A stretch of 64,000 bases of DNA from an uncultured beta proteobacterium (GTDB lineage Bacteria > Pseudomonadota > Gammaproteobacteria > Burkholderiales > Burkholderiaceae): contig CAVTXZ010000011.1 of the NCBI GenBank assembly GCA_963738755.1, positions 39,841-103,840 of the forward strand, written 5' to 3'. Shown one piece after another: positions 1 through 64,000 of this stretch (the stretch's first letter is position 1; the number at the start of each line of letters is the position of its first letter). The notes under the pieces are model-generated. The model was not told where the DNA came from. It saw only the letters and a list, made by a program, of their open reading frames with translations, and made no database searches. The position numbers and the translations under genes are program-made.

Positions 1-3000
1 TGCTTGCCGTCACCGTTTTTATCATCGTCGCCACCATGGTGGTGCAGTTTGTGCGTCACCTCGTCGAGCTTATCGCCAAGCAGTCGGCGCACGACCACAT
101 AGAACACCGGAATCAGCAACAGCCCGAGAAAGGTCGCGAACAGCATGCCGCCGATCACACCGGTGCCGATTTCGTGACGCGAAGCAGCGCCCGCGCCCGA
201 CGAGATAACGAGTGGAAACACGCCGAGGATGAACGCCATGGAGGTCATCAGGATTGGACGCAGTCGCAGACGCGCCGCGCTCATGACGGCATCGCGCAGC
301 GTCATCCCATGCGTCTGCCCCTCCACTGCGAACTCGACGATCAGAATCGCGTTTTTCGCGGCGAGACCGATCACCGTGACGAGGCCGATCTTGAAGTAGA
401 TATCGTTCGGCACGCCGAACGACAGACAGAACACCAGCATGCCAAGCATGCCGAGCGGCACGACGAGCAGCACCGCAGCCGGAATCGACCAGCTTTCATA
501 CAGCGCCGCGAGACAGAGAAACACGACCAGGATCGACAGCATCAGCAACGTCGTGGCTGATGAGCCCGACAGAAGCTCCTGGAACGACTGCCCCGTCCAG
601 TCCGCCGCGAAACCCGTCGGCAACTGGCGGTTGACGATGTTCTGCAGCACATCGATCGCCTGTCCGGTCGAATAGCCGGTGGCGGAGTTACCGACAATCT
701 CGATCGCCGAGTAACCGTTATAGCGCGGCAGCACCGTCGGCCCGAAGGTCCATCGGGCATTCACCACGCTGGAGAGCGGCACCATGTTGTAAGGGCTGAT
801 CGACGTATTCGCGGGCGACGGATCGACCGGCGTCGCGAAACCGTTCAACGCAGTCGCGCTGCCCGATGACGGCTTGCTCGCCGTCGAGCCGGTGCCGCCG
901 CCGTTCGTGAACAAGCTCGGTGTGTACAGGTGCTGCAGCGCGTCGAGCGACATCCGGTATGGCGCGTCTGCCTGGAGATAGACGCGCTTCACGCGCCCGC
1001 CGTAAGTGAACTGGTTGACGTAAAACGGCGCGAGCTCCATCCGCAGCGTGTCGTAGACATCGGTCAGCGACAGCCCCATCGCTTCGGCCTGGGTACGGTC
1101 TACCGCGACGTCCAGTTGCGGTGCGCTTGGCAGCGAGTTAGGGCGAATCCCGAATAACGCCGGGCTCTTCGCCCGCCGCCGTGAGCAGCGTGCGCTCGGC
1201 CTCGCCGAGTTCCTCGCGCGACTGGCCGCCGCGCGCCTGCAGATACATGTCGATACCGCCGAACTGGCTCAGACCACGAATGGTCGGCAGATTCACCGCG
1301 AAGATCTGCGCGTCCGTAACGGAATGCAGGATGCCGTTGATCCGCGGAATCAATTGCATCGCGGTTGCAGAGCGCTTGTCCCAGTCCGCCAGCTTGATGA
1401 ACGACATGCCGACGTTTTCGCTCGTGCCGACAAAGCTGAAGCCTTCCGGCTGGAAAATGCCCACGATGTCCTTGCCGACCGCACTGTTCGTGAGCTTGTC
1501 GCGCACCTCGCCCATCACGTGATCGGTTTGCTCCAGCGTCGAGCCGGGCGGCAGATTGATAAGCGCGAGCACGAAGCCCTGGTCTTCGTCGGGTACGAAA
1601 CTGGTCGGCAGCTTCGTATAAAGAAAGCCCGTCAGCACCACGACCAGCACGAACACCACCATCCAGCGTGGCGCATGCGTCACGGCCCGGCCGGCATGGC
1701 CGAGATATTTTTTCGACGTCCAGTCAAAGGTCCTGTCGAACCAGCGGTAGAACGCGTTCTTCTTCGTCTCGTGCTCGGGCCTCAGGATCGCCGCGCACAG
1801 CGAAGGCGTGAACGACATCGCGAGGAACGCGGAGAATCCCATCGACACCGCGATCGTCAGCGCGAACTGCGCATAGATGATGCCGGTCGCACCCGGCTGC
1901 AGCGCGGACGGCACGAACACCGCGGACAGCACCACCGTGATCGCGACAATGGCGCCGGTGATCTGGCCCATCGCCTTGCGGGTCGCCGCTCTGGGCTCCA
2001 GATGCTCTTCGGTCATGATGCGTTCGACGTTTTCGATCACGACGATCGCATCGTCGACGACGATGCCGATCGCCAGCACCATGCCGAACAGCGTCAGCTG
2101 GTTAAGCGTGTAGTGCAGCGCCGACAGGCCGATGAAGGTCCCGAGCAGCGCGACCGGAATGACGAGCGTCGGGATGATCGTGGCCCGCAAATTCTGCAGA
2201 AAGATCAGCATCACGAAAAACACCAGCACGATCGCCTCGATGAGCGTGCGGATCACATCGATGATCGACGCAGTGATAAACGGCGTCGTGTCGTACGGCA
2301 CGCTCCACGTGACGCCTTCGGGCAGGTCCCGCGCCAGTATCGCCATCTCGGCTTTGACCGCCTTCGCGACCGCCAGCGCGTTCGCACCCGGCAGCAGGAA
2401 GACCGCCATCCCCCCGGCCGCCTTGCCGTTATAGACGGGCGCGAAGCCATACGTCTGCGAGCCGAACGAAATGCGGGCCACGTCGCTGAGCTTGACGGTG
2501 GTGCCGTTGCTGTTCGCCACGACAATGATGTCCTGAAACTGCTTGAGCGACGAAAAGAGGCGGTCGCCCGTCACGGTCGCCGTAAACACCTGCCCCTTCA
2601 CGGCCGGATCCGAGCCTAGCGCGCCGGCTGCGAACTGCGCATTCTGCCCACTCACCGCATTGAGCACCTGGGTCGTCGATAGCCCGTAGCTTTGCAGCTT
2701 GTCGGGGTCGAGCCAGATGCGCATGGCGTACTCGGAGCCGAGCAGCGTGGTGTTGCCGACCCCGGTCACGCGGCCAATATTAGGCTGGATCTGCGACGCG
2801 AGAATATCGCTCAACCGCCCTGCATCGATCGACGGGTTGTCCGACTGCAACGCAACGAACAGCAGGATGTCCGGACTCGCCTTCGCCACCACGACGCCTT
2901 GCTGCGTGACCTGGGTCGGCAGCAGCGGCTCGGCGAGCGTGACCTTGTTCTGCACCTGCACCTGGGCGATGTCCGGGTTGGTGCCCGTCGCGAACGTGAG

Positions 3001-3273
3001 GATGATCTGGGTCTGTCCATTCGAACTCGACGACGAACTGAAATACAGCAGATTGTCGATGCCGGTGAGTTGCTGTTCGATCACCTGGGTCACCGTCGAT
3101 TCCATCGTCTGGGCGCTCGCACCCGGATAATTCGCAGTCACGGTCACTTCGGGCGGCGCGATATCCGGGTACGAATCGATCCCCATGCTGTGCACCGAGA
3201 TGATGCCGAACAGCGAGATCAGGATCGCAATGACCCACGCGAAGACGGGGCGGTTGATGAAAAAACTCGGCAT
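1..3273 (-). CDS. RND multidrug efflux transporter permease (AcrB/MexB family); one +1 frameshift near 1172; C-terminus runs off the window start
   Basis: Starts MPSFFINRPVFAWVIAI and contains GIVVDDAIVVIENVERI. After the extra C at ~1172 the frame continues to GLAAKNAILIVEFA and RLRPILMTSMAFILGV. Confidence 0.95.
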
Positions 3274-3283
3274 GGGCGCTCTC

Positions 3284-4543
3284 CTACTGCGCCGCGCCGG
3301 CCGAAGCCGACGGTGCCGTGGAACCCGACGCAGCAGCGGCTCCCGACGCCTGCGCAGCCGGCGCCGCGGATACCGCCGCGGCCGACGCACCTGAAGCCGC
3401 CGCAGGCGGCTGCCACGCGACGACCTTTGCCGGCGCCCCTTGCTTCGCCATTTGCACGCCTGTCACGATGACCTGGTCGCCGTCCGCCAGCCCGCGCGTC
3501 ACGATCCAGTTGTTGCCGAGACTATTGGTCGCCTCGACCTCCTTGCGCGCCATCTTGTTGTCGCCGCCGACCACCATGACGTATGCGCCGGTGGTATCGC
3601 GCTGCACCGATTGCTGCGGAATCAGATACACGTTGTTCTGCCGGCCGAAATCGACAGTCAGCGTCACGAACATGCCCGGCAGCAGACGCCGCTGCGGATT
3701 CGCGACGAGCGCGCGCATGTTGATCGAGCCGGTCGAAGCATTGACCGTGACGTCGGAGAAATCGAGCGTACCCGCCGTGCCGTACGATATACCGTTGGGC
3801 AGCCCGATCCGCACTGGGGTGCGGTTCTGTTGCGAGAGATCGACCGAGCCGCTGGTCTGGGACTGCTGCAGTGTCGCCAGATCCGCAGAGCTGATCGTGA
3901 AGTTCACGTACATCGGATCGATCTGCTGGACCGTCGTCAGCAGCGTGCCGCTACCACCCGAGTCGGATGTACCGGAGCCGACCACCGCGCCCGCGGTCGC
4001 CTGCTGTTGTCCGGCGATCCCGGTGATCGGCGACGTCACGCGCGTGTAGTTGAGCGAAATCCGCGCGCTCTCGACGGTCGCTTCGTCAGCCTTCACCTTG
4101 GCCGCCGCGCTGCGTTCGGCGGCATCGGAATTGTCGACGGTCTGCTGCGAAACCGAGCCCACCGGCAGCAGCTTGCGATTGCGCGCGGCCGTAATGTGAT
4201 CGTTGACGTAGGTGGCCTGATCCTGGGCCAGGAGGGCAAGATCGTTATTGAGCTGCGCGCGGTAAAAGACCGGATCGATCTCGAACAGCAGTTGCCCGGC
4301 GCGCACCTGGGCGCCTTCCGTGTAGGTACGCCGCAGCAGCACACCGGCCACGCGGGCCGTGACGTTCGCGCTGTAGTAAGCCGAAAGCCGGCCGACAAAC
4401 TGGCGCTCGAGCGGGACCGATTGCGATTGCGCCTTCACCACCGCAACCTGCGTGGGTCCAGGGGGTGGCGCGCTTTTCGAGCAGGCGGCGAGTACGATCA
4501 GACACAGATACGACAGCGTCGCGCGCTGAGGACGTGACTTCAT
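3284..4543 (-). CDS. RND efflux periplasmic adaptor (membrane fusion protein, AcrA family), lipoprotein
   Basis: Lipobox LAAC, lipoyl motif ARVAGVLLRRTYTEGAQVRAGQLLFEIDP, SPITG and LLPGMFV; lies between the outer-membrane factor and RND genes. Confidence 0.93.
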   Translation of the reverse strand: MKSRPQRATLSYLCLIVLAACSKSAPPPGPTQVAVVKAQSQSVPLERQFVGRLSAYYSANVTARVAGVLLRRTYTEGAQVRAGQLLFEIDPVFYRAQLNNDLALLAQDQATYVNDHITAARNRKLLPVGSVSQQTVDNSDAAERSAAAKVKADEATVESARISLNYTRVTSPITGIAGQQQATAGAVVGSGTSDSGGSGTLLTTVQQIDPMYVNFTISSADLATLQQSQTSGSVDLSQQNRTPVRIGLPNGISYGTAGTLDFSDVTVNASTGSINMRALVANPQRRLLPGMFVTLTVDFGRQNNVYLIPQQSVQRDTTGAYVMVVGGDNKMARKEVEATNSLGNNWIVTRGLADGDQVIVTGVQMAKQGAPAKVVAWQPPAAASGASAAAVSAAPAAQASGAAAASGSTAPSASAGAAQ

Positions 4544-4618
4544 GAGAACTCCGTTCTTGCTTGAGGCCGGCACGCGCGGGCTTCGCGGTATGCCGGACCA
4601 TAGGAAGCAGCAGGCGGG

Positions 4619-6121
4619 TCAGTCTGCCGACCGCGCCGCGGCAGGTGTCACTGCCGTGCCTGAAGCGGACGATGAAGCGGAAGCCGGCGCCGACGCAACC
4701 TCGGCGTCATCGCGCTGCCACCCACCGCCAAGATTCTTGACGAGCAACACGTTGCTCTCGGCGAGGAGCGCCTGCGTGTCGCGCACGCTCTCCTCTGCCT
4801 GGATCAACGTCAGCCGTTGCGACAGCACACTCTGCTCGCTGACCGCGCCGGCACTGAACTGCGCCTGTTCACTTGCAAACAGCCGACTACTGCTGTCGTA
4901 CACCTGCGCGAACGCATTGGCCTGCGCCCGCAAGTGATTCATCGACGACAGGCTATCTTCCACACTCTGGAACGCCGTCAGCACCGTATTGCGGTAGTTC
5001 GCAACATCCTGGTCGTAGGTCGCACGCGCGCCGTGTACGGCCGCCGTGCGCGCGCCGGCGTCGAAAATCGTTTCCGCGAGATCGGGGCCGAGCGTCCAGA
5101 AGCGGCTCGGCAACGAGAAGAGATGCGCGAACGTGTTGTGCGCGAAACCGCCCTCGGCCGAGAGCGTCACCGTCGGAAAGAACGCAGCCTCGGCTACGCC
5201 GATCTTCGCATTGGCCGCCGCTGCTGTGCGCTCGGCACTCACGACGTCGTAGCGCCGTTCGAGCAATTGCGAAGGAAGCGCGGCCGGCACGGCGGGCGCC
5301 GCGAACCGGTAGTCCGGATCGGGCGCAATCGCGAATGACCCCGGCGGCGTGCCGGTCAGCACGGCAATGGCGTGCTCGTCCTGCTCGCGTATCGTTTCGG
5401 TCGCTTGCAAGTCGGCGATCACAATCTGAATGTTCTGCTGCGCGGTGAGCACGTCGTCGCTCGATGCCAGACCTTCTGCGAAGCCGGCTTGCGTCATCGC
5501 GAGAATCCGGCCGTAGATGTCCTGCTGCTCCTTCAACATGCGCGTGTCGAAGTCCGCCTGCCGGAGCTGGAAGTAGTCGGTCGCGACACTCGCCGCAATG
5601 GAGATGCGTTCGCCTGCCAGCTGCGCATCGGAGGCCTGCGCGCTCGCTTTCGCCGACTCGATCTGGCGCCGTATCTCGCCCCATAGATCCAGTTCCCAAC
5701 TCACGGCCCCGCTGACGACGACGTGATTGCCGGCCGTGGAAGTCGACGAGCCCGAGCCTCCTGTTGCGAGCCCTTCGATGTTGCCGCCGGAGCGCGCAGC
5801 GGATACGCCGAGACTAACGAGCGGAAACAGACTCGCCCGGTTGGCCTCGACGGTTGCGAGCGCGACGCGGTAAGCGGCTTCAGCCGCCGCTATCGACTGG
5901 TTTGCCTGCAGCGCCTGCTCGACGAGACCATTGAGCGTCTCGTCTCCATACATGCGCCACCATGTGCTCGAGATCGCGGCTTGCGGATTCGCCTCGGCGC
6001 GCTGCCAGTCGACGGCTTCTTTGAATCCTTCCGGCACCTGGACCTCGGGCTTGCGATAGTCCGGGCCGACCATGCACGCCGCAAGGGACGCGGCAAGCAC
6101 GAGCGCGATGCCGACCTTCAT
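4619..6121 (-). CDS. Efflux outer-membrane factor lipoprotein (NodT/OprM family)
   Basis: LAACMVGPDY lipobox, SWELDLWG, PSQLLERRYDVVSAE and C-terminal LGGGW. Confidence 0.93.
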   Translation of the reverse strand: MKVGIALVLAASLAACMVGPDYRKPEVQVPEGFKEAVDWQRAEANPQAAISSTWWRMYGDETLNGLVEQALQANQSIAAAEAAYRVALATVEANRASLFPLVSLGVSAARSGGNIEGLATGGSGSSTSTAGNHVVVSGAVSWELDLWGEIRRQIESAKASAQASDAQLAGERISIAASVATDYFQLRQADFDTRMLKEQQDIYGRILAMTQAGFAEGLASSDDVLTAQQNIQIVIADLQATETIREQDEHAIAVLTGTPPGSFAIAPDPDYRFAAPAVPAALPSQLLERRYDVVSAERTAAAANAKIGVAEAAFFPTVTLSAEGGFAHNTFAHLFSLPSRFWTLGPDLAETIFDAGARTAAVHGARATYDQDVANYRNTVLTAFQSVEDSLSSMNHLRAQANAFAQVYDSSSRLFASEQAQFSAGAVSEQSVLSQRLTLIQAEESVRDTQALLAESNVLLVKNLGGGWQRDDAEVASAPASASSSASGTAVTPAAARSAD

Positions 6122-6605
6122 CGTGCGTCGCGATCGGGAGCGCACAATGTTTTTGTAAGCGGAGCCAGAGGTACGCGAATCACCTTTCAAGTGGATTCCC
6201 CTGCTTGCCGGATCAGCGGTCAAATTACCCAATAAAACATACTCTAGCGAGATAACGTGCGCCTTGTATATTTAAGCAGCTAAGAAAAGCGTCGATCGGG
6301 ACCCTTGCTGCCAACTTCACCAGACTGCATTGGCGCTGCCGCTTGATACGGGCGGGGCTGCCCACGCCTGCGGCACAATGTGCGCCATTCTTTCCGAAGT
6401 CAGTATGGTTTAAAAAACGGGCACATGTGACGCAAAATGAGTCGCTGCCTGTTGCAACGTCGCTGACGAAAACTGCCAGGGAGAACTTCCAATTCCTTAC
6501 AAAAACATTAATTCCGCAACCGGCGAAAGTCTGGCGATATTGACAGAACACGATGGCAGATCATGGCCAACGCGCTCTCGCACGACATGACGAAACGCTG
6601 TCAAG

Positions 6606-7310
6606 TCACGGTTCCGGATCGCCAAGACTGGCTGCGCGCAACCGGTCGAAATCCAGAATGGCGATTTCCCCGGATTTCAGGCTCAATATCTGTTGGCTCT
6701 CGAGGTTCCTGAGCAATTGATTCGTGGTCTGTCGCGACAGCGACACCATTGAAGCCAGGCTGTCCTGCGAGACCCTTATCCTGCTCTGCGAGGCGTTGAG
6801 ACCGCCATACCCTCCAGCGATCATCAACAAACGGTTGGCCACGCGTTGTGGCGCGGGCAGCAGGCTCATCGCTTCGGCGTTCTCGAATAAAACCCGAAGT
6901 CGTTGCGCCATCAACAACGCAAAATCGCGCCAATAGCGGGGCGTAGCGTCGAGCACACTTTTTAGCGCGGCTTCGGGTACGTGCAGCAGAAGCGTCCTGC
7001 TGACGGCGGTGGCGTCGTTCGGGCGTGGCAGCCCGTCGAACAGCGAGATTTCCCCCAGCCATGCAGTCGGTCCGAGCACCGCGAGCAACGCCTCTTTCCC
7101 ATTCAACCCGATAGTGCCGATAGCAAGTGCGCCGCCCAGCACAGCGTACAACCCATAAGACTGTTCGCCGCGCCGATACAGGAATTGACCCTTCTCCAGC
7201 GTGAGCAAGGTGGCATGGCTGATCAGATAGTCCCGCAACTCGACGGGCAGGCCCCGGAACCACGGAGTCGTTTCGAGTTGGGTTCGGTAGCGGTGCAGGC
7301 TGGATTCCAT
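6606..7310 (-). CDS. Crp/Fnr family transcriptional regulator
   Basis: cNMP-binding domain (YRRGE...WLGEISLFDGLPR) and C-terminal HTH SQDSLASMVSLSRQTTNQLL. Confidence 0.92.
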   Translation of the reverse strand: MESSLHRYRTQLETTPWFRGLPVELRDYLISHATLLTLEKGQFLYRRGEQSYGLYAVLGGALAIGTIGLNGKEALLAVLGPTAWLGEISLFDGLPRPNDATAVSRTLLLHVPEAALKSVLDATPRYWRDFALLMAQRLRVLFENAEAMSLLPAPQRVANRLLMIAGGYGGLNASQSRIRVSQDSLASMVSLSRQTTNQLLRNLESQQILSLKSGEIAILDFDRLRAASLGDPEP

Positions 7311-7322
7311 TGGCGCGTCGTG

Positions 7323-7340
7323 CTGTCGGGTATCTGACAG
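7323..7340. promoter_or_regulatory. Imperfect palindrome CTGTCGG-GTAT-CTGACAG, candidate operator of the adjacent Crp regulator
   Basis: 6/7 inverted repeat about 12 bp upstream of the Crp start, in the divergent intergenic region. Confidence 0.35.
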
Positions 7341-7512
7341 ATTTTAGGCGGGTTCGCGACCATCATGTGGACTCGCATCCGACTACGCGATGACTCTGGT
7401 CCTCGACAGCACCCGCTGCGTCGCAAGGTCGTAAAGCGCGAAATCACAGGGCGTTATCCTGCGTTGTGTTGAGTTATTCCATCGCCTGAATCCTCGAATA
7501 AGGAGTGTCGAC

Positions 7513-8280
7513 GTGGCCTCATCTGATATCAGTCTGAAGAACGATGTATCACCCGCCGAATGGGAAGCGCGAGTCAATCTGGCAGCGGCCTACCGGCTCA
7601 CTGCGTTGTTTGGGTGGGACGATCTGGTGTTCACCCACATCTCGGTGCGCGTGCCCGGCCCCGAGCATCATTTCCTGATCAACCCGTACGGCATGATGTT
7701 CGACGAAATCACTGCGTCGTCGCTGGTCAAGATCGACCTCGACGGCCGCAAGGTTGCCAAATCGCAGTATGACGTCAACCCGGCCGGCTTCACGATCCAC
7801 AGCGCCGTGCATGCGGCCCGCGAAGACGCCCATTGCGTGATGCATACGCACTCGGTCAACGGCGTTGCGGTGTCGGCGCAGGAGGCGGGACTGCTGCCGC
7901 TCTCGCAGCAATCGCTCGGGGTGCTGGCATCGCTCGGCTATCACGACTACGAGGGCATCGCACTCAATGAAGCCGAAAAGCCGCGGCTCGTTCGAGACCT
8001 CGGAAGCAATACCTACCTGATGCTGCGCAACCACGGTCTGCTGACGGTTGGCGCGACGCCGGCGGATGCCTTCGTAGCGATGTACTTCTTCGAGGCGGCC
8101 TGCATGATTCAGGTGCGGGCCCAGTCTGGCGGCGCCAGGCTGACGCCGATCGCGCAGCCGATTCTCGAAGGCATCAAGGAGCAGATCGCGCTGGCGACGC
8201 GGGGCGTGACGCCAGGAGCGCTGGTGTGGCCCGGACTACTGCGCCGGCTCGACCGACGCAACCCCGGATACACCGACTAA
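7513..8280 (+). CDS. Class II aldolase/adducin family protein
   Basis: THISVRVPG, FLINPYG, GFTIHSAVH, HTHS and LRNHG metal-binding histidines; GTG start after an AAGGAG RBS. Confidence 0.92.
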   Translation: MASSDISLKNDVSPAEWEARVNLAAAYRLTALFGWDDLVFTHISVRVPGPEHHFLINPYGMMFDEITASSLVKIDLDGRKVAKSQYDVNPAGFTIHSAVHAAREDAHCVMHTHSVNGVAVSAQEAGLLPLSQQSLGVLASLGYHDYEGIALNEAEKPRLVRDLGSNTYLMLRNHGLLTVGATPADAFVAMYFFEAACMIQVRAQSGGARLTPIAQPILEGIKEQIALATRGVTPGALVWPGLLRRLDRRNPGYTD

Positions 8281-8405
8281 CGCCGTCCGTTCGCACGATG
8301 CGCTACAGACGCTGACGTGCGCTGAACGAACGATGTAAGCGTCATGGGCGGCATTTGTAATTCAACGCATCGCGGATGCAACTGATTGGGTCACTGAGAA
8401 CCTGT

Positions 8406-9450
8406 ATGGCAAAGATCTTTATCTACGGCGCCGGCTCTATCGGCTGTTATGTCGGCGGACGACTTCTCGCCGGGGGCGCCGACGTCCGTTTCATTGGACG
8501 TGCTCGCGTGGCCGATCAGTTGCGCAGTGCGGGCATCACGCTGTCGCGGCACGACAATCGCCGCTGGCATGTCCCGCCGGAGCAAACCGACGTATCGACC
8601 GACGCGGCCAGCGCCGCCGCAGCCGATCTCGTGCTCGTCACCGTGAAGTCCGCCGCGACACCCACGGCGGCGGCAGAACTGGCGAACGTGCTTCGCCCCG
8701 GCACGATCGTCGTGAGCTTCCAGAACGGCATCGGCAATGCAGACGTATTGCGCGCCGCGCTGCCTCATCACACGGTGCTGGAGGGCATGGTGCCGTTCAA
8801 TGTCGTCGAACGCGGTCCCGGCGCATTTCATCAAGGCTCGGCGGGCGAGCTGGAGATCAGGCACGCGCGCGGCCATGCAGCCGTTCGTCGAAGCGTTCAA
8901 CCAGGCGGGCCTGCCGCTGATCCAGCACGTCGACATGTTGCCGGTACAGTGGGCAAAGCTGCTGCTCAACCTCAACAATGCCATTAACGCGCTAGCGAAT
9001 CGTCCTTTGAAAGAGGAGCTCTCGCAACGCGCCTATCGGCTCTGCCTCGCCATGGCGCAGAAAGAAGCGCTCGCGCTTCTGAAGCAGGCCGGCATACGGC
9101 CAGTCAAAGTGACGCCGCTTCCGACCTCCTGGATACCGCGTGTTCTCGGCGTACCTGATGCGTTGTTCGAGCGGCTGGGTCGCACGATGCTGACGATCGA
9201 TCCGCTCGCGCGCTCGTCGATGTCCGACGACCTGGCGGCGGGGCGCACCACGGAGGTCGACTGGATAAATGGCGAAGTCGTGCGCCTCGCCAAACGCCTC
9301 GGGCGAACGGCGCCGGTCAACGAACGGCTATGCCAACTCGTGCGGGAGGCCGAGCGAACCGAGGTGCGGCCATCCTGGTCGGGCGAAGCATTGCTGGCCG
9401 AGATGCGGGCTGCAGCGCGTGGCAATTCGGCACTGCACGAAAAAATCTGA
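8406..9450 (+). CDS. 2-dehydropantoate 2-reductase (PanE/ApbA) family oxidoreductase; +1 frameshift near 8868
   Basis: GAGSIG Rossmann motif, VTVKS, SFQNG, then in the next frame WAKLLLNLNN and SSMSDDLAAGRTTEVDWINGEVV. Confidence 0.88.
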
Positions 9451-9599
9451 ACGCTGGTCGTCGTAGCGATCGCGCCTCACCAGGCAACTCGCCGACACGC
9501 CACGTCCGTCTTCATACAGCGTCGGATCAAAGCGGCCACTCGTCTGCAGCGTTTGAGTTTTTGTGCAAAGAAGGCGCCGTGTACTACGCCTTTCAATGG

Positions 9600-10083
9600 C
9601 TATCCCAACTTGACCAGGTTGTGCACTGGCAACGGGCCGCCCGGAATCTGAATGAGCCGCCCCCCGCCTACGAGCGAACCCAGATCGATGCCGAAGAAGC
9701 CAAGCCGGTCGATCAGTCCGCTCACAGCCAATCTGGCATGCACGTCGTCTCCCGCGAAGAACAACACGCGGTGTCCGCCCTCGGCCTGTGGATCGTCGGA
9801 GAGCAGATGTGCCGGCAGATGATTGAACGCCTTCACAACGCGCGCGCCCGGTACGAGATCGGCGACCACTTCACTCGACGTCCGGCCATTCAATTCGGCG
9901 GGTGCGAACGTCGGCGGTTCGATCGGGTTGTTCGCGTCAATCACGATGCGTCCGCCGAAGTCCGGCAGCCCTGCCATGGCGGACGGCAGCTTCGACCAGT
10001 TCACTGCGACGAGGACGATGTCCTGCGCAGCCGCTTGTTCGCGCGTTCCCGGCGTGATTGAGGGGCCCAGTTCGCGCGCGAGG
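9600..10083 (-). pseudogene. 5'-truncated NADPH-dependent F420-reductase-like (F420_oxidored) oxidoreductase
   Basis: LARELGPSITPGTREQAAAQDIVLVAVNW, IVIDANNP and ARVVKAFNHL are present; the N-terminal GxGxxG region and start codon are missing. Confidence 0.8.
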
Positions 10084-10763
10084 CGACCGACCGCAGCGAG
10101 CCGGCTGGCGTGCTGAAAGTCAGCATGGCGCCGACGTTAGACATCACATACGTCATACAACTGCTCCCGGCGTTCCTCGCCCGCTATCCGATGATTCGTC
10201 CGGATTGGTACTTCGAGAACCGACCCGTCGACCTGATTGCAGAGGGATACGATGCGGCGCTGGGCGGTGGATTCGATCTCGCCCCGGGCGTCGTGTCGCG
10301 CCCATTGGCTGCCGCGCATCTCGTCGCGGTGGCGTCTCCGGCCTACATGGCCGGCCGCGAACCACCAGCCGATCCTGGCGATCTTGCGGCACTCGACGGC
10401 ATCGTGATGCGTTCGAGCCGCACCGGCCGCGTGCGTCATCGAACGATGCGCGACACGGCAGGCGGTGAAATGCTCGCGCAGCTCGGCGAGACCATTATGG
10501 TCAACGACCCCGCCGCGATGCGTGAAGCGGCGATGCTGGGACTGGGGGTTGCGCTACTGACCGTGTCAGACGTGCTGTCGTCGGTCGAACGGGGGGAGCT
10601 CGTACGATTGCTACCGCACTGGTACGCGGACGCCGGGGCAATTTCGATCTATTACGCCATGCGCGCGCTGCTGCCGGCGAAAACACGAGCGTTTGTCGAC
10701 TTTGTTGTCGAAGCGTTCGAGCGGGAGCGATTGGCCGAAAGGTTTGCGGGAAGCATCGAATGA
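10083..10763 (+). pseudogene. 5'-truncated LysR regulator (CrgA-like effector domain only)
   Basis: Begins at the linker EPAGVLKVSM; contains FLARYP, VDLIAEGYDAAL and PAKTRAFVDF; no HTH upstream. Confidence 0.85.
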
Positions 10764-10778
10764 GTCGAACAAATCCCC

Positions 10779-11690
10779 TCAACCCGCGCCGAAAGCCATT
10801 TTCACTCCTGCTGGCGCGCCGTCGGCTTGCGCCTGCGCTGCATCAACTATTTGCATCGCCAGCAAGATAGCGACCGGTTGACGGCTGTGGACAGGACGTT
10901 CGACCAGACCGATTTCCCTGAAGAATGTGGCTTCCTCAAGACTCAAAGCAACCACCCCTTCCGGAAGCAACAGCGCAGATGTAGACGGAAGCAACGCTAC
11001 TCCCGCGCCGCGCCGAACGAGCTGAACAATCCCCTGAAGTTCATCAAGCTCTATCGCCTCCTTCACGGAAATCTTTGAACGGCGCAGAAATTGATCGACA
11101 AGTCTGCCATCGAAAGCGTTCCGGTCGTACCGGATGAACGGCAACGTTTCCAGCAATTCACGCCACGTGAAGCGTTCATGTGTCTCGGGTGCGAGCAGGA
11201 AGAAGGGCTCGGATAACAGCATTCGCCACTGAAGATCTGCGGGGAGAGTGAAGCGGGGTTTAATGATCACCGCCATATCCACCTCTCCGGAATCGACCTG
11301 TCCCAGCAAATTCAGGGAAACCCCTGGAACCAGCCTCACACGGCATTCCGGATTCTCAGATCGGAAGATTGCAACTGCGTCCGCGAGAAAAGAGGCCTGC
11401 GCCGAGGAAATGGCGCCGACACGGATCAAGCCGGCCCGGGAATTGGACGCGCTTCGGCCCAGCTTTGAATAGGCCGCCATGACTTCGTCGGCCACCGCCA
11501 GAGCCTCGTACCCAGCTGAATTGAGCACGGCATGCCGGCCGCTCCGATCGAATAACGCGAGGCCAAGCTCCTCCTCAAGCCTATGGATCTGCGCACTCAC
11601 TGCAGACTGCGTGAGCCCGATATTGGCGCCAGCGCTAGCGAACGATCCGTAGCGCACCACGGCCAAGAAGGTCTGAAGTTCCCGAAGCAT
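10779..11690 (-). CDS. LysR family transcriptional regulator
   Basis: HTH GSFASAGANIGLTQSAVSAQIHRLEEELGLALFDR; divergent from the ABC operon. Confidence 0.95.
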   Translation of the reverse strand: MLRELQTFLAVVRYGSFASAGANIGLTQSAVSAQIHRLEEELGLALFDRSGRHAVLNSAGYEALAVADEVMAAYSKLGRSASNSRAGLIRVGAISSAQASFLADAVAIFRSENPECRVRLVPGVSLNLLGQVDSGEVDMAVIIKPRFTLPADLQWRMLLSEPFFLLAPETHERFTWRELLETLPFIRYDRNAFDGRLVDQFLRRSKISVKEAIELDELQGIVQLVRRGAGVALLPSTSALLLPEGVVALSLEEATFFREIGLVERPVHSRQPVAILLAMQIVDAAQAQADGAPAGVKMAFGAG

Positions 11691-11698
11691 CGCGACTC

Positions 11699-11732
11699 AT
11701 CAAAAAAAATGTTCACAAGGGCAAAGACATAT
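11699..11732 (+). promoter_or_regulatory. Candidate LysR site ATC-N9-GTT plus downstream GGCAAAGACATAT box
   Basis: Immediately upstream of the LysR start; a similar element occurs at 15381-15412. Confidence 0.45.
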
Positions 11733-12015
11733 CGTTTTCGGTGCTTTAATTTTCGCCATAGACTACCCCTAAGCTTCCACCTTGAGAAGCGAAGAACTCC
11801 ACCACGACTTTCTACGCACCGGCATCTGAAGCGCTTGGCGAGCTCCATGACCTACCTGCCCTGTTGTTGCGTCGATTCTTATATGTCTACATAAAAACTG
11901 ATGCGTGTGAACCCTATGTGACCCAGGTAGCGCATTGCCGCATGTGCACCCTTCTTCCTGCACACTTCAGAACAAGATTTTCAAGTCGAGACCAATGTAA
12001 AGAGGAGTATTAGTC

Positions 12016-12915
12016 ATGCTTAAGAAGCTCAGGATTTTCTCAGGGATTGCTTTGCTGGCAATCGCGTGCAGCGCCATGGCTGACGATCTGGGCCCCACGC
12101 TGCAAAAGATCAAGGACACCGGAATCATTTCACTCGGCGTAAGGTATGACTCGCCTCCGTTCAACTATAACCTTGGCGGCAATCAACAGGCCGGATATTC
12201 CTACGACATCAGCACGCAGATCGTCGATGCCGTCAAACACCAACTGAATCTGCCGACGTTGCAGGTGAAGGAATTGAGCGTCACTTCCCAGAACCGGATC
12301 CCGCTGCTGATGAACGGCACAATAGATCTCGAGTGCGGTACGACTACCAACAACCTGGAGCGCGAGAAGCAGGTGGGATTTTCAACCACTATCTTCATCA
12401 TCGGTACTCGACTCCTTGTGAAAAAAGACAGCGGAATCAAGGAATGGTCAGACCTGAAGGGCCACAACGTCGTTGCAGCAGCAGGATCGACCGGTGAGCG
12501 TCTGTTGCGGGACATGAATGACAAGCAAAAGCTGGGAATGAGTGTCATCGGTGCCAAAGACGTGGGAGAGGCGTTCCTGATGCTGGAATCTGGCCGCGCT
12601 GCCGGGTATATGGACGACGATGCAATCCTGTACGCTGAGCGGGCCAAGGCGAGATCGCCGCAGGACTGGGTGGTGGTGGCCAAGCCTTTCACCCGCGAGG
12701 CTTATGGTTGCATGCTCCGCAAGGACGACGCACCGTTCAAGAAGCTGGTGGACAACGTCATTTCCAGAATGATGACGGATGGTTCGATCAACAGGCTCTA
12801 CACCAAATGGTTCACGCAGCCGATACCGCCGCGAGGATTCAACGTTGATTTCCCAATGTCTTCCGATATGAAGACTCTAATCTCCAATCCGAACGATAAG
12901 GCGCTCGACGAGTAG
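12016..12915 (+). CDS. Polar amino acid ABC transporter substrate-binding protein (GltI-like, Glu/Asp family)
   Basis: Signal peptide; TLQKIKDTG, TSQNRIPLLMNGTIDLECGTTTNNLER and KWFTQPIPPRG. Confidence 0.93.
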   Translation: MLKKLRIFSGIALLAIACSAMADDLGPTLQKIKDTGIISLGVRYDSPPFNYNLGGNQQAGYSYDISTQIVDAVKHQLNLPTLQVKELSVTSQNRIPLLMNGTIDLECGTTTNNLEREKQVGFSTTIFIIGTRLLVKKDSGIKEWSDLKGHNVVAAAGSTGERLLRDMNDKQKLGMSVIGAKDVGEAFLMLESGRAAGYMDDDAILYAERAKARSPQDWVVVAKPFTREAYGCMLRKDDAPFKKLVDNVISRMMTDGSINRLYTKWFTQPIPPRGFNVDFPMSSDMKTLISNPNDKALDE

Positions 12916-12939
12916 ATGGGTCTGTATCGAACATTGACG

Positions 12940-12963
12940 GCCGGAAGGCAGCCACCTTCCGGC
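12940..12963 (+). terminator. Intercistronic hairpin after the binding-protein gene (mRNA stabiliser or attenuator)
   Basis: Perfect 9-bp stem GCCGGAAGG/CCTTCCGGC with a 6-nt loop and no U-tract. Confidence 0.5.
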
Positions 12964-13133
12964 ACGGCATAGACCAGTACTCACGAACTCGTTAGAAAAT
13001 CGGCGCGCAGGCGTGTGGCCATCTCCAGTGACCAGAACGACGCGCAAGATCCACGCTTTACTTTTGGCGAATGTCGAAAGACTGCGAACTAACCTGAAGC
13101 GCTCCGCAGTCGGGACACGTTCATACGGATACC

Positions 13134-13862
13134 ATGCCTTATCTTTTCCATTGGAGCGTATTTCTTGAAAAATCCTCCTCTACTGAGACATACCTTGATT
13201 GGATAGTATCCGGACTGAAGGTCACAATCGCCATTGGATTGACCTCGTGGATCATCGCGCTTTGCATAGGCTCCGTTCTCGGAGTGATGCGCACCCTGCA
13301 GAACAGGTGGGCATCCGGATTCGCCAGTGCATACGTCGAACTCTTTAGAAATGTTCCGCTGCTCGTGCAGTTGTTTATCTGGTACTTCGTCGTTCCAGAA
13401 CTGTTGCCCGGCGGCGAAGCGATTAAAAAGATGAATCCTGTCGCCCAGCAATTCCTGGCCGGCGTCATCTGTTTAGGAACATTCACGGCCGCCCGGATTT
13501 GCGAGCAGGTACGTTCCGGCATTGGCAGCCTTTCGCGTGGTCAGGGAAACGCAGGCCTCGCTCTGGGTCTGACCTCTCTACAGACTTACCGCTATGTAGT
13601 GCTGCCCATGGCATTCCGCATCATTGTGCCGCCGCTCACAACGGAGTTTGTCAACATATTTCAGAATTCTGCCGTGGCCTCAACCATCGGCCTTCTGGAT
13701 CTGGCCGGCCAGGGCCGCCAGTTAGTCGATTACACGGCCCGCCCTTATGAGTCGTTTATCGCGGTAACGCTGTTGTACTGCCTCCTCAACGTGGCTGTGA
13801 TGATGCTGATGCGCTGGATCGAACGACGCGCTCGCGTTCCAGGTTACATCGGCAGCAAATAA
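13134..13862 (+). CDS. Amino acid ABC transporter permease (GltJ-like)
   Basis: YVELFRNVPLLVQLFIWYFVVPELLP and EAA-like loop EQVRSGIGSLSRGQ. Confidence 0.93.
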   Translation: MPYLFHWSVFLEKSSSTETYLDWIVSGLKVTIAIGLTSWIIALCIGSVLGVMRTLQNRWASGFASAYVELFRNVPLLVQLFIWYFVVPELLPGGEAIKKMNPVAQQFLAGVICLGTFTAARICEQVRSGIGSLSRGQGNAGLALGLTSLQTYRYVVLPMAFRIIVPPLTTEFVNIFQNSAVASTIGLLDLAGQGRQLVDYTARPYESFIAVTLLYCLLNVAVMMLMRWIERRARVPGYIGSK

Positions 13863-13871
13863 GAGATCAAT

Positions 13872-14558
13872 ATGGCCTACCAATTCGATTTCAGCCTGAT
13901 CAATCCTGCCAACCTTAAAGTGCTTGGCGACGGCATGCTGGTATCCCTCGAGATCACCTTAACGGGGGCGCTCGTCGGTATTGTATGGGGATCGATTCTT
14001 GCGATGATGCGCCTGTCTTCGAATCGGCCGTTGAGCTGGTTCGCAGAGGGATACGTGACCGTCTGCCGCTCGATTCCGCTCGTGATGGTCTTGCTGTGGT
14101 TCTTCCTGATCGTCCCACAGTTGCTACAGAATGTATTACACCTGTCGGCTGCCTCGGATCTGCGGATGACGTCCTCGCTGATAGCTTTCTCGCTGTTCGA
14201 AGCCGCCTACTGCTCCGAGATTATCCGCGCGGGCATTCAGGGCGTTCCACGTGGTCAGCTATTTGCAGCACAAGCGCTGGGAATGCACTACGGACAAGTC
14301 ATGCTCCTGGTGATCCTGCCGCAGGCCTTTCGCAATATGGTGCCGCTTCTTCTGATGCAGGGAATTATCCTTTTCCAGGACACATCGCTTGTCTACGTCA
14401 GTGCATTAGCAGACTTCTTCGGCCGAGCCTACGACATTGGTGAACGCGACGGACGCACGGTAGACATGCTGCTATTCGCCGGCTTCGTATATTTCGTGAT
14501 CTGCTTCATCGCCTCCCGGACGGTAAGGCGTCTCCAGAGAAAAAGGGCTTCCATATGA
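13872..14558 (+). CDS. Amino acid ABC transporter permease (GltK-like)
   Basis: [28 protein letters not shown] and [10 protein letters not shown]. Confidence 0.93.
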
Positions 14559-15289
14559 TCGAGATAATCAACGTATCCAAGCATTACGGGGCTTTCCAGG
14601 TACTAACCGATTGCACCACCCAGGTCGCCAAGGGTGAGGTGGTCGTGGTATGCGGTCCCTCTGGATCAGGCAAATCGACGCTGATCAAGACCATCAACGG
14701 CTTGGAGCCGATACAGAAAGGTGACATCCTGGTCAACGGAACACCCGTCTGTAGCCCGACGACGAATCTTTCGAAGCTTCGGTCAAAGGTCGGCATGGTG
14801 TTTCAGCACTTCGAACTGTTTCCCCACCTGACGATCGCCGGGAATCTGACGCTCGGGCAGATCAAGGTGCTGGGTCGCGGCAAGGACGAGGCAACCGACA
14901 AGGGTCTGAAACTGCTCGACCGCGTCGGTCTCAAGACGCAGGCGGACAAGTACCCGGGTCAGTTGTCCGGCGGCCAGCAGCAGCGCGTGGCAATTGCCCG
15001 TGCGCTCTCGATGGACCCGATCGCCATGCTGTTCGACGAGCCAACGTCGGCGCTCGATCCCGAGATGATCAACGAGGTTCTCGATGTGATGGTCGAGCTC
15101 GCGCGCGAAGGGATGACGATGATGTGCGTGACGCATGAGATGGGTTTCGCGAGGAAGGTTGCACACCGCGTGGTCTTCATGGATCAGGGCAGAATATTGG
15201 AAGACACTCTGAAGGACGAATTCTTCGGCAATGTTGAGGGACGGACGGATCGGGCGAAACAGTTCCTTTCGAGAATTCTCCACCACTAA
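14555..15289 (+). CDS. Amino acid ABC transporter ATP-binding protein (GltL-like)
   Basis: Walker A GPSGSGKS, signature LSGGQQQR, Walker [12 protein letters not shown]. Confidence 0.95.
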
Positions 15290-15380
15290 CCTGTTTCGCA
15301 GAAGGTTTCACAACGACGTCAAAGCTTCGACTCTCCGCTCCCGACGACGGCCCTCGTTTTTTCGTTGATCAGTTCAACCC

Positions 15381-15412
15381 ATCAAAATATTTGGTGAGTG
15401 GCAACGATATAT
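15381..15412 (+). promoter_or_regulatory. Second copy of the candidate LysR site (ATC-N9-GGT ... GGCAACGATATAT)
   Basis: Resembles 11699-11732; lies in the AT-rich region upstream of the aminotransferase. Confidence 0.4.
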
Positions 15413-15530
15413 ATTGATTTTCCTTTTAACGCTATGCAACTACCATGGTTATTACCAAGTACATTGATTAGGAAACCGTATTTCCTTCCTGGATGAAATA
15501 AACACTCAGTAAAACCTACCCCTTCATTTC

Positions 15531-15554
15531 AACCCTGGTTAATCAACCAGGGTT
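15531..15554. repeat. Perfect 10-bp inverted repeat AACCCTGGTT-aatc-AACCAGGGTT
   Basis: Read directly; ends 21 bp before the aminotransferase ATG. Confidence 0.75.
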
Positions 15555-15575
15555 ATATTACGAAGCCGATCGCCC

Positions 15576-16772
15576 ATGCTATCCAAACTTCTTGGTGAAG
15601 TTAAACCTTCACCGACGCTTTCCATTACGAGGCGTGCAGCCGACATGCGTCGAAGAGGCATCGACGTTGTGAGTCTTTCTCAGGGAGAACCAGACTTCCC
15701 TACTCCCGACCATATCTGCGAGGCGGCGAAACGCGCAATTGACTCTGGCGCCACTCGCTACACCGACGTTGACGGCACCCCCGAGTTGAAGGAAGCCATC
15801 GTTCGAAAATTCTGGCGCGACAACAGCCTTTCTTACGATGTCAGCGAAATCAGTGTTGGCACGGGCGGCAAGCAGGTTATTTTCAATGCACTGTTTGCTT
15901 CAGTTAATCCTGGCGACGAGGTCATTCTCCCGGCGCCCTATTATGTCTCGTATCCCGACATGGTTCGGTTGGCGGGCGCTGTGCCCGTCGAAGTCGCGTG
16001 CAGCGAAGCACAGGGGTTCAGGATTACCCCAGAGCAGCTTCGCGAAGCGATTACGCCTCGCACCAAGTGGTTGATTCTTAACTCTCCTGGCAACCCTACT
16101 GGAGCAGGTTATTCGCGCGTAGAACTGAACGCGCTGGCGGCGGAGCTCCTCAGGCATCCGCACGTTCTGGTGATGACGGACGACATCTACGAACATATTC
16201 GCTATGACGGGTGGCAGTTCTCGACCATCGGGTCGGAAGCACCAGATCTGCGCGAGCGGATTCTTACCGTCAATGGCATGTCGAAGGCTTACTCAATGAC
16301 AGGATGGCGCATCGGCTACGCCGGTGGTCCGAAGTCGCTCATCGAGGCGATGGCAACTATCCAGTCACAAAGCACCAGCAACCCCTGCTCCGTCTCTCAA
16401 GCTGCAGCACAAGCCGCATTGGACAGTCCGATGGATTTCATCACGGAACGCAATCAGGCGTTCCAACGCAGGCGCGACATGGCGTTGAGCAAATTGAACG
16501 CGATCGACGGCATTCGCTGCAGAAGTCCAGAGGGTGCGTTCTATCTGTTCCCCTCCTGCGAAGGACTGATCGGCAGAGCAACGCCAGAAGGAAAGGTTCT
16601 GCAAAACGACCTCGACCTCTGTCAATACCTGTTTGATCACGCGCACGTTGCAGTGGTGCCTGGCAGCGCCTTTGGTACCGGAGGGCATTTCCGGATTTCG
16701 TTTGCTACGTCAGACGAGCGTCTGGCGCTGGGGTGTGATCGCATTAGTCAAGCTTGCGAGCGGCTGGCTTAG
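15576..16772 (+). CDS. PLP-dependent class I/II aminotransferase (aspartate aminotransferase subgroup Ib)
   Basis: GEPDF, GGKQ, NSPGNPTG, DDIYEH and PLP lysine motif SKAYSMTGWRIGY. Confidence 0.95.
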   Translation: MLSKLLGEVKPSPTLSITRRAADMRRRGIDVVSLSQGEPDFPTPDHICEAAKRAIDSGATRYTDVDGTPELKEAIVRKFWRDNSLSYDVSEISVGTGGKQVIFNALFASVNPGDEVILPAPYYVSYPDMVRLAGAVPVEVACSEAQGFRITPEQLREAITPRTKWLILNSPGNPTGAGYSRVELNALAAELLRHPHVLVMTDDIYEHIRYDGWQFSTIGSEAPDLRERILTVNGMSKAYSMTGWRIGYAGGPKSLIEAMATIQSQSTSNPCSVSQAAAQAALDSPMDFITERNQAFQRRRDMALSKLNAIDGIRCRSPEGAFYLFPSCEGLIGRATPEGKVLQNDLDLCQYLFDHAHVAVVPGSAFGTGGHFRISFATSDERLALGCDRISQACERLA

Positions 16773-16875
16773 ACAAATCCGGGAGCATGCACCTGCATGC
16801 CGGGCGGAATCCGGGTAACGGAGAAATTCTCTTTGTGAGGCACTTCCGCATCTATCGAACACTAGTGAGACTCCC

Positions 16876-17662
16876 ATGGACTTAGGTATCAAGAATCGCG
16901 TTGCGCTTGTCATGTCAGCCGGTGGTGGACTCGGCTCAGCTATCGCCCTGGCGCTCGCTCGCGAAGGCGCGACGGTCGCCGTGTCGGATCAGAATCGCGA
17001 AGCACTGGAAGACACCGTATCGCGCATTCGCGCGGCTGGAGGCGAGGCCTACGGCTTCCAGGCCGACCTGGCCGACCTGGAAAGCATCACTGCCATGGTC
17101 GCGGATGTCAGAAGCACGCTGGGCGACCCGCAAATCCTGATCAACAATTCCGGCGGACCGCCCCCTTCGCCGGCCTGCAGGTGTGGCAGCGGAACAGTGG
17201 CGAAAGCAATTTGACGCGATGGTTCTGTCACTGATGCATCTCACTGACCTGCTGTTGCCCGCGATGAAACAGGAAGGTTGGGGGCGCATCGTCACGAGCG
17301 CTTCCTCCGGCGTGGTCGCACCCATACCCAACCTCGGCATGTCCAATGCGTTGCGCCTCGCCTTGTTGGGCTGGTCGAAGACATTGGCCAATGAGGTCGC
17401 TGCCGATGGCATCTGCGTCAACGTCGTTCTGCCAGGACGAATCGCGACGGACCGCATCCGTTCACTGGACGAGGCACGTGCAAGCCGCGAAGGCAAGACC
17501 TACGAGGAAGTCGTTGCCGCGAGCACGGCGTCGATACCGGTCGGGCGCTATGGCAAACCCGACGAATATGCTGACGCAGTGGCATTCCTCGCCAGCGAGC
17601 GCGCGGCTTTCATAACGGGCTCCGTTATACGCGTCGACGGCGGCATGATCCCCAGTATTTAA
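16876..17662 (+). CDS. Short-chain dehydrogenase/reductase (SDR); +1 frameshift near 17175
   Basis: MDLGIKNRVALVMSAGGGLG, LINNSGGPPP, then SNALRLAL, VNVVLPGRIATDR and ITGSVIRVDGG. Confidence 0.88.
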
Positions 17663-17684
17663 TCGATCTATTCCAAAGGAACAG

Positions 17685-18384
17685 ATGATGGAAACAATTC
17701 CTGTAGTGCGAAGCGCAGCGGATCGCGAGGCCATTCGCCAACGATTTTTGTTAGTGGACACATCCAACGTCGCCGACGTGCTCGACACGCTCGGTTTGTT
17801 CCACCAGGGACTCTCGTCGGTCCTTGTCCCCTATCCTGCTTCGTGCAGCAAGCTGGCAGGCTGGGCATATACGATTCGCGGTCAGATGTCTCCGTATCGA
17901 ACTCGGCGGCGACCCGGACAAGATGAAAGCCTGCGCAGGGGTGTCGACAGGCGATGTCACGGTCTGGAGCGGCGACGGGGAAGGTGTCTGCTATTTCGGC
18001 GAACTCATCGCCATTGGAATGAAAGAGCGAGGCTGCGTGGGATCGCTAGTCGACGGCGGCATTCGCGACATTCGCTGGATTGCCGACCAGGATTTTCCGG
18101 TGTTCGCGCGCTATCGCACTCCAGTGCAATCCATTGCGCGCTGGAAGGTCAATGGCTGGCAAGTGCCAGTGAGCATCCGTGGCGCGACCTCTCAATGGGT
18201 AACAGTACGCCCCGGCGACTTCGTGCTCGGTGATGAAGATGGTGTCCTGGTCATTCCAGACGAAGTGGTCGAGACGGTGCTGGTCGAAGCAGAACGCTTA
18301 ACGGAGAAGGAAAGGCTCATCCGTATCGATTTGCAACAAGGGCTTAGTCTGGCTGAGGCATTGGCGAAGTACGGGCATGTCTGA
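17685..18384 (+). CDS. RraA family protein / putative HMG-CHA aldolase; +1 frameshift near 17898
   Basis: DTSNVADVLD, G.AYT, FGE-X20-RD and VRPGDFVLGDEDGVLVIP. Confidence 0.85.
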
Positions 18385-18546
18385 TCATGTAATGCCGCCC
18401 GGCCACTCCATGATCGCGAGCGTCAGGTTCACGCGTCGCGAGATACTTTCGCGCGATGCCTCGCACAGCGGCTGAGAGGCAAACCACAGACTGCTATCGC
18501 TACAAACCGCGGCGACATGGGGAAACGGGCTCTTGCAGACCGTTTC

Positions 18547-19626
18547 CTAGAAATAGTGACGCAGCCCGATTGCCGCGACGCCCTGCGCGGAACTCGAACT
18601 GGGCGACATTCCGAATATTTGTGCAGGGCGGCCACCCGTCGCATGCTGGAAGACGTAAGTCACGTAAATGTCTGTGGCCTTGCTGAGTCTGTAGTCGTAG
18701 ACCACGCCATATGTGCTTCGGATACTCGCGTAGAAAACGTTTTTTGCACCGTTGTTTTTGTCGAGGTACGTGTATTCCACTCCGGCAACCTGGAACGGTG
18801 TGATGTTGTATCGCACACCGACATCAAAGATGCTGGCAACGTCGCCGGTCAGCGTCCATCGCGAGTTGGTATAGAGCGCATTGACGATAAAGTCGCCCAG
18901 AGACGTCGTGCCGCCTACACCCAGCGTACGCAACGTCCCTGGTGTCAGATTGTCCTTCCGGATCGTGTAAACAGCGCCCACTAGCGTCCCGGTCGTCGTC
19001 CACGTCGCTCCATAGCTTTGCGTGCTATTAGGCGAGCCGATTCCCGGCGCGTCGCCGAATCCGTACATCGCGCCAAAGCTCAATGACTTCACAGGACTCC
19101 ACGTTGCCTTCACTGAGCTATCGACTTCACCTCCCCCAATGCGATCGAGCGAGGGATTGCTGCCGTTGTTGCCAAAGAAGTTGGCGTTGATTGCCGGGTG
19201 GAACTCTAGCGATGTACCGTACCAGGAGTTCGCGGTAGTCTGCAGGTAGTCCAGCATGAAGTCCGGCTGCCTGCCGAATAACACCTGCACCTTATCGTTG
19301 GCCAGTCCGACGTAAGCGTAACGACCGAAGATCCGCTGCGCAGTCGACGTGCTCTGGCCGAGCACCCCGTTGTTCAGCGAGAATCCGCTTTCAAGCCGGA
19401 ATACCGCCTTGAGGCCTCCGCCAAGATCCTCACGGCCCTGGAGGCCCCATCGGTCTCCGCGCATCATGCTGCTGGCCTCCTGCACACTATGGTGCCCACC
19501 CTGATTGGTGGTGTATTGAATCCCAACGTCAAGGATTCCATATAATGTGACGGAACTCTGAGCGTGCGCAATGGGTGTAGCCGATACGACGACGCCTGCA
19601 GCAACCGGATAGAGCCATGACTTCAT
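18547..19626 (-). CDS. Gram-negative trimeric porin (Burkholderia OmpC/OpcP type)
   Basis: AHAQSSVTLYG, RWGLQGREDLGGG, YRLSKAT and C-terminal GLRHYF. Confidence 0.93.
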   Translation of the reverse strand: MKSWLYPVAAGVVVSATPIAHAQSSVTLYGILDVGIQYTTNQGGHHSVQEASSMMRGDRWGLQGREDLGGGLKAVFRLESGFSLNNGVLGQSTSTAQRIFGRYAYVGLANDKVQVLFGRQPDFMLDYLQTTANSWYGTSLEFHPAINANFFGNNGSNPSLDRIGGGEVDSSVKATWSPVKSLSFGAMYGFGDAPGIGSPNSTQSYGATWTTTGTLVGAVYTIRKDNLTPGTLRTLGVGGTTSLGDFIVNALYTNSRWTLTGDVASIFDVGVRYNITPFQVAGVEYTYLDKNNGAKNVFYASIRSTYGVVYDYRLSKATDIYVTYVFQHATGGRPAQIFGMSPSSSSAQGVAAIGLRHYF

Positions 19627-19908
19627 TTTTTCCCCTTGTGTTAGTGAGTGTACAAAGTCGCGGCTTGTGTGACGACACCCTGATTAAGTGTGCCGACCGT
19701 TCTGTACTCCGCGTAATGACTTAAAGTGCCGGGTCATTAATCGGCGCACAAGACTCCAGACTGGAACATCACATTCCGAATCTGGTCATCCGGGTTTTCA
19801 CGGTATGAGCGGGAACGAGTCGAGGGGATACGGCGAAGGAATTTTTTGCACTGCAAGACGCGAGCGCGCGAACAAGCCTGCGCCGGTTAAAAGGCGGCGT
19901 AGCGGGGT

Positions 19909-20796
19909 CTACACCTTTTCGCTGTTGAAGTGCCTGGCCAGAAAATCCACGAATGACCGTACTTTTGGAGAGAGAGTGCGGTGCCGTGGAAAGACCGCAT
20001 TGATCTCCCGCTCGCCTCTTTCCCAATCCAGCATGACCCGTACCAATCTGCCCTCTGCAATGTCTTGATGACACAGATAGTCGGGCAACCAGGCCAATCC
20101 CGACCCTGCCAACAGGACGGTCCGAAGCGTACTCGTGTCATTGGCAAAGAAACGCGGATGCACGGCAATAGAAGACGACTCTTCGCCTCGACGCAAACGC
20201 CACTCGCACGGGCCGTCGGCAATATCTAGGAGAAAATGGGCCGGAAGGTCGGCCGGCGACTCCGGCGTGCCGCTTTTGCGCAGATAGGCAGGCGTGGAAA
20301 CCAGCACCAGCCTGGCGCTCCCCAGTCTTTTCGCAATCAACCTGGAATCCTCCAGCGCGCCCGTTCGAATGACGACATCCATTTCGTCCGTGAGCGGTTC
20401 CATCTTGCTGCTGGTGAGTTCCAGGGACACCTGGACGTCTGGATAGGTAGCGAGATATTCGGGGACAAGCGGCGCAATCATGAACTGCCCGGGCGTGACC
20501 GGCGAGCTGACTCGCAGAAGCCCCCGCGGAGTCAGTCGCACCTGCCCGACCTTTTCCTCCGCTTCTTCTACCTCGTCGAGTATCTTCTTTGCAGACTCCG
20601 CAAACAGCAGGCCGGTATCGGTCAACGCCACCTTGCGATTGGACCGGATAATCAATGCTACGCCCAGATGCTCTTCAAGCCGCGTAAGAGACCGGCTGAC
20701 CGAAGACTTGGGCATCGCCAGCACCCGCGCTACTGAACTAAAGCTCATCAACTCGGAAAGCTTCGAAAATACGCGAATGTCGATGAGTTCAATCAT
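19909..20796 (-). CDS. LysR family regulator (CrgA/DmlR-like)
   Basis: SFSSVARVLAMPKSSVSRSLTRLEEHLG, PRGLLRVS and SPKVRSFVDFL. Confidence 0.93.
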   Translation of the reverse strand: MIELIDIRVFSKLSELMSFSSVARVLAMPKSSVSRSLTRLEEHLGVALIIRSNRKVALTDTGLLFAESAKKILDEVEEAEEKVGQVRLTPRGLLRVSSPVTPGQFMIAPLVPEYLATYPDVQVSLELTSSKMEPLTDEMDVVIRTGALEDSRLIAKRLGSARLVLVSTPAYLRKSGTPESPADLPAHFLLDIADGPCEWRLRRGEESSSIAVHPRFFANDTSTLRTVLLAGSGLAWLPDYLCHQDIAEGRLVRVMLDWERGEREINAVFPRHRTLSPKVRSFVDFLARHFNSEKV

Positions 20797-20830
20797 ATGT
20801 TTCCGGATGCTCGACCGTTGATGCCGACGG

Positions 20831-20847
20831 TGTTCCCGATTGAAACA
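20831..20847. promoter_or_regulatory. Candidate LysR box TGTTCCCGATTGAAACA
   Basis: T-N11-A core within an imperfect dyad about 35 bp upstream of the LysR start. Confidence 0.4.
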
Positions 20848-20984
20848 AAATTCTTTCCAGTCGGCAAACTGCAGCTCCATAGATACGTAATGGTTTTGTA
20901 ACGCCGACAATAACATCTGTCAAACCGGTATTTCCAGCACGCTTTGGCGCACAGCGCCGCCCTTGCCTCTGCGTTTTCGCTTAC

Positions 20985-21012
20985 CGCCGTGTTCCCAACC
21001 GGGAACACGGCG
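20985..21012. repeat. Perfect 12-bp inverted repeat CGCCGTGTTCCC-aacc-GGGAACACGGCG
   Basis: Read directly; followed by TTTC on the + strand; lies upstream of the flavin reductase. Confidence 0.7.
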
Positions 21013-21115
21013 TTTCAGGTATGCGCCTTGATATCGACGCAGGCCAGTGCAACGATAGGACCTAACTTGCGCATACCGGTGCGCGCTCCCCGAAACCCTA
21101 TCCACGAGGTCAGCG

Positions 21116-21634
21116 TTGAAGATCGATCCCGAAGAATTCCGCAAAGGACTCCGAGCCTTCACAACCGGCGTCACAGTCGTTTCAATGCCAGACGACCAGG
21201 GCCGCATGCACGCGATGACAGCAAGTTCATTTGCGGCTGTTTCACTCGATCCGCAACTGGTAGCCGTCAGCATTGCGAAGACTGCGAAATCGCATGCGTT
21301 TCTATCGACTGACAACTACTACGCTATCAATATCCTGGCTGAAGACCAGGGCTTTCATGGCCATTACTTCGCCAACCGCATCCCCGAACGTTGGGATCCC
21401 CCACATGAATGGATCGCGGACACACCTATCCTCACCGGCACGATGGGCTGGTTTATATGCCGCCGCTGGGCCGCATACGAAGGTGGTGACCACACTATTC
21501 TGGTTGGTGAAGTCGTTCAGATTCATCGCACGGATGAACGGCCGCTGGTCTGCAATCGCGGGACGTTCTATTCGTTGGGTCAACCGGTAGAAGCCGTCCA
21601 TCCCGACCTGCAGAGCAATGAGAAATCCGCTTGA
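21116..21634 (+). CDS. Flavin reductase (HpaC/DIM6/NTAB family)
   Basis: FRKGLRAFTTGVTVV, MTASSFAAVSLDP and GGDHTILVGEV; TTG start after GAGG. Confidence 0.92.
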   Translation: MKIDPEEFRKGLRAFTTGVTVVSMPDDQGRMHAMTASSFAAVSLDPQLVAVSIAKTAKSHAFLSTDNYYAINILAEDQGFHGHYFANRIPERWDPPHEWIADTPILTGTMGWFICRRWAAYEGGDHTILVGEVVQIHRTDERPLVCNRGTFYSLGQPVEAVHPDLQSNEKSA

Positions 21635-21680
21635 CACCCGTCAGGCGATTCCATTTACCACGATAAAGCAGACATTCCCC

Positions 21681-21935
21681 ATGACTAACAGGGTTCAGAT
21701 AGTAGACAACGGTCCAATGCAACTGACGGGCGAATTCGAACTTGTCGACGACAATGGGCAGATCGTTCGCACTCGCAAGGTCTACACGTTGTGCCGATGC
21801 GGCCTGTCAACACGGCTACCGTTCTGTGATGCATCGCACGAACGTGCCGGATTCTCGAGTTCTCCCAGAGCACCGCAAAGCGAAGCCGGCTCCGATCCTG
21901 CGCCTGTTTCGAATCCAGGCGCCGTTCCCCAATAA
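21681..21935 (+). CDS. CDGSH iron-sulfur domain protein 1
   Basis: NGP...G lead-in and LCRCGLSTRLPFCDASH, matching C-X-C-X2-S-X3-P-X-C-D-X-S-H. Confidence 0.88.
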   Translation: MTNRVQIVDNGPMQLTGEFELVDDNGQIVRTRKVYTLCRCGLSTRLPFCDASHERAGFSSSPRAPQSEAGSDPAPVSNPGAVPQ

Positions 21936-21957
21936 CCCGTTCCCACCTGACGCTGCC

Positions 21958-22230
21958 ATGTCAATTGTCAAAGGTCACATCATGGACGCCGGCCCGCTTC
22001 ACCTGGTCGGCGAATTCGAAATTATCGACGCACTCGGCAACCGCTTCCCGAACAGTGGCATCTTCAGTCTCTGTCGATGTGGGCACTCGCAGAGCAAACC
22101 CTACTGCGACGGAGAGCATCGGGCGCAGCGATGGTCGGGATGCGCCTCATCTGCGGTACCCGCCGCTGCGCAAACCCAGGCTAGCTCGCCTGCTCCGAAC
22201 CGGCATACGGACGAATCGACGTCACGCTGA
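21958..22230 (+). CDS. CDGSH iron-sulfur domain protein 2
   Basis: AGPLHLVG lead-in and LCRCGHSQSKPYCDGEH. Confidence 0.85.
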   Translation: MSIVKGHIMDAGPLHLVGEFEIIDALGNRFPNSGIFSLCRCGHSQSKPYCDGEHRAQRWSGCASSAVPAAAQTQASSPAPNRHTDESTSR

Positions 22231-22344
22231 GGCGTTCTCAAGCCCACTAGCAGCAATCTGGCCGCTGCGCTGGCCGGCAACTGCACACGATCTGCCTTTG
22301 CAGCAGACTACTCGCGATTACTTCCGTGTCTAATAACGAAAGCG

Positions 22345-22381
22345 AAAAGAGGCCAACCTCGCACCCGCAAGATTGGCCTCT
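22345..22381 (-). terminator. Rho-independent terminator of the and operon
   Basis: Stem AGAGGCCAA/TTGGCCTCT is extended by G-U pairs on the minus strand and followed by a short U-run; about 20 bp after the andAa stop. Confidence 0.6.
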
Positions 22382-22400
22382 CGCGAAATACCTCAGACAG

Positions 22401-23609
22401 CTAACGCTTGAGTAGCGAGCGCAGCGAAACGGACGTATCGCCCAGCAGCGTCCTGTCTACCGGACCACCTGCGGCCATTCTCACGAATACAGCCATGTCC
22501 TTGCCACTGTTGACCGTTACCGCGGCCCGCACGCTGCCGGCTTCATCGAGGCCGATCATGCTGAACGCCCCGGCGGAAATCGCGCCGCGCAGGACCATCG
22601 TATGAGTGCCGTCGAAAGTACCGAGCGATTGCACGTTGCAATCGTACTGATCCGACCAGAGCCACGGCATTTCGTTGTAGCGCTCCGCGGCACCCAGCAT
22701 GTTGGCGGCCGCCACAGCCGGCTGCTTCTCCGCGACCTGCCAGGATTCGACACGGATATGCCGCCCGACAGAGCTGACGAAGTGCCGCGTCACCTCGCCC
22801 GCGGCGAAAATGTTCGGGTCGGATGTGCGGCATTCATCATTCACGACGATGCCATCGCTGACCTCGAGTCCCGCCTGCTCGGCCAGTTCCGTGTTGGGAA
22901 TCACGCCGATGCCGGCCACCACCGCGTCCGCGGACAGGTCCCCTTCGCTGGTTGCCACGCGCACCGAACCATCCGCTGCCTGCTGGATATCCGTGACCTG
23001 CACCCCAAGACGAAACTCGACACCGCGGCTCGCATGAAGCTGCCGCATAAACTCGCTGACTTCAGGTGGCATCGAGCGTTTGAGCAAGCGGTCAGCCGGT
23101 TCGATCAGCGTAACGGCGCAGCCTCTGCCGATGGCGGTCGCCGCGACCTCCAGACCAACAAATCCGCCGCCTACGATTACAACTCGCGCCCCCTGTTCGA
23201 GCCGCACTCTCAGATGCCGGGCGTCGTCGAGGGTGCGCAGATAGTGCACGGGTCCGCCGTGCAGCTTGCGAACCCGCGATCCGGTCGCCAGCAGAAGACG
23301 GTCGTACATAAGCTGCGAACCATCGCTCAGGCTGAGCGACCGGTCTGCCCGGTCGATAGCCGTGACTTTCAGGCCAAGTCGCAGTTCAATACGTTGGCTC
23401 TCGTAGTAAGCGGCGTCGCGAATGAACGCATGCCGCTCCCGCTCTTCGTCGAGCAGCGCATCCTTCGAAAGCGACGGCCGGTCATACGGCAGATGCGATT
23501 CGTCGCCAATGATGCAGATGCGTGCGTCGGGCGCGCGCTCGCGCAACACCTCCGCTGCCCTGCGGCCGGCTTGCCCGCCGCCGACGATTACAAGATTCTG
23601 ATTTTTCAT
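22401..23609 (-). CDS. andAa: Anthranilate 1,2-dioxygenase ferredoxin-NAD(+) reductase
   Basis: VGGGQAG, PYDRPSLSK, VGGGFVGLE and PWLWSDQYD; last gene of the operon. Confidence 0.9.
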   Translation of the reverse strand: MKNQNLVIVGGGQAGRRAAEVLRERAPDARICIIGDESHLPYDRPSLSKDALLDEERERHAFIRDAAYYESQRIELRLGLKVTAIDRADRSLSLSDGSQLMYDRLLLATGSRVRKLHGGPVHYLRTLDDARHLRVRLEQGARVVIVGGGFVGLEVAATAIGRGCAVTLIEPADRLLKRSMPPEVSEFMRQLHASRGVEFRLGVQVTDIQQAADGSVRVATSEGDLSADAVVAGIGVIPNTELAEQAGLEVSDGIVVNDECRTSDPNIFAAGEVTRHFVSSVGRHIRVESWQVAEKQPAVAAANMLGAAERYNEMPWLWSDQYDCNVQSLGTFDGTHTMVLRGAISAGAFSMIGLDEAGSVRAAVTVNSGKDMAVFVRMAAGGPVDRTLLGDTSVSLRSLLKR

Positions 23610-23636
23610 AGCCTGGCTCGCGCAGTTGCTCGACTG

Positions 23637-23966
23637 TCAATCCGCTCCGGAACTGCCGATTTCCACCCGCCCGTTGAGTACCCGAATCGGATACGTGCGA
23701 ACGGGTTCGGTAATCGGAGCAGAGCACGGAGTGCCTGTACGCAGGTCGATCAGTCCCTGGTGAAGCGGACATTCGACGCAGCCGTTTTCGACGAAACCTT
23801 CCGACAGCCGCGCATGACCATGCGAACACAGGTCGTGCAGGGCAAACCATTCACCCTCGGCGCGGAACACGGCAACCGGGTGCGCGCCCACCACCACCTG
23901 CGCCGGTTCGTCCTCCACGAAGTCATGCTCCGCGCCCACGTCGAGCCACTGGATCAATTCGGACAT
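23637..23966 (-). CDS. andAb: Anthranilate dioxygenase Rieske ferredoxin
   Basis: Rieske ligands CSH...VECPLH. Confidence 0.9.
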   Translation of the reverse strand: MSELIQWLDVGAEHDFVEDEPAQVVVGAHPVAVFRAEGEWFALHDLCSHGHARLSEGFVENGCVECPLHQGLIDLRTGTPCSAPITEPVRTYPIRVLNGRVEIGSSGAD

Positions 23967-23978
23967 TCGAGCCTCCCG

Positions 23979-24455
23979 TCAAATCGGCGTGGCGAGCAGC
24001 GTCTGCACTCGCGACGTGTCGTAAATCACGCGCTTTTCCGCGTAGCGCCAGCCGTCCGGTGTCCGAACTACGCGATCGAGATAGCGGCCCGCCTGGTAGA
24101 TGAACGACTCGCCGCTCGTCAATGTCTGAACCACGACGTAGCTGCTCTCCGTGCGCACTTCATTCGCGGACTGTTCGACGACCGTCAAGCCCGAGGTCAT
24201 ATGGCGGTACGCGTGCTCCTCGAAGATGTTTGCGTTACGCAGCGACACGATCCGATCGCGCAACATGCGCTGGTTCGTGCAGTGAATGATGCCGATCGGC
24301 AAACCGGCGTCCTCGTTCTCGCGGGGAACGATTTCATACAGGCAGTCCTCCACGAAAAAATCCGGCCAGGCTTCGAGCCGGTCGTTATCCAGCGCGTTCA
24401 CATAGCGGCTCTGCAGCATGTGAAGGTCAAACCACAGTTGTGTTTCCTGCTCCAT
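23979..24455 (-). CDS. andAd: Anthranilate dioxygenase small (beta) subunit
   Basis: LDNDRLEAWPDFF, MLRDRI and YDTSRVQTLLATPI; RBS before MEQETQ. Confidence 0.9.
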   Translation of the reverse strand: MEQETQLWFDLHMLQSRYVNALDNDRLEAWPDFFVEDCLYEIVPRENEDAGLPIGIIHCTNQRMLRDRIVSLRNANIFEEHAYRHMTSGLTVVEQSANEVRTESSYVVVQTLTSGESFIYQAGRYLDRVVRTPDGWRYAEKRVIYDTSRVQTLLATPI

Positions 24456-24473
24456 CTCTCCCTCCTGCTTCAT

Positions 24474-25745
24474 TCAATAACCCATGAGCTTCTGATAGCC
24501 GACCCAGAACTTGCGGATCAGACTTTCCGTAATCACCGTGTCCTGCTGGTCCGGATTTCCGCGCGACATCTCGATGACCGACGTCGCATCGGCGTCCCGT
24601 ACGGTGCCTTGCTGCACGAGTTCCGTGGCCTCCGTGTCTTCCATCGAGATGTACCCGGCCGGCCCCACGAGGTTGGCCTGCTTGATGCGCAGAGCGCGCA
24701 TTTCCGGCGTGTCGTCCGTATAGCCGAAGAAGTGGAAAATCAGTTCGAAGCTGTCCGGGCCCTTCGCCAGCAATTGACGGGCAACCAGCGTGTTGTGAAT
24801 CTGCTGGATCACCAGTTGCGGGAAAATCGGCTGGATGTGATTGGTCGTGTCCTCTTCGTATTCGGAGACGAGTGCCAGGATCGAGTCGTCTTCCAGCGAA
24901 AAGCCTTCGTCGAACGAGCGAATGTTCTGTTGCTTGTATGCGCTCGACGTGTCTTCGCCCGTTTTCGTCACGGTAATGATGCTGTGCAGGCCATGATTTG
25001 CGTCTGGAATCGAGCGCGCCTTCATGCCCACCCGGAAGATGTTGAAGGTGGTGTGAAAGAGGTGCAGCATGCTCGCGTGGTACGGATCCTTCACGTTCTC
25101 CATATAGAGCTTCCAGTTCGACTTGGAGAACTGGCGCGTACAACCAAGATATTCGATGGGCTTATGGAAGATCCTGTCGATCCACGGGCGCATTTCATTG
25201 CCGAGGTATTCCGGCAACGGAACCACTTCTTCGCTGAAGGTGGCGAATACGAGGCCGCGATAAGTCTCCACGCGCAATTGCTTCAGGCTATGCGCCTTCG
25301 GATCGAAATCCGCAGGCATGCCCGTCATGCCTTTTTGCCCGCGGCGAAACGGTACGCCCAGCAGATTGCCGGCGTTGTCGAAGCTCCACTGATGGTAGAC
25401 GCAGGTGTGCGACGTTGCATTGCCGCGCGACTTGCGGCAAACCATCGCGCCGCGGTGCGCACAACGGTTGACCCATGCCGCCACCGCGCCGTCTTCCATC
25501 CGCGTGACCACTACCGGCGTATCGCCGACGAACGTGCTCTTGTAGTCGCCGGGGTTCGGAATCTCAGCTTCAAGCGCCACGAAATTCCATGTGGGGCCAC
25601 GGAAAATCTTTGCCTGCTCCCGCTCGAACACCGCTTGCGAGCTGAACACCTTGTACGGGACGCGCGAGCCGTCCTGGCGCGGGAATTTGACGAAATCATC
25701 CAGTTCGCTGGCTGGACGCAGCGGTACTTCAGTCGTTTGCATCAT
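24474..25745 (-). CDS. andAc: Anthranilate dioxygenase large (alpha) subunit, three-component Burkholderia type
   Basis: Rieske CAHRG...CVYH and mononuclear iron motif NWKLYMENVKDPYHASMLH; closely resembles Burkholderia AndAc as recalled, ending FWVGYQKLMGY. Confidence 0.92.
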   Translation of the reverse strand: MMQTTEVPLRPASELDDFVKFPRQDGSRVPYKVFSSQAVFEREQAKIFRGPTWNFVALEAEIPNPGDYKSTFVGDTPVVVTRMEDGAVAAWVNRCAHRGAMVCRKSRGNATSHTCVYHQWSFDNAGNLLGVPFRRGQKGMTGMPADFDPKAHSLKQLRVETYRGLVFATFSEEVVPLPEYLGNEMRPWIDRIFHKPIEYLGCTRQFSKSNWKLYMENVKDPYHASMLHLFHTTFNIFRVGMKARSIPDANHGLHSIITVTKTGEDTSSAYKQQNIRSFDEGFSLEDDSILALVSEYEEDTTNHIQPIFPQLVIQQIHNTLVARQLLAKGPDSFELIFHFFGYTDDTPEMRALRIKQANLVGPAGYISMEDTEATELVQQGTVRDADATSVIEMSRGNPDQQDTVITESLIRKFWVGYQKLMGY

Positions 25746-25944
25746 GCTCCTCCGTCTTTGGAATATCACAGTGGAGCCATGCTGACGCCGTCAAAAAGCA
25801 TTCGCTATCCACTTTCCGCCGAAACCGGAAGCACTATCCAGTTTCGGCACGTTTCGTGGTCAGGATGGGACCGGATACCGCCGCGGCGATTTTTAGGTCA
25901 CACTTGCACACTGGATCACAGCAGCACCCACACATCGGTTAGCC

Positions 25945-26904
25945 ATGGCCACGTCTCCGTTTAGCGCACAAGCCTTGCGCGAATACAGGCTCTTCGAATC
26001 CACTGATCTCGATGAAGCGCGCGAGCGTATCTCCCGCGTGATGCAGCCTCACCTGCTCGTGCCCTCAGGCGCAAAAGCGGGCATCTCCCATATGGACTTC
26101 GTCAGGCTCGGCGGGGTCGGAATCGGCACGATTGCATTCGGAAATGCGATGCGCGTGGATGTGGAGGCGGTCGCCGGCTATCACCTGCTGATGTTTTGCG
26201 TCACCGGCCAGGCGCGCGTGCGCACGAGAGGGCAAACGGTCTGCGTGGATCAGTCGAACGCAGTTCTGTGCGCGGCGGGGGAGCCGTTCGACGCGGTGCT
26301 TTCACCGGATTGCGAGCAGTTCATTCTGCGTATCGACACCAGTTTGCCTGGCGCTCAGGCATGCGCCACGCGCTTCGGCCCCGGCTCGCATCTGCACATC
26401 GACACTCCCGCGCTTGGAGGCTGGATGCAGCAACTTAATCTGATTGCCAATTCACCGGCGCTGCTCGAGCTTGCTGGACATAACGACGCCATTGGGGGGC
26501 AACTCGGCCGCCTTCTGCTCGAGTTGCTGACGTCAGGTCACGTGAGGGCCACGCCCGAGACCAGCCGCCGGACGGCGGCGCCAGGTGTCATCAAGCGGGC
26601 CGAGGATTTCATGCATGAACATTGCGGAGAAGTCTTGCGACTGCCTGATATGGCGACGGCGCTGGGGCTCGCCGAACGCACACTGCGCGACGGCTTCCAG
26701 CAGTTCCGGGGCGTGAGCCCCACGCAATACCTGCGGCAGATCCGCCTCGACAAGGCGTACAAGATTCTTAGTGAAGCGACAGAGGGTGTCTATGTGTCGG
26801 ACGTCGCCATGAATTGCGGCTTCATGCACCTCGGGCGCTTTTCGATCGAGTACAAGAAGCGGTTCGGAGAATCGCCGTCCGAGACACTGGCGCGGCGCAT
26901 GTGA
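25945..26904 (+). CDS. andR: AraC family regulator of the and operon
   Basis: FESTDLDEARERISRVMQPH N-terminal domain and GFMHLGRFSIEYKKRFGESPSETL; divergent from andAc. Confidence 0.88.
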   Translation: MATSPFSAQALREYRLFESTDLDEARERISRVMQPHLLVPSGAKAGISHMDFVRLGGVGIGTIAFGNAMRVDVEAVAGYHLLMFCVTGQARVRTRGQTVCVDQSNAVLCAAGEPFDAVLSPDCEQFILRIDTSLPGAQACATRFGPGSHLHIDTPALGGWMQQLNLIANSPALLELAGHNDAIGGQLGRLLLELLTSGHVRATPETSRRTAAPGVIKRAEDFMHEHCGEVLRLPDMATALGLAERTLRDGFQQFRGVSPTQYLRQIRLDKAYKILSEATEGVYVSDVAMNCGFMHLGRFSIEYKKRFGESPSETLARRM

Positions 26905-26924
26905 CAACGCGCACCTCAGGTGGT

Positions 26925-27290
26925 TTACGCCGCCTTCTGCTTACGAATGCGCGGTGGATCGTAAATACTGAGCAGCATCAGCCAGCCTTTGCCCGTGTTG
27001 CGGATCGCATGCACCACCCCCCGCGGAATCCGCACGACCGTCCCTGCCCTCACTGCATGACACCTGTCGGCGATGTCGATTTCGCCTTCACCGTCCAGGA
27101 TATAAAACGCATGGTTATCCTGATCAATATGGAGCGGCGAATATCCACCAGGCGCAACCTTCGCAATATCGATGTTGTAGGCGTCGGTGTATTCGGTCCC
27201 CAGGATGTTAAAGATGAATTCGTAGCCCTTCGATCCCTCGATCTGATGCGATCGCCATGGCGTATCGAAAGTGTGGGTGATGTGATTCAT
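26925..27290 (-). CDS. Cupin domain protein
   Basis: PGGYSPLHID..HAFYILDGEG and IPRGVVHAIRNTG. Confidence 0.85.
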   Translation of the reverse strand: MNHITHTFDTPWRSHQIEGSKGYEFIFNILGTEYTDAYNIDIAKVAPGGYSPLHIDQDNHAFYILDGEGEIDIADRCHAVRAGTVVRIPRGVVHAIRNTGKGWLMLLSIYDPPRIRKQKAA

Positions 27291-27339
27291 ATCGGTCGTC
27301 TCTGGTTGATGGCGGCGCCTTGCAACTGCCGCCGGATGT

Positions 27340-28569
27340 TCAAGTGCCGGCGTGCTCTTTCACAAACATCATGCAGATCGCGCCCAGCAGCGGACCCAAC
27401 GCGAGTGTGGCGAACGCCGCCTGGAACGAATGACTCGCCTGAAATACAAGACCTACCACAGCCGGCGACACCGCCGACCCCGACTGCCAGACCGCGTTTG
27501 CGATACCGGCGGCAGAGCCGGCCCGGTTGATGCCGCTTTGCTCCGCAGCCAACGTCACCAGCAGCGGGCTATAAACGAATGCGCCGATGCCGACGAACGG
27601 AGCCGCGAGACGAAATGCATTGAGCTCGGAGAGCTGCCCAAACATCAGCAGGGCGACAAAGAAGAACATCAAGGAAGCGACCGTCAACGCCTTGCGGCGT
27701 CCGCCCAGTCTGTCGGAGAGCCAGCCAACCGACGGTTTGCTGATCAGCCCTGCAATACCCGCGATCGCAACAATGAAGCCTGCCTGCACGGGAGCAATGT
27801 GATGTCCCTTTACCATGAGCGAAATCGCCCATGACGCAAATCCGAGCGTGCCCCAGAACCCGCCGCAGCCGGCGAGCGAGAGCAAAACGAAGTTGCGGTT
27901 GAGCAGCGTACTCACACGCGATTTCTCCGGCATGCGTTCCGACAATTGCGCACCGGTAGGGACGAACTGGTTGCGAAGGATCACCGCGGTCAGAATTGAC
28001 AGAATCAGCGCACAAACTCCCAGGCCGTGATAGGTGTTACGCCAACCAAGGTTTGTCGCGACGCCAGGCAGAACCGCGCTGGTCACAATGACCGCGATGG
28101 AAGATGCGCTCATCAGCAGGCCGACGGCTCGTCCGCGCTCATGCCTCGCGAACCACGTCGAGACGAGCTTCACCCCGGCCGCGTAGTCCGCACCCGCGGT
28201 GAGTCCCATGATGCATTGCAATACGAGCCCCACGGCTAATGACGGGGTGTAACCAAAACAGAACGTCGCGACTGCGAGGCCAAGCAGCGAGACTGACAGC
28301 GTCGCGCGGCCACCAATCCGGTCTGTCATGACACCGCCCACGACATTGGAGAGGACGTAGCCCACATAAAACGCGGTCACAAAAACACCGAGCGCTGCGA
28401 TGGGTAGCCCGAGTGACTGTCCAGCGGGAAGTGCGAGCGTGCCCCACGCGAGGCGGCAGACCGTGCTGAGCATGAGCCCGGCCCACGCAAAAAACAGAAT
28501 CGCCCAACGGAATCTCGCGACTTTTGCATCGTCACTACAGTCCGTTGGTGTCGAAATGGCCGCTTGCAT
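27340..28569 (-). CDS. MFS transporter
   Basis: About 12 hydrophobic segments; motif A GVMTDRIGGR and GWLSDRLGGRR. Confidence 0.92.
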   Translation of the reverse strand: MQAAISTPTDCSDDAKVARFRWAILFFAWAGLMLSTVCRLAWGTLALPAGQSLGLPIAALGVFVTAFYVGYVLSNVVGGVMTDRIGGRATLSVSLLGLAVATFCFGYTPSLAVGLVLQCIMGLTAGADYAAGVKLVSTWFARHERGRAVGLLMSASSIAVIVTSAVLPGVATNLGWRNTYHGLGVCALILSILTAVILRNQFVPTGAQLSERMPEKSRVSTLLNRNFVLLSLAGCGGFWGTLGFASWAISLMVKGHHIAPVQAGFIVAIAGIAGLISKPSVGWLSDRLGGRRKALTVASLMFFFVALLMFGQLSELNAFRLAAPFVGIGAFVYSPLLVTLAAEQSGINRAGSAAGIANAVWQSGSAVSPAVVGLVFQASHSFQAAFATLALGPLLGAICMMFVKEHAGT

Positions 28570-28924
28570 ACTGTCTCCTCGCTACGATTGTCCGCGCGCT
28601 GCTGCGATCTGGAATAGCGCCTATGATCGTGCGAAAATCCGGAGAACAAAATTCATCTACTGCAAAACCATGTTCCCGCTGCGGAACGATGCGGAGTAAC
28701 ACCGCGCTGACCCGATCCGCTTTCGGTTTCGGTTTCGCGCATTGATTTCGAAACCGCCGGGAGTGGGTTCAGCGTATCATTTCGTGAGTAGCGCGTAGGC
28801 CCCCGTCGCGCCCGGCAAGCGGTCCGGGCGTCGCTTGGGCGGCGCGCCCGCCGAGGTCCGACTGGCTGAACCGCGATCACATCCTCCATGGAATCCATGG
28901 TGCCCCAGCGCTGGGTCGAGCCAT

Positions 28925-28942
28925 ATCCCCCTTGCCGGGGAG
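28925..28942. promoter_or_regulatory. Palindrome ATCCCC-N6-GGGGAG upstream of the MalT-like regulator
   Basis: Same architecture as 38541-38558. Confidence 0.45.
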
Positions 28943-28999
28943 CACGATCGCAGCAACCGGGGATGCAGCGAGGGACAACCCGAACACCCGGAGCAGCTG

Positions 29000-31765
29000 A
29001 TGCATGTACCCGAAGCAACGGCCCTCAGGAGGGCGCCTCTCGTTCTCGCCACCAAGGTGTTTCCGCCGCGCCTGCCCCGTGGATTGATCGATCGGCCGCG
29101 GCTCGCCAGTCTTGCCGGCCAGGTCGAAGACAGGCGGCTCACTGTCATCAAGGCACCCGCCGGTTTCGGCAAGACCTCGCTCGCGCTCACGTGGCTCAAC
29201 CGGCTGCGCACGGGCGGTGCGCAGGTTGCATGGCTCTCGCTCGACATCGACGACGACGAGCCGGCGCGCTTCTTCCAACATCTGGCGCAGGCGCTGAACA
29301 ACGCCTGCGCCAAGGTCGGCGCCTCGACCATCGGCCTGACGGCGGAGGCATCGCTGGTTCCCCCTCACCTCGTGGTGTCCACGCTGATCAACGAGCTGGT
29401 CGACGTGGAAGACGATGTCTATCTGTTCCTCGACGACTATCACCTGATCAGCCTTCCGTCGATTCACGAGGCGATGTCGTTCTTCATCGCGAATGCGCCG
29501 TCGCATGTGCATGTGGTGGTCTGCACGCGCTCGGATCCCGCACTGCCGCTCGCGCGACTGAGAGCACAAAACGATCTGCTGGAAGTCGATGCGTCGACGC
29601 TGCGTTTTAACTTCGACGAAACGCGCAGCTTCGTCGAGCATGAATACCCCGGCAAGCTGCGCGCCGCGTGCCTCAAGTCGCTGTTCGCCAGCACCGAAGG
29701 ATGGGCCGCGGCATTGCGCATTTCCGCATCGGTGTTATTGAGCGAGGGCGACAAGCCCGGCTCGGCGCCGGCCGCGCCGTCGGGTGCGTCGCGGCCGTTC
29801 GCTGCTTACCTGGAGGACATGCTCGAACGCCTGCCGCCCGAGATGGTCGACCTTCATGCTGCGCACCTCGATACTCGACCGGCTCACGGCGTCGCTGTGC
29901 GAGGCCGTCACGGGGTTCGCGGCAAGCCAGAGCATGCTGGAGACGATCGTCGCGCGGCAGTTGCTGCTCGAGCCGATGGATCTGGAAGGACACTGGTTCC
30001 GCTATCACCATCTGATGGGCGAGTACCTGCGCCAGCGGCTGGAGACGCAGCATCGCGACGAAGTGGCCGACGTGCATCGGCGCGCGTGCCAATGGTATGC
30101 ACAGCACGAACAGTGGACCGACGCCGTCAGGCACGCGATCGCCGCGGGCGCCACCGACGAAGCGATCTCGCTGATGGGACACTGCGCGATGGCACTCGTC
30201 AGGAAGGGCGATCTGATCACGCTGCTTGGCTGGCAACGCCAGTTTCCGGCGCATCTCATGCGCGGCCAACTCAAGGTCACGCTCGCGATCGCGTGGGGCA
30301 TGGCGCTCGCGATCCGCTTAGACGACGCGCTCGCGATGCTCGATGCGATCGAACGCGATGCGCACAGCCCATGCGCGACCCCGACGGCATCCGCTGGGAA
30401 TGTCAGGTGATCCGCTCGGTGGTGGCCGCGCTGCAGGACGATCCGCAACGGGCGCTCGCGATCGCGCAGCCGTGCCTCGAACGGCCGTCGCACCGATGTC
30501 TGGACCACCAACGTCCGCTTCCAACGTCGTGCGTTTCGGACATTGGAAAGCGGGCAACCTCGAAGCGCTCTACGCGACGCCGTGGATCCCCTATTCGATC
30601 GAGGAGGACCAGCGCAACGTCTTCGCTTCGGTCTACCGGCTTTGCCTGCTCGGCCACGCGGAAATGCAGCAGATGCACTTTGCGCTCGCCGAGCGCTATT
30701 TCACCGAGGCGATGCAGCTCGGCCGAGCATCATTCCGGTCCGCACTCCATCTCCGCTGCGTTGTGCGCGCCGATGATCGCGCAGATCCGCTACGAGCAAG
30801 GCCGGCTCGACGAGGCCGAAGCCATGCTGGTCGATCTCATGCCGGTCATCGATCTGGCGGTCTTGCTCGATAGCGTGCTGATCGCCTACCGGCTGCTGAT
30901 CCGGATCGCCGTCGCGCGTTCGGACTACCGTGCAGGCCTACGCGCTGCTCGATCAGGCGCCAGGCGCTCGGCTCATGCGCGCCGCTGGAACCGGCTGATT
31001 GCGGGCGGTCTCGTCGAACGAACGCGGCTCTATCTGGCGGAAGGACAGAATCGCGGAAGCGGCGGCATGTGTCGCGCAACTGGAGCAGCTTGCGACACCC
31101 GGCGGCGCGACTGCGCAGGCCGTCTCGCCGGAGATCGAAAACTATCGCGCGCTCGCGGCTGCCTGTGTCGCGATGGCCCAGAAGCGCACACACGACGCCG
31201 TCGAGATCGTTGACAGCCGCGTTGCGAAGCGCCGAAAGCCGGCATGGGGATTATCTCGCGCTACGCTTTCGCACCGTGCTCGCGCTCGTCTGGCTGCGGG
31301 CGAACGAACGCGAGCGCGCCGTCGAGATCTTTCGCGAGGTCCTGGAAGAAGCCGCCGCCGTGGGCATCTACCAGTCGATTCTCGACCAGGGTCCTGAAAT
31401 CGGCGACGCTACTGCAGGCGGTTCGCGACAGACACCCGCGACACCGCGCAGACGAAGAGACCTGCTGGCTTACATCGATCGCCTGCTCGATGGCTGGCGC
31501 GCGCTGTACCAGCCCGACAGCCAACCCCAGCGCGACGCCGAACGCGAATCGCTGAGCGCACGGGAGCGCGAGATCGTCGAGTTGATCGCGCAAGGGCAGT
31601 CGAACAAGGAAATCGCGCGCACCCTCGGGATCGCGCCCGAGACCGTCAAGTCCCATGTGAAGAGCATCTTCGTCGAAGCTGGCGGTCGACAAACGCGCGC
31701 ATGCTGTTTCGCGCGCGCAGGCGCTGGGACTGGTGCGCACGGCTAGCAGCCCGCGGCACCGTTAG
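29000..31765 (+). CDS. MalT/AlkS-like large ATP-binding LuxR regulator; multiple frameshifts; ends approximate
   Basis: TKVFPP, Walker A APAGFGKTS, WLSLD, LFLDDYH, WFRYHHL and LuxR HTH LSAREREIVELIAQGQSNKEIARTLGIAPETVKSHVKSIF, spread across several frames. Confidence 0.88.
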
Positions 31766-31781
31766 CGCTGACCCATGCCTG

Positions 31782-33083
31782 TCACCGCGCGACGATGAGC
31801 GTGGCCGCATGGAGCAGCACGCCGACCATGCCGCCCACCAACGTGCCGTTGATCCGGATGTACTGCAGGTCGCGGCCGATTTCCGCCTCGATCTTCCGGC
31901 TCACTTCTTGCGCGTCCCAGCCTTTCACGACCTCGGTGATCAGCGCCGGACAGCTGGCGCCGATAGCGCACGACCAGCTCGTGCGCGAGTTCGAGCCACC
32001 ATGCGTTCAGCTTGTGCTGAATCGCAGGCTCACTGCCACGATTCCTTGCCGAGCGAAGCCAGCATGCCCGTCGTCGCGCCGCGCAATGCGGAATGTTCGT
32101 TGGCGAGATCGGCCGTGACACGTGTGCGAACGTGGTCGAGCAGCACGCGATAGTAGTCGCCGCTTGTCGGAAATGGCGAATGCAGTCGCGCATCAGCGAT
32201 TGGCCGACGCGGCGGATGCACCGCGATGTCTGCAACTGCACGATCAGATCCTGCACCGCGTCGTCGAACTGACGACGCAGTTCGTGGTCCGGGATTGGCC
32301 GCCACTTCATGCAGCAGCGCGACGATGCCCTCGACGAATTTCCTGACGATGTACGCATCGAGCGGCGCGGGCGTGTATCGCGACGCCTCGCTGAATTTGG
32401 CCTTGATCATGTCCACGTTCGCCGTGAGCCACTTCTCCAGCGCCCGCAGTCCGTGATCCAGCAGCGGCTGATGCCGATCGCCTTCCGTGAGCACTTTCAG
32501 CACGCTGCCGGCCGCACGAGAGACATCGAGCGTGCGCAATTGCGGTATCACCAGACGATCGAAAAAGCGTTCGACGTCCGCTTCGTCGATGCCCTTCCAG
32601 CAAGCCCGGTAGCGAGTCGGCGACGATGTCCGCGATCGCCCGGCTGTTCGTCCGGCTCCGCGAGCCATCTGCGCCAGCGCCTGCGCGGCGTTGTGACCGC
32701 TCAGCCGGCCGATGATCAGCTCGGGCGTCAGGAAATTTTCTTCGACGAAGTTGCCGAGACTCTCGGCGATGCGCTGCTGGTTTCGCGCAATGATGGCCGT
32801 ATGCGGGATCGGCAGGCCGAACGGACGCCGGAACAGCGCGACGACCGCATACCAGTCCGCGATCGCGCCGACCGTTGCCTGCCTCGGCAAACGCGCGCAG
32901 CCACGCCAGCCACGGATGCTGCGCCTGCCAAGCCACGCACGCGAGCAGCAGCGCGATCAGGAGCGCGAGCAGACACGTCGCGGTTCGCCGCATGCGCTTC
33001 AAGCGTCTCGCGCTTCTGGTAGGCCGGCGCGTCGGCCCGGCCACGCCGCGTGCTCGATCGTCGCCGTTCGCGACTGAACTCAA
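31782..33083 (-). CDS. DUF445 family membrane-anchored protein; multiple frameshifts
   Basis: VGAIADWYAVVALFRRPFGLPIPHTAII and C-terminal IGRDLQYIRINGTLVGG; TTG start overlaps the phaZ stop. Confidence 0.85.
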
Positions 33084-33886
33084 CTCGCCTCCTGCCGCAG
33101 GAACTGCGCACCACCGGCGCGACTTCTTTCGCCCGCGTGACGAGAAACAGGTGACCGTCGTCGATCACGTGGAGCGTCGCGTTGCGGATGCGCGCCGCGA
33201 GAATCTTCGCGTTGGTCAGCGGCACGATCGGGTCGTCGTTGCCATGCATGACGAGTGTGGTCTGCCGCAACGCGCCGAGCCAGGGCAGGCTGGTCCAGCC
33301 CGACGCCGCCAGCAACTGATACAGGTAGCCGCGGCCGCGCGGCGGCTGAATGTGGCGGCTATGCTCCTCGCAGCAGCGACGGATCGCGCCGGTACGCGCC
33401 GCCGTAGATCTCCGCGCCCGACCCGCTGCAGGTAGTCCGGATCGGTATAGCGGCGCGGCCCGATCAGCTTCGAGAGCACCGAGAGTTTGGCCGGCACCAT
33501 GATGACGCCCGGCGACGTTGCCGCGAGAATCAGCCTGCGGCAGCGCACCGGATATAGACGCGCGAACTGCTGCGCGAGCGCGCCGCCCCACGATACGCCG
33601 AGCACGTCGACCGGCCCGTCGTAGCCCAGCCGCGTCAGCAGCTTGTCGGTCAGCACGGACGAGCGTCGAGAAGCGATACGGCACGACCGGCGCCGGCGAG
33701 CCGCCGACACCGGGAATGTCGAAGATGATGACGCCCACGTCGTCCAGCGCCGTCGACGAACGGCTCGACCAGTTCGAGGTTGGCGCCGATGCCGTTGAAG
33801 ATGAGCAGCGGCGGCGAGGCGTCGCTGCCGCGCCGGATGCCGACGCGCAGCAACTGGCCGTCCAGATCGATCATCTGGATTTGCAT
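33080..33886 (-). CDS. phaZ: Poly(3-hydroxyalkanoate) depolymerase, Pseudomonas mcl-type; frameshifted; start may be 33917
   Basis: PLLIFNGIGANLEL, FDIPGVGGS, lipase box GVSWGG, GWTSLPWL and DDGHLFL. Confidence 0.9.
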
Positions 33887-33991
33887 GCTGCTAACACGAC
33901 TCGGGACTGTATTGCATTTCTCTCATCCGGACGACCCTCTGGTGGCGTCCGACACACGTGGATGCAGCGTGCCGCATCGCGACGCCGTTGC

Positions 33992-34419
33992 TTACTTCTT
34001 CGGGCTGCAGCAGCGCCTTCAGTTCCTCGACATGCTCGGCAACGCGCTTCGTGACCACCGCGTACGCTATCGGACTGCGCGCGGTACGCCGTGTCCGCGA
34101 GTTCCTGCATGTCCGCAGTGCCTTGTGCAGCGCCTGCTGAACCACTTCGCCCTGCAGTCGCCGGCTGGGTGCCCAGCGTCGCTCAGGCGCGCGACCAGCG
34201 ACTGCAGCCTCGGTCATCGTCGTGCGCAGAATCGTCCATCTGCTTCTGACCGAGCGACTGCATCGCCTGCAAGCGCGGTCGTATTGGCCTGCGGCGAGCG
34301 CCTCGATGTCCTTGCGGCGCGATTCGAGAATGCGCGCTCACGTCGATGCCCGGCAGCTTGAACTGCTTGATGAGCTTGGTGTATTCAGCGAAAAGGCTGT
34401 TGGGATTGGTTGATTCCAT
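33992..34419 (-). CDS. phaP: Phasin (PHA granule-associated protein); frameshifted
   Basis: FKLPGIDV...RRKDIEAL.AAN and amphipathic helices; lies between phaC and phaZ. Confidence 0.8.
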
Positions 34420-34493
34420 CGATTGACTCTCCAGAAAAATTGCAGTTAGAAAAGCTGGTCGTTATGCGGCTACCCGGCCAACGACGTTTGCGG

Positions 34494-36224
34494 TCATGCT
34501 TCCAGGACGTAGGTTCCGGGCGCCGCCGCAGCCGCCGGGTGCCGCTTGTTGCCGAGCGCGGCCGGCGCCGCGCGCCGTTCGCCGGAACGCGCGGCACAGC
34601 CACTCCCGCCAGTTGCCCCACCACGAATCCTTCTGCGGTCTGGGCATCGGCGAGCCATGCGTCGGCATTCGCGGGCAGCTCGGGATTGAGGAAGAACTTC
34701 GCCTTCGGATTGCCGGGCGGATTGATCAGGCTCTGGATGTGGCCGCTCGAACTCAGCACGAACCGCGTGTCGCCGCCGAACGTCGCGCCGTGTTGTACAC
34801 GCCCTTCCACGGGCGTGATGTGATCGGTCATGCCAGCCACCACGTACTTGTCGCACGTCACGCCGGACAGGTCGATCGGCGTGCCCAGCACGCGTCAGCG
34901 CACGCGGCTTGCTGAACAGGTTGCCGCGTGAAGATGTCGAGCAACTGGCCGTGCATGCGCGCGGGCAGCCGCGTCGTGTCGTTGTTCCAGTAGAGGATGT
35001 CGAACGCCGGCGGCGCCTTGCCCAGCAGATAGTTGTTGACCCAGTAGTTCCACACCAGATCGTTGGGCCGCATCCACGCGAACACGCGGCCCATCTCTTC
35101 ACCGGCGAGCACGCCCTTCGCGACGTGCTGTTCTGCTTGGCCGCCGCGATCGCTTCGGGCGTGGCGAAGAGACCGAGTTGCGAGTCGGCCGTGTTGTCCA
35201 GCACGGCGACCATCAGCGTCGCGGCGTTGACGGTCGTTGTCACCGCGGCTCGCGAGATGTCCGAGCAGCGCCGAGATGGTCATCGCACCGGAGCATGCGC
35301 CGTGCAGGTTGACGTCGTCGCTGCCGGTGATGTCGCGCACCGCCGTGATCGCTTCGATGAGCGCGCGCGACGTAGGTGTCGAGATCCCAGTGGCTTTGCG
35401 CCGCGGTCGGATTGCGCCAGCTCACGACGAACACCTGAAACTCGTTCTTGACGAGATAGTTCGACGATGCTCTTGCCTGTCGGACAGATCGAACACGTAG
35501 AACTTGTTGATCTGCGGCGGCACGATCAGTTGCGGGCGGCTGTAGACCTGCGTCGGTCGCCGGCGCGTACTGGATCAGTTCGAGCACCTCGTTGCGAAAC
35601 ACCACCGCGCCCGGCGACGTGCCGAGGTTCTTGCCCACCTCGAATGCGGTCTTGTCGACCTGCGCGGGCATGCCCTGGTTCTTGCAGCAGGTCGGTCACG
35701 AGGTTCTTCATGCCGCCAAGCAGGCTCGCGCCGCCGGAATCGACGATCTTCTTGAACGCCGCGGGATTGCCGAGCAGCGTGTTGGTCGGCGACAGCGCGT
35801 CGGTGAACGAGCGACATCACGAACTGCGCGCGCTCCTTGATCTTCGGGTCGAGCGCGGAGCGCTCGACGAAACCCGCCAAGCGCGTTGCGCCACGCGAAA
35901 TAGCCCTGCAGCGTCATGCGGTACAGCGAGTTGTCCTGCCATGCCGGGTCGGCGAAGCGCTTGTCGCCCTGTGGCGGCGTTGCGTGCCTGCCGCTTTGCC
36001 TGCCGTAGAGCACGGCCATCAGTTCGCGCAGCCAGCGCCGCTTCCTGCTCCATGACCAGGCCGGGTTGCCGCCATGCCTGCGCGCCGATCTGCTGCGCGG
36101 TGGCGAGAATGTCGCACGGACGCAGTCCGACAAACGGGTTGGGTCCCAGCATGCCTTCAGCGGCAGATGCCGCGAGATCGTCCGTCTGTTCGTTGCGCGC
36201 CGGGTTTTCAGTTGCTTCCGCCAT
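34494..36224 (-). CDS. phaC: Class II PHA synthase; multiple frameshifts
   Basis: LGPNPFVG, DKRFADPAW, VFRNEVLELIQY, PPQINKFYVFD, catalytic GACSG, WMRPNDLVWNYWVNNYLLG, DHITP and SSGHIQS. Confidence 0.92.
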
Positions 36225-36275
36225 CTTCCTGCTCCTCAAACAAAGCTTTTCAGCTTCGTCAATCGTTGTAGGGGC

Positions 36276-36743
36276 TCACGCCACCAGCATCGCCAGCGTC
36301 TCGGCGATCAGTGCGGGCTTGTCCTCGCCCTCGATCTGCAGTTCGTTCATCGTCTTGAGGATGATCCGGCCGCCGCCCTTCTTTTCCGCCGACACCAGCG
36401 TCACGCGATTGCGCACCCGCGCTCCGGCCTTGACCGGGCGTCATGAAGCGCACCTTGTCCAGCCCGTAGTTGAGGCCAGCCGACGCGTCCTCGGGAATGA
36501 TGCCGATCTCGATCGCGAGCGCCGCCAGCAGCGAAAGCGTCAGATAGCCGTGCGCGATCGTGCCGCCGAACGGGCTTTCGCGTTTCGCGCGTTCCACGTC
36601 CACGTGAATCCATTGCGTTGTCGCCCGTGCATTGCGCGAACGCGTCGATGCGCGCCTGATCGACGACGACCCAGTCCGACACGCCCAGCTCGCGGCCGAC
36701 GAAGTCGTCGATCGTGGCGATGCTGTATCTCGTTGATGCTCAT
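36276..36743 (-). CDS. phaJ: MaoC-family (R)-specific enoyl-CoA hydratase, PhaJ-like; frameshifted
   Basis: IDAFAQCTGD.QWIHVD...SPFGGTIAHGYLTLSL hydratase-2 motif and NYGLDKVRF. Confidence 0.82.
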
Positions 36744-36765
36744 GTGTTTGCTCCTCGTGACGCGG

Positions 36766-38423
36766 TCAGGCGAACTGCTCGCGCAGCCACTTCTTGTTCA
36801 TCTTGCCGACACTCGTCTTTTCCAGCGCATCGACGAACTTGACGATCTGCGGCACCGCGTACTTCGAGATCTGTCCCGCATCTGGCTGAACGTCAGAACA
36901 TGCTGCTTGATGTCGTCCTCGGTGACCGCGACGCCCTCGCTTCGAGCACCACCAGCGCCACCGGCCGTTCGCCCCACTTCTCGTCCTTGATGCCGATGAC
37001 GGCGACTTCGGACACGCCCGGATGCAGCGAGATCAGGCTCTCGATTTCGAGCGATGACACCCACTCGCCACCCGACTTGATCACGTCCTTGATGCGGTCG
37101 GTGATCTGCAGATTGCCGGTCGGATCGATATTCGCGATGTCCTGCGTATGCAGATAGCCGCCGGCCCAAAGCTGCTGCCGAAGCCTCGGGATTGTTCAGA
37201 GTAGCCCTGCGTCAGCCACGGTGCGCGCACGACGATCTCGCCATACGCTTTGCCGTCGTGGGCGACATCGTTCATGTTTCGTCGACGATCACGCAGATCG
37301 ACCAGCGGCACCGGCAGGCCGGTCTTGCAGCGCAGGCGCACCTGCTCGTCGGTGTCGAGCTGTTCGTAGCCCGGGCGGAAGTTGCGCGAGACTCAGAACC
37401 GGGCAGGTTTCGGACATGCCGTAACCGACGAACACATCGATGCCGCGATCCACGCGCCGCACGCGCGAGACCATGCGGCAGCGCGCCGCCGCCGATGACG
37501 ATCTTCCACTTGCTGAAATCCGACTGATTTCGCCTTCCGGCGCAGCTCGAGCAGCATGTGCAGGATCGTGCCGACGCAATGCGAGAACGTCACGCCCTCG
37601 TCGCGCACGAGTTGCACCAGCCGCTCCGGCACATAGCGGCCCGGATAGACCTGCTTCACGCCCAGCACCGTGGCGATATAGGGCATGCCCCAGGCGTGTA
37701 CATGGAACATCGGCGTGAGCGGCATGTACACGTCGCCGCGATGAAAGCGCTGCCCCGACACCGGGCTCGCCAGCGCCGCCATCAGCGTGATGGTGTGCAG
37801 AACCAGTTGCCGGTGCGAGAAATAGACGCCCTTGGGCAGACCGGTCGTGCCGGTCGTGTAGAACGTCGTGGCGCGGGTGTTCTCGTCGAAGTCCGGAAAG
37901 TCGTAATGCGTGCGCGCTCGCCGCCAGCATCGCTTCGTATTCCGCACTGAACGGGATGGTGTGTGCGCAGGCCTCGCTGCCCGGTTCGTCGATCCAGACG
38001 AAAGTGCGCACCGTTTCGAGCTGGTCCTTGATCGCTTCGACGACGGGCAGAAAATCGGTGTGAACGAGCAGGACTTGCGCGCCGGCATGGTTGATCGTGT
38101 AGGCGATCTCTGCCGGCGACAGACCGCACGTTGACCGTCTGCAACACGGCGCCCATCATCGGCACCGCGAAGTAGCATTCCAGATAGCGATGGCTGTCCC
38201 AGTCCATCACGGCGACCGTGCCGCCGTGGCGCAGCCCCAGGCCGTTCAGACCGTTGGCGAGCCGTGCAATGCGCTCGTGCAACTGGCCGTAGGTCATGCG
38301 CAACTGGTCGCGGTAGACGATCTCCTGATTCCGCGCCTGAGCGAACGGCGTGTGCAGCAAATGCTTGATCAGCAACGGAAAGGCATAAGCGGATGGAGTC
38401 GGGCTATGTTCGGTGTCCTGCAT
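36766..38423 (-). CDS. Fatty-acid--CoA ligase (AlkK-like); multiple frameshifts
   Basis: MDWDSHRYLECYFAVPMMGAV, AMP-binding YTTGTTGLPKGV, PMFHVHAWG, GYGMSET and IKSGGEWVSS. Confidence 0.9.
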
Positions 38424-38540
38424 CTGTATCTCCTCGCGTCTGATAATGGACTGTGTGGTTGACACCGGTTCGGCGTTGCATCGCGCGTACGGTGGCACCC
38501 CGTGTGATGCCATCATCTGTGCGATCGCACATGCGCGACT

Positions 38541-38558
38541 ATCCCCTGAACGGGGGAT
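38541..38558. promoter_or_regulatory. Palindrome ATCCCC-N6-GGGGAT upstream of the ligase-pha operon
   Basis: Perfect 6-bp arms about 120 bp upstream of the ligase start. Confidence 0.5.
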
Positions 38559-38747
38559 GGCCATGGGGTATTGCCGGAACCCGGATCCGCTGTCATCTTC
38601 GTCGCTACGATTCGGCTCGTCCGCAGTACCGGGCCGTCAGAAGCGGGAGGCAGTGTGGATGCCGCCGCTGCCGGCGCGCATGGAGAGCAGGATGCCGCCG
38701 GGCCCCCGGCGATTTGCCTTGAAACGATAGTCTTCCTGAAGCACGCC

Positions 38748-39440
38748 ATGGCTTTCATGACCGATACGTCCGAACATATGCGGACAAACCAGTGGTTCTC
38801 CCAGTTGCCGGCAACCGAGCAGGAAGCGCTGATTCACCGGAGCGAATTGATCACGCTGCACCCCGGCGAATATCTGTTCCGGCGCGGCGACATGCCAATC
38901 GGCTTCTATGGGCTCAAGGACGGTAGACTGAAAGCATTCACGCTGCGAGAAGACGGCAAGGAAGCGATTCTCGCGGTGATCGAGGCCGGCAACTGGTTTG
39001 GACAAACCTCGCTAACCAGCCGTCAACCACGTCCGCGCGATGTCGTAGCAATCGAGAAATCGACTGTCTTCGTGCTGAGAGCGGCGGCCTTTGAAGAGCT
39101 CATGCAAAACCGGGAATTCCTCCGCGCAATCGCGGAGTTGCAATCCATCCACATGAACTGGCTCTATCGCATCATCGAAGACGCGACGCTCCACTCCACG
39201 CGCGCACGCATAGCGCGGCGCCTGCTGCTGGTCGCCTCGGGCGACGTGACACTCTCGCCGTTGTGCCGCCAGGACGTCAGCCTCTCGCAGGACACGCTGG
39301 CGATGATGCTCGGCATCACGCGCCAGACCCTTTCCGTGGAGCTCAAGGCGATGGCTGAAAAAGGAGCGATCACGCTCGGATACGGCCGCATCGAAATAAT
39401 TTCGAAGGAGATTCTCGAGTCCCTTCAGGACGGCCTGTGA
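38748..39440 (+). CDS. Crp/Fnr family regulator
   Basis: YLFRRGD, DGKEAILAVIEAGNWFG and HTH SQDTLAMMLGITRQTLS; start could be 38757. Confidence 0.9.
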   Translation: MAFMTDTSEHMRTNQWFSQLPATEQEALIHRSELITLHPGEYLFRRGDMPIGFYGLKDGRLKAFTLREDGKEAILAVIEAGNWFGQTSLTSRQPRPRDVVAIEKSTVFVLRAAAFEELMQNREFLRAIAELQSIHMNWLYRIIEDATLHSTRARIARRLLLVASGDVTLSPLCRQDVSLSQDTLAMMLGITRQTLSVELKAMAEKGAITLGYGRIEIISKEILESLQDGL

Positions 39441-39487
39441 TCGCTCCCGTCAGCGCTTTCAAGCCGCTCTCCTGTGCCGAAGGCGGC

Positions 39488-40615
39488 CTAGAACGCGTGC
39501 CGCACGCCGGCCATGATGCCCAGTTGGGTTGTACCGAACGCTGAACTCAGGGCATTTATGCCCTGGAACTGCGCGCCCACCATGCCACCCCGATACAGGG
39601 AGTAGTCGACTTCGAGATACGTATCCGTGCGTTTCGACCAGTTATAGTCTGCGAGCAACTGGAATTGCGTCGCGTTGCCGTCGGCCGGTTGTGTTTTCCC
39701 GGTCTGGATCGTGCGCCACACGTTCGCGGAAACATGCGTCGAATAGCCGAATGCCTGCGTGACTCCGCCGAAAAACATCTGCCGCGCACTGAACGTATTG
39801 AATTTCAGGGCGCTCAATTCCGGCGGGCTGAACGGACCATTCGGGAAGTTGCCGACAAAGCCCGTATCCTGCCGATTCACGGCCCAGCCAGCAATAAACG
39901 TCGTATTGTCGAACGTATATGAGCCGCCCGCAGTCCAGGATTTGAAGTGCGCCGAACCGTTCACGGCGTCACGCGAATCCAGGTAGGCGGCGCCAAGACG
40001 AACCGGTGCGCCGGGCAAATATAAAACTGATGCGCCAATCTGGCTGCCCGCACCGAACGCGCCGGCATTGCCGCCAAATGCATACGACACCTCGGCTGTC
40101 AGGTATTGCCAGCGCGCCGCGTATTTCACCATGTTGCTCGTCCATACGCCCTGCGCCATCATCACTTCCGGCCGGAACTGATAGAAGGTCGGCAGCCACG
40201 GATTGGTCACGAAGGTGCTCAGAACCGCGTCGGAAAGCGGATTGAGCTGACGCCCCATCGTGAGCTTTCCGAAGGTGTTCGATTGCAGGCCGACGAGTGC
40301 GGTATTGAAGAAAGGATAGGCCGGGTCAGTGACCCCGGAATTCAGGAAAAAGCGATCCTCGATCTGAAACAGGACCTTCGTGCCGCCTCCAATGTCTTCC
40401 GTGCCTTTGAGTCCAAAATGGCTCTCACTCTCGCCGCCCGCGAGTTGGGTTCGGGAATCGCCGGCTGGATTTGCATGCGTCGTATAGCGAATGCCGGCAT
40501 CCACCAGTCCATAGAGCGTCACCGACGACTGCGCATTGGCCGCGACGGAGTACAGCGTCGCAGTGGACAGCACGCCAAGGAACAGCCCTGTCTTACCCGA
40601 ACGCAGCACTTTCAC
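39488..40615 (-). CDS. Gram-negative porin
   Basis: ANAQSSVTLYGLVDAG, FGLKGTEDIGGG, SKRTDTY and GVRHAF; start codon uncertain. Confidence 0.9.
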   Translation of the reverse strand: MKVLRSGKTGLFLGVLSTATLYSVAANAQSSVTLYGLVDAGIRYTTHANPAGDSRTQLAGGESESHFGLKGTEDIGGGTKVLFQIEDRFFLNSGVTDPAYPFFNTALVGLQSNTFGKLTMGRQLNPLSDAVLSTFVTNPWLPTFYQFRPEVMMAQGVWTSNMVKYAARWQYLTAEVSYAFGGNAGAFGAGSQIGASVLYLPGAPVRLGAAYLDSRDAVNGSAHFKSWTAGGSYTFDNTTFIAGWAVNRQDTGFVGNFPNGPFSPPELSALKFNTFSARQMFFGGVTQAFGYSTHVSANVWRTIQTGKTQPADGNATQFQLLADYNWSKRTDTYLEVDYSLYRGGMVGAQFQGINALSSAFGTTQLGIMAGVRHAF

Positions 40616-41477
40616 CGCACGTGAGCGCGACTGCGGTTCATCGCGTGACAAGACGTGCAATGGCGCTGCAAGCTTATGCCGACCAAGGCGTGCAGCGCGA
40701 TATGTGTGCCCGCTCTGACTCCAGCTTCTGTTGCTCCGAACAACGTTGCCCAACAATCTCCTGACCTTCCTCATCTGAAACTCCAGTTTTATGTTTATCT
40801 TGTACTGCGAATCATCCAGAACATCTTTAGCGCTTATCTGGCGCGCTCATCTGGCTCAATTACCGTGACAAAACCGGATCGCGTCGCCGGATGTGGCTTG
40901 CCAGATTGACAGACGTGTCTCCTCCACCGGCCTTTATGTCCGATCGGAAGCGCTATCGGCCAGATGTTCTGGATGTTTCGACGAGCACCCCGTCACACGA
41001 CTGCCTTCGCCGTAGCCAGGACGTTGCGCTCATGGGTACACGTTGCCCGGGAGTTTTTTTGGCAACCATCAGAAAATTTACATTTGACGGCGAAGAGTCC
41101 ATCAGGCGTGCCGACTCCGCCTGTCTCCGGGTGACGGTTGGATGATTCTTCGAGATTCGTATAGAACGATGTTTGCGGCGCAGACAGATTCCGCAGCACG
41201 TTTGCCAGCCGGGACACCTGCTGCCAGGTCTGGGGCCACGCTAGCGCGATCGACCGCGCTGTGCCCAGCAGGTTACGCCCGAGTCGCTACGACAATCGCA
41301 TTGGCTGATAACCTGCGAGTCCGCTGACGTGCCAGCGGCGTGCACGCCACCACTGCTCAATGAACCGGTCGACCTGGACCGTCTGCAGCATCAAGCAAAG
41401 AGCCTGGCAGACGCACATAAAGCAAAACGGCCGAGGTTTCCTACCGATACAGGCAGGAAACACTCAGCCGCGAGCTA

Positions 41478-41497
41478 CGCGATTTTCGAAAATCGCG
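41478..41497. terminator. Perfect 20-bp palindrome CGCGATTTTCGAAAATCGCG, probable hairpin after the DUF4148 gene
   Basis: Read directly; about 15 bp downstream of the stop at 41512. Confidence 0.45.
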
Positions 41498-41511
41498 CCT
41501 TTACACCAATA

Positions 41512-41802
41512 TTACAGACCGCTTGTTGCGCCCGAACGAGACGTTCCGTCGGTCACGCCGCCAAATCCCGAAACGGGAGCCTGGGCTTGAGCCGTCGCGT
41601 TCTGCGCCGCAACTTTTGCTTCCGCAGCCTGGATATTCTCGGGGTAGTGAATCCAGTCGTGCGGATCGTAGCCAGCTTTCTCGAGCTGTGCCAGTTCGGC
41701 ACGCACTTGCGCACGACTTACCGGCTCATTGGACTGTGCGAACGATGCAACCGGCGTTGCGAACACTGCAGCGATAAGAAGCATTCTGGTCAACGACTTC
41801 AT
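41512..41802 (-). CDS. DUF4148 domain secreted protein
   Basis: Signal peptide ending SFA, SRAQVRAELAQLEKAGY and YPENIQAAEAKV. Confidence 0.88.
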   Translation of the reverse strand: MKSLTRMLLIAAVFATPVASFAQSNEPVSRAQVRAELAQLEKAGYDPHDWIHYPENIQAAEAKVAAQNATAQAQAPVSGFGGVTDGTSRSGATSGL

Positions 41803-41951
41803 GGTGACGTACCTCAACGATTGTTGTTGGTGGCGCTACGAAGGAGCTTCTCTGCCACATTTGCACGCAGTGTAAAGAGCAAACTCCATCAGGGTAAGTA
41901 CCAATTATTCCAACTCTCTGTTGCAGATCCGTCAATAATCGGACGTCATGG

Positions 41952-44900
41952 CTAGCCCCGGCCCGCCTCAATCTCCGGCATCGGCGCAAACAACGCATCG
42001 AGGTCGTCGTCCGAGAACTTGGTGGTGCCGGCGGCGTCTTCGGAAAGAATGCTGTCGGCGAGCCCCGCTTTTTCCTCCTGCAACGCCACGATCTTTTCTT
42101 CGATGCTGCCCGCGGCAATCAGCTTGTAGACGAATACCGGCTTGTCCTGCCCCAGCCGATGCGCGCGATCGGTCGCCTGATTCTCCGCGGCGGGGTTCCA
42201 CCACGGATCGTAGTGGATCACCGTGTCGGCGGCGGTGAGGTTCAGGCCCACACCGCCCGCCTTCAGGCTGATCAGGAACAGCGGCACCTCGCCTTGCTGA
42301 AAACGCTGAACCGGCGTGACGCGATCCGCCGTATCGCCGGTCAGGATCACATAGGGAATCGCAGCTTCTTCAAGCGCTTCGGCGATCAGCGCGAGCATGC
42401 CGGTGAACTGCGAGAACAGCAGCACGCGCCGTCCTTCCTCTATCAATTCAGGCAGCATCGACAGCAGCAGATCGAGTTTGGCCGAACGCATGGCGCGCGC
42501 GCCCTTTTCGGCTTTCTCCACCTTGGCCGCCTTGCTATTCTTGCCCTCCGCCTCGCCCGCTTCCTTGCCTGCCTTGATTGTCCGGACAAGACGCGGATCA
42601 CAGCAGACCTGGCGCAGCTTCAGCAAAGCGTCGAGCACGATGATGTGACTGCGCGCGAGCCCCTGCGCGCTGACCGCGGCGCGCACTTTCTCCTGCATCG
42701 CCGTGCGCACCGTTTCGTACAGATCGCGCTGCGCGCCTTCCAGATCGACCGAACACACAATCGTGGTCTTGGCAGGCAACTCCTTCGCCACCTCGTCCTT
42801 GCGACGCCGCAGCATGAACGGCCGGATGCGGCGCGCCAGCAACGCACGGCGAACGCCGTCGCCATTTTTCTCGATCGGATTGCGCCAGCGTTTGGTGAAG
42901 TCTTTCTGGGTGCCCAAAAAGCCGGGCAGCAGGAAATCGAATTGCGACCACAGTTCGCCGAGATGATTCTCCAGCGGCGTGCCCGTCAGACACAGCCGAT
43001 GCCGCGCGCGCAATCCGCGGATCGCCTGCGCCGCTTTGGTGGCGGCGTTCTTGACGTACTGCGCCTCGTCGAGAATCAGCAGATGGTAGTCGTGCTCGGC
43101 GAGCACCTTCTGATCGCGCCATAACAGCGCGTAAGTTGTCAGAATCAGTTCATGCTCGCCGATCTGCTCGAAGCGCTCCTTGCGCTGCGGGCCGTTCAAC
43201 GCCAGCACCTTCAGTTCGGGCGCGAAGCGGCGCGCTTCCTCGCGCCAGTTATGCACGAGCGTGGTGGGCACGACAATCAGCGCGGGCCGCGTGAGCCGTC
43301 CGGCTTCCTTCTCCGCGAGGATGTGCGCGAGCGTCTGCACAGTCTTGCCCAGACCCATGTCGTCGGCCAGCACCCCGGCCAGATCGTGTTCGCGCAGGAA
43401 CTGCATCCAGTTGAGGCCCTGCTGCTGGTACGCGCGCAACTCCGCCCGCAGACCGCGCGGCACCGGCACCTCGTGCAGCCGCGGTCCGGCCTGCAACCGT
43501 TGCGCCAGTTGACGGATTGAATCTTCGCCATGGAATTGCCAGCGGCCGGTGCTGTTCAGCGCCTCGAGCCGGCCTGCGTCGACGGCGGCCACGCGCAGCG
43601 GCGCGCCGTCGAACAGTGCCCCGCCCAGCGCGTCGAACAGGTCGACCAGCACGCGCACCACCGGCTTGAGCCGGTCGGCGCGCAGCCGCAGGCGCTTGCT
43701 CTCTTCCGTCTTCAGCTCGATCGGTTCGTCGTCCGCGATCGATTCGAGCGCGCCGCCGAGCCAGCGGCGGTCGCGCCGGAACAGGTCGGCGAGAAGCGGC
43801 TCGAGCCGAACATTGCGATCGCCGATGCGAATGCCCATCTCCAGGTCGAACCAGCCGTCGCCGGCCTGGTGCGCTTCGCCGTCGATCGCGTCGATCTCGA
43901 TGATGTTGTAGCGGAACTCCGGCGCCATCGTCACGCGCCAGCCTTTGCCGATGAGTGCCGGCACGGCGTCGCTCACGAAAGCGGACCACGCGTCGGCATC
44001 GGGCAGGCCGAGCATGGTATCGGGCAGCAGGCGCGACGCGTAGACGCGGCTCGTCGGGACCTTCTGCAGCCCGGTCTTGCGCAGTTCGAGCAGACGCTTT
44101 TTCTCGGCTTCGTACCGACGGCGGATGTGGATGACGTCGCCACCCGGCATCGGCACCAGCGTGACGCTGCTGTCGACATTGATGCTGACGCCGTCGTAGT
44201 CGAAGCTGACGCCGGCCAGTTCCACGGCCTCGGATTTGCGCGCCCCACCCTTACCGGCCGACGGCAGCGCATGGCTGTTGAGCGTCAGCACCGGCACCGG
44301 GTCGACATCGATTACGCGAATCGAAGAAGCGTCGTGCGTGGGCGGCAACGGCAGATCCGGCGCGATCTCCCGCAGCACCGACGCGACCAGCGGCGCTTCC
44401 GCGAGCGAGATCGGCGGCATCGCCAGGTAGTCCGGCAACTGCTGAAACGGGAGCGACGACTCGACGATGCCGGCTTCATTCGCCACGCCGTCCACATACC
44501 AGACCGGTTCGGTGGGCAGCACCATGGTGGCGCGCGGCTCGGTGCACAGCACCGGACGCAGCCGCTCGTCGGCGAGCGGCTCCCATTCGATCCGGCCTGG
44601 CCGGTCGGCGCCGCGCGAGAGCGGCGTCGGCCCTTCGTGGCCGGGCTCGGGTCTGAACTCGAAGAACAGGCGCCCCGTGGCGATCAGCTTTTGCAGCATT
44701 TCCGCGCCGCTCGTGCCGCGCAGGATGAACTGGCCGAAATCCTCGCGCGACCGTCCCAGCCACAAGCCGCGCAGAATCGACAGGTCTTCGTCCGAGACGA
44801 ACCTGGGTTGCTTGAGGAGCGCCGCTTCCACATTGCCCCAGGGTTCGTCGACTTCGAAAATCGTGCCGTCGGGATTGCAGCGCGCCCGGTACAGCACCAC

Positions 44901-45425
44901 CTCGTGGCGCTTGTGGAAATTCGACCAGTTGAGCAGATAAGCCAGCGTCTGGGTGCGCGCCGCGCCCGCTTTCTGCGCGACCGCGTCGGCGGCTTCGGCT
45001 CGCGCGCGAAAACGTTCGAGCCAGCTGACCAGTTCAGGCCGCACGCCCGACGGCGACGGCGCGTTGTCTGCGTGCCATGCCCGCGGGGAGCCGCCGCCCT
45101 CGCCGGCTTCCATATCGGGATCGACGCTGGTGATATGGTCCGTCTCGTCGTGATACTCGAGCTCGGCGAGCAGCAACGCGGCGACGTGTTTGCAATTGCG
45201 CCCGACCGGGCAGCTGCAATCGCCCTGCGCCCATGGCGAGCCGCCATCGGAGCGAAACTTCACCCGCGTGTGATATGGGTGGTTGAGCGTACCCTGCACA
45301 TCCCCGCTAAGCGTGGCGCCGCGCCATTCCACATGCGTCACGGCGCCGACCGACCGCGCCTTCGCAACGGTATGGTCACCAAGCCATGCCACGATCCTTT
45401 CCCGATCAAAGAAAACTGACGACAT
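41952..45425 (-). CDS. SWIM zinc-finger + SNF2-family helicase/ATPase
   Basis: CSCPVGRNCKH, LADDMGLGKT, LDEAQ, LTGTPLEN and YDPWWNPAAENQATDRAHRLGQ. Confidence 0.95.
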   Translation of the reverse strand: MSSVFFDRERIVAWLGDHTVAKARSVGAVTHVEWRGATLSGDVQGTLNHPYHTRVKFRSDGGSPWAQGDCSCPVGRNCKHVAALLLAELEYHDETDHITSVDPDMEAGEGGGSPRAWHADNAPSPSGVRPELVSWLERFRARAEAADAVAQKAGAARTQTLAYLLNWSNFHKRHEVVLYRARCNPDGTIFEVDEPWGNVEAALLKQPRFVSDEDLSILRGLWLGRSREDFGQFILRGTSGAEMLQKLIATGRLFFEFRPEPGHEGPTPLSRGADRPGRIEWEPLADERLRPVLCTEPRATMVLPTEPVWYVDGVANEAGIVESSLPFQQLPDYLAMPPISLAEAPLVASVLREIAPDLPLPPTHDASSIRVIDVDPVPVLTLNSHALPSAGKGGARKSEAVELAGVSFDYDGVSINVDSSVTLVPMPGGDVIHIRRRYEAEKKRLLELRKTGLQKVPTSRVYASRLLPDTMLGLPDADAWSAFVSDAVPALIGKGWRVTMAPEFRYNIIEIDAIDGEAHQAGDGWFDLEMGIRIGDRNVRLEPLLADLFRRDRRWLGGALESIADDEPIELKTEESKRLRLRADRLKPVVRVLVDLFDALGGALFDGAPLRVAAVDAGRLEALNSTGRWQFHGEDSIRQLAQRLQAGPRLHEVPVPRGLRAELRAYQQQGLNWMQFLREHDLAGVLADDMGLGKTVQTLAHILAEKEAGRLTRPALIVVPTTLVHNWREEARRFAPELKVLALNGPQRKERFEQIGEHELILTTYALLWRDQKVLAEHDYHLLILDEAQYVKNAATKAAQAIRGLRARHRLCLTGTPLENHLGELWSQFDFLLPGFLGTQKDFTKRWRNPIEKNGDGVRRALLARRIRPFMLRRRKDEVAKELPAKTTIVCSVDLEGAQRDLYETVRTAMQEKVRAAVSAQGLARSHIIVLDALLKLRQVCCDPRLVRTIKAGKEAGEAEGKNSKAAKVEKAEKGARAMRSAKLDLLLSMLPELIEEGRRVLLFSQFTGMLALIAEALEEAAIPYVILTGDTADRVTPVQRFQQGEVPLFLISLKAGGVGLNLTAADTVIHYDPWWNPAAENQATDRAHRLGQDKPVFVYKLIAAGSIEEKIVALQEEKAGLADSILSEDAAGTTKFSDDDLDALFAPMPEIEAGRG

Positions 45426-45655
45426 CAGGGTCCATCCATATTCAAGCCGGCAGTGACACGCGCGCGCCGGAGCATTGCCGCAGCGGGCGGCTGACCGCGC
45501 GAAGCGCCTACCGGCTAGTTTCTGTGCGGCATCGATTGCCTGTGGTAACCGGCCATTTTACGCGTTGGACGCAACGGGCTGTGGCGGCACTTCGGGACGC
45601 GGCGCAAGCTGCAGGCAGAATGGCCCCGTCTGGCACGCAAGATCAGCGCGCGATA

Positions 45656-46489
45656 TCAGGGCGCAATGCCGTCCGGTGGGTCGATTTCGTCAGCGCTTGC
45701 AAGCGAGGCCCCGCTCTCGCCCTGTTCCGGCGAGCCGATACTGACTTCCAGTCCGGCCGCGGCGAACACCTGAGCGAGCGCGGGATCGGGCGCCGTGTCG
45801 GTGACCAGCAGATCGACGGCGTCCGGACCAAACGCATGCACCAGCGCGCTATGGCCGAATTTCGCGTGATCCGCCGCGACCACCCTTCGTTCGGCCTGCG
45901 CGAAGGCGGCCAGCGAAAACGCGACGTCGGCGGGAAGCGCGTCCATGAAGCGGCCTTGCAGGTCGATCGCGGTGACCGAGGCGATCGCATAGCGCACGTG
46001 AAACTGGCGCAGAAAGGCGAGCACGCTGTCGCCGAAAGCGGCGGAGTCGTCCGCGCGCAGCTCGCCGCCCGCGATGAACACCCGGTTGCCGTTGCGCGGC
46101 GCGAGTACACGGGCGATTTCGATGGAATTGGTCACGACAGTGAGACGCGAGCGCGCGCACAGCGCCTGCGCGATATGCACGCAGGTCGTGCCGCCCTCGA
46201 GAATCAGCGAATCGCCGTCGCGCACCAGTTCGCTAATGCGCGCGCCGATCGCCTGTTTGCCGTCGCGGCTCGCCACCATGCGCCGCTGGAACGGCGGCTC
46301 ATCGAGACGCTCGGGCAGCATGATGCCGCCGTGCACCTTGATGAGCAGGCCGTCGGCGATCAGCGGCTTGATGTTGCGGCGAATGGTCTCGTCGGACACG
46401 TCGAAGCGGCCGGCGAGATCGGTGATCGTGCAGGTGCGCTGCTCGCGGACGAGCCGCAGGATTTCGGCTTGGCGTTGGGTGGAGAACAT
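45656..46489 (-). CDS. DeoR/GlpR family regulator
   Basis: RQAEIL...FDVSDETIRR...VHGG, LEGGTT, VVTNS and DHAKFG. Confidence 0.93.
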   Translation of the reverse strand: MFSTQRQAEILRLVREQRTCTITDLAGRFDVSDETIRRNIKPLIADGLLIKVHGGIMLPERLDEPPFQRRMVASRDGKQAIGARISELVRDGDSLILEGGTTCVHIAQALCARSRLTVVTNSIEIARVLAPRNGNRVFIAGGELRADDSAAFGDSVLAFLRQFHVRYAIASVTAIDLQGRFMDALPADVAFSLAAFAQAERRVVAADHAKFGHSALVHAFGPDAVDLLVTDTAPDPALAQVFAAAGLEVSIGSPEQGESGASLASADEIDPPDGIAP

Positions 46490-46934
46490 GGAATGCGAAG
46501 GGTTGATCGTGGCTGCAGTCTAGCCAAATGCGTCACTCTTCGCAAAATAATTCCAACACATTTCCATATAAGTCCACACCAAACTGGACACCCGCTATGC
46601 CGCCCTGACTTCCGCCAGCAGTTCTGGCTGCCGGTCGGGCACTTTCCTGAACGCCAGCATCATCTGCCCCGTGCGAGTCGCCTCCTGCAAACCGAGCACC
46701 GCCTTGCCGCATGCCGGGCAATAGTCGCCCGTGACGGATTCGAACAGGGTCGCCTCCCCTTGTAGACATATGACATGTCACGGGTGTCGCTTATCAGCTC
46801 AGCCGCTCCGCGGTTCGGACATTTCATTTTCACCACTCCTTAAACGACACGGGGCTCCAGAATGCCAAGTTGATCGTTGCTTTCTGCTATTTTTTGTTGC
46901 AATCTACACACAATTAATCAACGCACTTCCACAC

Positions 46935-49430
46935 ATGTCCACATCCATCCCCTCCCACGCCCGCGTCGTCATCATCGGCGGCGGCATCATTGGCTGCTCG
47001 GTCGCCTATCACCTCGCGAAGCTGGGCTGGACCGACGTGGTGTTGCTCGAACAGGGCCAACTGTCCTGCGGCACGACGTGGCACGCGGCGGGCCTCGTCG
47101 GCCAGTTGCGCGCGCAGGAAAGCATGACGAAGCTGATTCGCTACTCGACCGCGCTCTACGCCGAACTCGAAGCCGATACCGGTCTCGCGACCGGCTGGAA
47201 GCAATGCGGCTCGCTATCGGTGGCGCGCACGGCCGAGCGCATGACGCAGCTCAAGCGCACCGCCGCTGTCGCGCGCGCCTATGGCGTGGCGTGCGACGTG
47301 ATCAGCCCGCAGGAAGCCGGCGATCTCTGGCCGGTGATGCGCACCGACGACCTGCTCGGCGCAGTCTGGCTGCCCGGCGACGGCAAGGCGAACCCCACCG
47401 ATCTGACTCAGGCCCTCGCCCGTGGCGCCCGCATGCGCGGCGCGCGCATCGTCGAGAACACCCGCATCACCGCGATCCATACGCGCACGGCGCAAGACGG
47501 CAAGGCGAATGGCGCGCGCGAAGTGAGCGGCCTCGCTTGGCGCAACAAGGACGGCGAGGAAGGCACACTCGGCGCGGATATCGTCGTCAATTGCGCGGGC
47601 CAGTGGGCTAAGGCGGTCGGCCGCCTGTGCGGCGTGACCGTGCCGCTTCATTCCGCCGAGCACTACTACATCGTCACGGAACGCATCGCCGGCGTGCATC
47701 CGGACCTGCCCGTGATGCGCGACCCCGACGGCTTCATCTACTTCAAGGAGGAAGTCGGCGGACTCGTGATGGGCGGCTTCGAGCCAAACGCGAAACCCTG
47801 GGGCATGAACGGCATCCCGGAGAATTTCGAATTCCAGTTGCTGCCCGACGATTGGGATCAGTTCGAAATCCTGATGGAAAACGCCCTGCAGCGCGTGCCC
47901 GCGCTCGAAACCGCACAGGTCAAACAGTTCTACAACGGTCCAGAATCGTTCACACCAGACAACAACTTCATGCTCGGCGAAGCGCCCGAATTGCGGCGCT
48001 TCTTCGTCGGCGCGGGTTTCAACTCGATGGGCATCGCCTCGGCGGGCGGCGCGGGTATGGCGCTCGCGGAATGGATCGTGGCCGGCGAGCCGACCATGGA
48101 TTTGTGGCCGGTCGATATCCGCCGCTTTGCGCGCTTTAACGGCAACGACACGTGGCTGCACGATCGCGTCAAGGAAACCCTCGGCCTGCACTACGCGATG
48201 CCGTGGCCGAATCGCGAACTCGACAGTGCGCGGCCGTTTCGCCGCTCGCCGCTGTATTCGCTGCTACGCGACGACGGCGCCTGCTTCGGCAGCAAGATGG
48301 GCTGGGAGCGCGCCAACTTCTTCGCGCCCACACCTCAGCAGGCGCGGATCGACTATGCGTTCGGCCAGCAGAACTGGCTGCCGTGGAGCGGCGCCGAGCA
48401 TCGCGCGTGCCGAGAAGGCGTCGCGCTGTTCGACATGACTTCGTTTTCCAAATTTCTCGTCAAGGGGCGCGATGCTGAGAGCGTGTTGCAAGGCATCGTC
48501 GCGAACGACGTCGCGGTGCCGCCTGGCACGACGGTCTACACCGGCATGCTCAACGAGCGCGGCACGTATGAATCGGACTTCACGCTCACGCGCCTGACCG
48601 ACGATCAATATCTGCTCGTTACCGGCACGGCGCAAACCACGCGCGACTTCGACACAATCGAGAAAGCGATTCCGCCCGACAGCCACTGCACGCTGGTCGA
48701 CGTCACCGGTCAATATGCGGTGCTCGCCGTGATGGGCCCGCGCTCGCGCGAACTGCTGCAAAGCGTATCGAAAGCGGATTGGAGCGACGCGGCGTTTGCG
48801 TTCGGCCAGAGCCGCGAAGTCGATCTCGGCTACGCGACGGTACGCGCCACGCGCCTCACCTATGTCGGCGAACTCGGCTGGGAGCTGTATGTGCCCGTCG
48901 AATTCGCGGTCGGCGTGTACGAGACATTGCACGCAGCGGGCAAGGCGTTTGGCCTCGTCAACGCGGGCTACTACGCAATCGATTCCTTGCGCATCGAGAA
49001 AGGCTATCGCGCGTGGGGGCGCGAACTCACGCCGGACACGAATCCGTTCGAAGCGGGTTTGTCGTTCGCGTGCAAGCTCGACAAGAACATTGCGTTTCGC
49101 GGCCGTGATGCACTGCTGAAATTGCGCAGCGAACCGCTGCGCCGCCGCATGGTCGTACTCACCGCTGACAGCGCGGCCGATCGTATGCTGTGGGGCGGCG
49201 AAGCGATCCTGCGCGACGGCCAGCCCGCGGGCTTCGTCAGTTCGGCCGCGTTCGGACACACGCTCGGTTGCCCGGTGGCGATGGGCTACATCAACCATCC
49301 GGACGGCGTCGCGGATACCGCGTATCTGAGTAGCGGCCAGTACGCGATCGATGTCGCCGGCGATCTGCTGCCGGCCACCGTCCATCTAAGGGCGCCGTAT
49401 GACCCGCGCTCGGAACGGGTGAAAAGCTAG
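46935..49430 (+). CDS. FAD-dependent GcvT-family oxidoreductase (sarcosine/dimethylglycine dehydrogenase-like)
   Basis: IGGGIIG, GTTWHAAG, GPESFTPD and C-terminal folate domain (YVGELGWELY, SLRIEKGY). Confidence 0.93.
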   Translation: MSTSIPSHARVVIIGGGIIGCSVAYHLAKLGWTDVVLLEQGQLSCGTTWHAAGLVGQLRAQESMTKLIRYSTALYAELEADTGLATGWKQCGSLSVARTAERMTQLKRTAAVARAYGVACDVISPQEAGDLWPVMRTDDLLGAVWLPGDGKANPTDLTQALARGARMRGARIVENTRITAIHTRTAQDGKANGAREVSGLAWRNKDGEEGTLGADIVVNCAGQWAKAVGRLCGVTVPLHSAEHYYIVTERIAGVHPDLPVMRDPDGFIYFKEEVGGLVMGGFEPNAKPWGMNGIPENFEFQLLPDDWDQFEILMENALQRVPALETAQVKQFYNGPESFTPDNNFMLGEAPELRRFFVGAGFNSMGIASAGGAGMALAEWIVAGEPTMDLWPVDIRRFARFNGNDTWLHDRVKETLGLHYAMPWPNRELDSARPFRRSPLYSLLRDDGACFGSKMGWERANFFAPTPQQARIDYAFGQQNWLPWSGAEHRACREGVALFDMTSFSKFLVKGRDAESVLQGIVANDVAVPPGTTVYTGMLNERGTYESDFTLTRLTDDQYLLVTGTAQTTRDFDTIEKAIPPDSHCTLVDVTGQYAVLAVMGPRSRELLQSVSKADWSDAAFAFGQSREVDLGYATVRATRLTYVGELGWELYVPVEFAVGVYETLHAAGKAFGLVNAGYYAIDSLRIEKGYRAWGRELTPDTNPFEAGLSFACKLDKNIAFRGRDALLKLRSEPLRRRMVVLTADSAADRMLWGGEAILRDGQPAGFVSSAAFGHTLGCPVAMGYINHPDGVADTAYLSSGQYAIDVAGDLLPATVHLRAPYDPRSERVKS

Positions 49431-49966
49431 CGGTCGCCGCGCGCCATGCTCGAGAACACCCCGTCGCGGCGGATCAGCCCATGAAACAGGGCCGCCGCGA
49501 GATGCAGCAGCACGGTCGCGAACAAAGCGAACGCGAGCCACGTGTGCAACGCGCGCAGCGCCGCAAACAGTTCTATGTTGTGCGGCGCGATCGGCGGCAA
49601 ATGCCACGGACCGTACAGCGTGACCGGATAGCCCGCCGCCGATAGCATCGCCCAACCGATCAAGGGCATGACCGCCATCAAGAGATACAACACGAGATGC
49701 GAAGCCTTCGCCGCGACACGTTGGGGCGCCGGCATGTCATCGGGCAGCGGCGGACTGCCGCGTTTGATTCGCACGCTCGCTCGCAACACAACCAGCAATA
49801 GCAAGGCGATGCCGAGCGGCCGGTGGATCGCGATCAGCGTGTTATGCGCGCGCGACACGGTCGCGACCATCCCCACGCCGATGAACAGCATCGCAATGAT
49901 GAGCGGCGCCATCGTCCAGTGCAGGAGTCGGGCGAGCGGACTGAAATGGGTGCGTGCCGGCATCAT
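49427..49966 (-). CDS. Cytochrome b561 / Ni-hydrogenase b-type cytochrome family protein
   Basis: RLLHW, HRPLG, SHLVLY and LHLAAALFH heme histidines; overlaps the catalase stop. Confidence 0.92.
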   Translation of the reverse strand: MMPARTHFSPLARLLHWTMAPLIIAMLFIGVGMVATVSRAHNTLIAIHRPLGIALLLLVVLRASVRIKRGSPPLPDDMPAPQRVAAKASHLVLYLLMAVMPLIGWAMLSAAGYPVTLYGPWHLPPIAPHNIELFAALRALHTWLAFALFATVLLHLAAALFHGLIRRDGVFSSMARGDR

Positions 49967-51054
49967 GAATGGTCTCCGGTTTTCTGCGTTTGATGGATCT
50001 CGGGATGCAGCGATTCTTCACGCGTGCGGCGCTTGAACGAGAGCGCATACGCGGCCGAACGCGCGGCAAGCAACGGATCGTCCGATGGCTGAATGCCGGC
50101 GGGCAGGATGGTCGGATCGAAGTTGACGTCGCGGCAGCTGCCGTCTTCCTGCGATGTCGTGTGATCGATCACCAGCGTTCCGGCATCGACATGCTGACGA
50201 TCGTCGGGCCATTGCAGCGTTGCGTCGTCGGTGGGGTCTCCCGGCTGCGCGACCGTCAGGATCAGATGCCAGCGCAACGGCCCGCTTGCAAGGCGCTGGT
50301 CGAGGTCGGTCTGCAGGAAATTCTTCGCGTCCTTTTCCGCGTCCGTGATCGGCGCGTAGGGCGTGTCGGGCACCATTGCCCAGCGCACCGCGTGGCTCGT
50401 GCCGGCGCTGTCGGTAAAGCGGAACGCGTTGATGCTGTAGTACGCGGCGTTCGCGAGACTCGACGAAGGCGGATGTGCCTTCACCCAGGCCTGAAACGGC
50501 TGGGTCTCCGGATTCGCCGCGTAGAAGGCTTTCAGCTTTGCCGGGTCCGGCTTGCCGGTCGCGGCATCGGGTTTTGCCGCCAGCAATTGCTGATAGAACT
50601 GCGCGGGCGTATGAACGGCGAATACCGGCGTCGAGTTCATCCCGGTGCGCCACTGTTCGCCATCGTGCAATTGAAACAGCAAGGCCATGCTGCGCACCGG
50701 CGAACTGGTGTCCGGCGCGGAAGGATTGCCGCCCGGAACCGCAAAGCGACCCGTGACCGGCGTGCGGCCAGGCGCGAACACGGCAGCGCGCGAAAGCACG
50801 GCGCCGGCGCCGTTACTGTCGAAATAACCCTCTACGCACAGGCCTTTTGCATGATTGCGCCGGTAGCCCGGATGCGGCTGGCCGGCCACGGCTTCGAACG
50901 TGTTGATGAAACGCGGCGCGCTCAGACGCGCGGGTGTCAGCCACCCCGCGGTATACGCAAAGCCGCCGGCGAGGATCAGCACGACCGCGCCGATCGCGGT
51001 GAGCCTGCATGGCACGCATACAGACTCGGAATGGGGAACGGATGGTTTCGTCAC
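49963..51054 (-). CDS. Catalase-related peroxidase (SrpA-like), N-terminally membrane-anchored
   Basis: RRNHAKG, NFDP and proximal SDDPLLAARSAAY; GTG start after GGGAG. Confidence 0.92.
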   Translation of the reverse strand: MTKPSVPHSESVCVPCRLTAIGAVVLILAGGFAYTAGWLTPARLSAPRFINTFEAVAGQPHPGYRRNHAKGLCVEGYFDSNGAGAVLSRAAVFAPGRTPVTGRFAVPGGNPSAPDTSSPVRSMALLFQLHDGEQWRTGMNSTPVFAVHTPAQFYQQLLAAKPDAATGKPDPAKLKAFYAANPETQPFQAWVKAHPPSSSLANAAYYSINAFRFTDSAGTSHAVRWAMVPDTPYAPITDAEKDAKNFLQTDLDQRLASGPLRWHLILTVAQPGDPTDDATLQWPDDRQHVDAGTLVIDHTTSQEDGSCRDVNFDPTILPAGIQPSDDPLLAARSAAYALSFKRRTREESLHPEIHQTQKTGDHS

Positions 51055-51091
51055 GAAAACTCCCTGTCGTCGATAGAGGCACTCACCGGCT

Positions 51092-51116
51092 AACACGCGA
51101 TGCAGCGATCTATTCC
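51092..51116 (-). promoter_or_regulatory. ECF-type promoter GGAATAGA-N14-GTT for the peroxidase-cytochrome b operon
   Basis: One of five matching motifs around the ECF locus. Confidence 0.7.
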
Positions 51117-51169
51117 AATCGACATCCGGCGCATGGTTTCGATACACGCGCCGGCCATCCGGTTTCTTC

Positions 51170-51442
51170 TCAATTGACACTGCCTGCCGGCGCGTTGCTG
51201 TTCGCGACGTGGCTGGCGGCAGCCGCGGCGGCAGCGGCGAGCGCCTGCTTGTGCTGCGCGACCTGCTGCGCGAACACCGGGCTGACATCGGGGTACGATG
51301 CATCGGTGACGTAGTCGAGTCCGTTCTGTTGTGCTTCGATCAGTTCCTGATAGACCTCGGCACGAGTCTTGGCTTGCGCGAAAGCACTCGACGAAGCGGC
51401 GAGAACGACAACGGACAAAGCGGCAAAAGCGATCTTCTTCAT
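51170..51442 (-). CDS. DUF4148 domain secreted protein
   Basis: Signal peptide ending AFA, KTRAEVYQELIEAQQNG and SYP. Confidence 0.85.
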   Translation of the reverse strand: MKKIAFAALSVVVLAASSSAFAQAKTRAEVYQELIEAQQNGLDYVTDASYPDVSPVFAQQVAQHKQALAAAAAAAASHVANSNAPAGSVN

Positions 51443-51483
51443 GATGAACTCCGGTGAGTTTTGTGCGGGTTTGCATGAAGGAG

Positions 51484-51509
51484 AACCACGCCCTCGCGGT
51501 TTTTATTCC
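51484..51509 (-). promoter_or_regulatory. ECF-type promoter GGAATAAA-N15-GTT for the DUF4148 gene
   Basis: Exact motif about 40 bp upstream of the start. Confidence 0.72.
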
Positions 51510-51545
51510 TGTTTTCTTCGCCTCGAAAAAACATAGTTGGAATCC

Positions 51546-51571
51546 GGAATAAAACGGAGCGTGAACGGGTT
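51546..51571 (+). promoter_or_regulatory. ECF-type promoter GGAATAAA-N15-GTT (distal, anti-sigma 1)
   Basis: Exact motif. Confidence 0.65.
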
Positions 51572-51624
51572 TGCTCGTCGCGCGACTCTTCCCGGACGGT
51601 GTCGAACCGGCCTCTCACGCATAT

Positions 51625-51650
51625 GGAATAAACGCCAGCGCAGGCGTGTT
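51625..51650 (+). promoter_or_regulatory. ECF-type promoter GGAATAAA-N15-GTT (proximal, anti-sigma 1)
   Basis: Exact motif 38 bp upstream of the ATG. Confidence 0.72.
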
Positions 51651-51688
51651 CGCCACTCGATAGCCGACCTTCGACGAATGCCTACACC

Positions 51689-52414
51689 ATGCCTCCAGAC
51701 GACACCCCTTCCGGTTCGCCGCTTTCCGAAGCGGACATTCAGGCCTACGCCGACGGCACGTTGACGCCCGAACGCACCGCATTCCTGAAGGACTATCTGG
51801 GCAACGATCCTGCGGAGGCGCGCCGCGTGGCGTTCTATGGCAGGCTGAACGCGCAGATTCAGCAGGCGTTCCAGACCATCGACGAGCCGGTGAAAGGCCG
51901 CCCACGAGGCTGGCGCCGCCTGCTCGACCTGCTGAAATCGGCGGGGCCGCGCGGCAAGGCTGCGAATACGCTGGCGATGCTCGCTCTGACCCTGCTGGCA
52001 GTGAGCGGCTGGCTCGCCGCCACTCAGGTGTCCGCGCAGGCGCTCAATAACGCCGCCGTAATGGCGTTGGCGGAAACCGCCGCGGCGCCGTATTCCGCTG
52101 CGTCACCGACACGCGTCGATCCGGCGGCTCCCGATCTCGCCGCAATCGGTTTGCGTCTCGTGGACCAAAGGGCGCTATCGCTCGGCCCTTTCCAGCGCGC
52201 CAATGCCTTCCTCTATCTGAACGGGGACAACCGCCCTGTCGTGGTGATTTCCGCCCTCGCGCTGCTTGCGCCGGCGCAGCCGCAATGGGCCGCGCGCCGC
52301 ATTGGCGAGATCCGCCTGCTGACCTGGACGGCCGAGCGCCAGCGCTTCGTGGTGGCCGGCGACGCCCGTACGCACGGTCTGATGCGCGCAGCCGACGTCA
52401 TGACCATGCGCTGA
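51689..52414 (+). CDS. Anti-sigma factor-like transmembrane protein 1
   Basis: SEADIQAYADGTL anti-sigma N-terminus, one TM helix and APDLAAIGLRL periplasmic part. Confidence 0.8.
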   Translation: MPPDDTPSGSPLSEADIQAYADGTLTPERTAFLKDYLGNDPAEARRVAFYGRLNAQIQQAFQTIDEPVKGRPRGWRRLLDLLKSAGPRGKAANTLAMLALTLLAVSGWLAATQVSAQALNNAAVMALAETAAAPYSAASPTRVDPAAPDLAAIGLRLVDQRALSLGPFQRANAFLYLNGDNRPVVVISALALLAPAQPQWAARRIGEIRLLTWTAERQRFVVAGDARTHGLMRAADVMTMR

Positions 52415-52448
52415 TGTCCAGGGCCACATCAACGGCCGTGCAATCACA

Positions 52449-52473
52449 GGAATAAAATGCGTGCACGCGTGTT
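52449..52473 (+). promoter_or_regulatory. Autoregulatory ECF promoter GGAATAAA-N14-GTT
   Basis: Upstream of the sigma/anti-sigma pair. Confidence 0.72.
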
Positions 52474-52554
52474 TGCATCTCACCTGCGCGTGATGGTCCG
52501 ACCGGCAACTGCCGCTCCGACGCGTCACGTGAAGCCCCTCGATTGGGAAGAAAA

Positions 52555-53073
52555 ATGGATGTCCGTGACGAGTTGATGGAGCATGTGCCGCGCTTGCGGC
52601 GCTACGCACGCGCATTGATCAACAACCGCGATCTCGCCGACGATCTGGTGCAGGACACGCTTGAGCGCGCGCTCGGCCGCACCGGTTTGTTCCAGCAGGG
52701 CACCGACCTGCGCGCGTGGCTGTTTACGATCATGCATAACGTGTTCGCCAATCAGGCGCGCAAAGCCTCGGCGCGCGCCGTTCACGTCGCGGTCGACGAC
52801 GACAGCGTGCACGAAAGCGAATTTGCGGTGCCGTCCGACCAGACCCGCTCGCTGGAAATGCGCGACCTCGACTATGCGTTGCAGCGTTTGCCGGTGGAGC
52901 AGCGCGAAGTCGTGCTGCTGGTCGGCCTCGAGGAAATGAGCTACGCCGACGTGGCGCTCGCGCTCGACATTCCGATCGGCACGGTGATGTCGCGGCTTTC
53001 ACGCGGGCGCGAGCGGCTTCGGGCATTGATGGCGGGCACGCAGCCCGGTGCGAAATTACAGGTGGTGCGATGA
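52555..53073 (+). CDS. ECF RNA polymerase sigma factor (PrtI/ECF26-like)
   Basis: PRLRRYARAL, ADDLVQDTLERA, AWLFTIMHN and IPIGTVMSRLSRGR. Confidence 0.95.
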   Translation: MDVRDELMEHVPRLRRYARALINNRDLADDLVQDTLERALGRTGLFQQGTDLRAWLFTIMHNVFANQARKASARAVHVAVDDDSVHESEFAVPSDQTRSLEMRDLDYALQRLPVEQREVVLLVGLEEMSYADVALALDIPIGTVMSRLSRGRERLRALMAGTQPGAKLQVVR

Positions 53074-53891
53074 GCGACCAACAGATGCCGATCGGCGAAG
53101 AAGATCTCCACGCCTACGTGGACGGCACGCTATCCGACGAACGGCGTGCTCTTGTGGAGCGCGCGCTTGAACAGAACCCCGAGTTGGCCGCACGCGTTAG
53201 CGACTATTTCTCGCTGAACAGCATGTTCCATGAACGCTATGACCGAGTGCTGAGCGAACCCGTGCCCAGGCGCTTGCAGGCGCCCGCACCGCGCCGCTGG
53301 CGCATTGCCGCCAACTGGCCGCAGTTCGCCGGAATGGCCGCCGCGCTACTGCTGGGCGTGGGCATTGGCGTCGGCACGCATATGGGGCAGGACGTCGTCG
53401 CGCCGCTCGCGAGCCACCCGGACACACGCACAGTCAGTGCAAATGGCTCCGAGGGATTCGCCCGGCAAGCCGCCGTCGCGCACGTGGTCTATATGCCCGC
53501 CGTAGACCGGCCCGCCGATATCGACGCGGAGCATGAACAGGATTTCGTGCAGTGGCTGTCCAACCGGCTCGGCACCAACGTGCATCCGCCGATTCTTTCG
53601 AAGAGCGGTTTTAACCTGTCGGGTGGGCGCCTGTTGCCCGGCGCCGACGGACCGACCGCGCAGTTCATGTATCGCGGACCGAACGGCGAGCGCGTCACCT
53701 TATGCATCTCTCATCGTCAGGTGAGCGCGAACACCACCGCGTTCAAGCTGTATCAGGACGGACCGGTGAACGTGTTTTACTGGGTCGACGGCGATTTCGG
53801 CTACGCGGTGTCAGGCGGAATCGATCGCAAGGTGCTGCTGCAACTGTCGCATGACGTGTATTCGCAATTGACGGGTGCGGCGCCCGGTTAA
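53070..53891 (+). CDS. Cognate anti-sigma factor 2 (PrtR-like)
   Basis: EEDLHAYVDG, TM helix, AAVAHVVY, WLSNRLG and GGRLLP; ATGA overlap with the sigma gene. Confidence 0.9.
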   Translation: MSDQQMPIGEEDLHAYVDGTLSDERRALVERALEQNPELAARVSDYFSLNSMFHERYDRVLSEPVPRRLQAPAPRRWRIAANWPQFAGMAAALLLGVGIGVGTHMGQDVVAPLASHPDTRTVSANGSEGFARQAAVAHVVYMPAVDRPADIDAEHEQDFVQWLSNRLGTNVHPPILSKSGFNLSGGRLLPGADGPTAQFMYRGPNGERVTLCISHRQVSANTTAFKLYQDGPVNVFYWVDGDFGYAVSGGIDRKVLLQLSHDVYSQLTGAAPG

Positions 53892-54763
53892 CCTGGCGCG
53901 CCGTGCGATCTGGCCAGTTCGCGCGGCGTGACTCCGAGCAGGCGGTTCATCCAGTGCGCCATATGGCTCTGGTGTGCGAAGCCCGTCTCCAGCGCGATCT
54001 GACTCGCGCTCAAGCGGCCTTGCAGCAACAGATCCCGCGCGCGCTCCACGCGCCGCCGCACCACGTACTGATGCACCGGCATGCCAAGCGTTTCACGAAA
54101 CAGCGCCTTGAAATGCGGTACGCTCAGCCCGGCATGGGCGGCCAGGTCGGTGAGCGTCAAACGTTGATCCAGATGGGCTTCGATGAAGTCGATCACGCGC
54201 GCGGCGGTGTTCGGCGCGAGCGTGCGGCGCCTGTCATCGCGCGACGGCGCGTTTCCGATCAGCCGTACGATCATCGCCGTGCACAGGCTCTCGGCATAGA
54301 GCGGATCGGATGCATCGTCGGCTTCGAGTTCGGCGCGCAATGCCCAGGCCAGATGCTGAAAGCGCGGATCGCGCATCTGGAACTGCGGACGCAGTCGCAC
54401 CTCGTCCGACTTCAACTCCAGCTGCTCGACGGTCCGGCTCGCGAAGTCTTCACTGATCCACACGCTGAAAATCGTGCAGGCGGCGTCATCGCTCCATTGC
54501 CCGTCGAGCCCGGCGGGAATCACGTCGGCGTCGCCGTGCGCCTGGATGCGGGAATAACTGCGTTCGTTGCACACACAACGCGCCCTGACCGGCGCGCCCA
54601 CATGCACACCCACGCGATGATGTTTGAGCGCGGCAATCCGGTGCAGACCGGCGGACACGTTGACCAGGTCCGCACCGAAGCCCTGCCAGCCGAGCGTCTT
54701 GCTGGAGCGTAAAGCGATGCGGGAGCCCGTGTGCGGCTGCGGTAGCGGTGTCACGGCGTTCAT
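53888..54763 (-). CDS. AraC family regulator
   Basis: RVIDFIEAHLD, GLSVPHFKALFR and GFAHQSHM. Confidence 0.92.
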   Translation of the reverse strand: MNAVTPLPQPHTGSRIALRSSKTLGWQGFGADLVNVSAGLHRIAALKHHRVGVHVGAPVRARCVCNERSYSRIQAHGDADVIPAGLDGQWSDDAACTIFSVWISEDFASRTVEQLELKSDEVRLRPQFQMRDPRFQHLAWALRAELEADDASDPLYAESLCTAMIVRLIGNAPSRDDRRRTLAPNTAARVIDFIEAHLDQRLTLTDLAAHAGLSVPHFKALFRETLGMPVHQYVVRRRVERARDLLLQGRLSASQIALETGFAHQSHMAHWMNRLLGVTPRELARSHGAPG

Positions 54764-54969
54764 GGCTTCCCCTCGAAGACGGCAGTCAATGTCTGCGCAT
54801 TGTGCGGCTTTTTGCACCGCTTTGCTCGGCGAAGAGTTGCGCTGGCTGTCAGCGAAAGCAACGCCCTGAAAACAATCATCCGAATCTGCGCATCACGATC
54901 CTTGCGCGTGCGTCGGCGTGCAGATGCGTCCCTATGATGGCCGGACATCAGGTCGACAAGGAGTGCACC

Positions 54970-55878
54970 GTGTTTGTGATTTTTGGAGCAGCAGGCAATG
55001 TAGGACGTGTGAGCGCGGCGGCATTGCGCCGCGCCGGTCGCGAAGTGCGTGCGGTGGTTCGCAACGAGCAGCAAGGCAAACCGCTGGCGGAGATCGGCTG
55101 CAGCGTCGCGATTGCCGATCTGCTCGATCCATCGGCCGTTGAGCGGGCGATCGCAGGCGCCACCGCGGTGCAGATGCTGTGTCCGGTACCGCGTGCGGCG
55201 GCCGACCCCGCCGGCACGATGCGCCGCATGATCGACGTAAGCGCCGCCGTATTGCGCGCCAACCCGCCGCAACGTGTGCTGGCGCTTTCCGACTACGGCG
55301 CGGAACACGCAAGCGGCACGGGCATCACCACGCTTTTCCACTACCTCGAAACGCAACTCACGCCCGTCGCCTCCCAACGGACGCAACTGACGTTTCTGCG
55401 CGCCGCCGAACACATGCACAACTGGGCACGCGTGTTGCCGATTGCGCTCGCGAGAGGCGTGCTGCCGAGTGCGCATCGTCCGTTGAGCAAGCTGTTTCCG
55501 ACCGTTGCCGCGCAGGATGTCGGGTTGCTCGCCGCCGAGTTGCTACTCGACGAGAGACCTGTCAAGGCATCGCCACGTGTGGTCAGCATCGAGGGCGCGG
55601 ATCGAATCAGCGCACTGGACGTGGCGCACACATTCGGCGAATTGACCCAGCGGGAGGTCGTGGCGCGCGAAGTGACGTCCAGCGAGTGGGTCGCCATGCT
55701 TCAGGGCGCCGGACTCGGCGAACGTTATGCGCGCCTGATCGCCGATCTGTATGACGCCCACAACGCGGGCCGCATCGAGGTCGAAACGGAGATCAGCGAG
55801 CGGCGCTTTGGCAGCACCGCGCTGGCGGATGTTTTTGCGTCGCTGCTGCCGCGCGTCGCCGCGGCTGCCGCGCGCTAG
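54970..55878 (+). CDS. NmrA-family NAD(P)-binding protein
   Basis: FGAAGNVG Rossmann motif, VRAVVR and VAAQDVG; GTG start after AAGGAG; divergent from AraC. Confidence 0.88.
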   Translation: MFVIFGAAGNVGRVSAAALRRAGREVRAVVRNEQQGKPLAEIGCSVAIADLLDPSAVERAIAGATAVQMLCPVPRAAADPAGTMRRMIDVSAAVLRANPPQRVLALSDYGAEHASGTGITTLFHYLETQLTPVASQRTQLTFLRAAEHMHNWARVLPIALARGVLPSAHRPLSKLFPTVAAQDVGLLAAELLLDERPVKASPRVVSIEGADRISALDVAHTFGELTQREVVAREVTSSEWVAMLQGAGLGERYARLIADLYDAHNAGRIEVETEISERRFGSTALADVFASLLPRVAAAAAR

Positions 55879-56250
55879 ACAGCGCTCGTTAGAGAAGAAG
55901 CCATATGCATACATGCCCTTTGCAGCGCGCGTCCACGCAATCGCGCACCGTCGCGGCGCGACGCAATCCTCACTCGCGCACGGACCGCCGCGCCCGCCTC
56001 TGGCTGGCAGTCTCGGCAAGCTTTGCAGCGATAAGCGGCTGGCGGGCGCTGCGGGACCTGCTCAACGCGATTCCCGACTGTAACGATGACTTCGGCTTGT
56101 TCTAGGCCGACCTGAACCGGCACGCGGCGGCAGCGCCCCAACCGCAGCGGCAACGCCGTCTGCCGTCCTCCGTTTGCACGCGGCGGACGGGGTGCGCCGC
56201 TTATTCACGCCACGTTCCAGCAACAGAGCAGAAGCATGAATTCTCCGCGA

Positions 56251-57006
56251 CTAGTGCTGAATGATCCGGCTCAGAAAATCCTTTGTACGCGCCTGCCGGG
56301 CCGCCGGATTGCCGAAGAATTCATCGCGCGTGCAGTCCTCGAGAATGCGGCCGCCGACGTCCATGAAAATGATGCGCGTGCCGACGCGCGATGCAAATCC
56401 CATCTCATGCGTCACACACATCATGGTCATGCCGTCCTTCGCGAGCGCGGTCATCACGTCCAGCACCTCGCCGACCATTTCCGGATCGAGCGCGGATGTA
56501 GGTTCGTCGAACAACATGACGACGGGATCCATCGATAACGCACGCGCAATCGCAACTCGCTGTTGCTGCCCGCCCGACAACGTGCCCGGATATTTGTCCT
56601 TGTGCGCGAGGAGGCCAACGCGATCGAGCATCTTGAGGCCACGCGTTCGGGCCTCGTCGCGGCTGCGCCCGAGCACCTTCGTCTGCGCGAGCGTGAGGTT
56701 GTCGGTGACACTCAGATGCGGGAATAACTCGAAATGCTGAAACACCATACCGACACGGCTACGCATCTTCGGCAGGTTCGTTCGCGGTGAATTCACGTGC
56801 GTGCCATCGATATGGATAGCACCTTTCTGGATCGGCTCGAGTGCATTGATGGTCTTGATCAGTGTCGATTTACCCGACCCCGAAGGCCCGCATACGACGA
56901 CAACTTCGCCCTTCGCGATCGAGAAGGAGCAGCCGTCCAGCACCTGGACCGTGCCGTACCACTTCGAGACATCGCGCAGTTCGATCATCGGCTTCATCTG
57001 ACTCAT
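56251..57006 (-). CDS. Amino acid ABC transporter ATP-binding protein (GltL-like)
   Basis: [16 protein letters not shown] and FDEPTSALD. Confidence 0.95.
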
Positions 57007-57015
57007 GGAATTCCT

Positions 57016-57690
57016 TCAACGAATAATCTGCACTCGCTTCTGCACGCGCCGCACGGCTGCGGACAACGTCATGCAAGCGAGGAAATAGACGACTGCCGCA
57101 AGCAGGTAGGCTTCTACCGGCCGGCCGACATTCTTCCCAGCGGTTTCGAATCCCTTTAGCAGGTCGTACGCGCCGATGGCATAGACCAGCGACGTGTCCT
57201 GAAACAAAATGATGACTTGCGTCAGAAACACCGGCAGCATGTTGCGGAACGCCTGCGGAAGCACGACGAGTCGCATGTTCTGCCCGTACGTCATGCCAAG
57301 GGCAAAGCCCGCATTGAACTGACCTCGTGCGATAGCCTGAATCCCCGCGCGGACGATCTCGGAGAAGTACGCCGCTTCGAAGGCGACGAACGTCACGATC
57401 GCGGACATTTCCGCGCCAACGGGTCTGCCCGTCACGAACGGAATGATGAGGAAGAACCACAGCAGCACCATGACCAGCGGAATGGAGCGCATGATGTTCA
57501 CGTAGATGGCAACCGGCCGTTCGAGCGCCGGCTTGCCGAGCATGCGCACGAGAGCCAGTACCGTACCGAAGCCGATTCCGCCAAGCGTCGCCACGATGGT
57601 CAGCCACACGCTATAGCCCAGACCTTTCGCGACAAATGGCGCGACGACATCCCAGCGGAAGAAATCCAGGTCGAGAGTCCCGAGCATCAC
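57016..57690 (-). CDS. Amino acid ABC permease (GltK-like)
   Basis: [28 protein letters not shown] and LFQDTSLVY. Confidence 0.93.
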   Translation of the reverse strand: MMLGTLDLDFFRWDVVAPFVAKGLGYSVWLTIVATLGGIGFGTVLALVRMLGKPALERPVAIYVNIMRSIPLVMVLLWFFLIIPFVTGRPVGAEMSAIVTFVAFEAAYFSEIVRAGIQAIARGQFNAGFALGMTYGQNMRLVVLPQAFRNMLPVFLTQVIILFQDTSLVYAIGAYDLLKGFETAGKNVGRPVEAYLLAAVVYFLACMTLSAAVRRVQKRVQIIR

Positions 57691-57699
57691 CTACACTCC

Positions 57700-58455
57700 T
57701 CAATGAACGGCAGCGGCGCCCGCTGATGCAAACCCAGGAATTCGTGCCCGGCGCTCGACGACATGCATCAGGCGGTTCACACCGAACGCGGTCAGTCCAT
57801 ACAACAGGGTGACCGCGAGATACATCTGAATGGGTGAGGCGGTTTCCTCTCCTGCCTGCCGCGCGAAGAACGTCAACTCGGTGATCGAGACGGCGAAGGC
57901 GACAGACGAATTCTTCACGACGTTCATCGCCTCCGAAGTCAGCGGCGGAATGATGATGCGCAAGGCCATCGGCAGAAGTACATGGCGATAGCTTTGCGCT
58001 GTGGTCAGCCCCAGCGCGAGAGCCGCATTACGTTGACCACCCGAAAGCGAGCGAATGCCGGCGCGCACCTGCTCCGCGATGCGCGCCGACGTGAACAAGC
58101 CGATCGCAATGATGACGAGAACCGCAGCCGGGCACTTCTTGAGCAGCGGAAAGGCATCGGGTATGACGAAGTACCAGAGAAAGATCTGAACGAGCAGTGG
58201 AATGTCGCGGAAAAGCTCCACCCATGCCGCGCCGAGTGACGCAAGCCACGGCCGGTCCGGCAACGTGCGCAACGTCCCCACCGCCACGCCGACGATCAGC
58301 GCGACCAGCAGCGCACCGAGCGAGACCGTCAACGTCCAGCACCAGGCCGAAAGAATCCAGTTCAGGTAGGTCTGGTCGCCACGGCTGCCGAAGCAGCCTG
58401 CGATCGCATCGCCCGTCGTCGTTTCCTTGCAGAACACGCTCCAGTCCAGCGCCAT
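57700..58455 (-). CDS. Amino acid ABC permease (GltJ-like)
   Basis: WVELFRDIPLLVQIFLWYFV, AEQVRAGI and KNSSVA. Confidence 0.93.
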   Translation of the reverse strand: MALDWSVFCKETTTGDAIAGCFGSRGDQTYLNWILSAWCWTLTVSLGALLVALIVGVAVGTLRTLPDRPWLASLGAAWVELFRDIPLLVQIFLWYFVIPDAFPLLKKCPAAVLVIIAIGLFTSARIAEQVRAGIRSLSGGQRNAALALGLTTAQSYRHVLLPMALRIIIPPLTSEAMNVVKNSSVAFAVSITELTFFARQAGEETASPIQMYLAVTLLYGLTAFGVNRLMHVVERRARIPGFASAGAAAVH

Positions 58456-58485
58456 CTCATCTCTCCCCTTGTCGATACCGTTTCG

Positions 58486-59385
58486 TCACCGCGCCGCGTA
58501 GCTTTCCATCGGCAGATCGTTTGGCTGTGCCCACAGCTTGACCAGCGCTTCGGGCGGCTCCATGTTCATGCGGATTCCGCGTGGGGGAATCGGCTGGACA
58601 AACCATTTGCTCCACAGCGTTTTCATCTCGCCGCGGGCGTCCATCTTGCTGATCGTGCCGTCAACGACCTTCTTGAAGTCGGGATCGTCCTTGCGGAACA
58701 TGATGGCGATCGGTTCCGTGTTGAACGGCTCGCCCGTGACCGTATAAGCGGCCGGATTGCGCGAGGTCGCGATGGTCGCGCGCAGCACGCCTTGATCCAG
58801 GACCCAGGCATCCGCACGGCCCGATTCGAGCATCAGGAAGCTATCGGCGTGATCCTTACCGTAAAGATCCGTCCAGCTGAGGCCCGCTGCGCGTTCATGC
58901 TGACGCAGGTGCTGGATCGCGGTCGTTCCCGTCGTCGCCACCACCGTTTTTCCGGACAGGTCGCGCAAGTTGCGAATGCCTGAATCCGCCCGTACGGCCA
59001 TGCGATCTTCTTCGATATACGTCGTGATCGAGAACGCGACGTCGCGCGCACGCGCCTGGTTGTTCGTCGTCGAACCGCATTCGAGATCCACCGTGCCGTT
59101 CTGCACGAGCACCACACGATTCTGCGAATTGACGGTCTGATACTTCACATCGAGCTTAGGCAGGCCGAGCTGCGTTTGAATGGCGGAGACAATCTGTTTG
59201 CAGATGTCCATCTGAAAGCCGATGGGCTGGCCGTCGCCGCCCGTGTACGACAACGGAATCGAACTGTCCCGCACGCCAAGCGTGATCGACTGCGACGCCT
59301 TGATTTTCGCGAGCGTGGATTCCTCCGCTGCGGCGATCTGCGTCGTTACGCAGCAGACCATTGCGACCAGCATCCATGTTTTCAT
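58486..59385 (-). CDS. Amino acid ABC substrate-binding protein (GltI-like)
   Basis: Signal peptide, GVRDSSIPLSY, VDLECGSTTNN, GKDHADSFLMLESGRA and KWFVQPIPP. Confidence 0.93.
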   Translation of the reverse strand: MKTWMLVAMVCCVTTQIAAAEESTLAKIKASQSITLGVRDSSIPLSYTGGDGQPIGFQMDICKQIVSAIQTQLGLPKLDVKYQTVNSQNRVVLVQNGTVDLECGSTTNNQARARDVAFSITTYIEEDRMAVRADSGIRNLRDLSGKTVVATTGTTAIQHLRQHERAAGLSWTDLYGKDHADSFLMLESGRADAWVLDQGVLRATIATSRNPAAYTVTGEPFNTEPIAIMFRKDDPDFKKVVDGTISKMDARGEMKTLWSKWFVQPIPPRGIRMNMEPPEALVKLWAQPNDLPMESYAAR

Positions 59386-59588
59386 CGTCATCCTCCGATT
59401 GTTGCAAGTCCGCGAATTGCAGGTTGTGGACACATGCTCGGATGCGCAAAAAACCACGTCTATTCCGATTTCAGGAAGGCTTCGATACGCCGAGCCTATG
59501 GAAACGGCAATAAAAAAGCGGCGATGCCAATCGACATCGTCGCCAGCGTGTTATGGGTGGGAAGTGTCTAAAAATCGATGCCGGTCTG

Positions 59589-60260
59589 CTATCCGGTCAG
59601 CCCATGCGCTGCCAGCACCTTCTGAAGCCACGCCTGATCGCGAGCGCCCGTCGCGATCTCATCCTTGATGCGAGATTCGTTCGCAGCGATCCTCGCGACT
59701 GCATCGAGGATTCTTCGTGCGTCACTCGCCGGAAAGGACACGACACCATCTTCGTCTCCGACAACCAGATCGCCTGGCGTAACGACTTGTCCGCCGACCG
59801 AAACCGGCACATTGATCGCGCCAGGTCCGACTTTATAAGGCCCGCGATGACTCGAACCGCGCGCATAGCAAGGGAAATCGGCCTCGAAAAACGCGGCGCT
59901 GTCCCGGATAGCGGCATCCAGCACGAAGCCTGCGCATCCGCGCTGTCGTGCGTAAAGCATGATGAGTTCGCCGACCAGGGCGTTAGTCGTGTCCGCGCCG
60001 CCGTCCACGACGAGGACGTGACCGGGCGACATATCCATCAACGCCTTGTAGATCAGAAGATTGTCGCCAGGGCGCGTCTTGACGGTAAACGCGGTGCCGA
60101 CCAGTTTCCGGCTGCGGTGATAGCGTGTCAGGCCGACCACACCTGAAACGCGCTGCAGGCTGTCGCTGATATGCGGCGTCACGATCCGCCTTAGCGCTTC
60201 GACGACCTCGGACGGCGCCAGTGCGGGCGGCGGATGAATGCTGAACTCGGAACTCGACAC
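59589..60260 (-). CDS. RraA family protein (HMG-aldolase-like)
   Basis: TPHISDSL, GTAFTVKTRPGDNL, VGE-X20-RD and PGDLVVGDEDGVV. Confidence 0.9.
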   Translation of the reverse strand: MSSSEFSIHPPPALAPSEVVEALRRIVTPHISDSLQRVSGVVGLTRYHRSRKLVGTAFTVKTRPGDNLLIYKALMDMSPGHVLVVDGGADTTNALVGELIMLYARQRGCAGFVLDAAIRDSAAFFEADFPCYARGSSHRGPYKVGPGAINVPVSVGGQVVTPGDLVVGDEDGVVSFPASDARRILDAVARIAANESRIKDEIATGARDQAWLQKVLAAHGLTG

Positions 60261-60407
60261 GGCAACGCTCCTCTTCGATGGCGGGATCAACTTCCCGCAA
60301 ACGCACGGGAGAGCGCGGCCAATATCGGGCATCCTCATCATTCTGTAAATTCCGAAGATCGGAACGAATCGTTCTGCCGGGCGTATCGAATGTGCCCGCT
60401 TCCAGGC

Positions 60408-61349
60408 TCAAGCCGTTCGCCTCTTGCGCGCCGCAGGTGCCTTCCCGAGCTGAACCATTCTGCTGCGGGATAGCGCCTCAACGGCTGTGTCGACGATCGG
60501 ATTCGCCCGCTCGGTAGACCACGCGACGGCCGTAGTGACGACCGTGACCGCCTCTTTTAGCGGCCGGAACACGACGTTATCCGCCGCCATCTTTTTTAGC
60601 GAATCGGGGACGAGCGCGATGCCCTGTCCACATCCGACGAAAGCGATCTGCGACGCCACAGAGCGCACTTCGTGCAGCACGCGTGGCGAAAACCCTGCGC
60701 CGCGGCACGTCGCGATGATGCTGTCGTAGTAATTCGGACTGAAGTGCCGCGAAAACATGACGAACGCTTCGTCAGCAAGCGACGCAAGCCGCACGCGCGG
60801 CAATTCTGCAAAGCGATGCGTCTTCGGCAAGGCCACCGCAAGGCGGTCCTGCTTGAGCGCTAACGATTGAATCGACGGCCCCTGCTCTCCCTCGAGGCGC
60901 GCGAATGCAAGATCGATGTCGCCGCGTTCGAGTGCTGGGACCGCCTCGACACTGTCGATCTCCTTGACCGAGACGGTTAGCTGGGGAAACTGCGCCTTCA
61001 GATTCTCGATGAAGGGCGGAAGCGTATCGATCATCGCGGACGTGATGGCGCCGATCGTTAATACACCGCTCTTTCCCTGCGTCGCTTCCTGTACCGAGAG
61101 TTCCAGACGCTCGAGTTGCTCGGCGAATTTTCGAACGGCCGGCAGGATTGCAGCGCCGACCTGCGTCAGCTTTGCGCCATGCCGTCCGCGTTCGAACAGC
61201 TTGACCTTCAGCGCCTGTTCGAGCACCTGGATCTGTTCGGTCAAAGGCGGCTGGGACATACCGAGCCGCTGGGCGGCACGGCCGAAATGCTCTTCTTCGG
61301 CGACGGCGAGGAACAACCATAAATGGCGAACGAGTCGAAAGTTGATCAT
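60408..61349 (-). CDS. LysR family regulator
   Basis: EEEHFGRAAQRLGMSQPPLTEQIQVLE. Confidence 0.95.
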   Translation of the reverse strand: MINFRLVRHLWLFLAVAEEEHFGRAAQRLGMSQPPLTEQIQVLEQALKVKLFERGRHGAKLTQVGAAILPAVRKFAEQLERLELSVQEATQGKSGVLTIGAITSAMIDTLPPFIENLKAQFPQLTVSVKEIDSVEAVPALERGDIDLAFARLEGEQGPSIQSLALKQDRLAVALPKTHRFAELPRVRLASLADEAFVMFSRHFSPNYYDSIIATCRGAGFSPRVLHEVRSVASQIAFVGCGQGIALVPDSLKKMAADNVVFRPLKEAVTVVTTAVAWSTERANPIVDTAVEALSRSRMVQLGKAPAARKRRTA

Positions 61350-61453
61350 GGCATTGATAGCTTCGGCGTATGAAAGGGATCCGTTCTTCGGAATTTACAG
61401 ATGCGAATGTAACGCCGAGACTGCAAACTCCGCAACGCATCTGGTAAAAGACC

Positions 61454-62122
61454 ATGACGACCCATTCCCTGCTCGACCGGCTTGCCTCGCTGGATTCCAA
61501 CACGGTTTCCGATGCGCTAGATTTTCTCGGTCTGCCCGGCGCCACCTTCGGCATCCGGCCGCTTTGGGACTGCCCGCGCATCGTCGGACGCGCGAGCACG
61601 ATTCAGCTCGGCGCCAAGACCGATGCGACGCCAACGGTTCATCTCATCACCCCCGTGATCGACGAAATTCGCGCGGACGACCGCGTGCTCGTCATTGCGG
61701 GCGGCCTCGAAGGCATTTCGTGCTGGGGCGACATCATCGCCAACGCGGCGACGGCCAAAAAGATTCGCGGCTCGGTGATCGACGGATGCAGCCGCGATAT
61801 CGAAGGCAGCGAGTCGATCGGCTATCCGGTGTTCGGGCGCGGCATCACGATGATCAGCGCACGCAATCGCGTGGCGCAGATCAGTTCCGGCAAGCCCGTG
61901 ACGTTCGCGGGCGTCGTCGTGCATGAAGACGACTATGTGGTCGCGGATCGCTGTGGCACGGTGTTCGTGCCTGCCGCACGCGTCGAGGAAGTCGTCGATC
62001 TTGGTGAACGCATCGCAAAACGTCAGGACGGCATGGTGAAGGCCGTTCGCGCGGGCCGCTCCGTTGCGCAAGTCATGCACGACAAGGAATTCGATGCCAT
62101 CTACGTCAAGGAAGCCAAATGA
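61454..62122 (+). CDS. RraA family protein / putative HMG-CHA aldolase
   Basis: DSNTVSDALD, WGD-X20-RD and DYVVADRCGTVFVP. Confidence 0.9.
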   Translation: MTTHSLLDRLASLDSNTVSDALDFLGLPGATFGIRPLWDCPRIVGRASTIQLGAKTDATPTVHLITPVIDEIRADDRVLVIAGGLEGISCWGDIIANAATAKKIRGSVIDGCSRDIEGSESIGYPVFGRGITMISARNRVAQISSGKPVTFAGVVVHEDDYVVADRCGTVFVPAARVEEVVDLGERIAKRQDGMVKAVRAGRSVAQVMHDKEFDAIYVKEAK

Positions 62123-62781
62123 GCGCTGCGGACAAGGAACTCGTCGCCCTTTTTGAAGGACTGGACACGCCCGGGGTCTCCGATGCGATGGACAAGCTCG
62201 GCCTGCCCGGTCAATGTCTCGGGATCGCCGCACTGGACGACTATCGGAAAACTGTTATTGGACCGGCCTTCACGGTCAAGTATGTGAGCGCGAGCACGCC
62301 GCCGGGCAGCGTCGGCGATTTCATCGACGATGTCGCGGAAGGCGATGTGATCGTCATCGACAACGATGGCCGAACGGACTGCACTGTCTGGGGCGACATC
62401 ATGACCCAGTATGCAGGCGCACGCAAAATCGCGGCGACCGTGATCGACGGCGTATGCCGCGATGTGGCCAAAGCGCTCGACGATGGCTATCCCATGTTCA
62501 GCCGCGGACGCTTCATGCGAACCGGCAAGGATCGCGTGCAAGTGGAGTCGATCAATGCGCCCGTTTCGATCGGCACGGCGCGCGTGAGCGCGCGCGACAT
62601 CGTCGTCGCGGATGCGAACGGCGTCGTCGTCGTGCCGCGCGAGCGCGCACGTGAAGTTGCCGCGCTCGCGCGCAAGATCGAAGAAACAGAATCACAGATC
62701 CGCGCGCGTATTGCGGATGGCGTGACGCTAGGCGAAGCGCGTGCGGCGCTCGGCTATCACATGTTGCAGAGGAAATCGTGA
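62119..62781 (+). CDS. RraA family protein / putative HMG-CHA aldolase
   Basis: DTPGVSDAMD, GPAFTV, WGD-X20-RD and DIVVADANGVVVVP; ATGA overlap with the previous gene. Confidence 0.9.
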   Translation: MSAADKELVALFEGLDTPGVSDAMDKLGLPGQCLGIAALDDYRKTVIGPAFTVKYVSASTPPGSVGDFIDDVAEGDVIVIDNDGRTDCTVWGDIMTQYAGARKIAATVIDGVCRDVAKALDDGYPMFSRGRFMRTGKDRVQVESINAPVSIGTARVSARDIVVADANGVVVVPRERAREVAALARKIEETESQIRARIADGVTLGEARAALGYHMLQRKS

Positions 62782-64000
62782 TGGATCAATCTGCTCATCG
62801 GCTCAATGTGAATCTCGCGCGTGCGCAGCCTTCGGCAACCTATCGGATGATGGATCGCGCCGCGGCGCGGCGCGCGAGCGGTGCGAGCGTCATCTCGCTG
62901 AGCGCAGGCGAACCGGACTTCGATACGCCCGGGCATGTTCGGGAAGCTGCAATCGAAGCAATCCGCGCCGGGCATACGCGCTACACCCAAGTCGCCGGCA
63001 TGCGCAGCCTGCGCGAAGCTGTTGCTGCGAAGTTCCAGCGCGAGAATGAACTGGACGTCGGCTGGCAGGACACCATCGTGTGCAGCGGCGGCAAGCAGGT
63101 CATCTACAACGCGCTAGCCGCAACGCTCAACGAGGGCGACGAGGTCATCGTGCCCGCGCCGTACTGGGTGAGTTACCCGGAGATGGTCGCTCTTTGCGGC
63201 GCTCGCGCCGTCGTCGTGCCCTGCGGCAGCGAGAGCGGATTCAAACTGACACCGCACGGGCTTCTGAAAGCGATCGGCCCACGCACGCGGTGGGTCATCC
63301 TCAATTCGCCGTCGAATCCGACCGGCGCCGTCTATACGCGCGACGAACTGGCCGCCCTGGCAGACGTATTACTCGCGCATCCGCATGTCCTCGTGCTTTC
63401 GGACGATATCTATGAACATCTGATTTTCGATGGCGTGCCTTTCTTCACGATCGCTCAAGTCGAGCCTCGGCTCGCGGCACGCACGCTGACGATGAATGGC
63501 GTCTCCAAAGCCTACGCGATGACGGGTTGGCGCATCGGCTACGGAACCGGTCCGCGCTGGCTGCTCGATGCGATGGAAAAGCTGCAGGGTCAGCAGACCT
63601 CGGGCGCGAGTTCGGTCTCGCAACACGCCGCGCTTGCCGCACTGACCGGTCCGCAGGACTTCATCTCCGAATCGCGAATGGTGTTCGAACGCCGACGCAA
63701 CCTTGTGGTCGACCTGATCAATGCCGCGCCCGGATTGAGCGTGCCCGATACCAGGCGGTGCTTTCTACGCATTTGCGTCATGTTCGGCTCTGATCGGCCT
63801 GACCACCGCAGGCGGCATCACGCTGCGCAGCGACGAGGATATTGCGGCAGCCCTACTTGACGAAGCGGGCGTAGCGGTAGTTCATGGCAGTGCGTTTGGG
63901 CTCGGTCCATACATCCGGATCGCGTATGCGCTCGACGACGCCGCGCTGACCGATGCATGCCGCGCGATAGGAACGTTCTGCGCATCACTTTCAGGCGGAG
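62778..64000 (+). CDS. Aspartate aminotransferase subgroup Ib; +1 frameshift near 63742; runs off the window end
   Basis: GEPDF, GGKQ, NSPSNPTG and SKAYAMTGWRIGY; the shifted frame continues GAFY...GVAVVHGSAFGLGPYIRIAYA. Confidence 0.9.

Follow-up and report, generated by a model that had tools for sequence, protein, structure and literature searches.

A 64,000-nt window from an uncultured beta proteobacterium carries genes for a glutamate/aspartate-type importer, an aminotransferase, a short-chain dehydrogenase/reductase (SDR) homolog and an RraA-like protein within 9 kb. Which compound does this locus import and degrade, and are its apparently broken genes really broken? The features are listed below (positions are counted from the first letter of the window).

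10779-11690, minus strand: LysR-type regulator, divergent from the operon (Pfam HTH_1 and LysR_substrate)
11709-11730, no strand: candidate LysR binding site, an interrupted dyad ATGTT-N12-GACAT with a T-N11-A core
12016-12915, plus strand: GltI/DEBP paralogue, periplasmic binding protein (SBP_bac_3; NF008063)
13134-13862, plus strand: GltJ-like ABC permease (Pfam BPD_transp_1)
13872-14558, plus strand: GltK-like ABC permease (NF011687 GltK, 311.7 bits, cutoff 318)
14555-15289, plus strand: GltL/GlnQ-like ABC ATPase (Pfam ABC_tran; NF007027, 304 bits)
15576-16772, plus strand: AspAT-like subgroup Ib class I aminotransferase (PF00155, PRK06107)
16876-17662, plus strand: atypical SDR-fold protein, frame-split (adh_short halves)
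17685-18384, plus strand: RraA-fold protein of a distinct subfamily, frame-split (Pfam RraA-like, C-terminal piece)
18547-19626, minus strand: convergent porin (Pfam Porin_4, E 6e-40)

The gene content given in the original prediction was partly confirmed. Matches to family models bore out the gene set, i.e., a gltIJKL-like importer, an aminotransferase, an SDR and an RraA-like gene. The LysR gene had been placed in the same direction as the others and is in fact divergent (10779-11690, minus strand). The SDR and RraA genes had been read in one direction; homology was found for both, but each is frame-split, and the frameshifts had been missed. The porin is present and convergent as described, but it had been counted in the module, and no porin homologue stands beside the cluster in any of the five orthologous loci examined (absent from 5/5); the porin is outside the conserved module.

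The same gene order, with 87-95% protein identity and with intact SDR and RraA genes, was found in five Paraburkholderia/Caballeronia species. The GltJ-like permease is 90-93% identical in the relatives, and the LysR regulator is 91-92% identical at the same position in all five orthologous loci. The cluster forms a low-GC island (55.8% GC vs 62-63% in the flanks), as it does in one orthologous locus, and it is patchily distributed, occurring in 13 of 401 genomes from the order. We concluded that the gene cluster is real, that it was acquired horizontally, and that it serves to import and degrade an aspartate/glutamate-like amino acid. The regulator shows what is expected of a LysR type with a divergent operon: HTH_1 and LysR_substrate domains, plus a T-N11-A dyad in the promoter region that the two transcription units share. 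In the five relatives AACAT replaces GACAT, so that ATGTT-N12-(A/G)ACAT is the conserved form, and ∼105 nt adjoining lysR are almost invariant across six species, a conservation higher than that of coding DNA. The dyad at 11709-11730 is a candidate site to which the LysR protein may bind.

Relative to the five species, the SDR gene is split by one extra T at ∼17176; its two ORFs (16876-17214 and 17183-17662) match adh_short positions 1-92 and 97-193. The RraA-like gene is split by one extra C at ∼17898 into a piece running from the ATG at 17685 to ∼17897 and a second piece at 17899-18384. If these frameshifts are real, this strain can no longer carry out the last two pathway steps; the operon would then be in decay, with a functional importer and aminotransferase as all that is left of it. 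This is the less probable reading. It is favored by the assembly itself, which has one added nucleotide in each of the two genes, by two upstream genes that are also split (ApbA/PanE and a LysR), and by the fact that the run holding the source reads was not identified. Against it, the extra T is absent from ∼99%-identical contigs of three sources and the extra C from those of three, two of which are the same, and in a comparison with such contigs over 11.4 kb seven of eight indel differences were extra bases in the window, intergenic ones included. Both insertions lie outside homopolymers. Bacterial gene decay is usually biased toward deletion, and the bias observed here is the opposite. Of 124 conserved genes across the genome, 9 are split, arnA-like genes and nirB (four shifts; 89-92% identity) among them, and ∼10 of 13 events are +1, mostly outside homopolymers. 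Because of this genome-wide excess of non-homopolymer +1 insertions, assembly error is the probable cause of both frameshifts, ahead of real gene decay. The assembly is rich in single-base insertions, and what looks like a pseudogene in it is not to be trusted as such.

The binding protein matched PDB entries 2IA4/2VHA with an E value of 1e-96 and scored 367 bits on the GltI model NF008063, below the cutoff of 375; the housekeeping GltI proteins of four genus members scored 483-491 bits. In the alignment to 2IA4 the DEBP residues R24, S27, S72, R75, T92, and R97 are kept, and the changes include E25Y, S26D, H164V, and M181D. R24, S27, S72, and T92 contact the ligand in DEBP (PMC10942590; PMC6003469). 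Judged by its sequence, the binding protein is a diverged paralogue of the housekeeping GltI.

The aminotransferase matched PF00155 (263 bits, E 4e-78) and scored 553.5 bits on the AspAT model PRK06107, below the cutoff of 617. In the PDB it is closest to 6F35, "aspartate aminotransferase B" (E 8e-151). The predicted VKPS and GGKQ motifs were located at residues 9 and 97, respectively. In this subgroup the lysine of GGKQ is known to select dicarboxylates. Orthologues at 89-92% identity were found in only five species, the next closest protein being 70% identical, and the genome has at least three module-linked copies, of which this gene is one.

The C-terminal piece of the RraA-like protein matched PF03737 with 83 bits (E 3e-23). 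The protein is one 232-aa frame in the five relatives, and its PDB relatives are 5IR2, 3K4I, and 3NOJ. The E-X20-RD motif named in the original prediction is indeed present, as G-E-X20-R-D, and the R-D pair aligns to R123-D124 of 3NOJ; the genome's own true LigK also has a Glu 20 positions upstream (the Asp102 position). When the paralogues are aligned, a C-terminal Glu occupies a column that is Glu almost without exception, though its position is ambiguous by one residue against 3NOJ alone. The pocket is different. Compared with the characterised aldolase of Pseudomonas putida, whose residue roles have been described (PMC5065237), the changes are N71D, H75M, G144S, T145I, and K147R (GTVK to SIAR), so that Asn71, His75, Thr145, and Lys147 of the pocket and phosphate site have become Asp, Met, Ile, and Arg. 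On TIGR02798 (LigK/PcmE HMG/CHA aldolase, cutoff 304.5) the intact protein of a relative scored 73.3 bits and the window copy 70.4 bits. The proposal that the protein is an HMG/CHA aldolase orthologue was rejected on these scores and on the different pocket. Oxaloacetate decarboxylase is among the NCBIfam names of LigK-type models. Neither the cluster nor the orthologous loci contained genes for protocatechuate 4,5-cleavage or gallate; the earlier statement that lig genes are missing holds for the neighbourhood but not for the genome, which has a true LigK on another contig (352.8 bits on TIGR02798) adjoining LigB.

The SDR-fold protein has the Rossmann fold and family match of classical SDRs (PF00106) but lacks the catalytic Tyr-x3-Lys: in 12 of 12 orthologues S-N-x-x-R replaces Y-x3-K, and in the same alignment most ordinary SDR paralogues of the genome carry Tyr and Lys in those columns. 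Its glycine motif is the variant A-G-G-G-L-G. Such Tyr-less proteins are presumably those described in CDD as a "BKR-like SDR-like" group, and 6JH7 is, we assume, possibly AerF, a C=C reductase. Since the catalytic Tyr and Lys are missing, the redox step assigned earlier to this protein is doubtful.

Members of the RraA-like subfamily are 69-94% identical across many genera of alpha-, beta-, and gammaproteobacteria. In all 16 loci examined the gene stands beside an aspartate dehydrogenase (AspDH) or an AspAT-like aminotransferase; the Cupriavidus AspDH scored 423 bits on NF009825 (cutoff 253). A cognate SDR is found in 13 of the 14 closest loci, but some AspDH-RraA loci have none. Elsewhere the neighbours include amidases (AtzE-like, CN-hydrolase, PuuE-like), RidA, and malic enzyme, all of them compatible with the formation of aspartate and its conversion, through oxaloacetate, to pyruvate.

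How far can the substrate be narrowed? In our preferred reading, which we hold at about even odds, the locus is a horizontally acquired accessory operon under LysR control that catabolizes an aspartate-like amino acid to pyruvate via an oxaloacetate-type 2-oxo acid. What we observed is the gene content, the synteny, the conserved residues and the neighbourhood statistics; the substrate, the reaction order and all activities we infer from these. The GltIJKL-like ABC importer, a paralogue of the housekeeping Glu/Asp system, would bring in an acidic amino acid about as large as aspartate or glutamate; L-aspartate or a closely related C4 analogue is the most likely candidate. From this the Ib AspAT-like aminotransferase would make a 2-oxo-dicarboxylate, either oxaloacetate or an analogue of it. 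As a putative divalent-metal enzyme whose Arg-Asp pair stabilises a pyruvate enolate, the RraA-fold protein may then cleave a C-C bond to give pyruvate, by beta-decarboxylation of an oxaloacetate-type acid or, if a 4-hydroxyl is present, by retro-aldol cleavage. The SDR-fold protein perhaps carries out a C=C or other non-classical reduction on the 2-oxo acid, or it may have no redox role. Synteny in five species with both last genes intact, low GC and the 13/401 distribution agree with this scheme, as do the AspDH or AspAT-like neighbour in 16/16 loci, the retained Arg-Asp, Glu (Asp102 position) and C-terminal Glu of the RraA-like protein, and a binding protein that keeps the DEBP ligand residues and scores well under housekeeping GltI. 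Several points count against it. Plain aspartate requires no SDR, yet an SDR is present in 13/14 of the closest loci. The substrate of the RraA-like protein may be neither oxaloacetate nor HMG because of the N71D, H75M, and GTVK to SIAR changes. And glutamate analogues are possible substrates, since AspAT-type enzymes, like binding proteins of the DEBP type, work on C5 as well as C4 dicarboxylates.

The original prediction had a plant-type 4-hydroxy- or 4-hydroxy-4-alkyl-glutamate transaminated to a 4-hydroxy-2-oxoglutarate-type acid, which the RraA-like protein splits by retro-aldol cleavage into pyruvate and either glyoxylate or a second pyruvate. As this would have it, the protein retains the catalytic core of class II pyruvate aldolases, and the binding protein retains S72 and S27, the glutamate side-chain carboxylate contacts in DEBP. 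The genome also has two further modules with GltI-like binding protein, AspAT-like and RraA-like genes, one of them with an aconitase-type hydratase that would suit 4-methyleneglutamate to HMG conversion. We nevertheless consider this substrate unlikely, and weaker than the aspartate-like one: the RraA-like protein lies far under the LigK/PcmE cutoff with different pocket residues, and the SDR is left without a role. Because the constant partner of the RraA-like gene elsewhere is aspartate dehydrogenase, and no glutamate-type enzyme, aspartate/oxaloacetate-type chemistry is favored over 4-hydroxy-4-alkylglutamates. With 3-hydroxyaspartate or another substituted C4 amino acid as substrate, all three conserved enzymes would have a role: deamination to 2-oxo-3-hydroxysuccinate, decarboxylation by the RraA-like protein, and reduction of the C3 aldehyde/ketone (tartronate semialdehyde or hydroxypyruvate) to glycerate by the SDR. 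Such a substrate also fits the AspDH/AspAT alternation and a binding-protein paralogue distinct from housekeeping GltI. It is an improbable route all the same, drawn from inference, in which an SDR would work without the Tyr and Lys of carbonyl-reducing SDRs and which has to accommodate AspDH-RraA loci lacking the SDR. That the RraA-like protein is a non-enzymatic RNase E regulator like E. coli RraA, placed in the operon incidentally, is hardly credible; it belongs to the same Pfam superfamily, but it scored 29.2 bits on NF006875 (RNase E regulator RraA, ∼160 aa, cutoff 136), is 232 aa long with enzyme-type catalytic residues, and is strictly linked to metabolic genes across genera.

The earlier pathway logic of acidic amino acid import under LysR control, transamination and RraA-fold C-C cleavage apart from protocatechuate degradation is supported by synteny, catalytic residues and GltI paralogy; orthology to HMG/CHA aldolases, a 4-hydroxy-4-alkylglutamate substrate, the redox step and the porin are not. 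A bolder proposal, possible but on the doubtful side, is that AspDH or Ib AspAT with the RraA-like protein, usually joined by the Tyr-less SDR, forms an undescribed widespread pathway unit with chemistry new for both families and is not a mere oxaloacetate decarboxylase or HMG aldolase. For instance, an RraA-fold dehydratase/decarboxylase might act on an aspartate-derived 2-oxo/imino acid, with a non-classical (e.g., C=C) reduction as the next step. In the literature we found no measured activity for members of the RraA-like subfamily or the SDR clade and no paper linking AspDH with RraA, which weighs against the aspartate-like reading. Automatic annotation routinely labels RraA-fold proteins "HMG aldolase" or "RNase E regulator", and by curated tests this subfamily is neither; once assigned, the reaction of the subfamily and of the Tyr-less SDR would correct many annotations and define a soil/rhizosphere bacterial route for aspartate-type amino acids or amides yielding them.

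Among known systems, the importer resembles E. coli/Shigella GltIJKL with DEBP (2VHA/2IA4) in its four-gene layout and retained ligand residues, but its binding protein is below the model cutoff, ∼120 bits under the genus housekeeping GltI, and it sits within a catabolic operon. The aminotransferase has full-length matches to the subgroup Ib AspATs of Sinorhizobium (AatB, 6F35; E 8e-151) and Thermus thermophilus (1BJW; E 4e-100) and shares GGKQ and the N-terminal KPS motif with them; unlike them it is a patchily distributed paralogue below the PRK06107 cutoff. With the HMG/CHA aldolase LigK/ProA/GalC of Pseudomonas putida F1 (3NOJ), the RraA-like protein has in common the fold, an Arg-Asp pair aligned with Arg123-Asp124, the acidic residue that precedes this pair by 20 positions and, subject to the one-residue ambiguity of the pairwise alignment, a C-terminal Glu matching metal ligand Glu199 (PMC5065237); it differs in a 5-residue insertion, the pocket changes and a gene neighbourhood without lig/gal genes. 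FlDet of Flavobacterium sp. UMI-01, an RraA-like 2-keto-3-deoxyglucarate dehydratase/decarboxylase from a sugar-acid context and likened here by description, illustrates that RraA-fold enzymes do 2-oxo-acid chemistry besides aldol cleavage (PMC8563752). The SDR shares S-N-x-x-R with the Tyr-less SDRs APE0912 (2Z1N), 5VA8, and TM1169 (1O5I) (E 7e-48 to 6e-42), whose PDB names carry no assigned reaction. Closest in layout are the uncharacterised AspDH-SDR-RraA-like clusters of Cupriavidus, Labrys, Pandoraea, Bosea, Noviherbaspirillum, Pararobbsia, and Variovorax, which have adjoining orthologous SDR (60-84%) and RraA-like (71-89%) genes and a LysR regulator; they carry aspartate dehydrogenase where the window has an aminotransferase, use sugar-type or NitT/TauT-type importers in place of GltIJKL, and also contain genes for a PuuE-like hydrolase and an AtzE-like amidase.

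The genes of module A were identified by ORF listing and family scans of the window, with the following result:

10779-11690, minus strand: LysR regulator, divergent from the operon
12016-12915, plus strand: SBP_bac_3 binding protein
13134-13862, plus strand: ABC permease
13872-14558, plus strand: ABC permease
14555-15289, plus strand: ABC ATPase
15576-16772, plus strand: class I aminotransferase
16876-17662, plus strand: SDR homology by family scan, in frames 16876-17214 and 17183-17662
17685-18384, plus strand: RraA-like homology, in frames from ATG 17685 to ∼17897 and then 17899-18384
18547-19626, minus strand: Porin_4 gene, convergent neighbor of module A

The observation behind the original prediction is partly confirmed: the gene set is as described, and the motifs named there (VKPS, GGKQ, and G-E-X20-R-D) are present in the module A proteins. 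The LysR gene, which had been read as co-directional with the operon, runs the opposite way.

Within the reference set, aminotransferase orthologues at 89-92% identity are confined to five species: Burkholderia sp. OK233, Caballeronia choica, Paraburkholderia domus, P. fungorum, and P. haematera. The closest match outside these five is at 70%. In all five species the LysR gene, the four transporter genes, and the aminotransferase, SDR, and RraA-like genes stand in identical order at 87-95% identity, with the SDR gene and the RraA-like gene each read in an unbroken frame. The porin had been counted as a module member; it is absent from each of the five orthologous loci. Both in the window and in the Burkholderia sp. 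OK233 locus (L001), the GC content of the cluster is 55.8%, vs. 62-63% for the flanking DNA. A survey of 401 genomes from across the order detected the RraA-like gene in 13. We concluded that the genes from LysR to RraA-like form a conserved and mobile unit, to which the porin does not belong. A MocR-like regulator and a GntC/VioD-like PLP enzyme precede the cluster in Burkholderia sp. OK233 (L001:406-3324) and are absent beside the window copy.

The ∼105 nt nearest lysR are almost invariant across six genomes. Within them, at 11709-11730, lies the dyad ATGTT-N12-(A/G)ACAT, a candidate LysR site. Further into the lysR-gltI intergenic region, an insertion of ∼100 nt (11808-11910) is common to the window and Caballeronia choica (L002); the four remaining orthologous loci lack it. 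An Rfam search of positions 10500-20000 found no element, and promoter-like and terminator-like sites were no commoner than in shuffled sequence.

Alignment with the five related species places one extra T at ∼17176 in the SDR gene and one extra C at ∼17898 in the RraA-like gene, both outside homopolymers. Both extra bases are absent from contigs of four public runs matching at ∼99% over the region (for example, a contig of 2,196 nt with 16 mismatches to the window). Four further single bases of the window (8870, 15294, 15370, and 17670) are missing from these contigs, and of the eight indels that separate the two across 11.4 kb, seven place the extra base in the window. The best-matching runs (Logan contigs) share only 0.66 and 0.47 of sampled words, the run behind the assembly was not identified, and no RNA run was listed among the matches. 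As a genome-wide frameshift test, 124 proteins encoded in 400 kb of a complete congeneric genome were mapped onto G000, the assembly carrying the window. Nine of them span two or more frames; for two of these, upp and thrC, the apparent split may come from control ORFs that were called too long. Frame changes amounted to ∼13 events in 174 kb of coding sequence (∼10 of them +1), and about 7% of conserved G000 genes are split in this way, mostly by +1 changes; among the split genes are an arnA-like pair and also nirB, with four shifts at a retained identity of 89-92%. G000 looks like a metagenome-assembled genome because it is 82% complete and no signature motifs of rpoB, rpoC, or tuf were found in it. 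A bias toward insertions outside homopolymers, in genes that are conserved, is opposite to the usual outcome of natural gene decay. The frameshifts in the SDR and RraA-like genes are probably assembly errors, and apparent pseudogenes in G000 need read-level confirmation. Just upstream of module A, an ApbA/PanE-type reductase (8376-9450) is found in two frames, a near-identical public contig lacking the base at 8870 inside it, and a LysR gene at 9823-10763 is split, with its HTH and substrate domains on different ORFs.

The binding protein scored 367 bits vs. the curated E. coli GltI cutoff of 375, and the GltK-like permease 311.7 bits vs. the GltK cutoff of 318. Against the Glu/Asp-binding protein DEBP the binding protein matches at E 1e-96; residues R24, S27, S72, R75, T92, and R97 are kept, whereas E25, S26, H164, and M181 are changed (H164V is noted as a difference only). 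Since housekeeping GltI scores 483-491 bits in four complete genomes of the genus, whereas the best GltI score in G000 is the 367 bits of the module A protein, the latter is, by these scores, a diverged GltI paralogue. The aminotransferase reached 553 bits vs. a cutoff of 617 for the aspartate aminotransferase (AspAT) model, and its closest structures are Sinorhizobium AspAT B (6F35) and Thermus AspAT.

G000 holds two further modules of module A design, one in the window at 56251-63860 and one on another contig, C22:

Within 56251-63860, minus strand: ABC ATPase, two permeases, and SBP_bac_3 binding protein of the second module
59589-60341, minus strand: RraA-like gene, second module
60408-61349, minus strand: LysR, second module
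61454-62122 and 62119-62781, plus strand: two tandem RraA-like genes, second module
62778-63860, plus strand: class I aminotransferase, second module (ORF of 360 aa, which may be cut short)
C22:146700-151700 (locus L144:5734-10622): third module, with LysR, aconitase-family large and small subunits, RraA-like, AspAT-like, and GltI-like binding protein (346.6 bits)

Compared with module A, the C22 module has an aconitase-type hydratase in place of the SDR.

The RraA-like subfamily, whose members bear automatic names only, extends at 69-94% identity to Cupriavidus, Pseudomonas, Pandoraea, Pararobbsia, Noviherbaspirillum, Variovorax, Labrys, Bosea, and Ramlibacter. The clusters of Cupriavidus, Labrys, Pandoraea, Bosea, Noviherbaspirillum, and Pararobbsia consist of LysR, a sugar-type ABC importer, a PuuE-like hydrolase, aspartate dehydrogenase (AspDH), SDR, RraA-like, and an AtzE-like amidase; in one of these clusters malic enzyme and RidA come next. 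Variovorax carries AspDH, SDR, RraA-like, and a NitT/TauT-type importer; in Ramlibacter AspDH adjoins the RraA-like gene; in one MAG lineage CN-hydrolase, AspDH, RraA-like, and TctC occur without SDR; and one Pseudomonas has GntR, DHDPS-like, AspAT-like, SDR, GltIJKL-like, and RraA-like genes. The Cupriavidus AspDH scored 423 bits vs. a curated cutoff of 253. Of the 14 closest loci, 13 include a cognate SDR; relatives at 64-65% identity still have a distant AspDH-family neighbor (34-39%) and no SDR. Because an aspartate-deaminating enzyme is linked to the RraA-like gene in 16 of 16 loci, gene neighborhood argues that the amino acid handled by these clusters would be aspartate-like and that the RraA-like enzyme would act on the resulting oxaloacetate-type acid.

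In two AspDH-type clusters an ORF of 76-78 aa lies directly upstream of the AtzE-like amidase and overlaps it (L111:8689-8925 and L147:7671-7901); it had no family match and is reminiscent of AtzG, the small partner of AtzE. Searches of the paper library found none that combines RraA with aspartate dehydrogenase, whether or not short-chain dehydrogenase was added, and only a general review for L-aspartate dehydrogenase, Cupriavidus, and oxaloacetate. A Tyr-less SDR may also lie near the Pseudomonas aeruginosa AspDH gene (PA3505/PA3506/PA3507 region); a search for papers covering two of these three genes returned none.

The SDR of module A is atypical. In the alignment, Y-x3-K, the motif of most ordinary SDR paralogues in G000, is replaced by S-N-[A/T]-[L/A]-R in 12 of 12 orthologues, and the glycine motif is also variant; S-N-x-x-R is common to all the nearest structures (2Z1N, 5VA8, and 1O5I). 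Because this replacement is found in both the orthologues and the nearest structures, classical carbonyl oxidoreduction by the SDR is not assured. SDRs that reduce a C=C bond include Mentha isopiperitenone reductase, with a rare catalytic-residue substitution (PMC4988501), and AerF, as cited in PMC10143770. By analogy, C=C reduction may be a role for the module A enzyme, which we regard as a lead only. PDB 6JH7 may be AerF, for which PMC10143770 gives no PDB code. Several lineages carry the RraA-like gene but no SDR, so we do not claim binding between the two proteins.

In the best reading of module A, the accessory operon would import an aspartate-like acidic amino acid, which would be deaminated to a 2-oxo-dicarboxylate, and an RraA-fold protein of a new subfamily would cleave this acid to pyruvate; a Tyr-less SDR is encoded alongside. 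The original prediction, which is partly supported here, had the same outline of import, deamination, and cleavage, with a 4-hydroxy(-4-alkyl)glutamate as substrate. That substrate is possible and is less favored than an aspartate-like one. It had also been stated that no lig genes explain the aldolase. The module A protein is indeed a different paralogue, one of eight RraA-fold genes in G000, but a true LigK/PcmE (HMG/CHA aldolase; 352.8 bits, above cutoff) lies ∼5 kb from a LigB-family dioxygenase gene on another contig (C17:135627-142024). LigK and LigB together there mean that G000 carries a protocatechuate 4,5-cleavage or gallate-type cluster outside the window.

The intact RraA-like protein of 232 aa scored best with the model of an unnamed "hypothetical protein" family; identity as LigK/PcmE (73 bits vs. 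a cutoff of 304.5) or as the RraA regulator (29 bits vs. 136) was rejected. Among solved structures it is closest to 5IR2 and 3K4I, followed by the Pseudomonas putida HMG/CHA aldolase 3NOJ, whose Arg123-Asp124 is aligned in the module A protein. Compared with the LigK of G000, it keeps G-E-X20-R-D; LigK also has Glu there. A second Glu of the module A protein falls in a near-invariant Glu column that would correspond to the metal ligand Glu199. The module A protein differs from LigK in having Asp for Asn71, Met for His75, S-I-A-R for the G-T-V-K loop, and a 5-residue insertion (the roles of Asn71, His75, Glu199, and the loop residues in the aldolase are taken from PMC5065237). Aldol cleavage and oxaloacetate decarboxylation are known among RraA-fold enzymes, as is the dehydration/decarboxylation of a sugar acid by FlDet (PMC8563752).

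Follow-up and report, generated by a model that had tools for sequence, protein, structure and literature searches.

In three-component aromatic oxygenases such as AndAa-AndAb-AndAcAd, an NAD(P)H-oxidising flavoprotein and a small [2Fe-2S] carrier are combined with a metal-containing catalytic subunit, and the components are co-encoded, placed under a dedicated regulator and tied to uptake genes. A comparable arrangement is found in the window examined here, that is, the whole 64-kb stretch of DNA that was analysed, but each position is filled by a different protein family. The reductase is of the Flavin_Reduct family rather than the glutathione-reductase or FNR type, the carriers are CDGSH proteins rather than Rieske or plant-type ferredoxins, and the proposed terminal part is a 121-aa monocupin rather than a Rieske alpha3beta3 oxygenase. 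The proposed terminal cupin has no Rieske domain and falls outside the Rieske-type oxygenases, so that the likeness is one of logic only.

Similar comparisons can be made for the carrier. XylT, which like the CDGSH proteins of the module is a small [2Fe-2S] protein of an aromatic catabolic cluster, and which serves a non-haem-iron enzyme, reactivates catechol 2,3-dioxygenase; it differs in being a plant-type ferredoxin, in having a vicinal-oxygen-chelate dioxygenase as its target, and in the absence of a dedicated co-encoded reductase. The [2Fe-2S] clusters of mitoNEET are reduced in vitro by a flavin reductase and FMNH2 (PMC9490426 and previous studies by its authors' group), and this passage from NAD(P)H through a flavin reductase to a CDGSH cluster is the exact step proposed for the module. 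In that system a human type 1 protein is paired in vitro with an E. coli reductase, whereas the proteins of the module are bacterial, of type 4, co-encoded and co-inherited. RsCISD of Ralstonia solanacearum (3TBM; PMC3174974) resembles the CDGSH proteins of the module in its single motif, in the beta-strand/Pro region ahead of that motif and in its size. However, RsCISD is a homodimer encoded by a single gene and has no assigned function (PMC3174974), whereas the module contains tandem diverged paralogues (CDASH and CDG[AE]H) within a defined operon, and these are separate in a phylogenetic tree from the RsCISD-like single proteins of other Paraburkholderia.

The operon, carried by a soil Paraburkholderia, begins with a short-chain flavin reductase gene (21116-21634, + strand; 172 aa) that has a TTG start codon with a GAGG ribosome-binding site ahead of it. 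The Flavin_Reduct domain (PF01613) covers residues 13-154 of the 172 (E = 7.4e-33), which assigns the protein to this family, and it falls within a clade of proteins that are 50-92% identical. HpaC, PheA2 and StyB reductases share its fold family and are its nearest relatives of solved structure, the closest in a PDB sequence search being PheA2 (1rz0), with 5cho and 5zc2 also among the relatives. The protein nonetheless scores far below all NCBIfam equivalog cut-offs (110 against 340 and 107 against 200) and thus cannot be assigned to the HpaC, PheA2, StyB or HsaB groups. Identity with the NbaA-type 2-nitrobenzoate nitroreductase was considered and rejected, as the 20 PDB matches at E <= 0.001 do not include 4Z85; NbaA and the module reductase have only the fold family in common (PMC12363795).

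Immediately downstream, after gaps of 46 and 22 nt, respectively, lie the genes for CDGSH1 (21681-21935, + strand; 84 aa) and CDGSH2 (21958-22230, + strand; 90 aa). The pair matches zf-CDGSH (PF09360) above cut-off (1e-15 and 8e-15), each gene in a frame of its own, with the gene bounds taken from orthologues; the reductase and two single-CDGSH genes of the original prediction are thus borne out by Pfam and by orthologues alike. Type-4 proteins are bacterial and are defined by a single C-X-C-X2-(S/T)-X3-P-X-C-D-G-(S/A/T)-H motif that supplies three Cys and one His, with a Pro/beta region on its N-terminal side (Lin et al., 2011). Both proteins are of this type. CDGSH1 carries CxCx2Sx3PxCDASH, with predicted ligands C38, C40, C49 and H53, followed by a tail rich in Pro, Ala and Ser, and CDGSH2 carries CDGEH, with predicted ligands C39, C41, C50 and H54; the departures from the type-4 motif are G to A in the former and S to E in the latter. 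The Cys3His ligands are invariant across 14 orthologues of each paralogue, and from this conservation both proteins are predicted to bind [2Fe-2S] clusters. The best PDB match for each is 3TBM (2e-10 for CDGSH2), the match spanning the N-terminal strands as well as the motif. The CDGSH proteins of the module form a group of their own, with support of 100/98 for the CDGSH2 clade, and no other CDGSH matches are present in the 7.05-Mb genome. Because the paralogues are arranged in tandem and single-chain 2xCDGSH proteins exist in other Burkholderiales, the two probably form a heterodimer, which would hold two [2Fe-2S] clusters.

The possibility that the two genes represent a split two-domain gene was rejected: the fused 2xCDGSH proteins of other Burkholderiales lie on a different branch and in a different context (FtsX-CrtC lipocalin-SDR), and two separate CDGSH genes occur in all 14 of the Burkholderiaceae loci. 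Relatives of CDGSH2 longer than 110 aa are solely longer gene calls of CDGSH2, and this weakly informative search found no reductase::CDGSH or cupin::CDGSH fusion. A terminator-like hairpin at 21628-21647 has no T-run and was discarded as a terminator. Beyond the operon, a terminator scan located a probable bidirectional terminator, a hairpin with a 16-bp stem (22347-22382) in the space where CDGSH2 and andAa converge.

Divergent from the reductase operon is a LysR-type regulator gene (19909-20796, - strand; 295 aa; Pfam HTH_1 and LysR_substrate). Its ORF spans 19909-20916 on the - strand, and the start was set at 20796 from orthologues and a promoter alignment. A putative operator at 20991-21006, the dyad GTTCCCAACCGGGAAC, contains T-N11-A and lies 110 nt ahead of the reductase start; candidate promoter elements follow (-35 TTGATA, 21028-21033; -10 AACGAT, 21051-21056). 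A second putative operator, the dyad GTTCCCGCTGCGGAAC at 28672-28687, is situated 103 nt ahead of the start codon of an MFS transporter gene. The 64-kb window has two exact copies of the dyad GTTCC-N6-GGAAC, one before each operon, where 0.07 would be expected. In the promoter alignment of Paraburkholderia, Trinickia and Cupriavidus its half-sites do not vary, a second dyad is present in every long Burkholderiaceae locus, ahead of either MFS-cupin or porin-bicupin-TctC, and 19 loci have a LysR orthologue divergent from the reductase. With a divergent LTTR gene and predicted T-N11-A operators upstream of the target promoters, the sequence has the features of a LysR-type regulon, in keeping with the LysR control originally predicted. 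We propose that reductase-CDGSH1-CDGSH2 and MFS-cupin are two transcription units of one such regulon. A count over the whole genome gives 11 dyads, and 10 for a reversed control, so that no further regulon members can be claimed.

The MFS transporter (27340-28569, - strand; 409 aa; PF07690), the first gene of the MFS-cupin operon, is anion:cation symporter-like, with 2A0114-type NCBIfam similarity under the cut-off. The small Cupin_2 protein that follows (26925-27290, - strand; PF07883, 5e-16) is encoded 4.7 kb away from the CDGSH genes, in its separate operon, and the MFS-cupin pair is kept in loci L040-L050, L056 and L073. A Porin_4-type porin gene downstream of lysR (18547-19626, - strand) accompanies the module in most Paraburkholderia loci; the porin at this position is 81-94% identical in L040-L048 and L073, and a Porin_4 protein is present in L063. 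The NMT1-type and TctC-type binding proteins returned distant matches only, which give no hint of a substrate. The original prediction described a three-gene unit without a partner. It was correct in that within ~10 kb of the source locus there is no two-component flavin monooxygenase, whether of the HpaB, luciferase-like or acyl-CoA-dehydrogenase type, but it overlooked the cupin and transporter (26925-28569), which share both the operator and the presence/absence pattern of the other genes, so that the unit is not one of three genes without a partner.

The cupin displays both motifs of its family, one of them in altered form. Motif 2 is exact (G-X5-P-X-G-X2-H-X3-N), while in motif 1 H-x-D-x3-H replaces H-x-H-x3-E, giving H54, D56, H60 and, from motif 2, H94 as predicted metal ligands. 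The motif positions are kept in at least 90% of the aligned sequences, which is consistent with Cupin_2 membership, and the AF2 model is a beta-barrel (pLDDT 87.7). Foldseek returns generic small cupins (DddK, TM1459, RemF and KdgF), and the PDB sequence search and ESM Atlas are equally generic. The closest folds are non-redox enzymes (the lyase DddK, KdgF and RemF) or enzymes with no assigned role; that cupins can act without an electron supply counts against the electron-transfer chain proposed below.

Close relatives of the cupin carry redox domains in one polypeptide, as Cupin_2::FNR-like::Fer2 (P0122) and Cupin_2::Fer2 (P0128). A P0122-type fusion in the source genome (L065, contig 16) is 41% identical to the module cupin over 116 aa and shares its signature and ligand positions, and the fused cupins form a sister branch to it. 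The reductase and Fe-S parts of these uncharacterised fusions come from families unrelated to those of the module, and their regulator is HTH_17::citrate-synthase-like. Such joining of a cupin to FNR-like reductase and [2Fe-2S] ferredoxin domains points to a chain from NAD(P)H through flavin and [2Fe-2S] to cupin. In the source genome alone among five that hold it, the fusion lies beside antABC; this adjacency was set aside as an anecdote, being absent from the other four. Prediction of a complex between the cupin and CDGSH1 plus CDGSH2 gave an ipSAE of 0.50 against 0.00 for the best control, graded 'weak support' by the tool. Of 80 solved complexes, 58 attain the tool's mark, as do 2 of 110 mismatched pairs; values up to 0.60 belong to 7 of the 80 solved complexes and to both mismatches that pass the mark. 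At least 97% of the contacts are common to the runs, with partner pLDDT of at least 85.

The association of these genes extends well beyond the source genome. In 21 of 23 species loci a CDGSH gene comes after the reductase, in hosts that range from Burkholderiaceae to Caulobacteraceae and Bacilli, and the linkage holds in all seven assembly contexts examined, among them Caulobacteraceae, Pusillimonas and Bacillus/Neobacillus; the suspicion that it might not be conserved elsewhere is thereby answered. The cupin lies within 10 kb of the reductase-CDGSH genes in 19 of these 21 loci, the other two being short contigs. Across 213 Paraburkholderia genomes, the reductase, CDGSH2 and the cupin occur in an identical set of 12, and the remaining 201 have none of the three.

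The two transcription units flank a block of anthranilate genes (22401-26904), as originally predicted for the convergent neighbour. This block lies outside the regulon and comprises andAa, andAb, andAd and andAc (22401-25769, - strand) and andR (25945-26904, + strand), all five compared with NCBIfam NF041682-NF041686; AndAb, AndAd, AndAc and AndR pass the NCBIfam cut-offs, and AndAa falls just below (588 against 650). Its position relative to the module varies among other loci. The dioxygenase genes that adjoin the module are of the and type in 12 loci and of the ant type in two. The Neobacillus module has an HpaB-type monooxygenase gene as well as DmpFG-like meta-cleavage genes beside it, and the Bacillus module has 3-HAO/ACMSD/YjgF-like genes; four long loci have no anthranilate oxygenase within 10 kb. 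Placement beside three unrelated anthranilate-attacking oxygenases (and-, ant- and HpaB-type) argues for a link to anthranilate metabolism rather than to AndAb.

Based on gene content, co-inheritance, the shared operator, conserved ligands and the fusions in relatives, we suggest, with about even confidence, that the module is a three-component oxidoreductase acting on an imported ortho-substituted benzoate and feeding anthranilate catabolism; electron flow, heterodimer, substrate and product are all deduced from these features. The flavin reductase would draw electrons from NAD(P)H, the CDGSH1/CDGSH2 pair would serve as the ferredoxin, and the small cupin, with its His/Asp/His/His metal site, would be the catalytic end. 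Passage of electrons from flavin to CDGSH is the most economical reading, and with the conserved linkage it lends partial support to the NAD(P)H-flavin-CDGSH module of the original prediction, which was incomplete in leaving out the cupin and transporter. An anionic aromatic substrate may enter via the porin and MFS transporter, or via ABC or TctC systems at other loci, and the product would most likely pass into anthranilate catabolism. A candidate reaction, offered as a guess, is N-O reduction of 2-hydroxylaminobenzoate to anthranilate; we know of no gene for a conversion of this kind. Oxidative loss of an N- or ortho-substituent is an equally open alternative. In P. terrae KU-15, 2-hydroxylaminobenzoate is partly converted to anthranilate, and the and genes adjoin nba genes (PMC9302171). 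Several observations speak against the proposal: the cupin has an operon of its own, the fusions lie on a sister branch, the complex score is weak, four long loci lack a nearby anthranilate oxygenase, and the reductase has no close similarity to NbaA. It is possible, though we hold this wider claim only tentatively, that Flavin_Reduct, type-4 CDGSH and monocupin together constitute a previously unrecognised class of three-component oxidoreductase, in which CDGSH is a dedicated ferredoxin and the cupin performs a reductant-dependent conversion of an ortho-substituted benzoate (e.g. 2-hydroxylaminobenzoate) to anthranilate.

Conceivably, the cupin is instead an Fe(II) dioxygenase or lyase with no net need for electrons, whose metal is re-reduced by the reductase and CDGSH proteins after accidental oxidation, in the manner of XylT. 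Repair-dedicated electron carriers are known from aromatic operons, it is common for small cupins to be Fe(II) enzymes that have no reductase, and co-inheritance and the shared operator fit this explanation equally well. We nonetheless consider it unlikely: the relatives' cupin is fused to a complete FNR plus Fer2 reductase, which is more typical of stoichiometric electron use, and repair would be a modest return on two dedicated proteins, or on three if both CDGSH copies are counted. Quite improbable, too, is the suggestion, made originally, that the reductase and CDGSH proteins serve the Rieske anthranilate dioxygenase by giving electrons or Fe-S clusters to AndAb/AndAc or by protecting the enzyme. 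This would agree with the position of the module next to and genes, both in the window and in the 12 species loci, and with the ability of NEET proteins to transfer clusters (PMC6006223). Yet the and operon encodes its own reductase and ferredoxin, and antABC, which the module also adjoins, brings its own AntC; the Neobacillus module sits beside an HpaB-type flavoenzyme pathway; 18 of the 28 Paraburkholderia genomes with a true AndAc have no module; and the predicted operator is common to module, transporter and cupin but not to the and genes.

The reductase could also belong to an ordinary two-component system, supplying reduced flavin to a monooxygenase encoded elsewhere, with an unrelated role for CDGSH. 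Its nearest solved relatives are reductases of the PheA2, HpaC and StyB type and an HpaB-type monooxygenase lies nearby in Neobacillus, but the proteobacterial loci examined contain no such monooxygenase, the Bacilli have a second reductase closer to the HpaB gene, and the presence and absence of the reductase match those of CDGSH and cupin perfectly; little probability attaches to this explanation. The lowest falls to the view that the reductase and CDGSH proteins deal with iron or oxidants, either in redox, NO or iron stress or as a ferric reductase, with cupin and transporter as unrelated passengers. The Flavin_Reduct family includes ferric reductases, and the module's reductase shares the FerA fold family; reduced mitoNEET binds NO (PMC9490426), and a TonB-dependent receptor follows the reductase-CDGSH operon in one locus. 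Against these points, stress regulators or stress genes, including NsrR, NorR and hmp, appear in none of the loci examined, the LysR-type operator is common to uptake genes, and aromatic catabolism is the consistent context across loci, so that the NO/redox-stress role first envisaged is poorly matched by the surroundings of the module.

Our literature search found no paper that describes a reductase-CDGSH-cupin module, links CDGSH with anthranilate, or reports a bacterial operon pairing CDGSH with a flavin reductase; for CDGSH, cupin and Burkholderiaceae together, nothing relevant was among the best 15 results. Bacterial CDGSH (NEET-like) proteins occur widely and their structure is known, yet to our knowledge none has been given a physiological role, and flavin-mediated reduction of mitoNEET is known only in vitro with a borrowed enzyme. 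The three-component oxidoreductase proposed here probably gives bacterial CDGSH proteins the role of electron carrier for an unstudied enzyme. Because reductase, CDGSH and likely acceptor are encoded, regulated and inherited together, this electron-carrier hypothesis is directly testable, and the module provides a natural and genetically tractable system, with culturable carriers that include P. sediminicola LMG 24238, P. fungorum, Trinickia mobilis and Cupriavidus oxalaticus. If the proposal is true, this would be the first physiological role for a prokaryotic CDGSH protein, and the module may expose both an enzyme so far missing from the entry to anthranilate catabolism and a novel function for the cupin fold.

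The flavin reductase and the two CDGSH genes sit together in an operon on the plus strand of the window. Pfam recognises a minus-strand LysR regulator, a plus-strand Flavin_Reduct protein (21116-21634; TTG start with GAGG upstream) and two plus-strand zf-CDGSH genes, CDGSH1 (21681-21935, 84 aa) and CDGSH2 (21958-22230, 90 aa), whose bounds were set by orthologue comparison; the gene arrangement of the original prediction holds. The two CDGSH genes occupy different frames, the reductase/CDGSH1/CDGSH2 intergenic gaps are 46 and 22 nt, and the sole strong hairpin lies 3′ of CDGSH2, towards the convergent andAa. These are the only two CDGSH genes in the 7.05-Mb assembly. The convergent genes encode a genuine and-type anthranilate 1,2-dioxygenase and AndR. 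On sequence grounds, the source of the window is a Paraburkholderia, and its reductase is 88-92% identical to counterparts in P. dipogonis, P. sediminicola and P. fungorum.

A 1120-aa open frame (22602-25964) on the strand opposite the and operon has no family match and is most likely a high-GC artefact rather than a gene. A short-chain dehydrogenase at 16876-17662 is split across overlapping frames (16876-17214, N half; 17183-17662, C half), reflecting a frameshift, pseudogenisation or misassembly. At 17685-18384, an RraA-like/aldolase match in frame 17824-18384 spans profile positions 48-152 only and is overlapped in a different frame by an ORF at 17685-18233, possibly a second frameshift.

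The reductase belongs to a tight clade of homologues (50-92% identity), and its linkage to CDGSH is conserved. A CDGSH gene belongs to the reductase operon in 7/7 assembly contexts looked up (Trinickia mobilis, Cupriavidus oxalaticus, a Caulobacteraceae MAG, Pusillimonas noertemannii, a soil MAG, a JGI contig and Bacillus sp. sid0103) and lies 3′ of the reductase in 21 of the 23 loci found when each species was represented by one genome, the exceptions being Bradyrhizobium altum, where the context is another one, and a relative with only 30% identity. The reductase is closest to PheA2 and HpaC-type enzymes, yet falls far under their equivalog cut-offs, and is not close to NbaA. CDGSH1 and CDGSH2 are type-4 CISDs, best matched among solved structures by RsCISD (3TBM), with all four cluster ligands unchanged across the 14 orthologues compared for each protein. 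In the tree, the CDGSHs of the module form a group separate from fused 2xCDGSH proteins and from the RsCISD-like single proteins that other Paraburkholderia encode. The pair arose by duplication, within Burkholderiaceae, of the single gene present elsewhere, and we infer that its members form a heterodimer.

Several other Paraburkholderia (loci L025-L031) carry a lone RsCISD-like CDGSH gene that scores about 74 bits against PF09360 and lacks a homologue of the module reductase within about 6 kb. In other Burkholderiales families (L023:6611-7066; L024:928-1413), two type-4 CDGSH units spaced about 79 residues apart are carried on one polypeptide, whose gene lies in a conserved neighbourhood of FtsX permease, CrtC-like lipocalin and SDR genes that has no relation to the module.

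The reductase-CDGSH unit originally predicted is real and its first interpretation is partly supported, but the unit extends beyond three genes to include a cupin and an MFS transporter. In the window, the Cupin_2 gene (26925-27290, minus strand) lies across the and operon from the reductase genes, behind its upstream MFS gene (27340-28569, minus strand). A small Cupin_2 gene lies ≤10 kb away in 19 of the 21 reductase-CDGSH loci, the other two being short contigs. The gene order is reductase-cupin-CDGSH in Bacilli and alphaproteobacteria, and porin-reductase-cupin-binding protein-cupin-ABC-permease-CDGSH in Pusillimonas and a soil MAG; among other Paraburkholderia, at least three placements of the and block relative to the module are seen. 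Cupin, CDGSH2 and reductase are each present in the same 12/213 Paraburkholderia species genomes, always on one contig and a few kb apart, and none of them was found in the remaining 201. Motif 2 of the cupin is exact, and its motif 1 has the form H-x-D-x3-H; the confidently predicted structure resembles only generic small metal cupins, and the cupin's subfamily is a narrow one, comprising 7 representative clusters (E ≤ 1e-30) out of 1.84 billion proteins. Reductase, CDGSH, cupin and transporter very probably constitute one functional unit, which is new within the literature that our searches reached.

Between the divergent lysR and reductase genes lies a dyad, GTTCC-N6-GGAAC, with a T-N11-A core. 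A promoter alignment shows both half-sites unchanged from Paraburkholderia to Cupriavidus, with a sigma-70-like promoter 3′ of the dyad. Two exact copies are present in the 64-kb window (0.07 expected), 110 nt before the reductase gene and 103 nt before the MFS-cupin operon. Because the motif's genome-wide count is at chance level, only these two sites are claimed as putative operators. Two such sites are arranged alike in each long Burkholderiaceae locus: the second precedes either MFS-cupin or, in most Cupriavidus, an operon of porin, bicupin and TctC genes, the bicupin being of the module cupin's family. This bicupin (L033:1969-2745; also L052, L054-L056), located between the porin and the TctC binding protein downstream of the second dyad, has a degenerate N-terminal and an intact C-terminal half; in Pusillimonas, intact and degenerate halves are two separate genes. 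Adjoining the second putative operator in the window is a 792-aa ORF (28835-31213) with only faint AAA_22/AAA_16 similarity, possibly a STAND-type ATPase or regulator.

Next in relatedness to the cupin come fusion proteins. One, P0122, joins Cupin_2 to an FNR-like NAD-binding domain and a plant-type [2Fe-2S] domain; another, P0128, joins Cupin_2 to a [2Fe-2S] domain. The source genome's own Cupin_2::FNR-like::Fer2 copy is 41% identical across the whole cupin, ligand positions included. Since the fused branch bears flavin and [2Fe-2S] reductase domains, its architecture implies that NAD(P)H would be its electron source. In the module, the separately encoded, unrelated flavin reductase and [2Fe-2S] protein would fill the fusion's two places, an electron chain to which we give about even chances. 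Complex prediction of the cupin with CDGSH1 and CDGSH2 scored 0.50, versus 0.00 for the best control, rated 'weak support' by the tool.

On contig 16 of the source genome (L068:6843-11064; L065:547-2049), the fusion gene precedes antABC by 46 nt in the same orientation and is transcribed divergently from the gene of an HTH_17::citrate-synthase-like regulator. Of 213 Paraburkholderia genomes, 5 encode the full-length fusion, which adjoins antABC in the source genome only. Cupin::Fer2 and Cupin::FNR::Fer2 genes (L070/L071:5592-7774; L069:586-4315) are regularly divergent from a regulator of odd architecture, a MerR-like HTH_17 joined to a citrate-synthase-like domain.

The suggestion that the module serves the dioxygenase component AndAb is unlikely to hold, as the module also lies beside ant-type and HpaB-type genes. 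And-type genes adjoin it in 12 species loci, and antABC-catBCA, with ant genes exceeding NCBIfam cut-offs, in P. ginsengiterrae and one MAG locus (L043). Its neighbours in Neobacillus are an HpaB-type monooxygenase, a second reductase and DmpFG-like meta-cleavage genes, and in Bacillus sp. sid0103, 3-hydroxyanthranilate dioxygenase/ACMSD/YjgF-like genes and a second reductase; this Bacilli neighbourhood resembles the Geobacillus anthranilate-to-3-hydroxyanthranilate route. Three unrelated first enzymes share one substrate, so the link is to anthranilate itself rather than to AndAb. True AndAc is found in 28 Paraburkholderia genomes, 18 of which have no module, and therefore the dioxygenase does not need it.

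We know of no gene assigned to the reduction of 2-hydroxylaminobenzoate to anthranilate. In P. terrae KU-15, 2-hydroxylaminobenzoate is reported to be partly converted to anthranilate (PMC9302171). This conversion is only a candidate for the module's reaction, and anthranilate as the product is a tentative assignment that we consider somewhat unlikely. A feeder step, in which an imported compound would be converted to anthranilate, is favoured by the dioxygenase's independence of the module combined with the presence of uptake genes and of a dedicated regulator.
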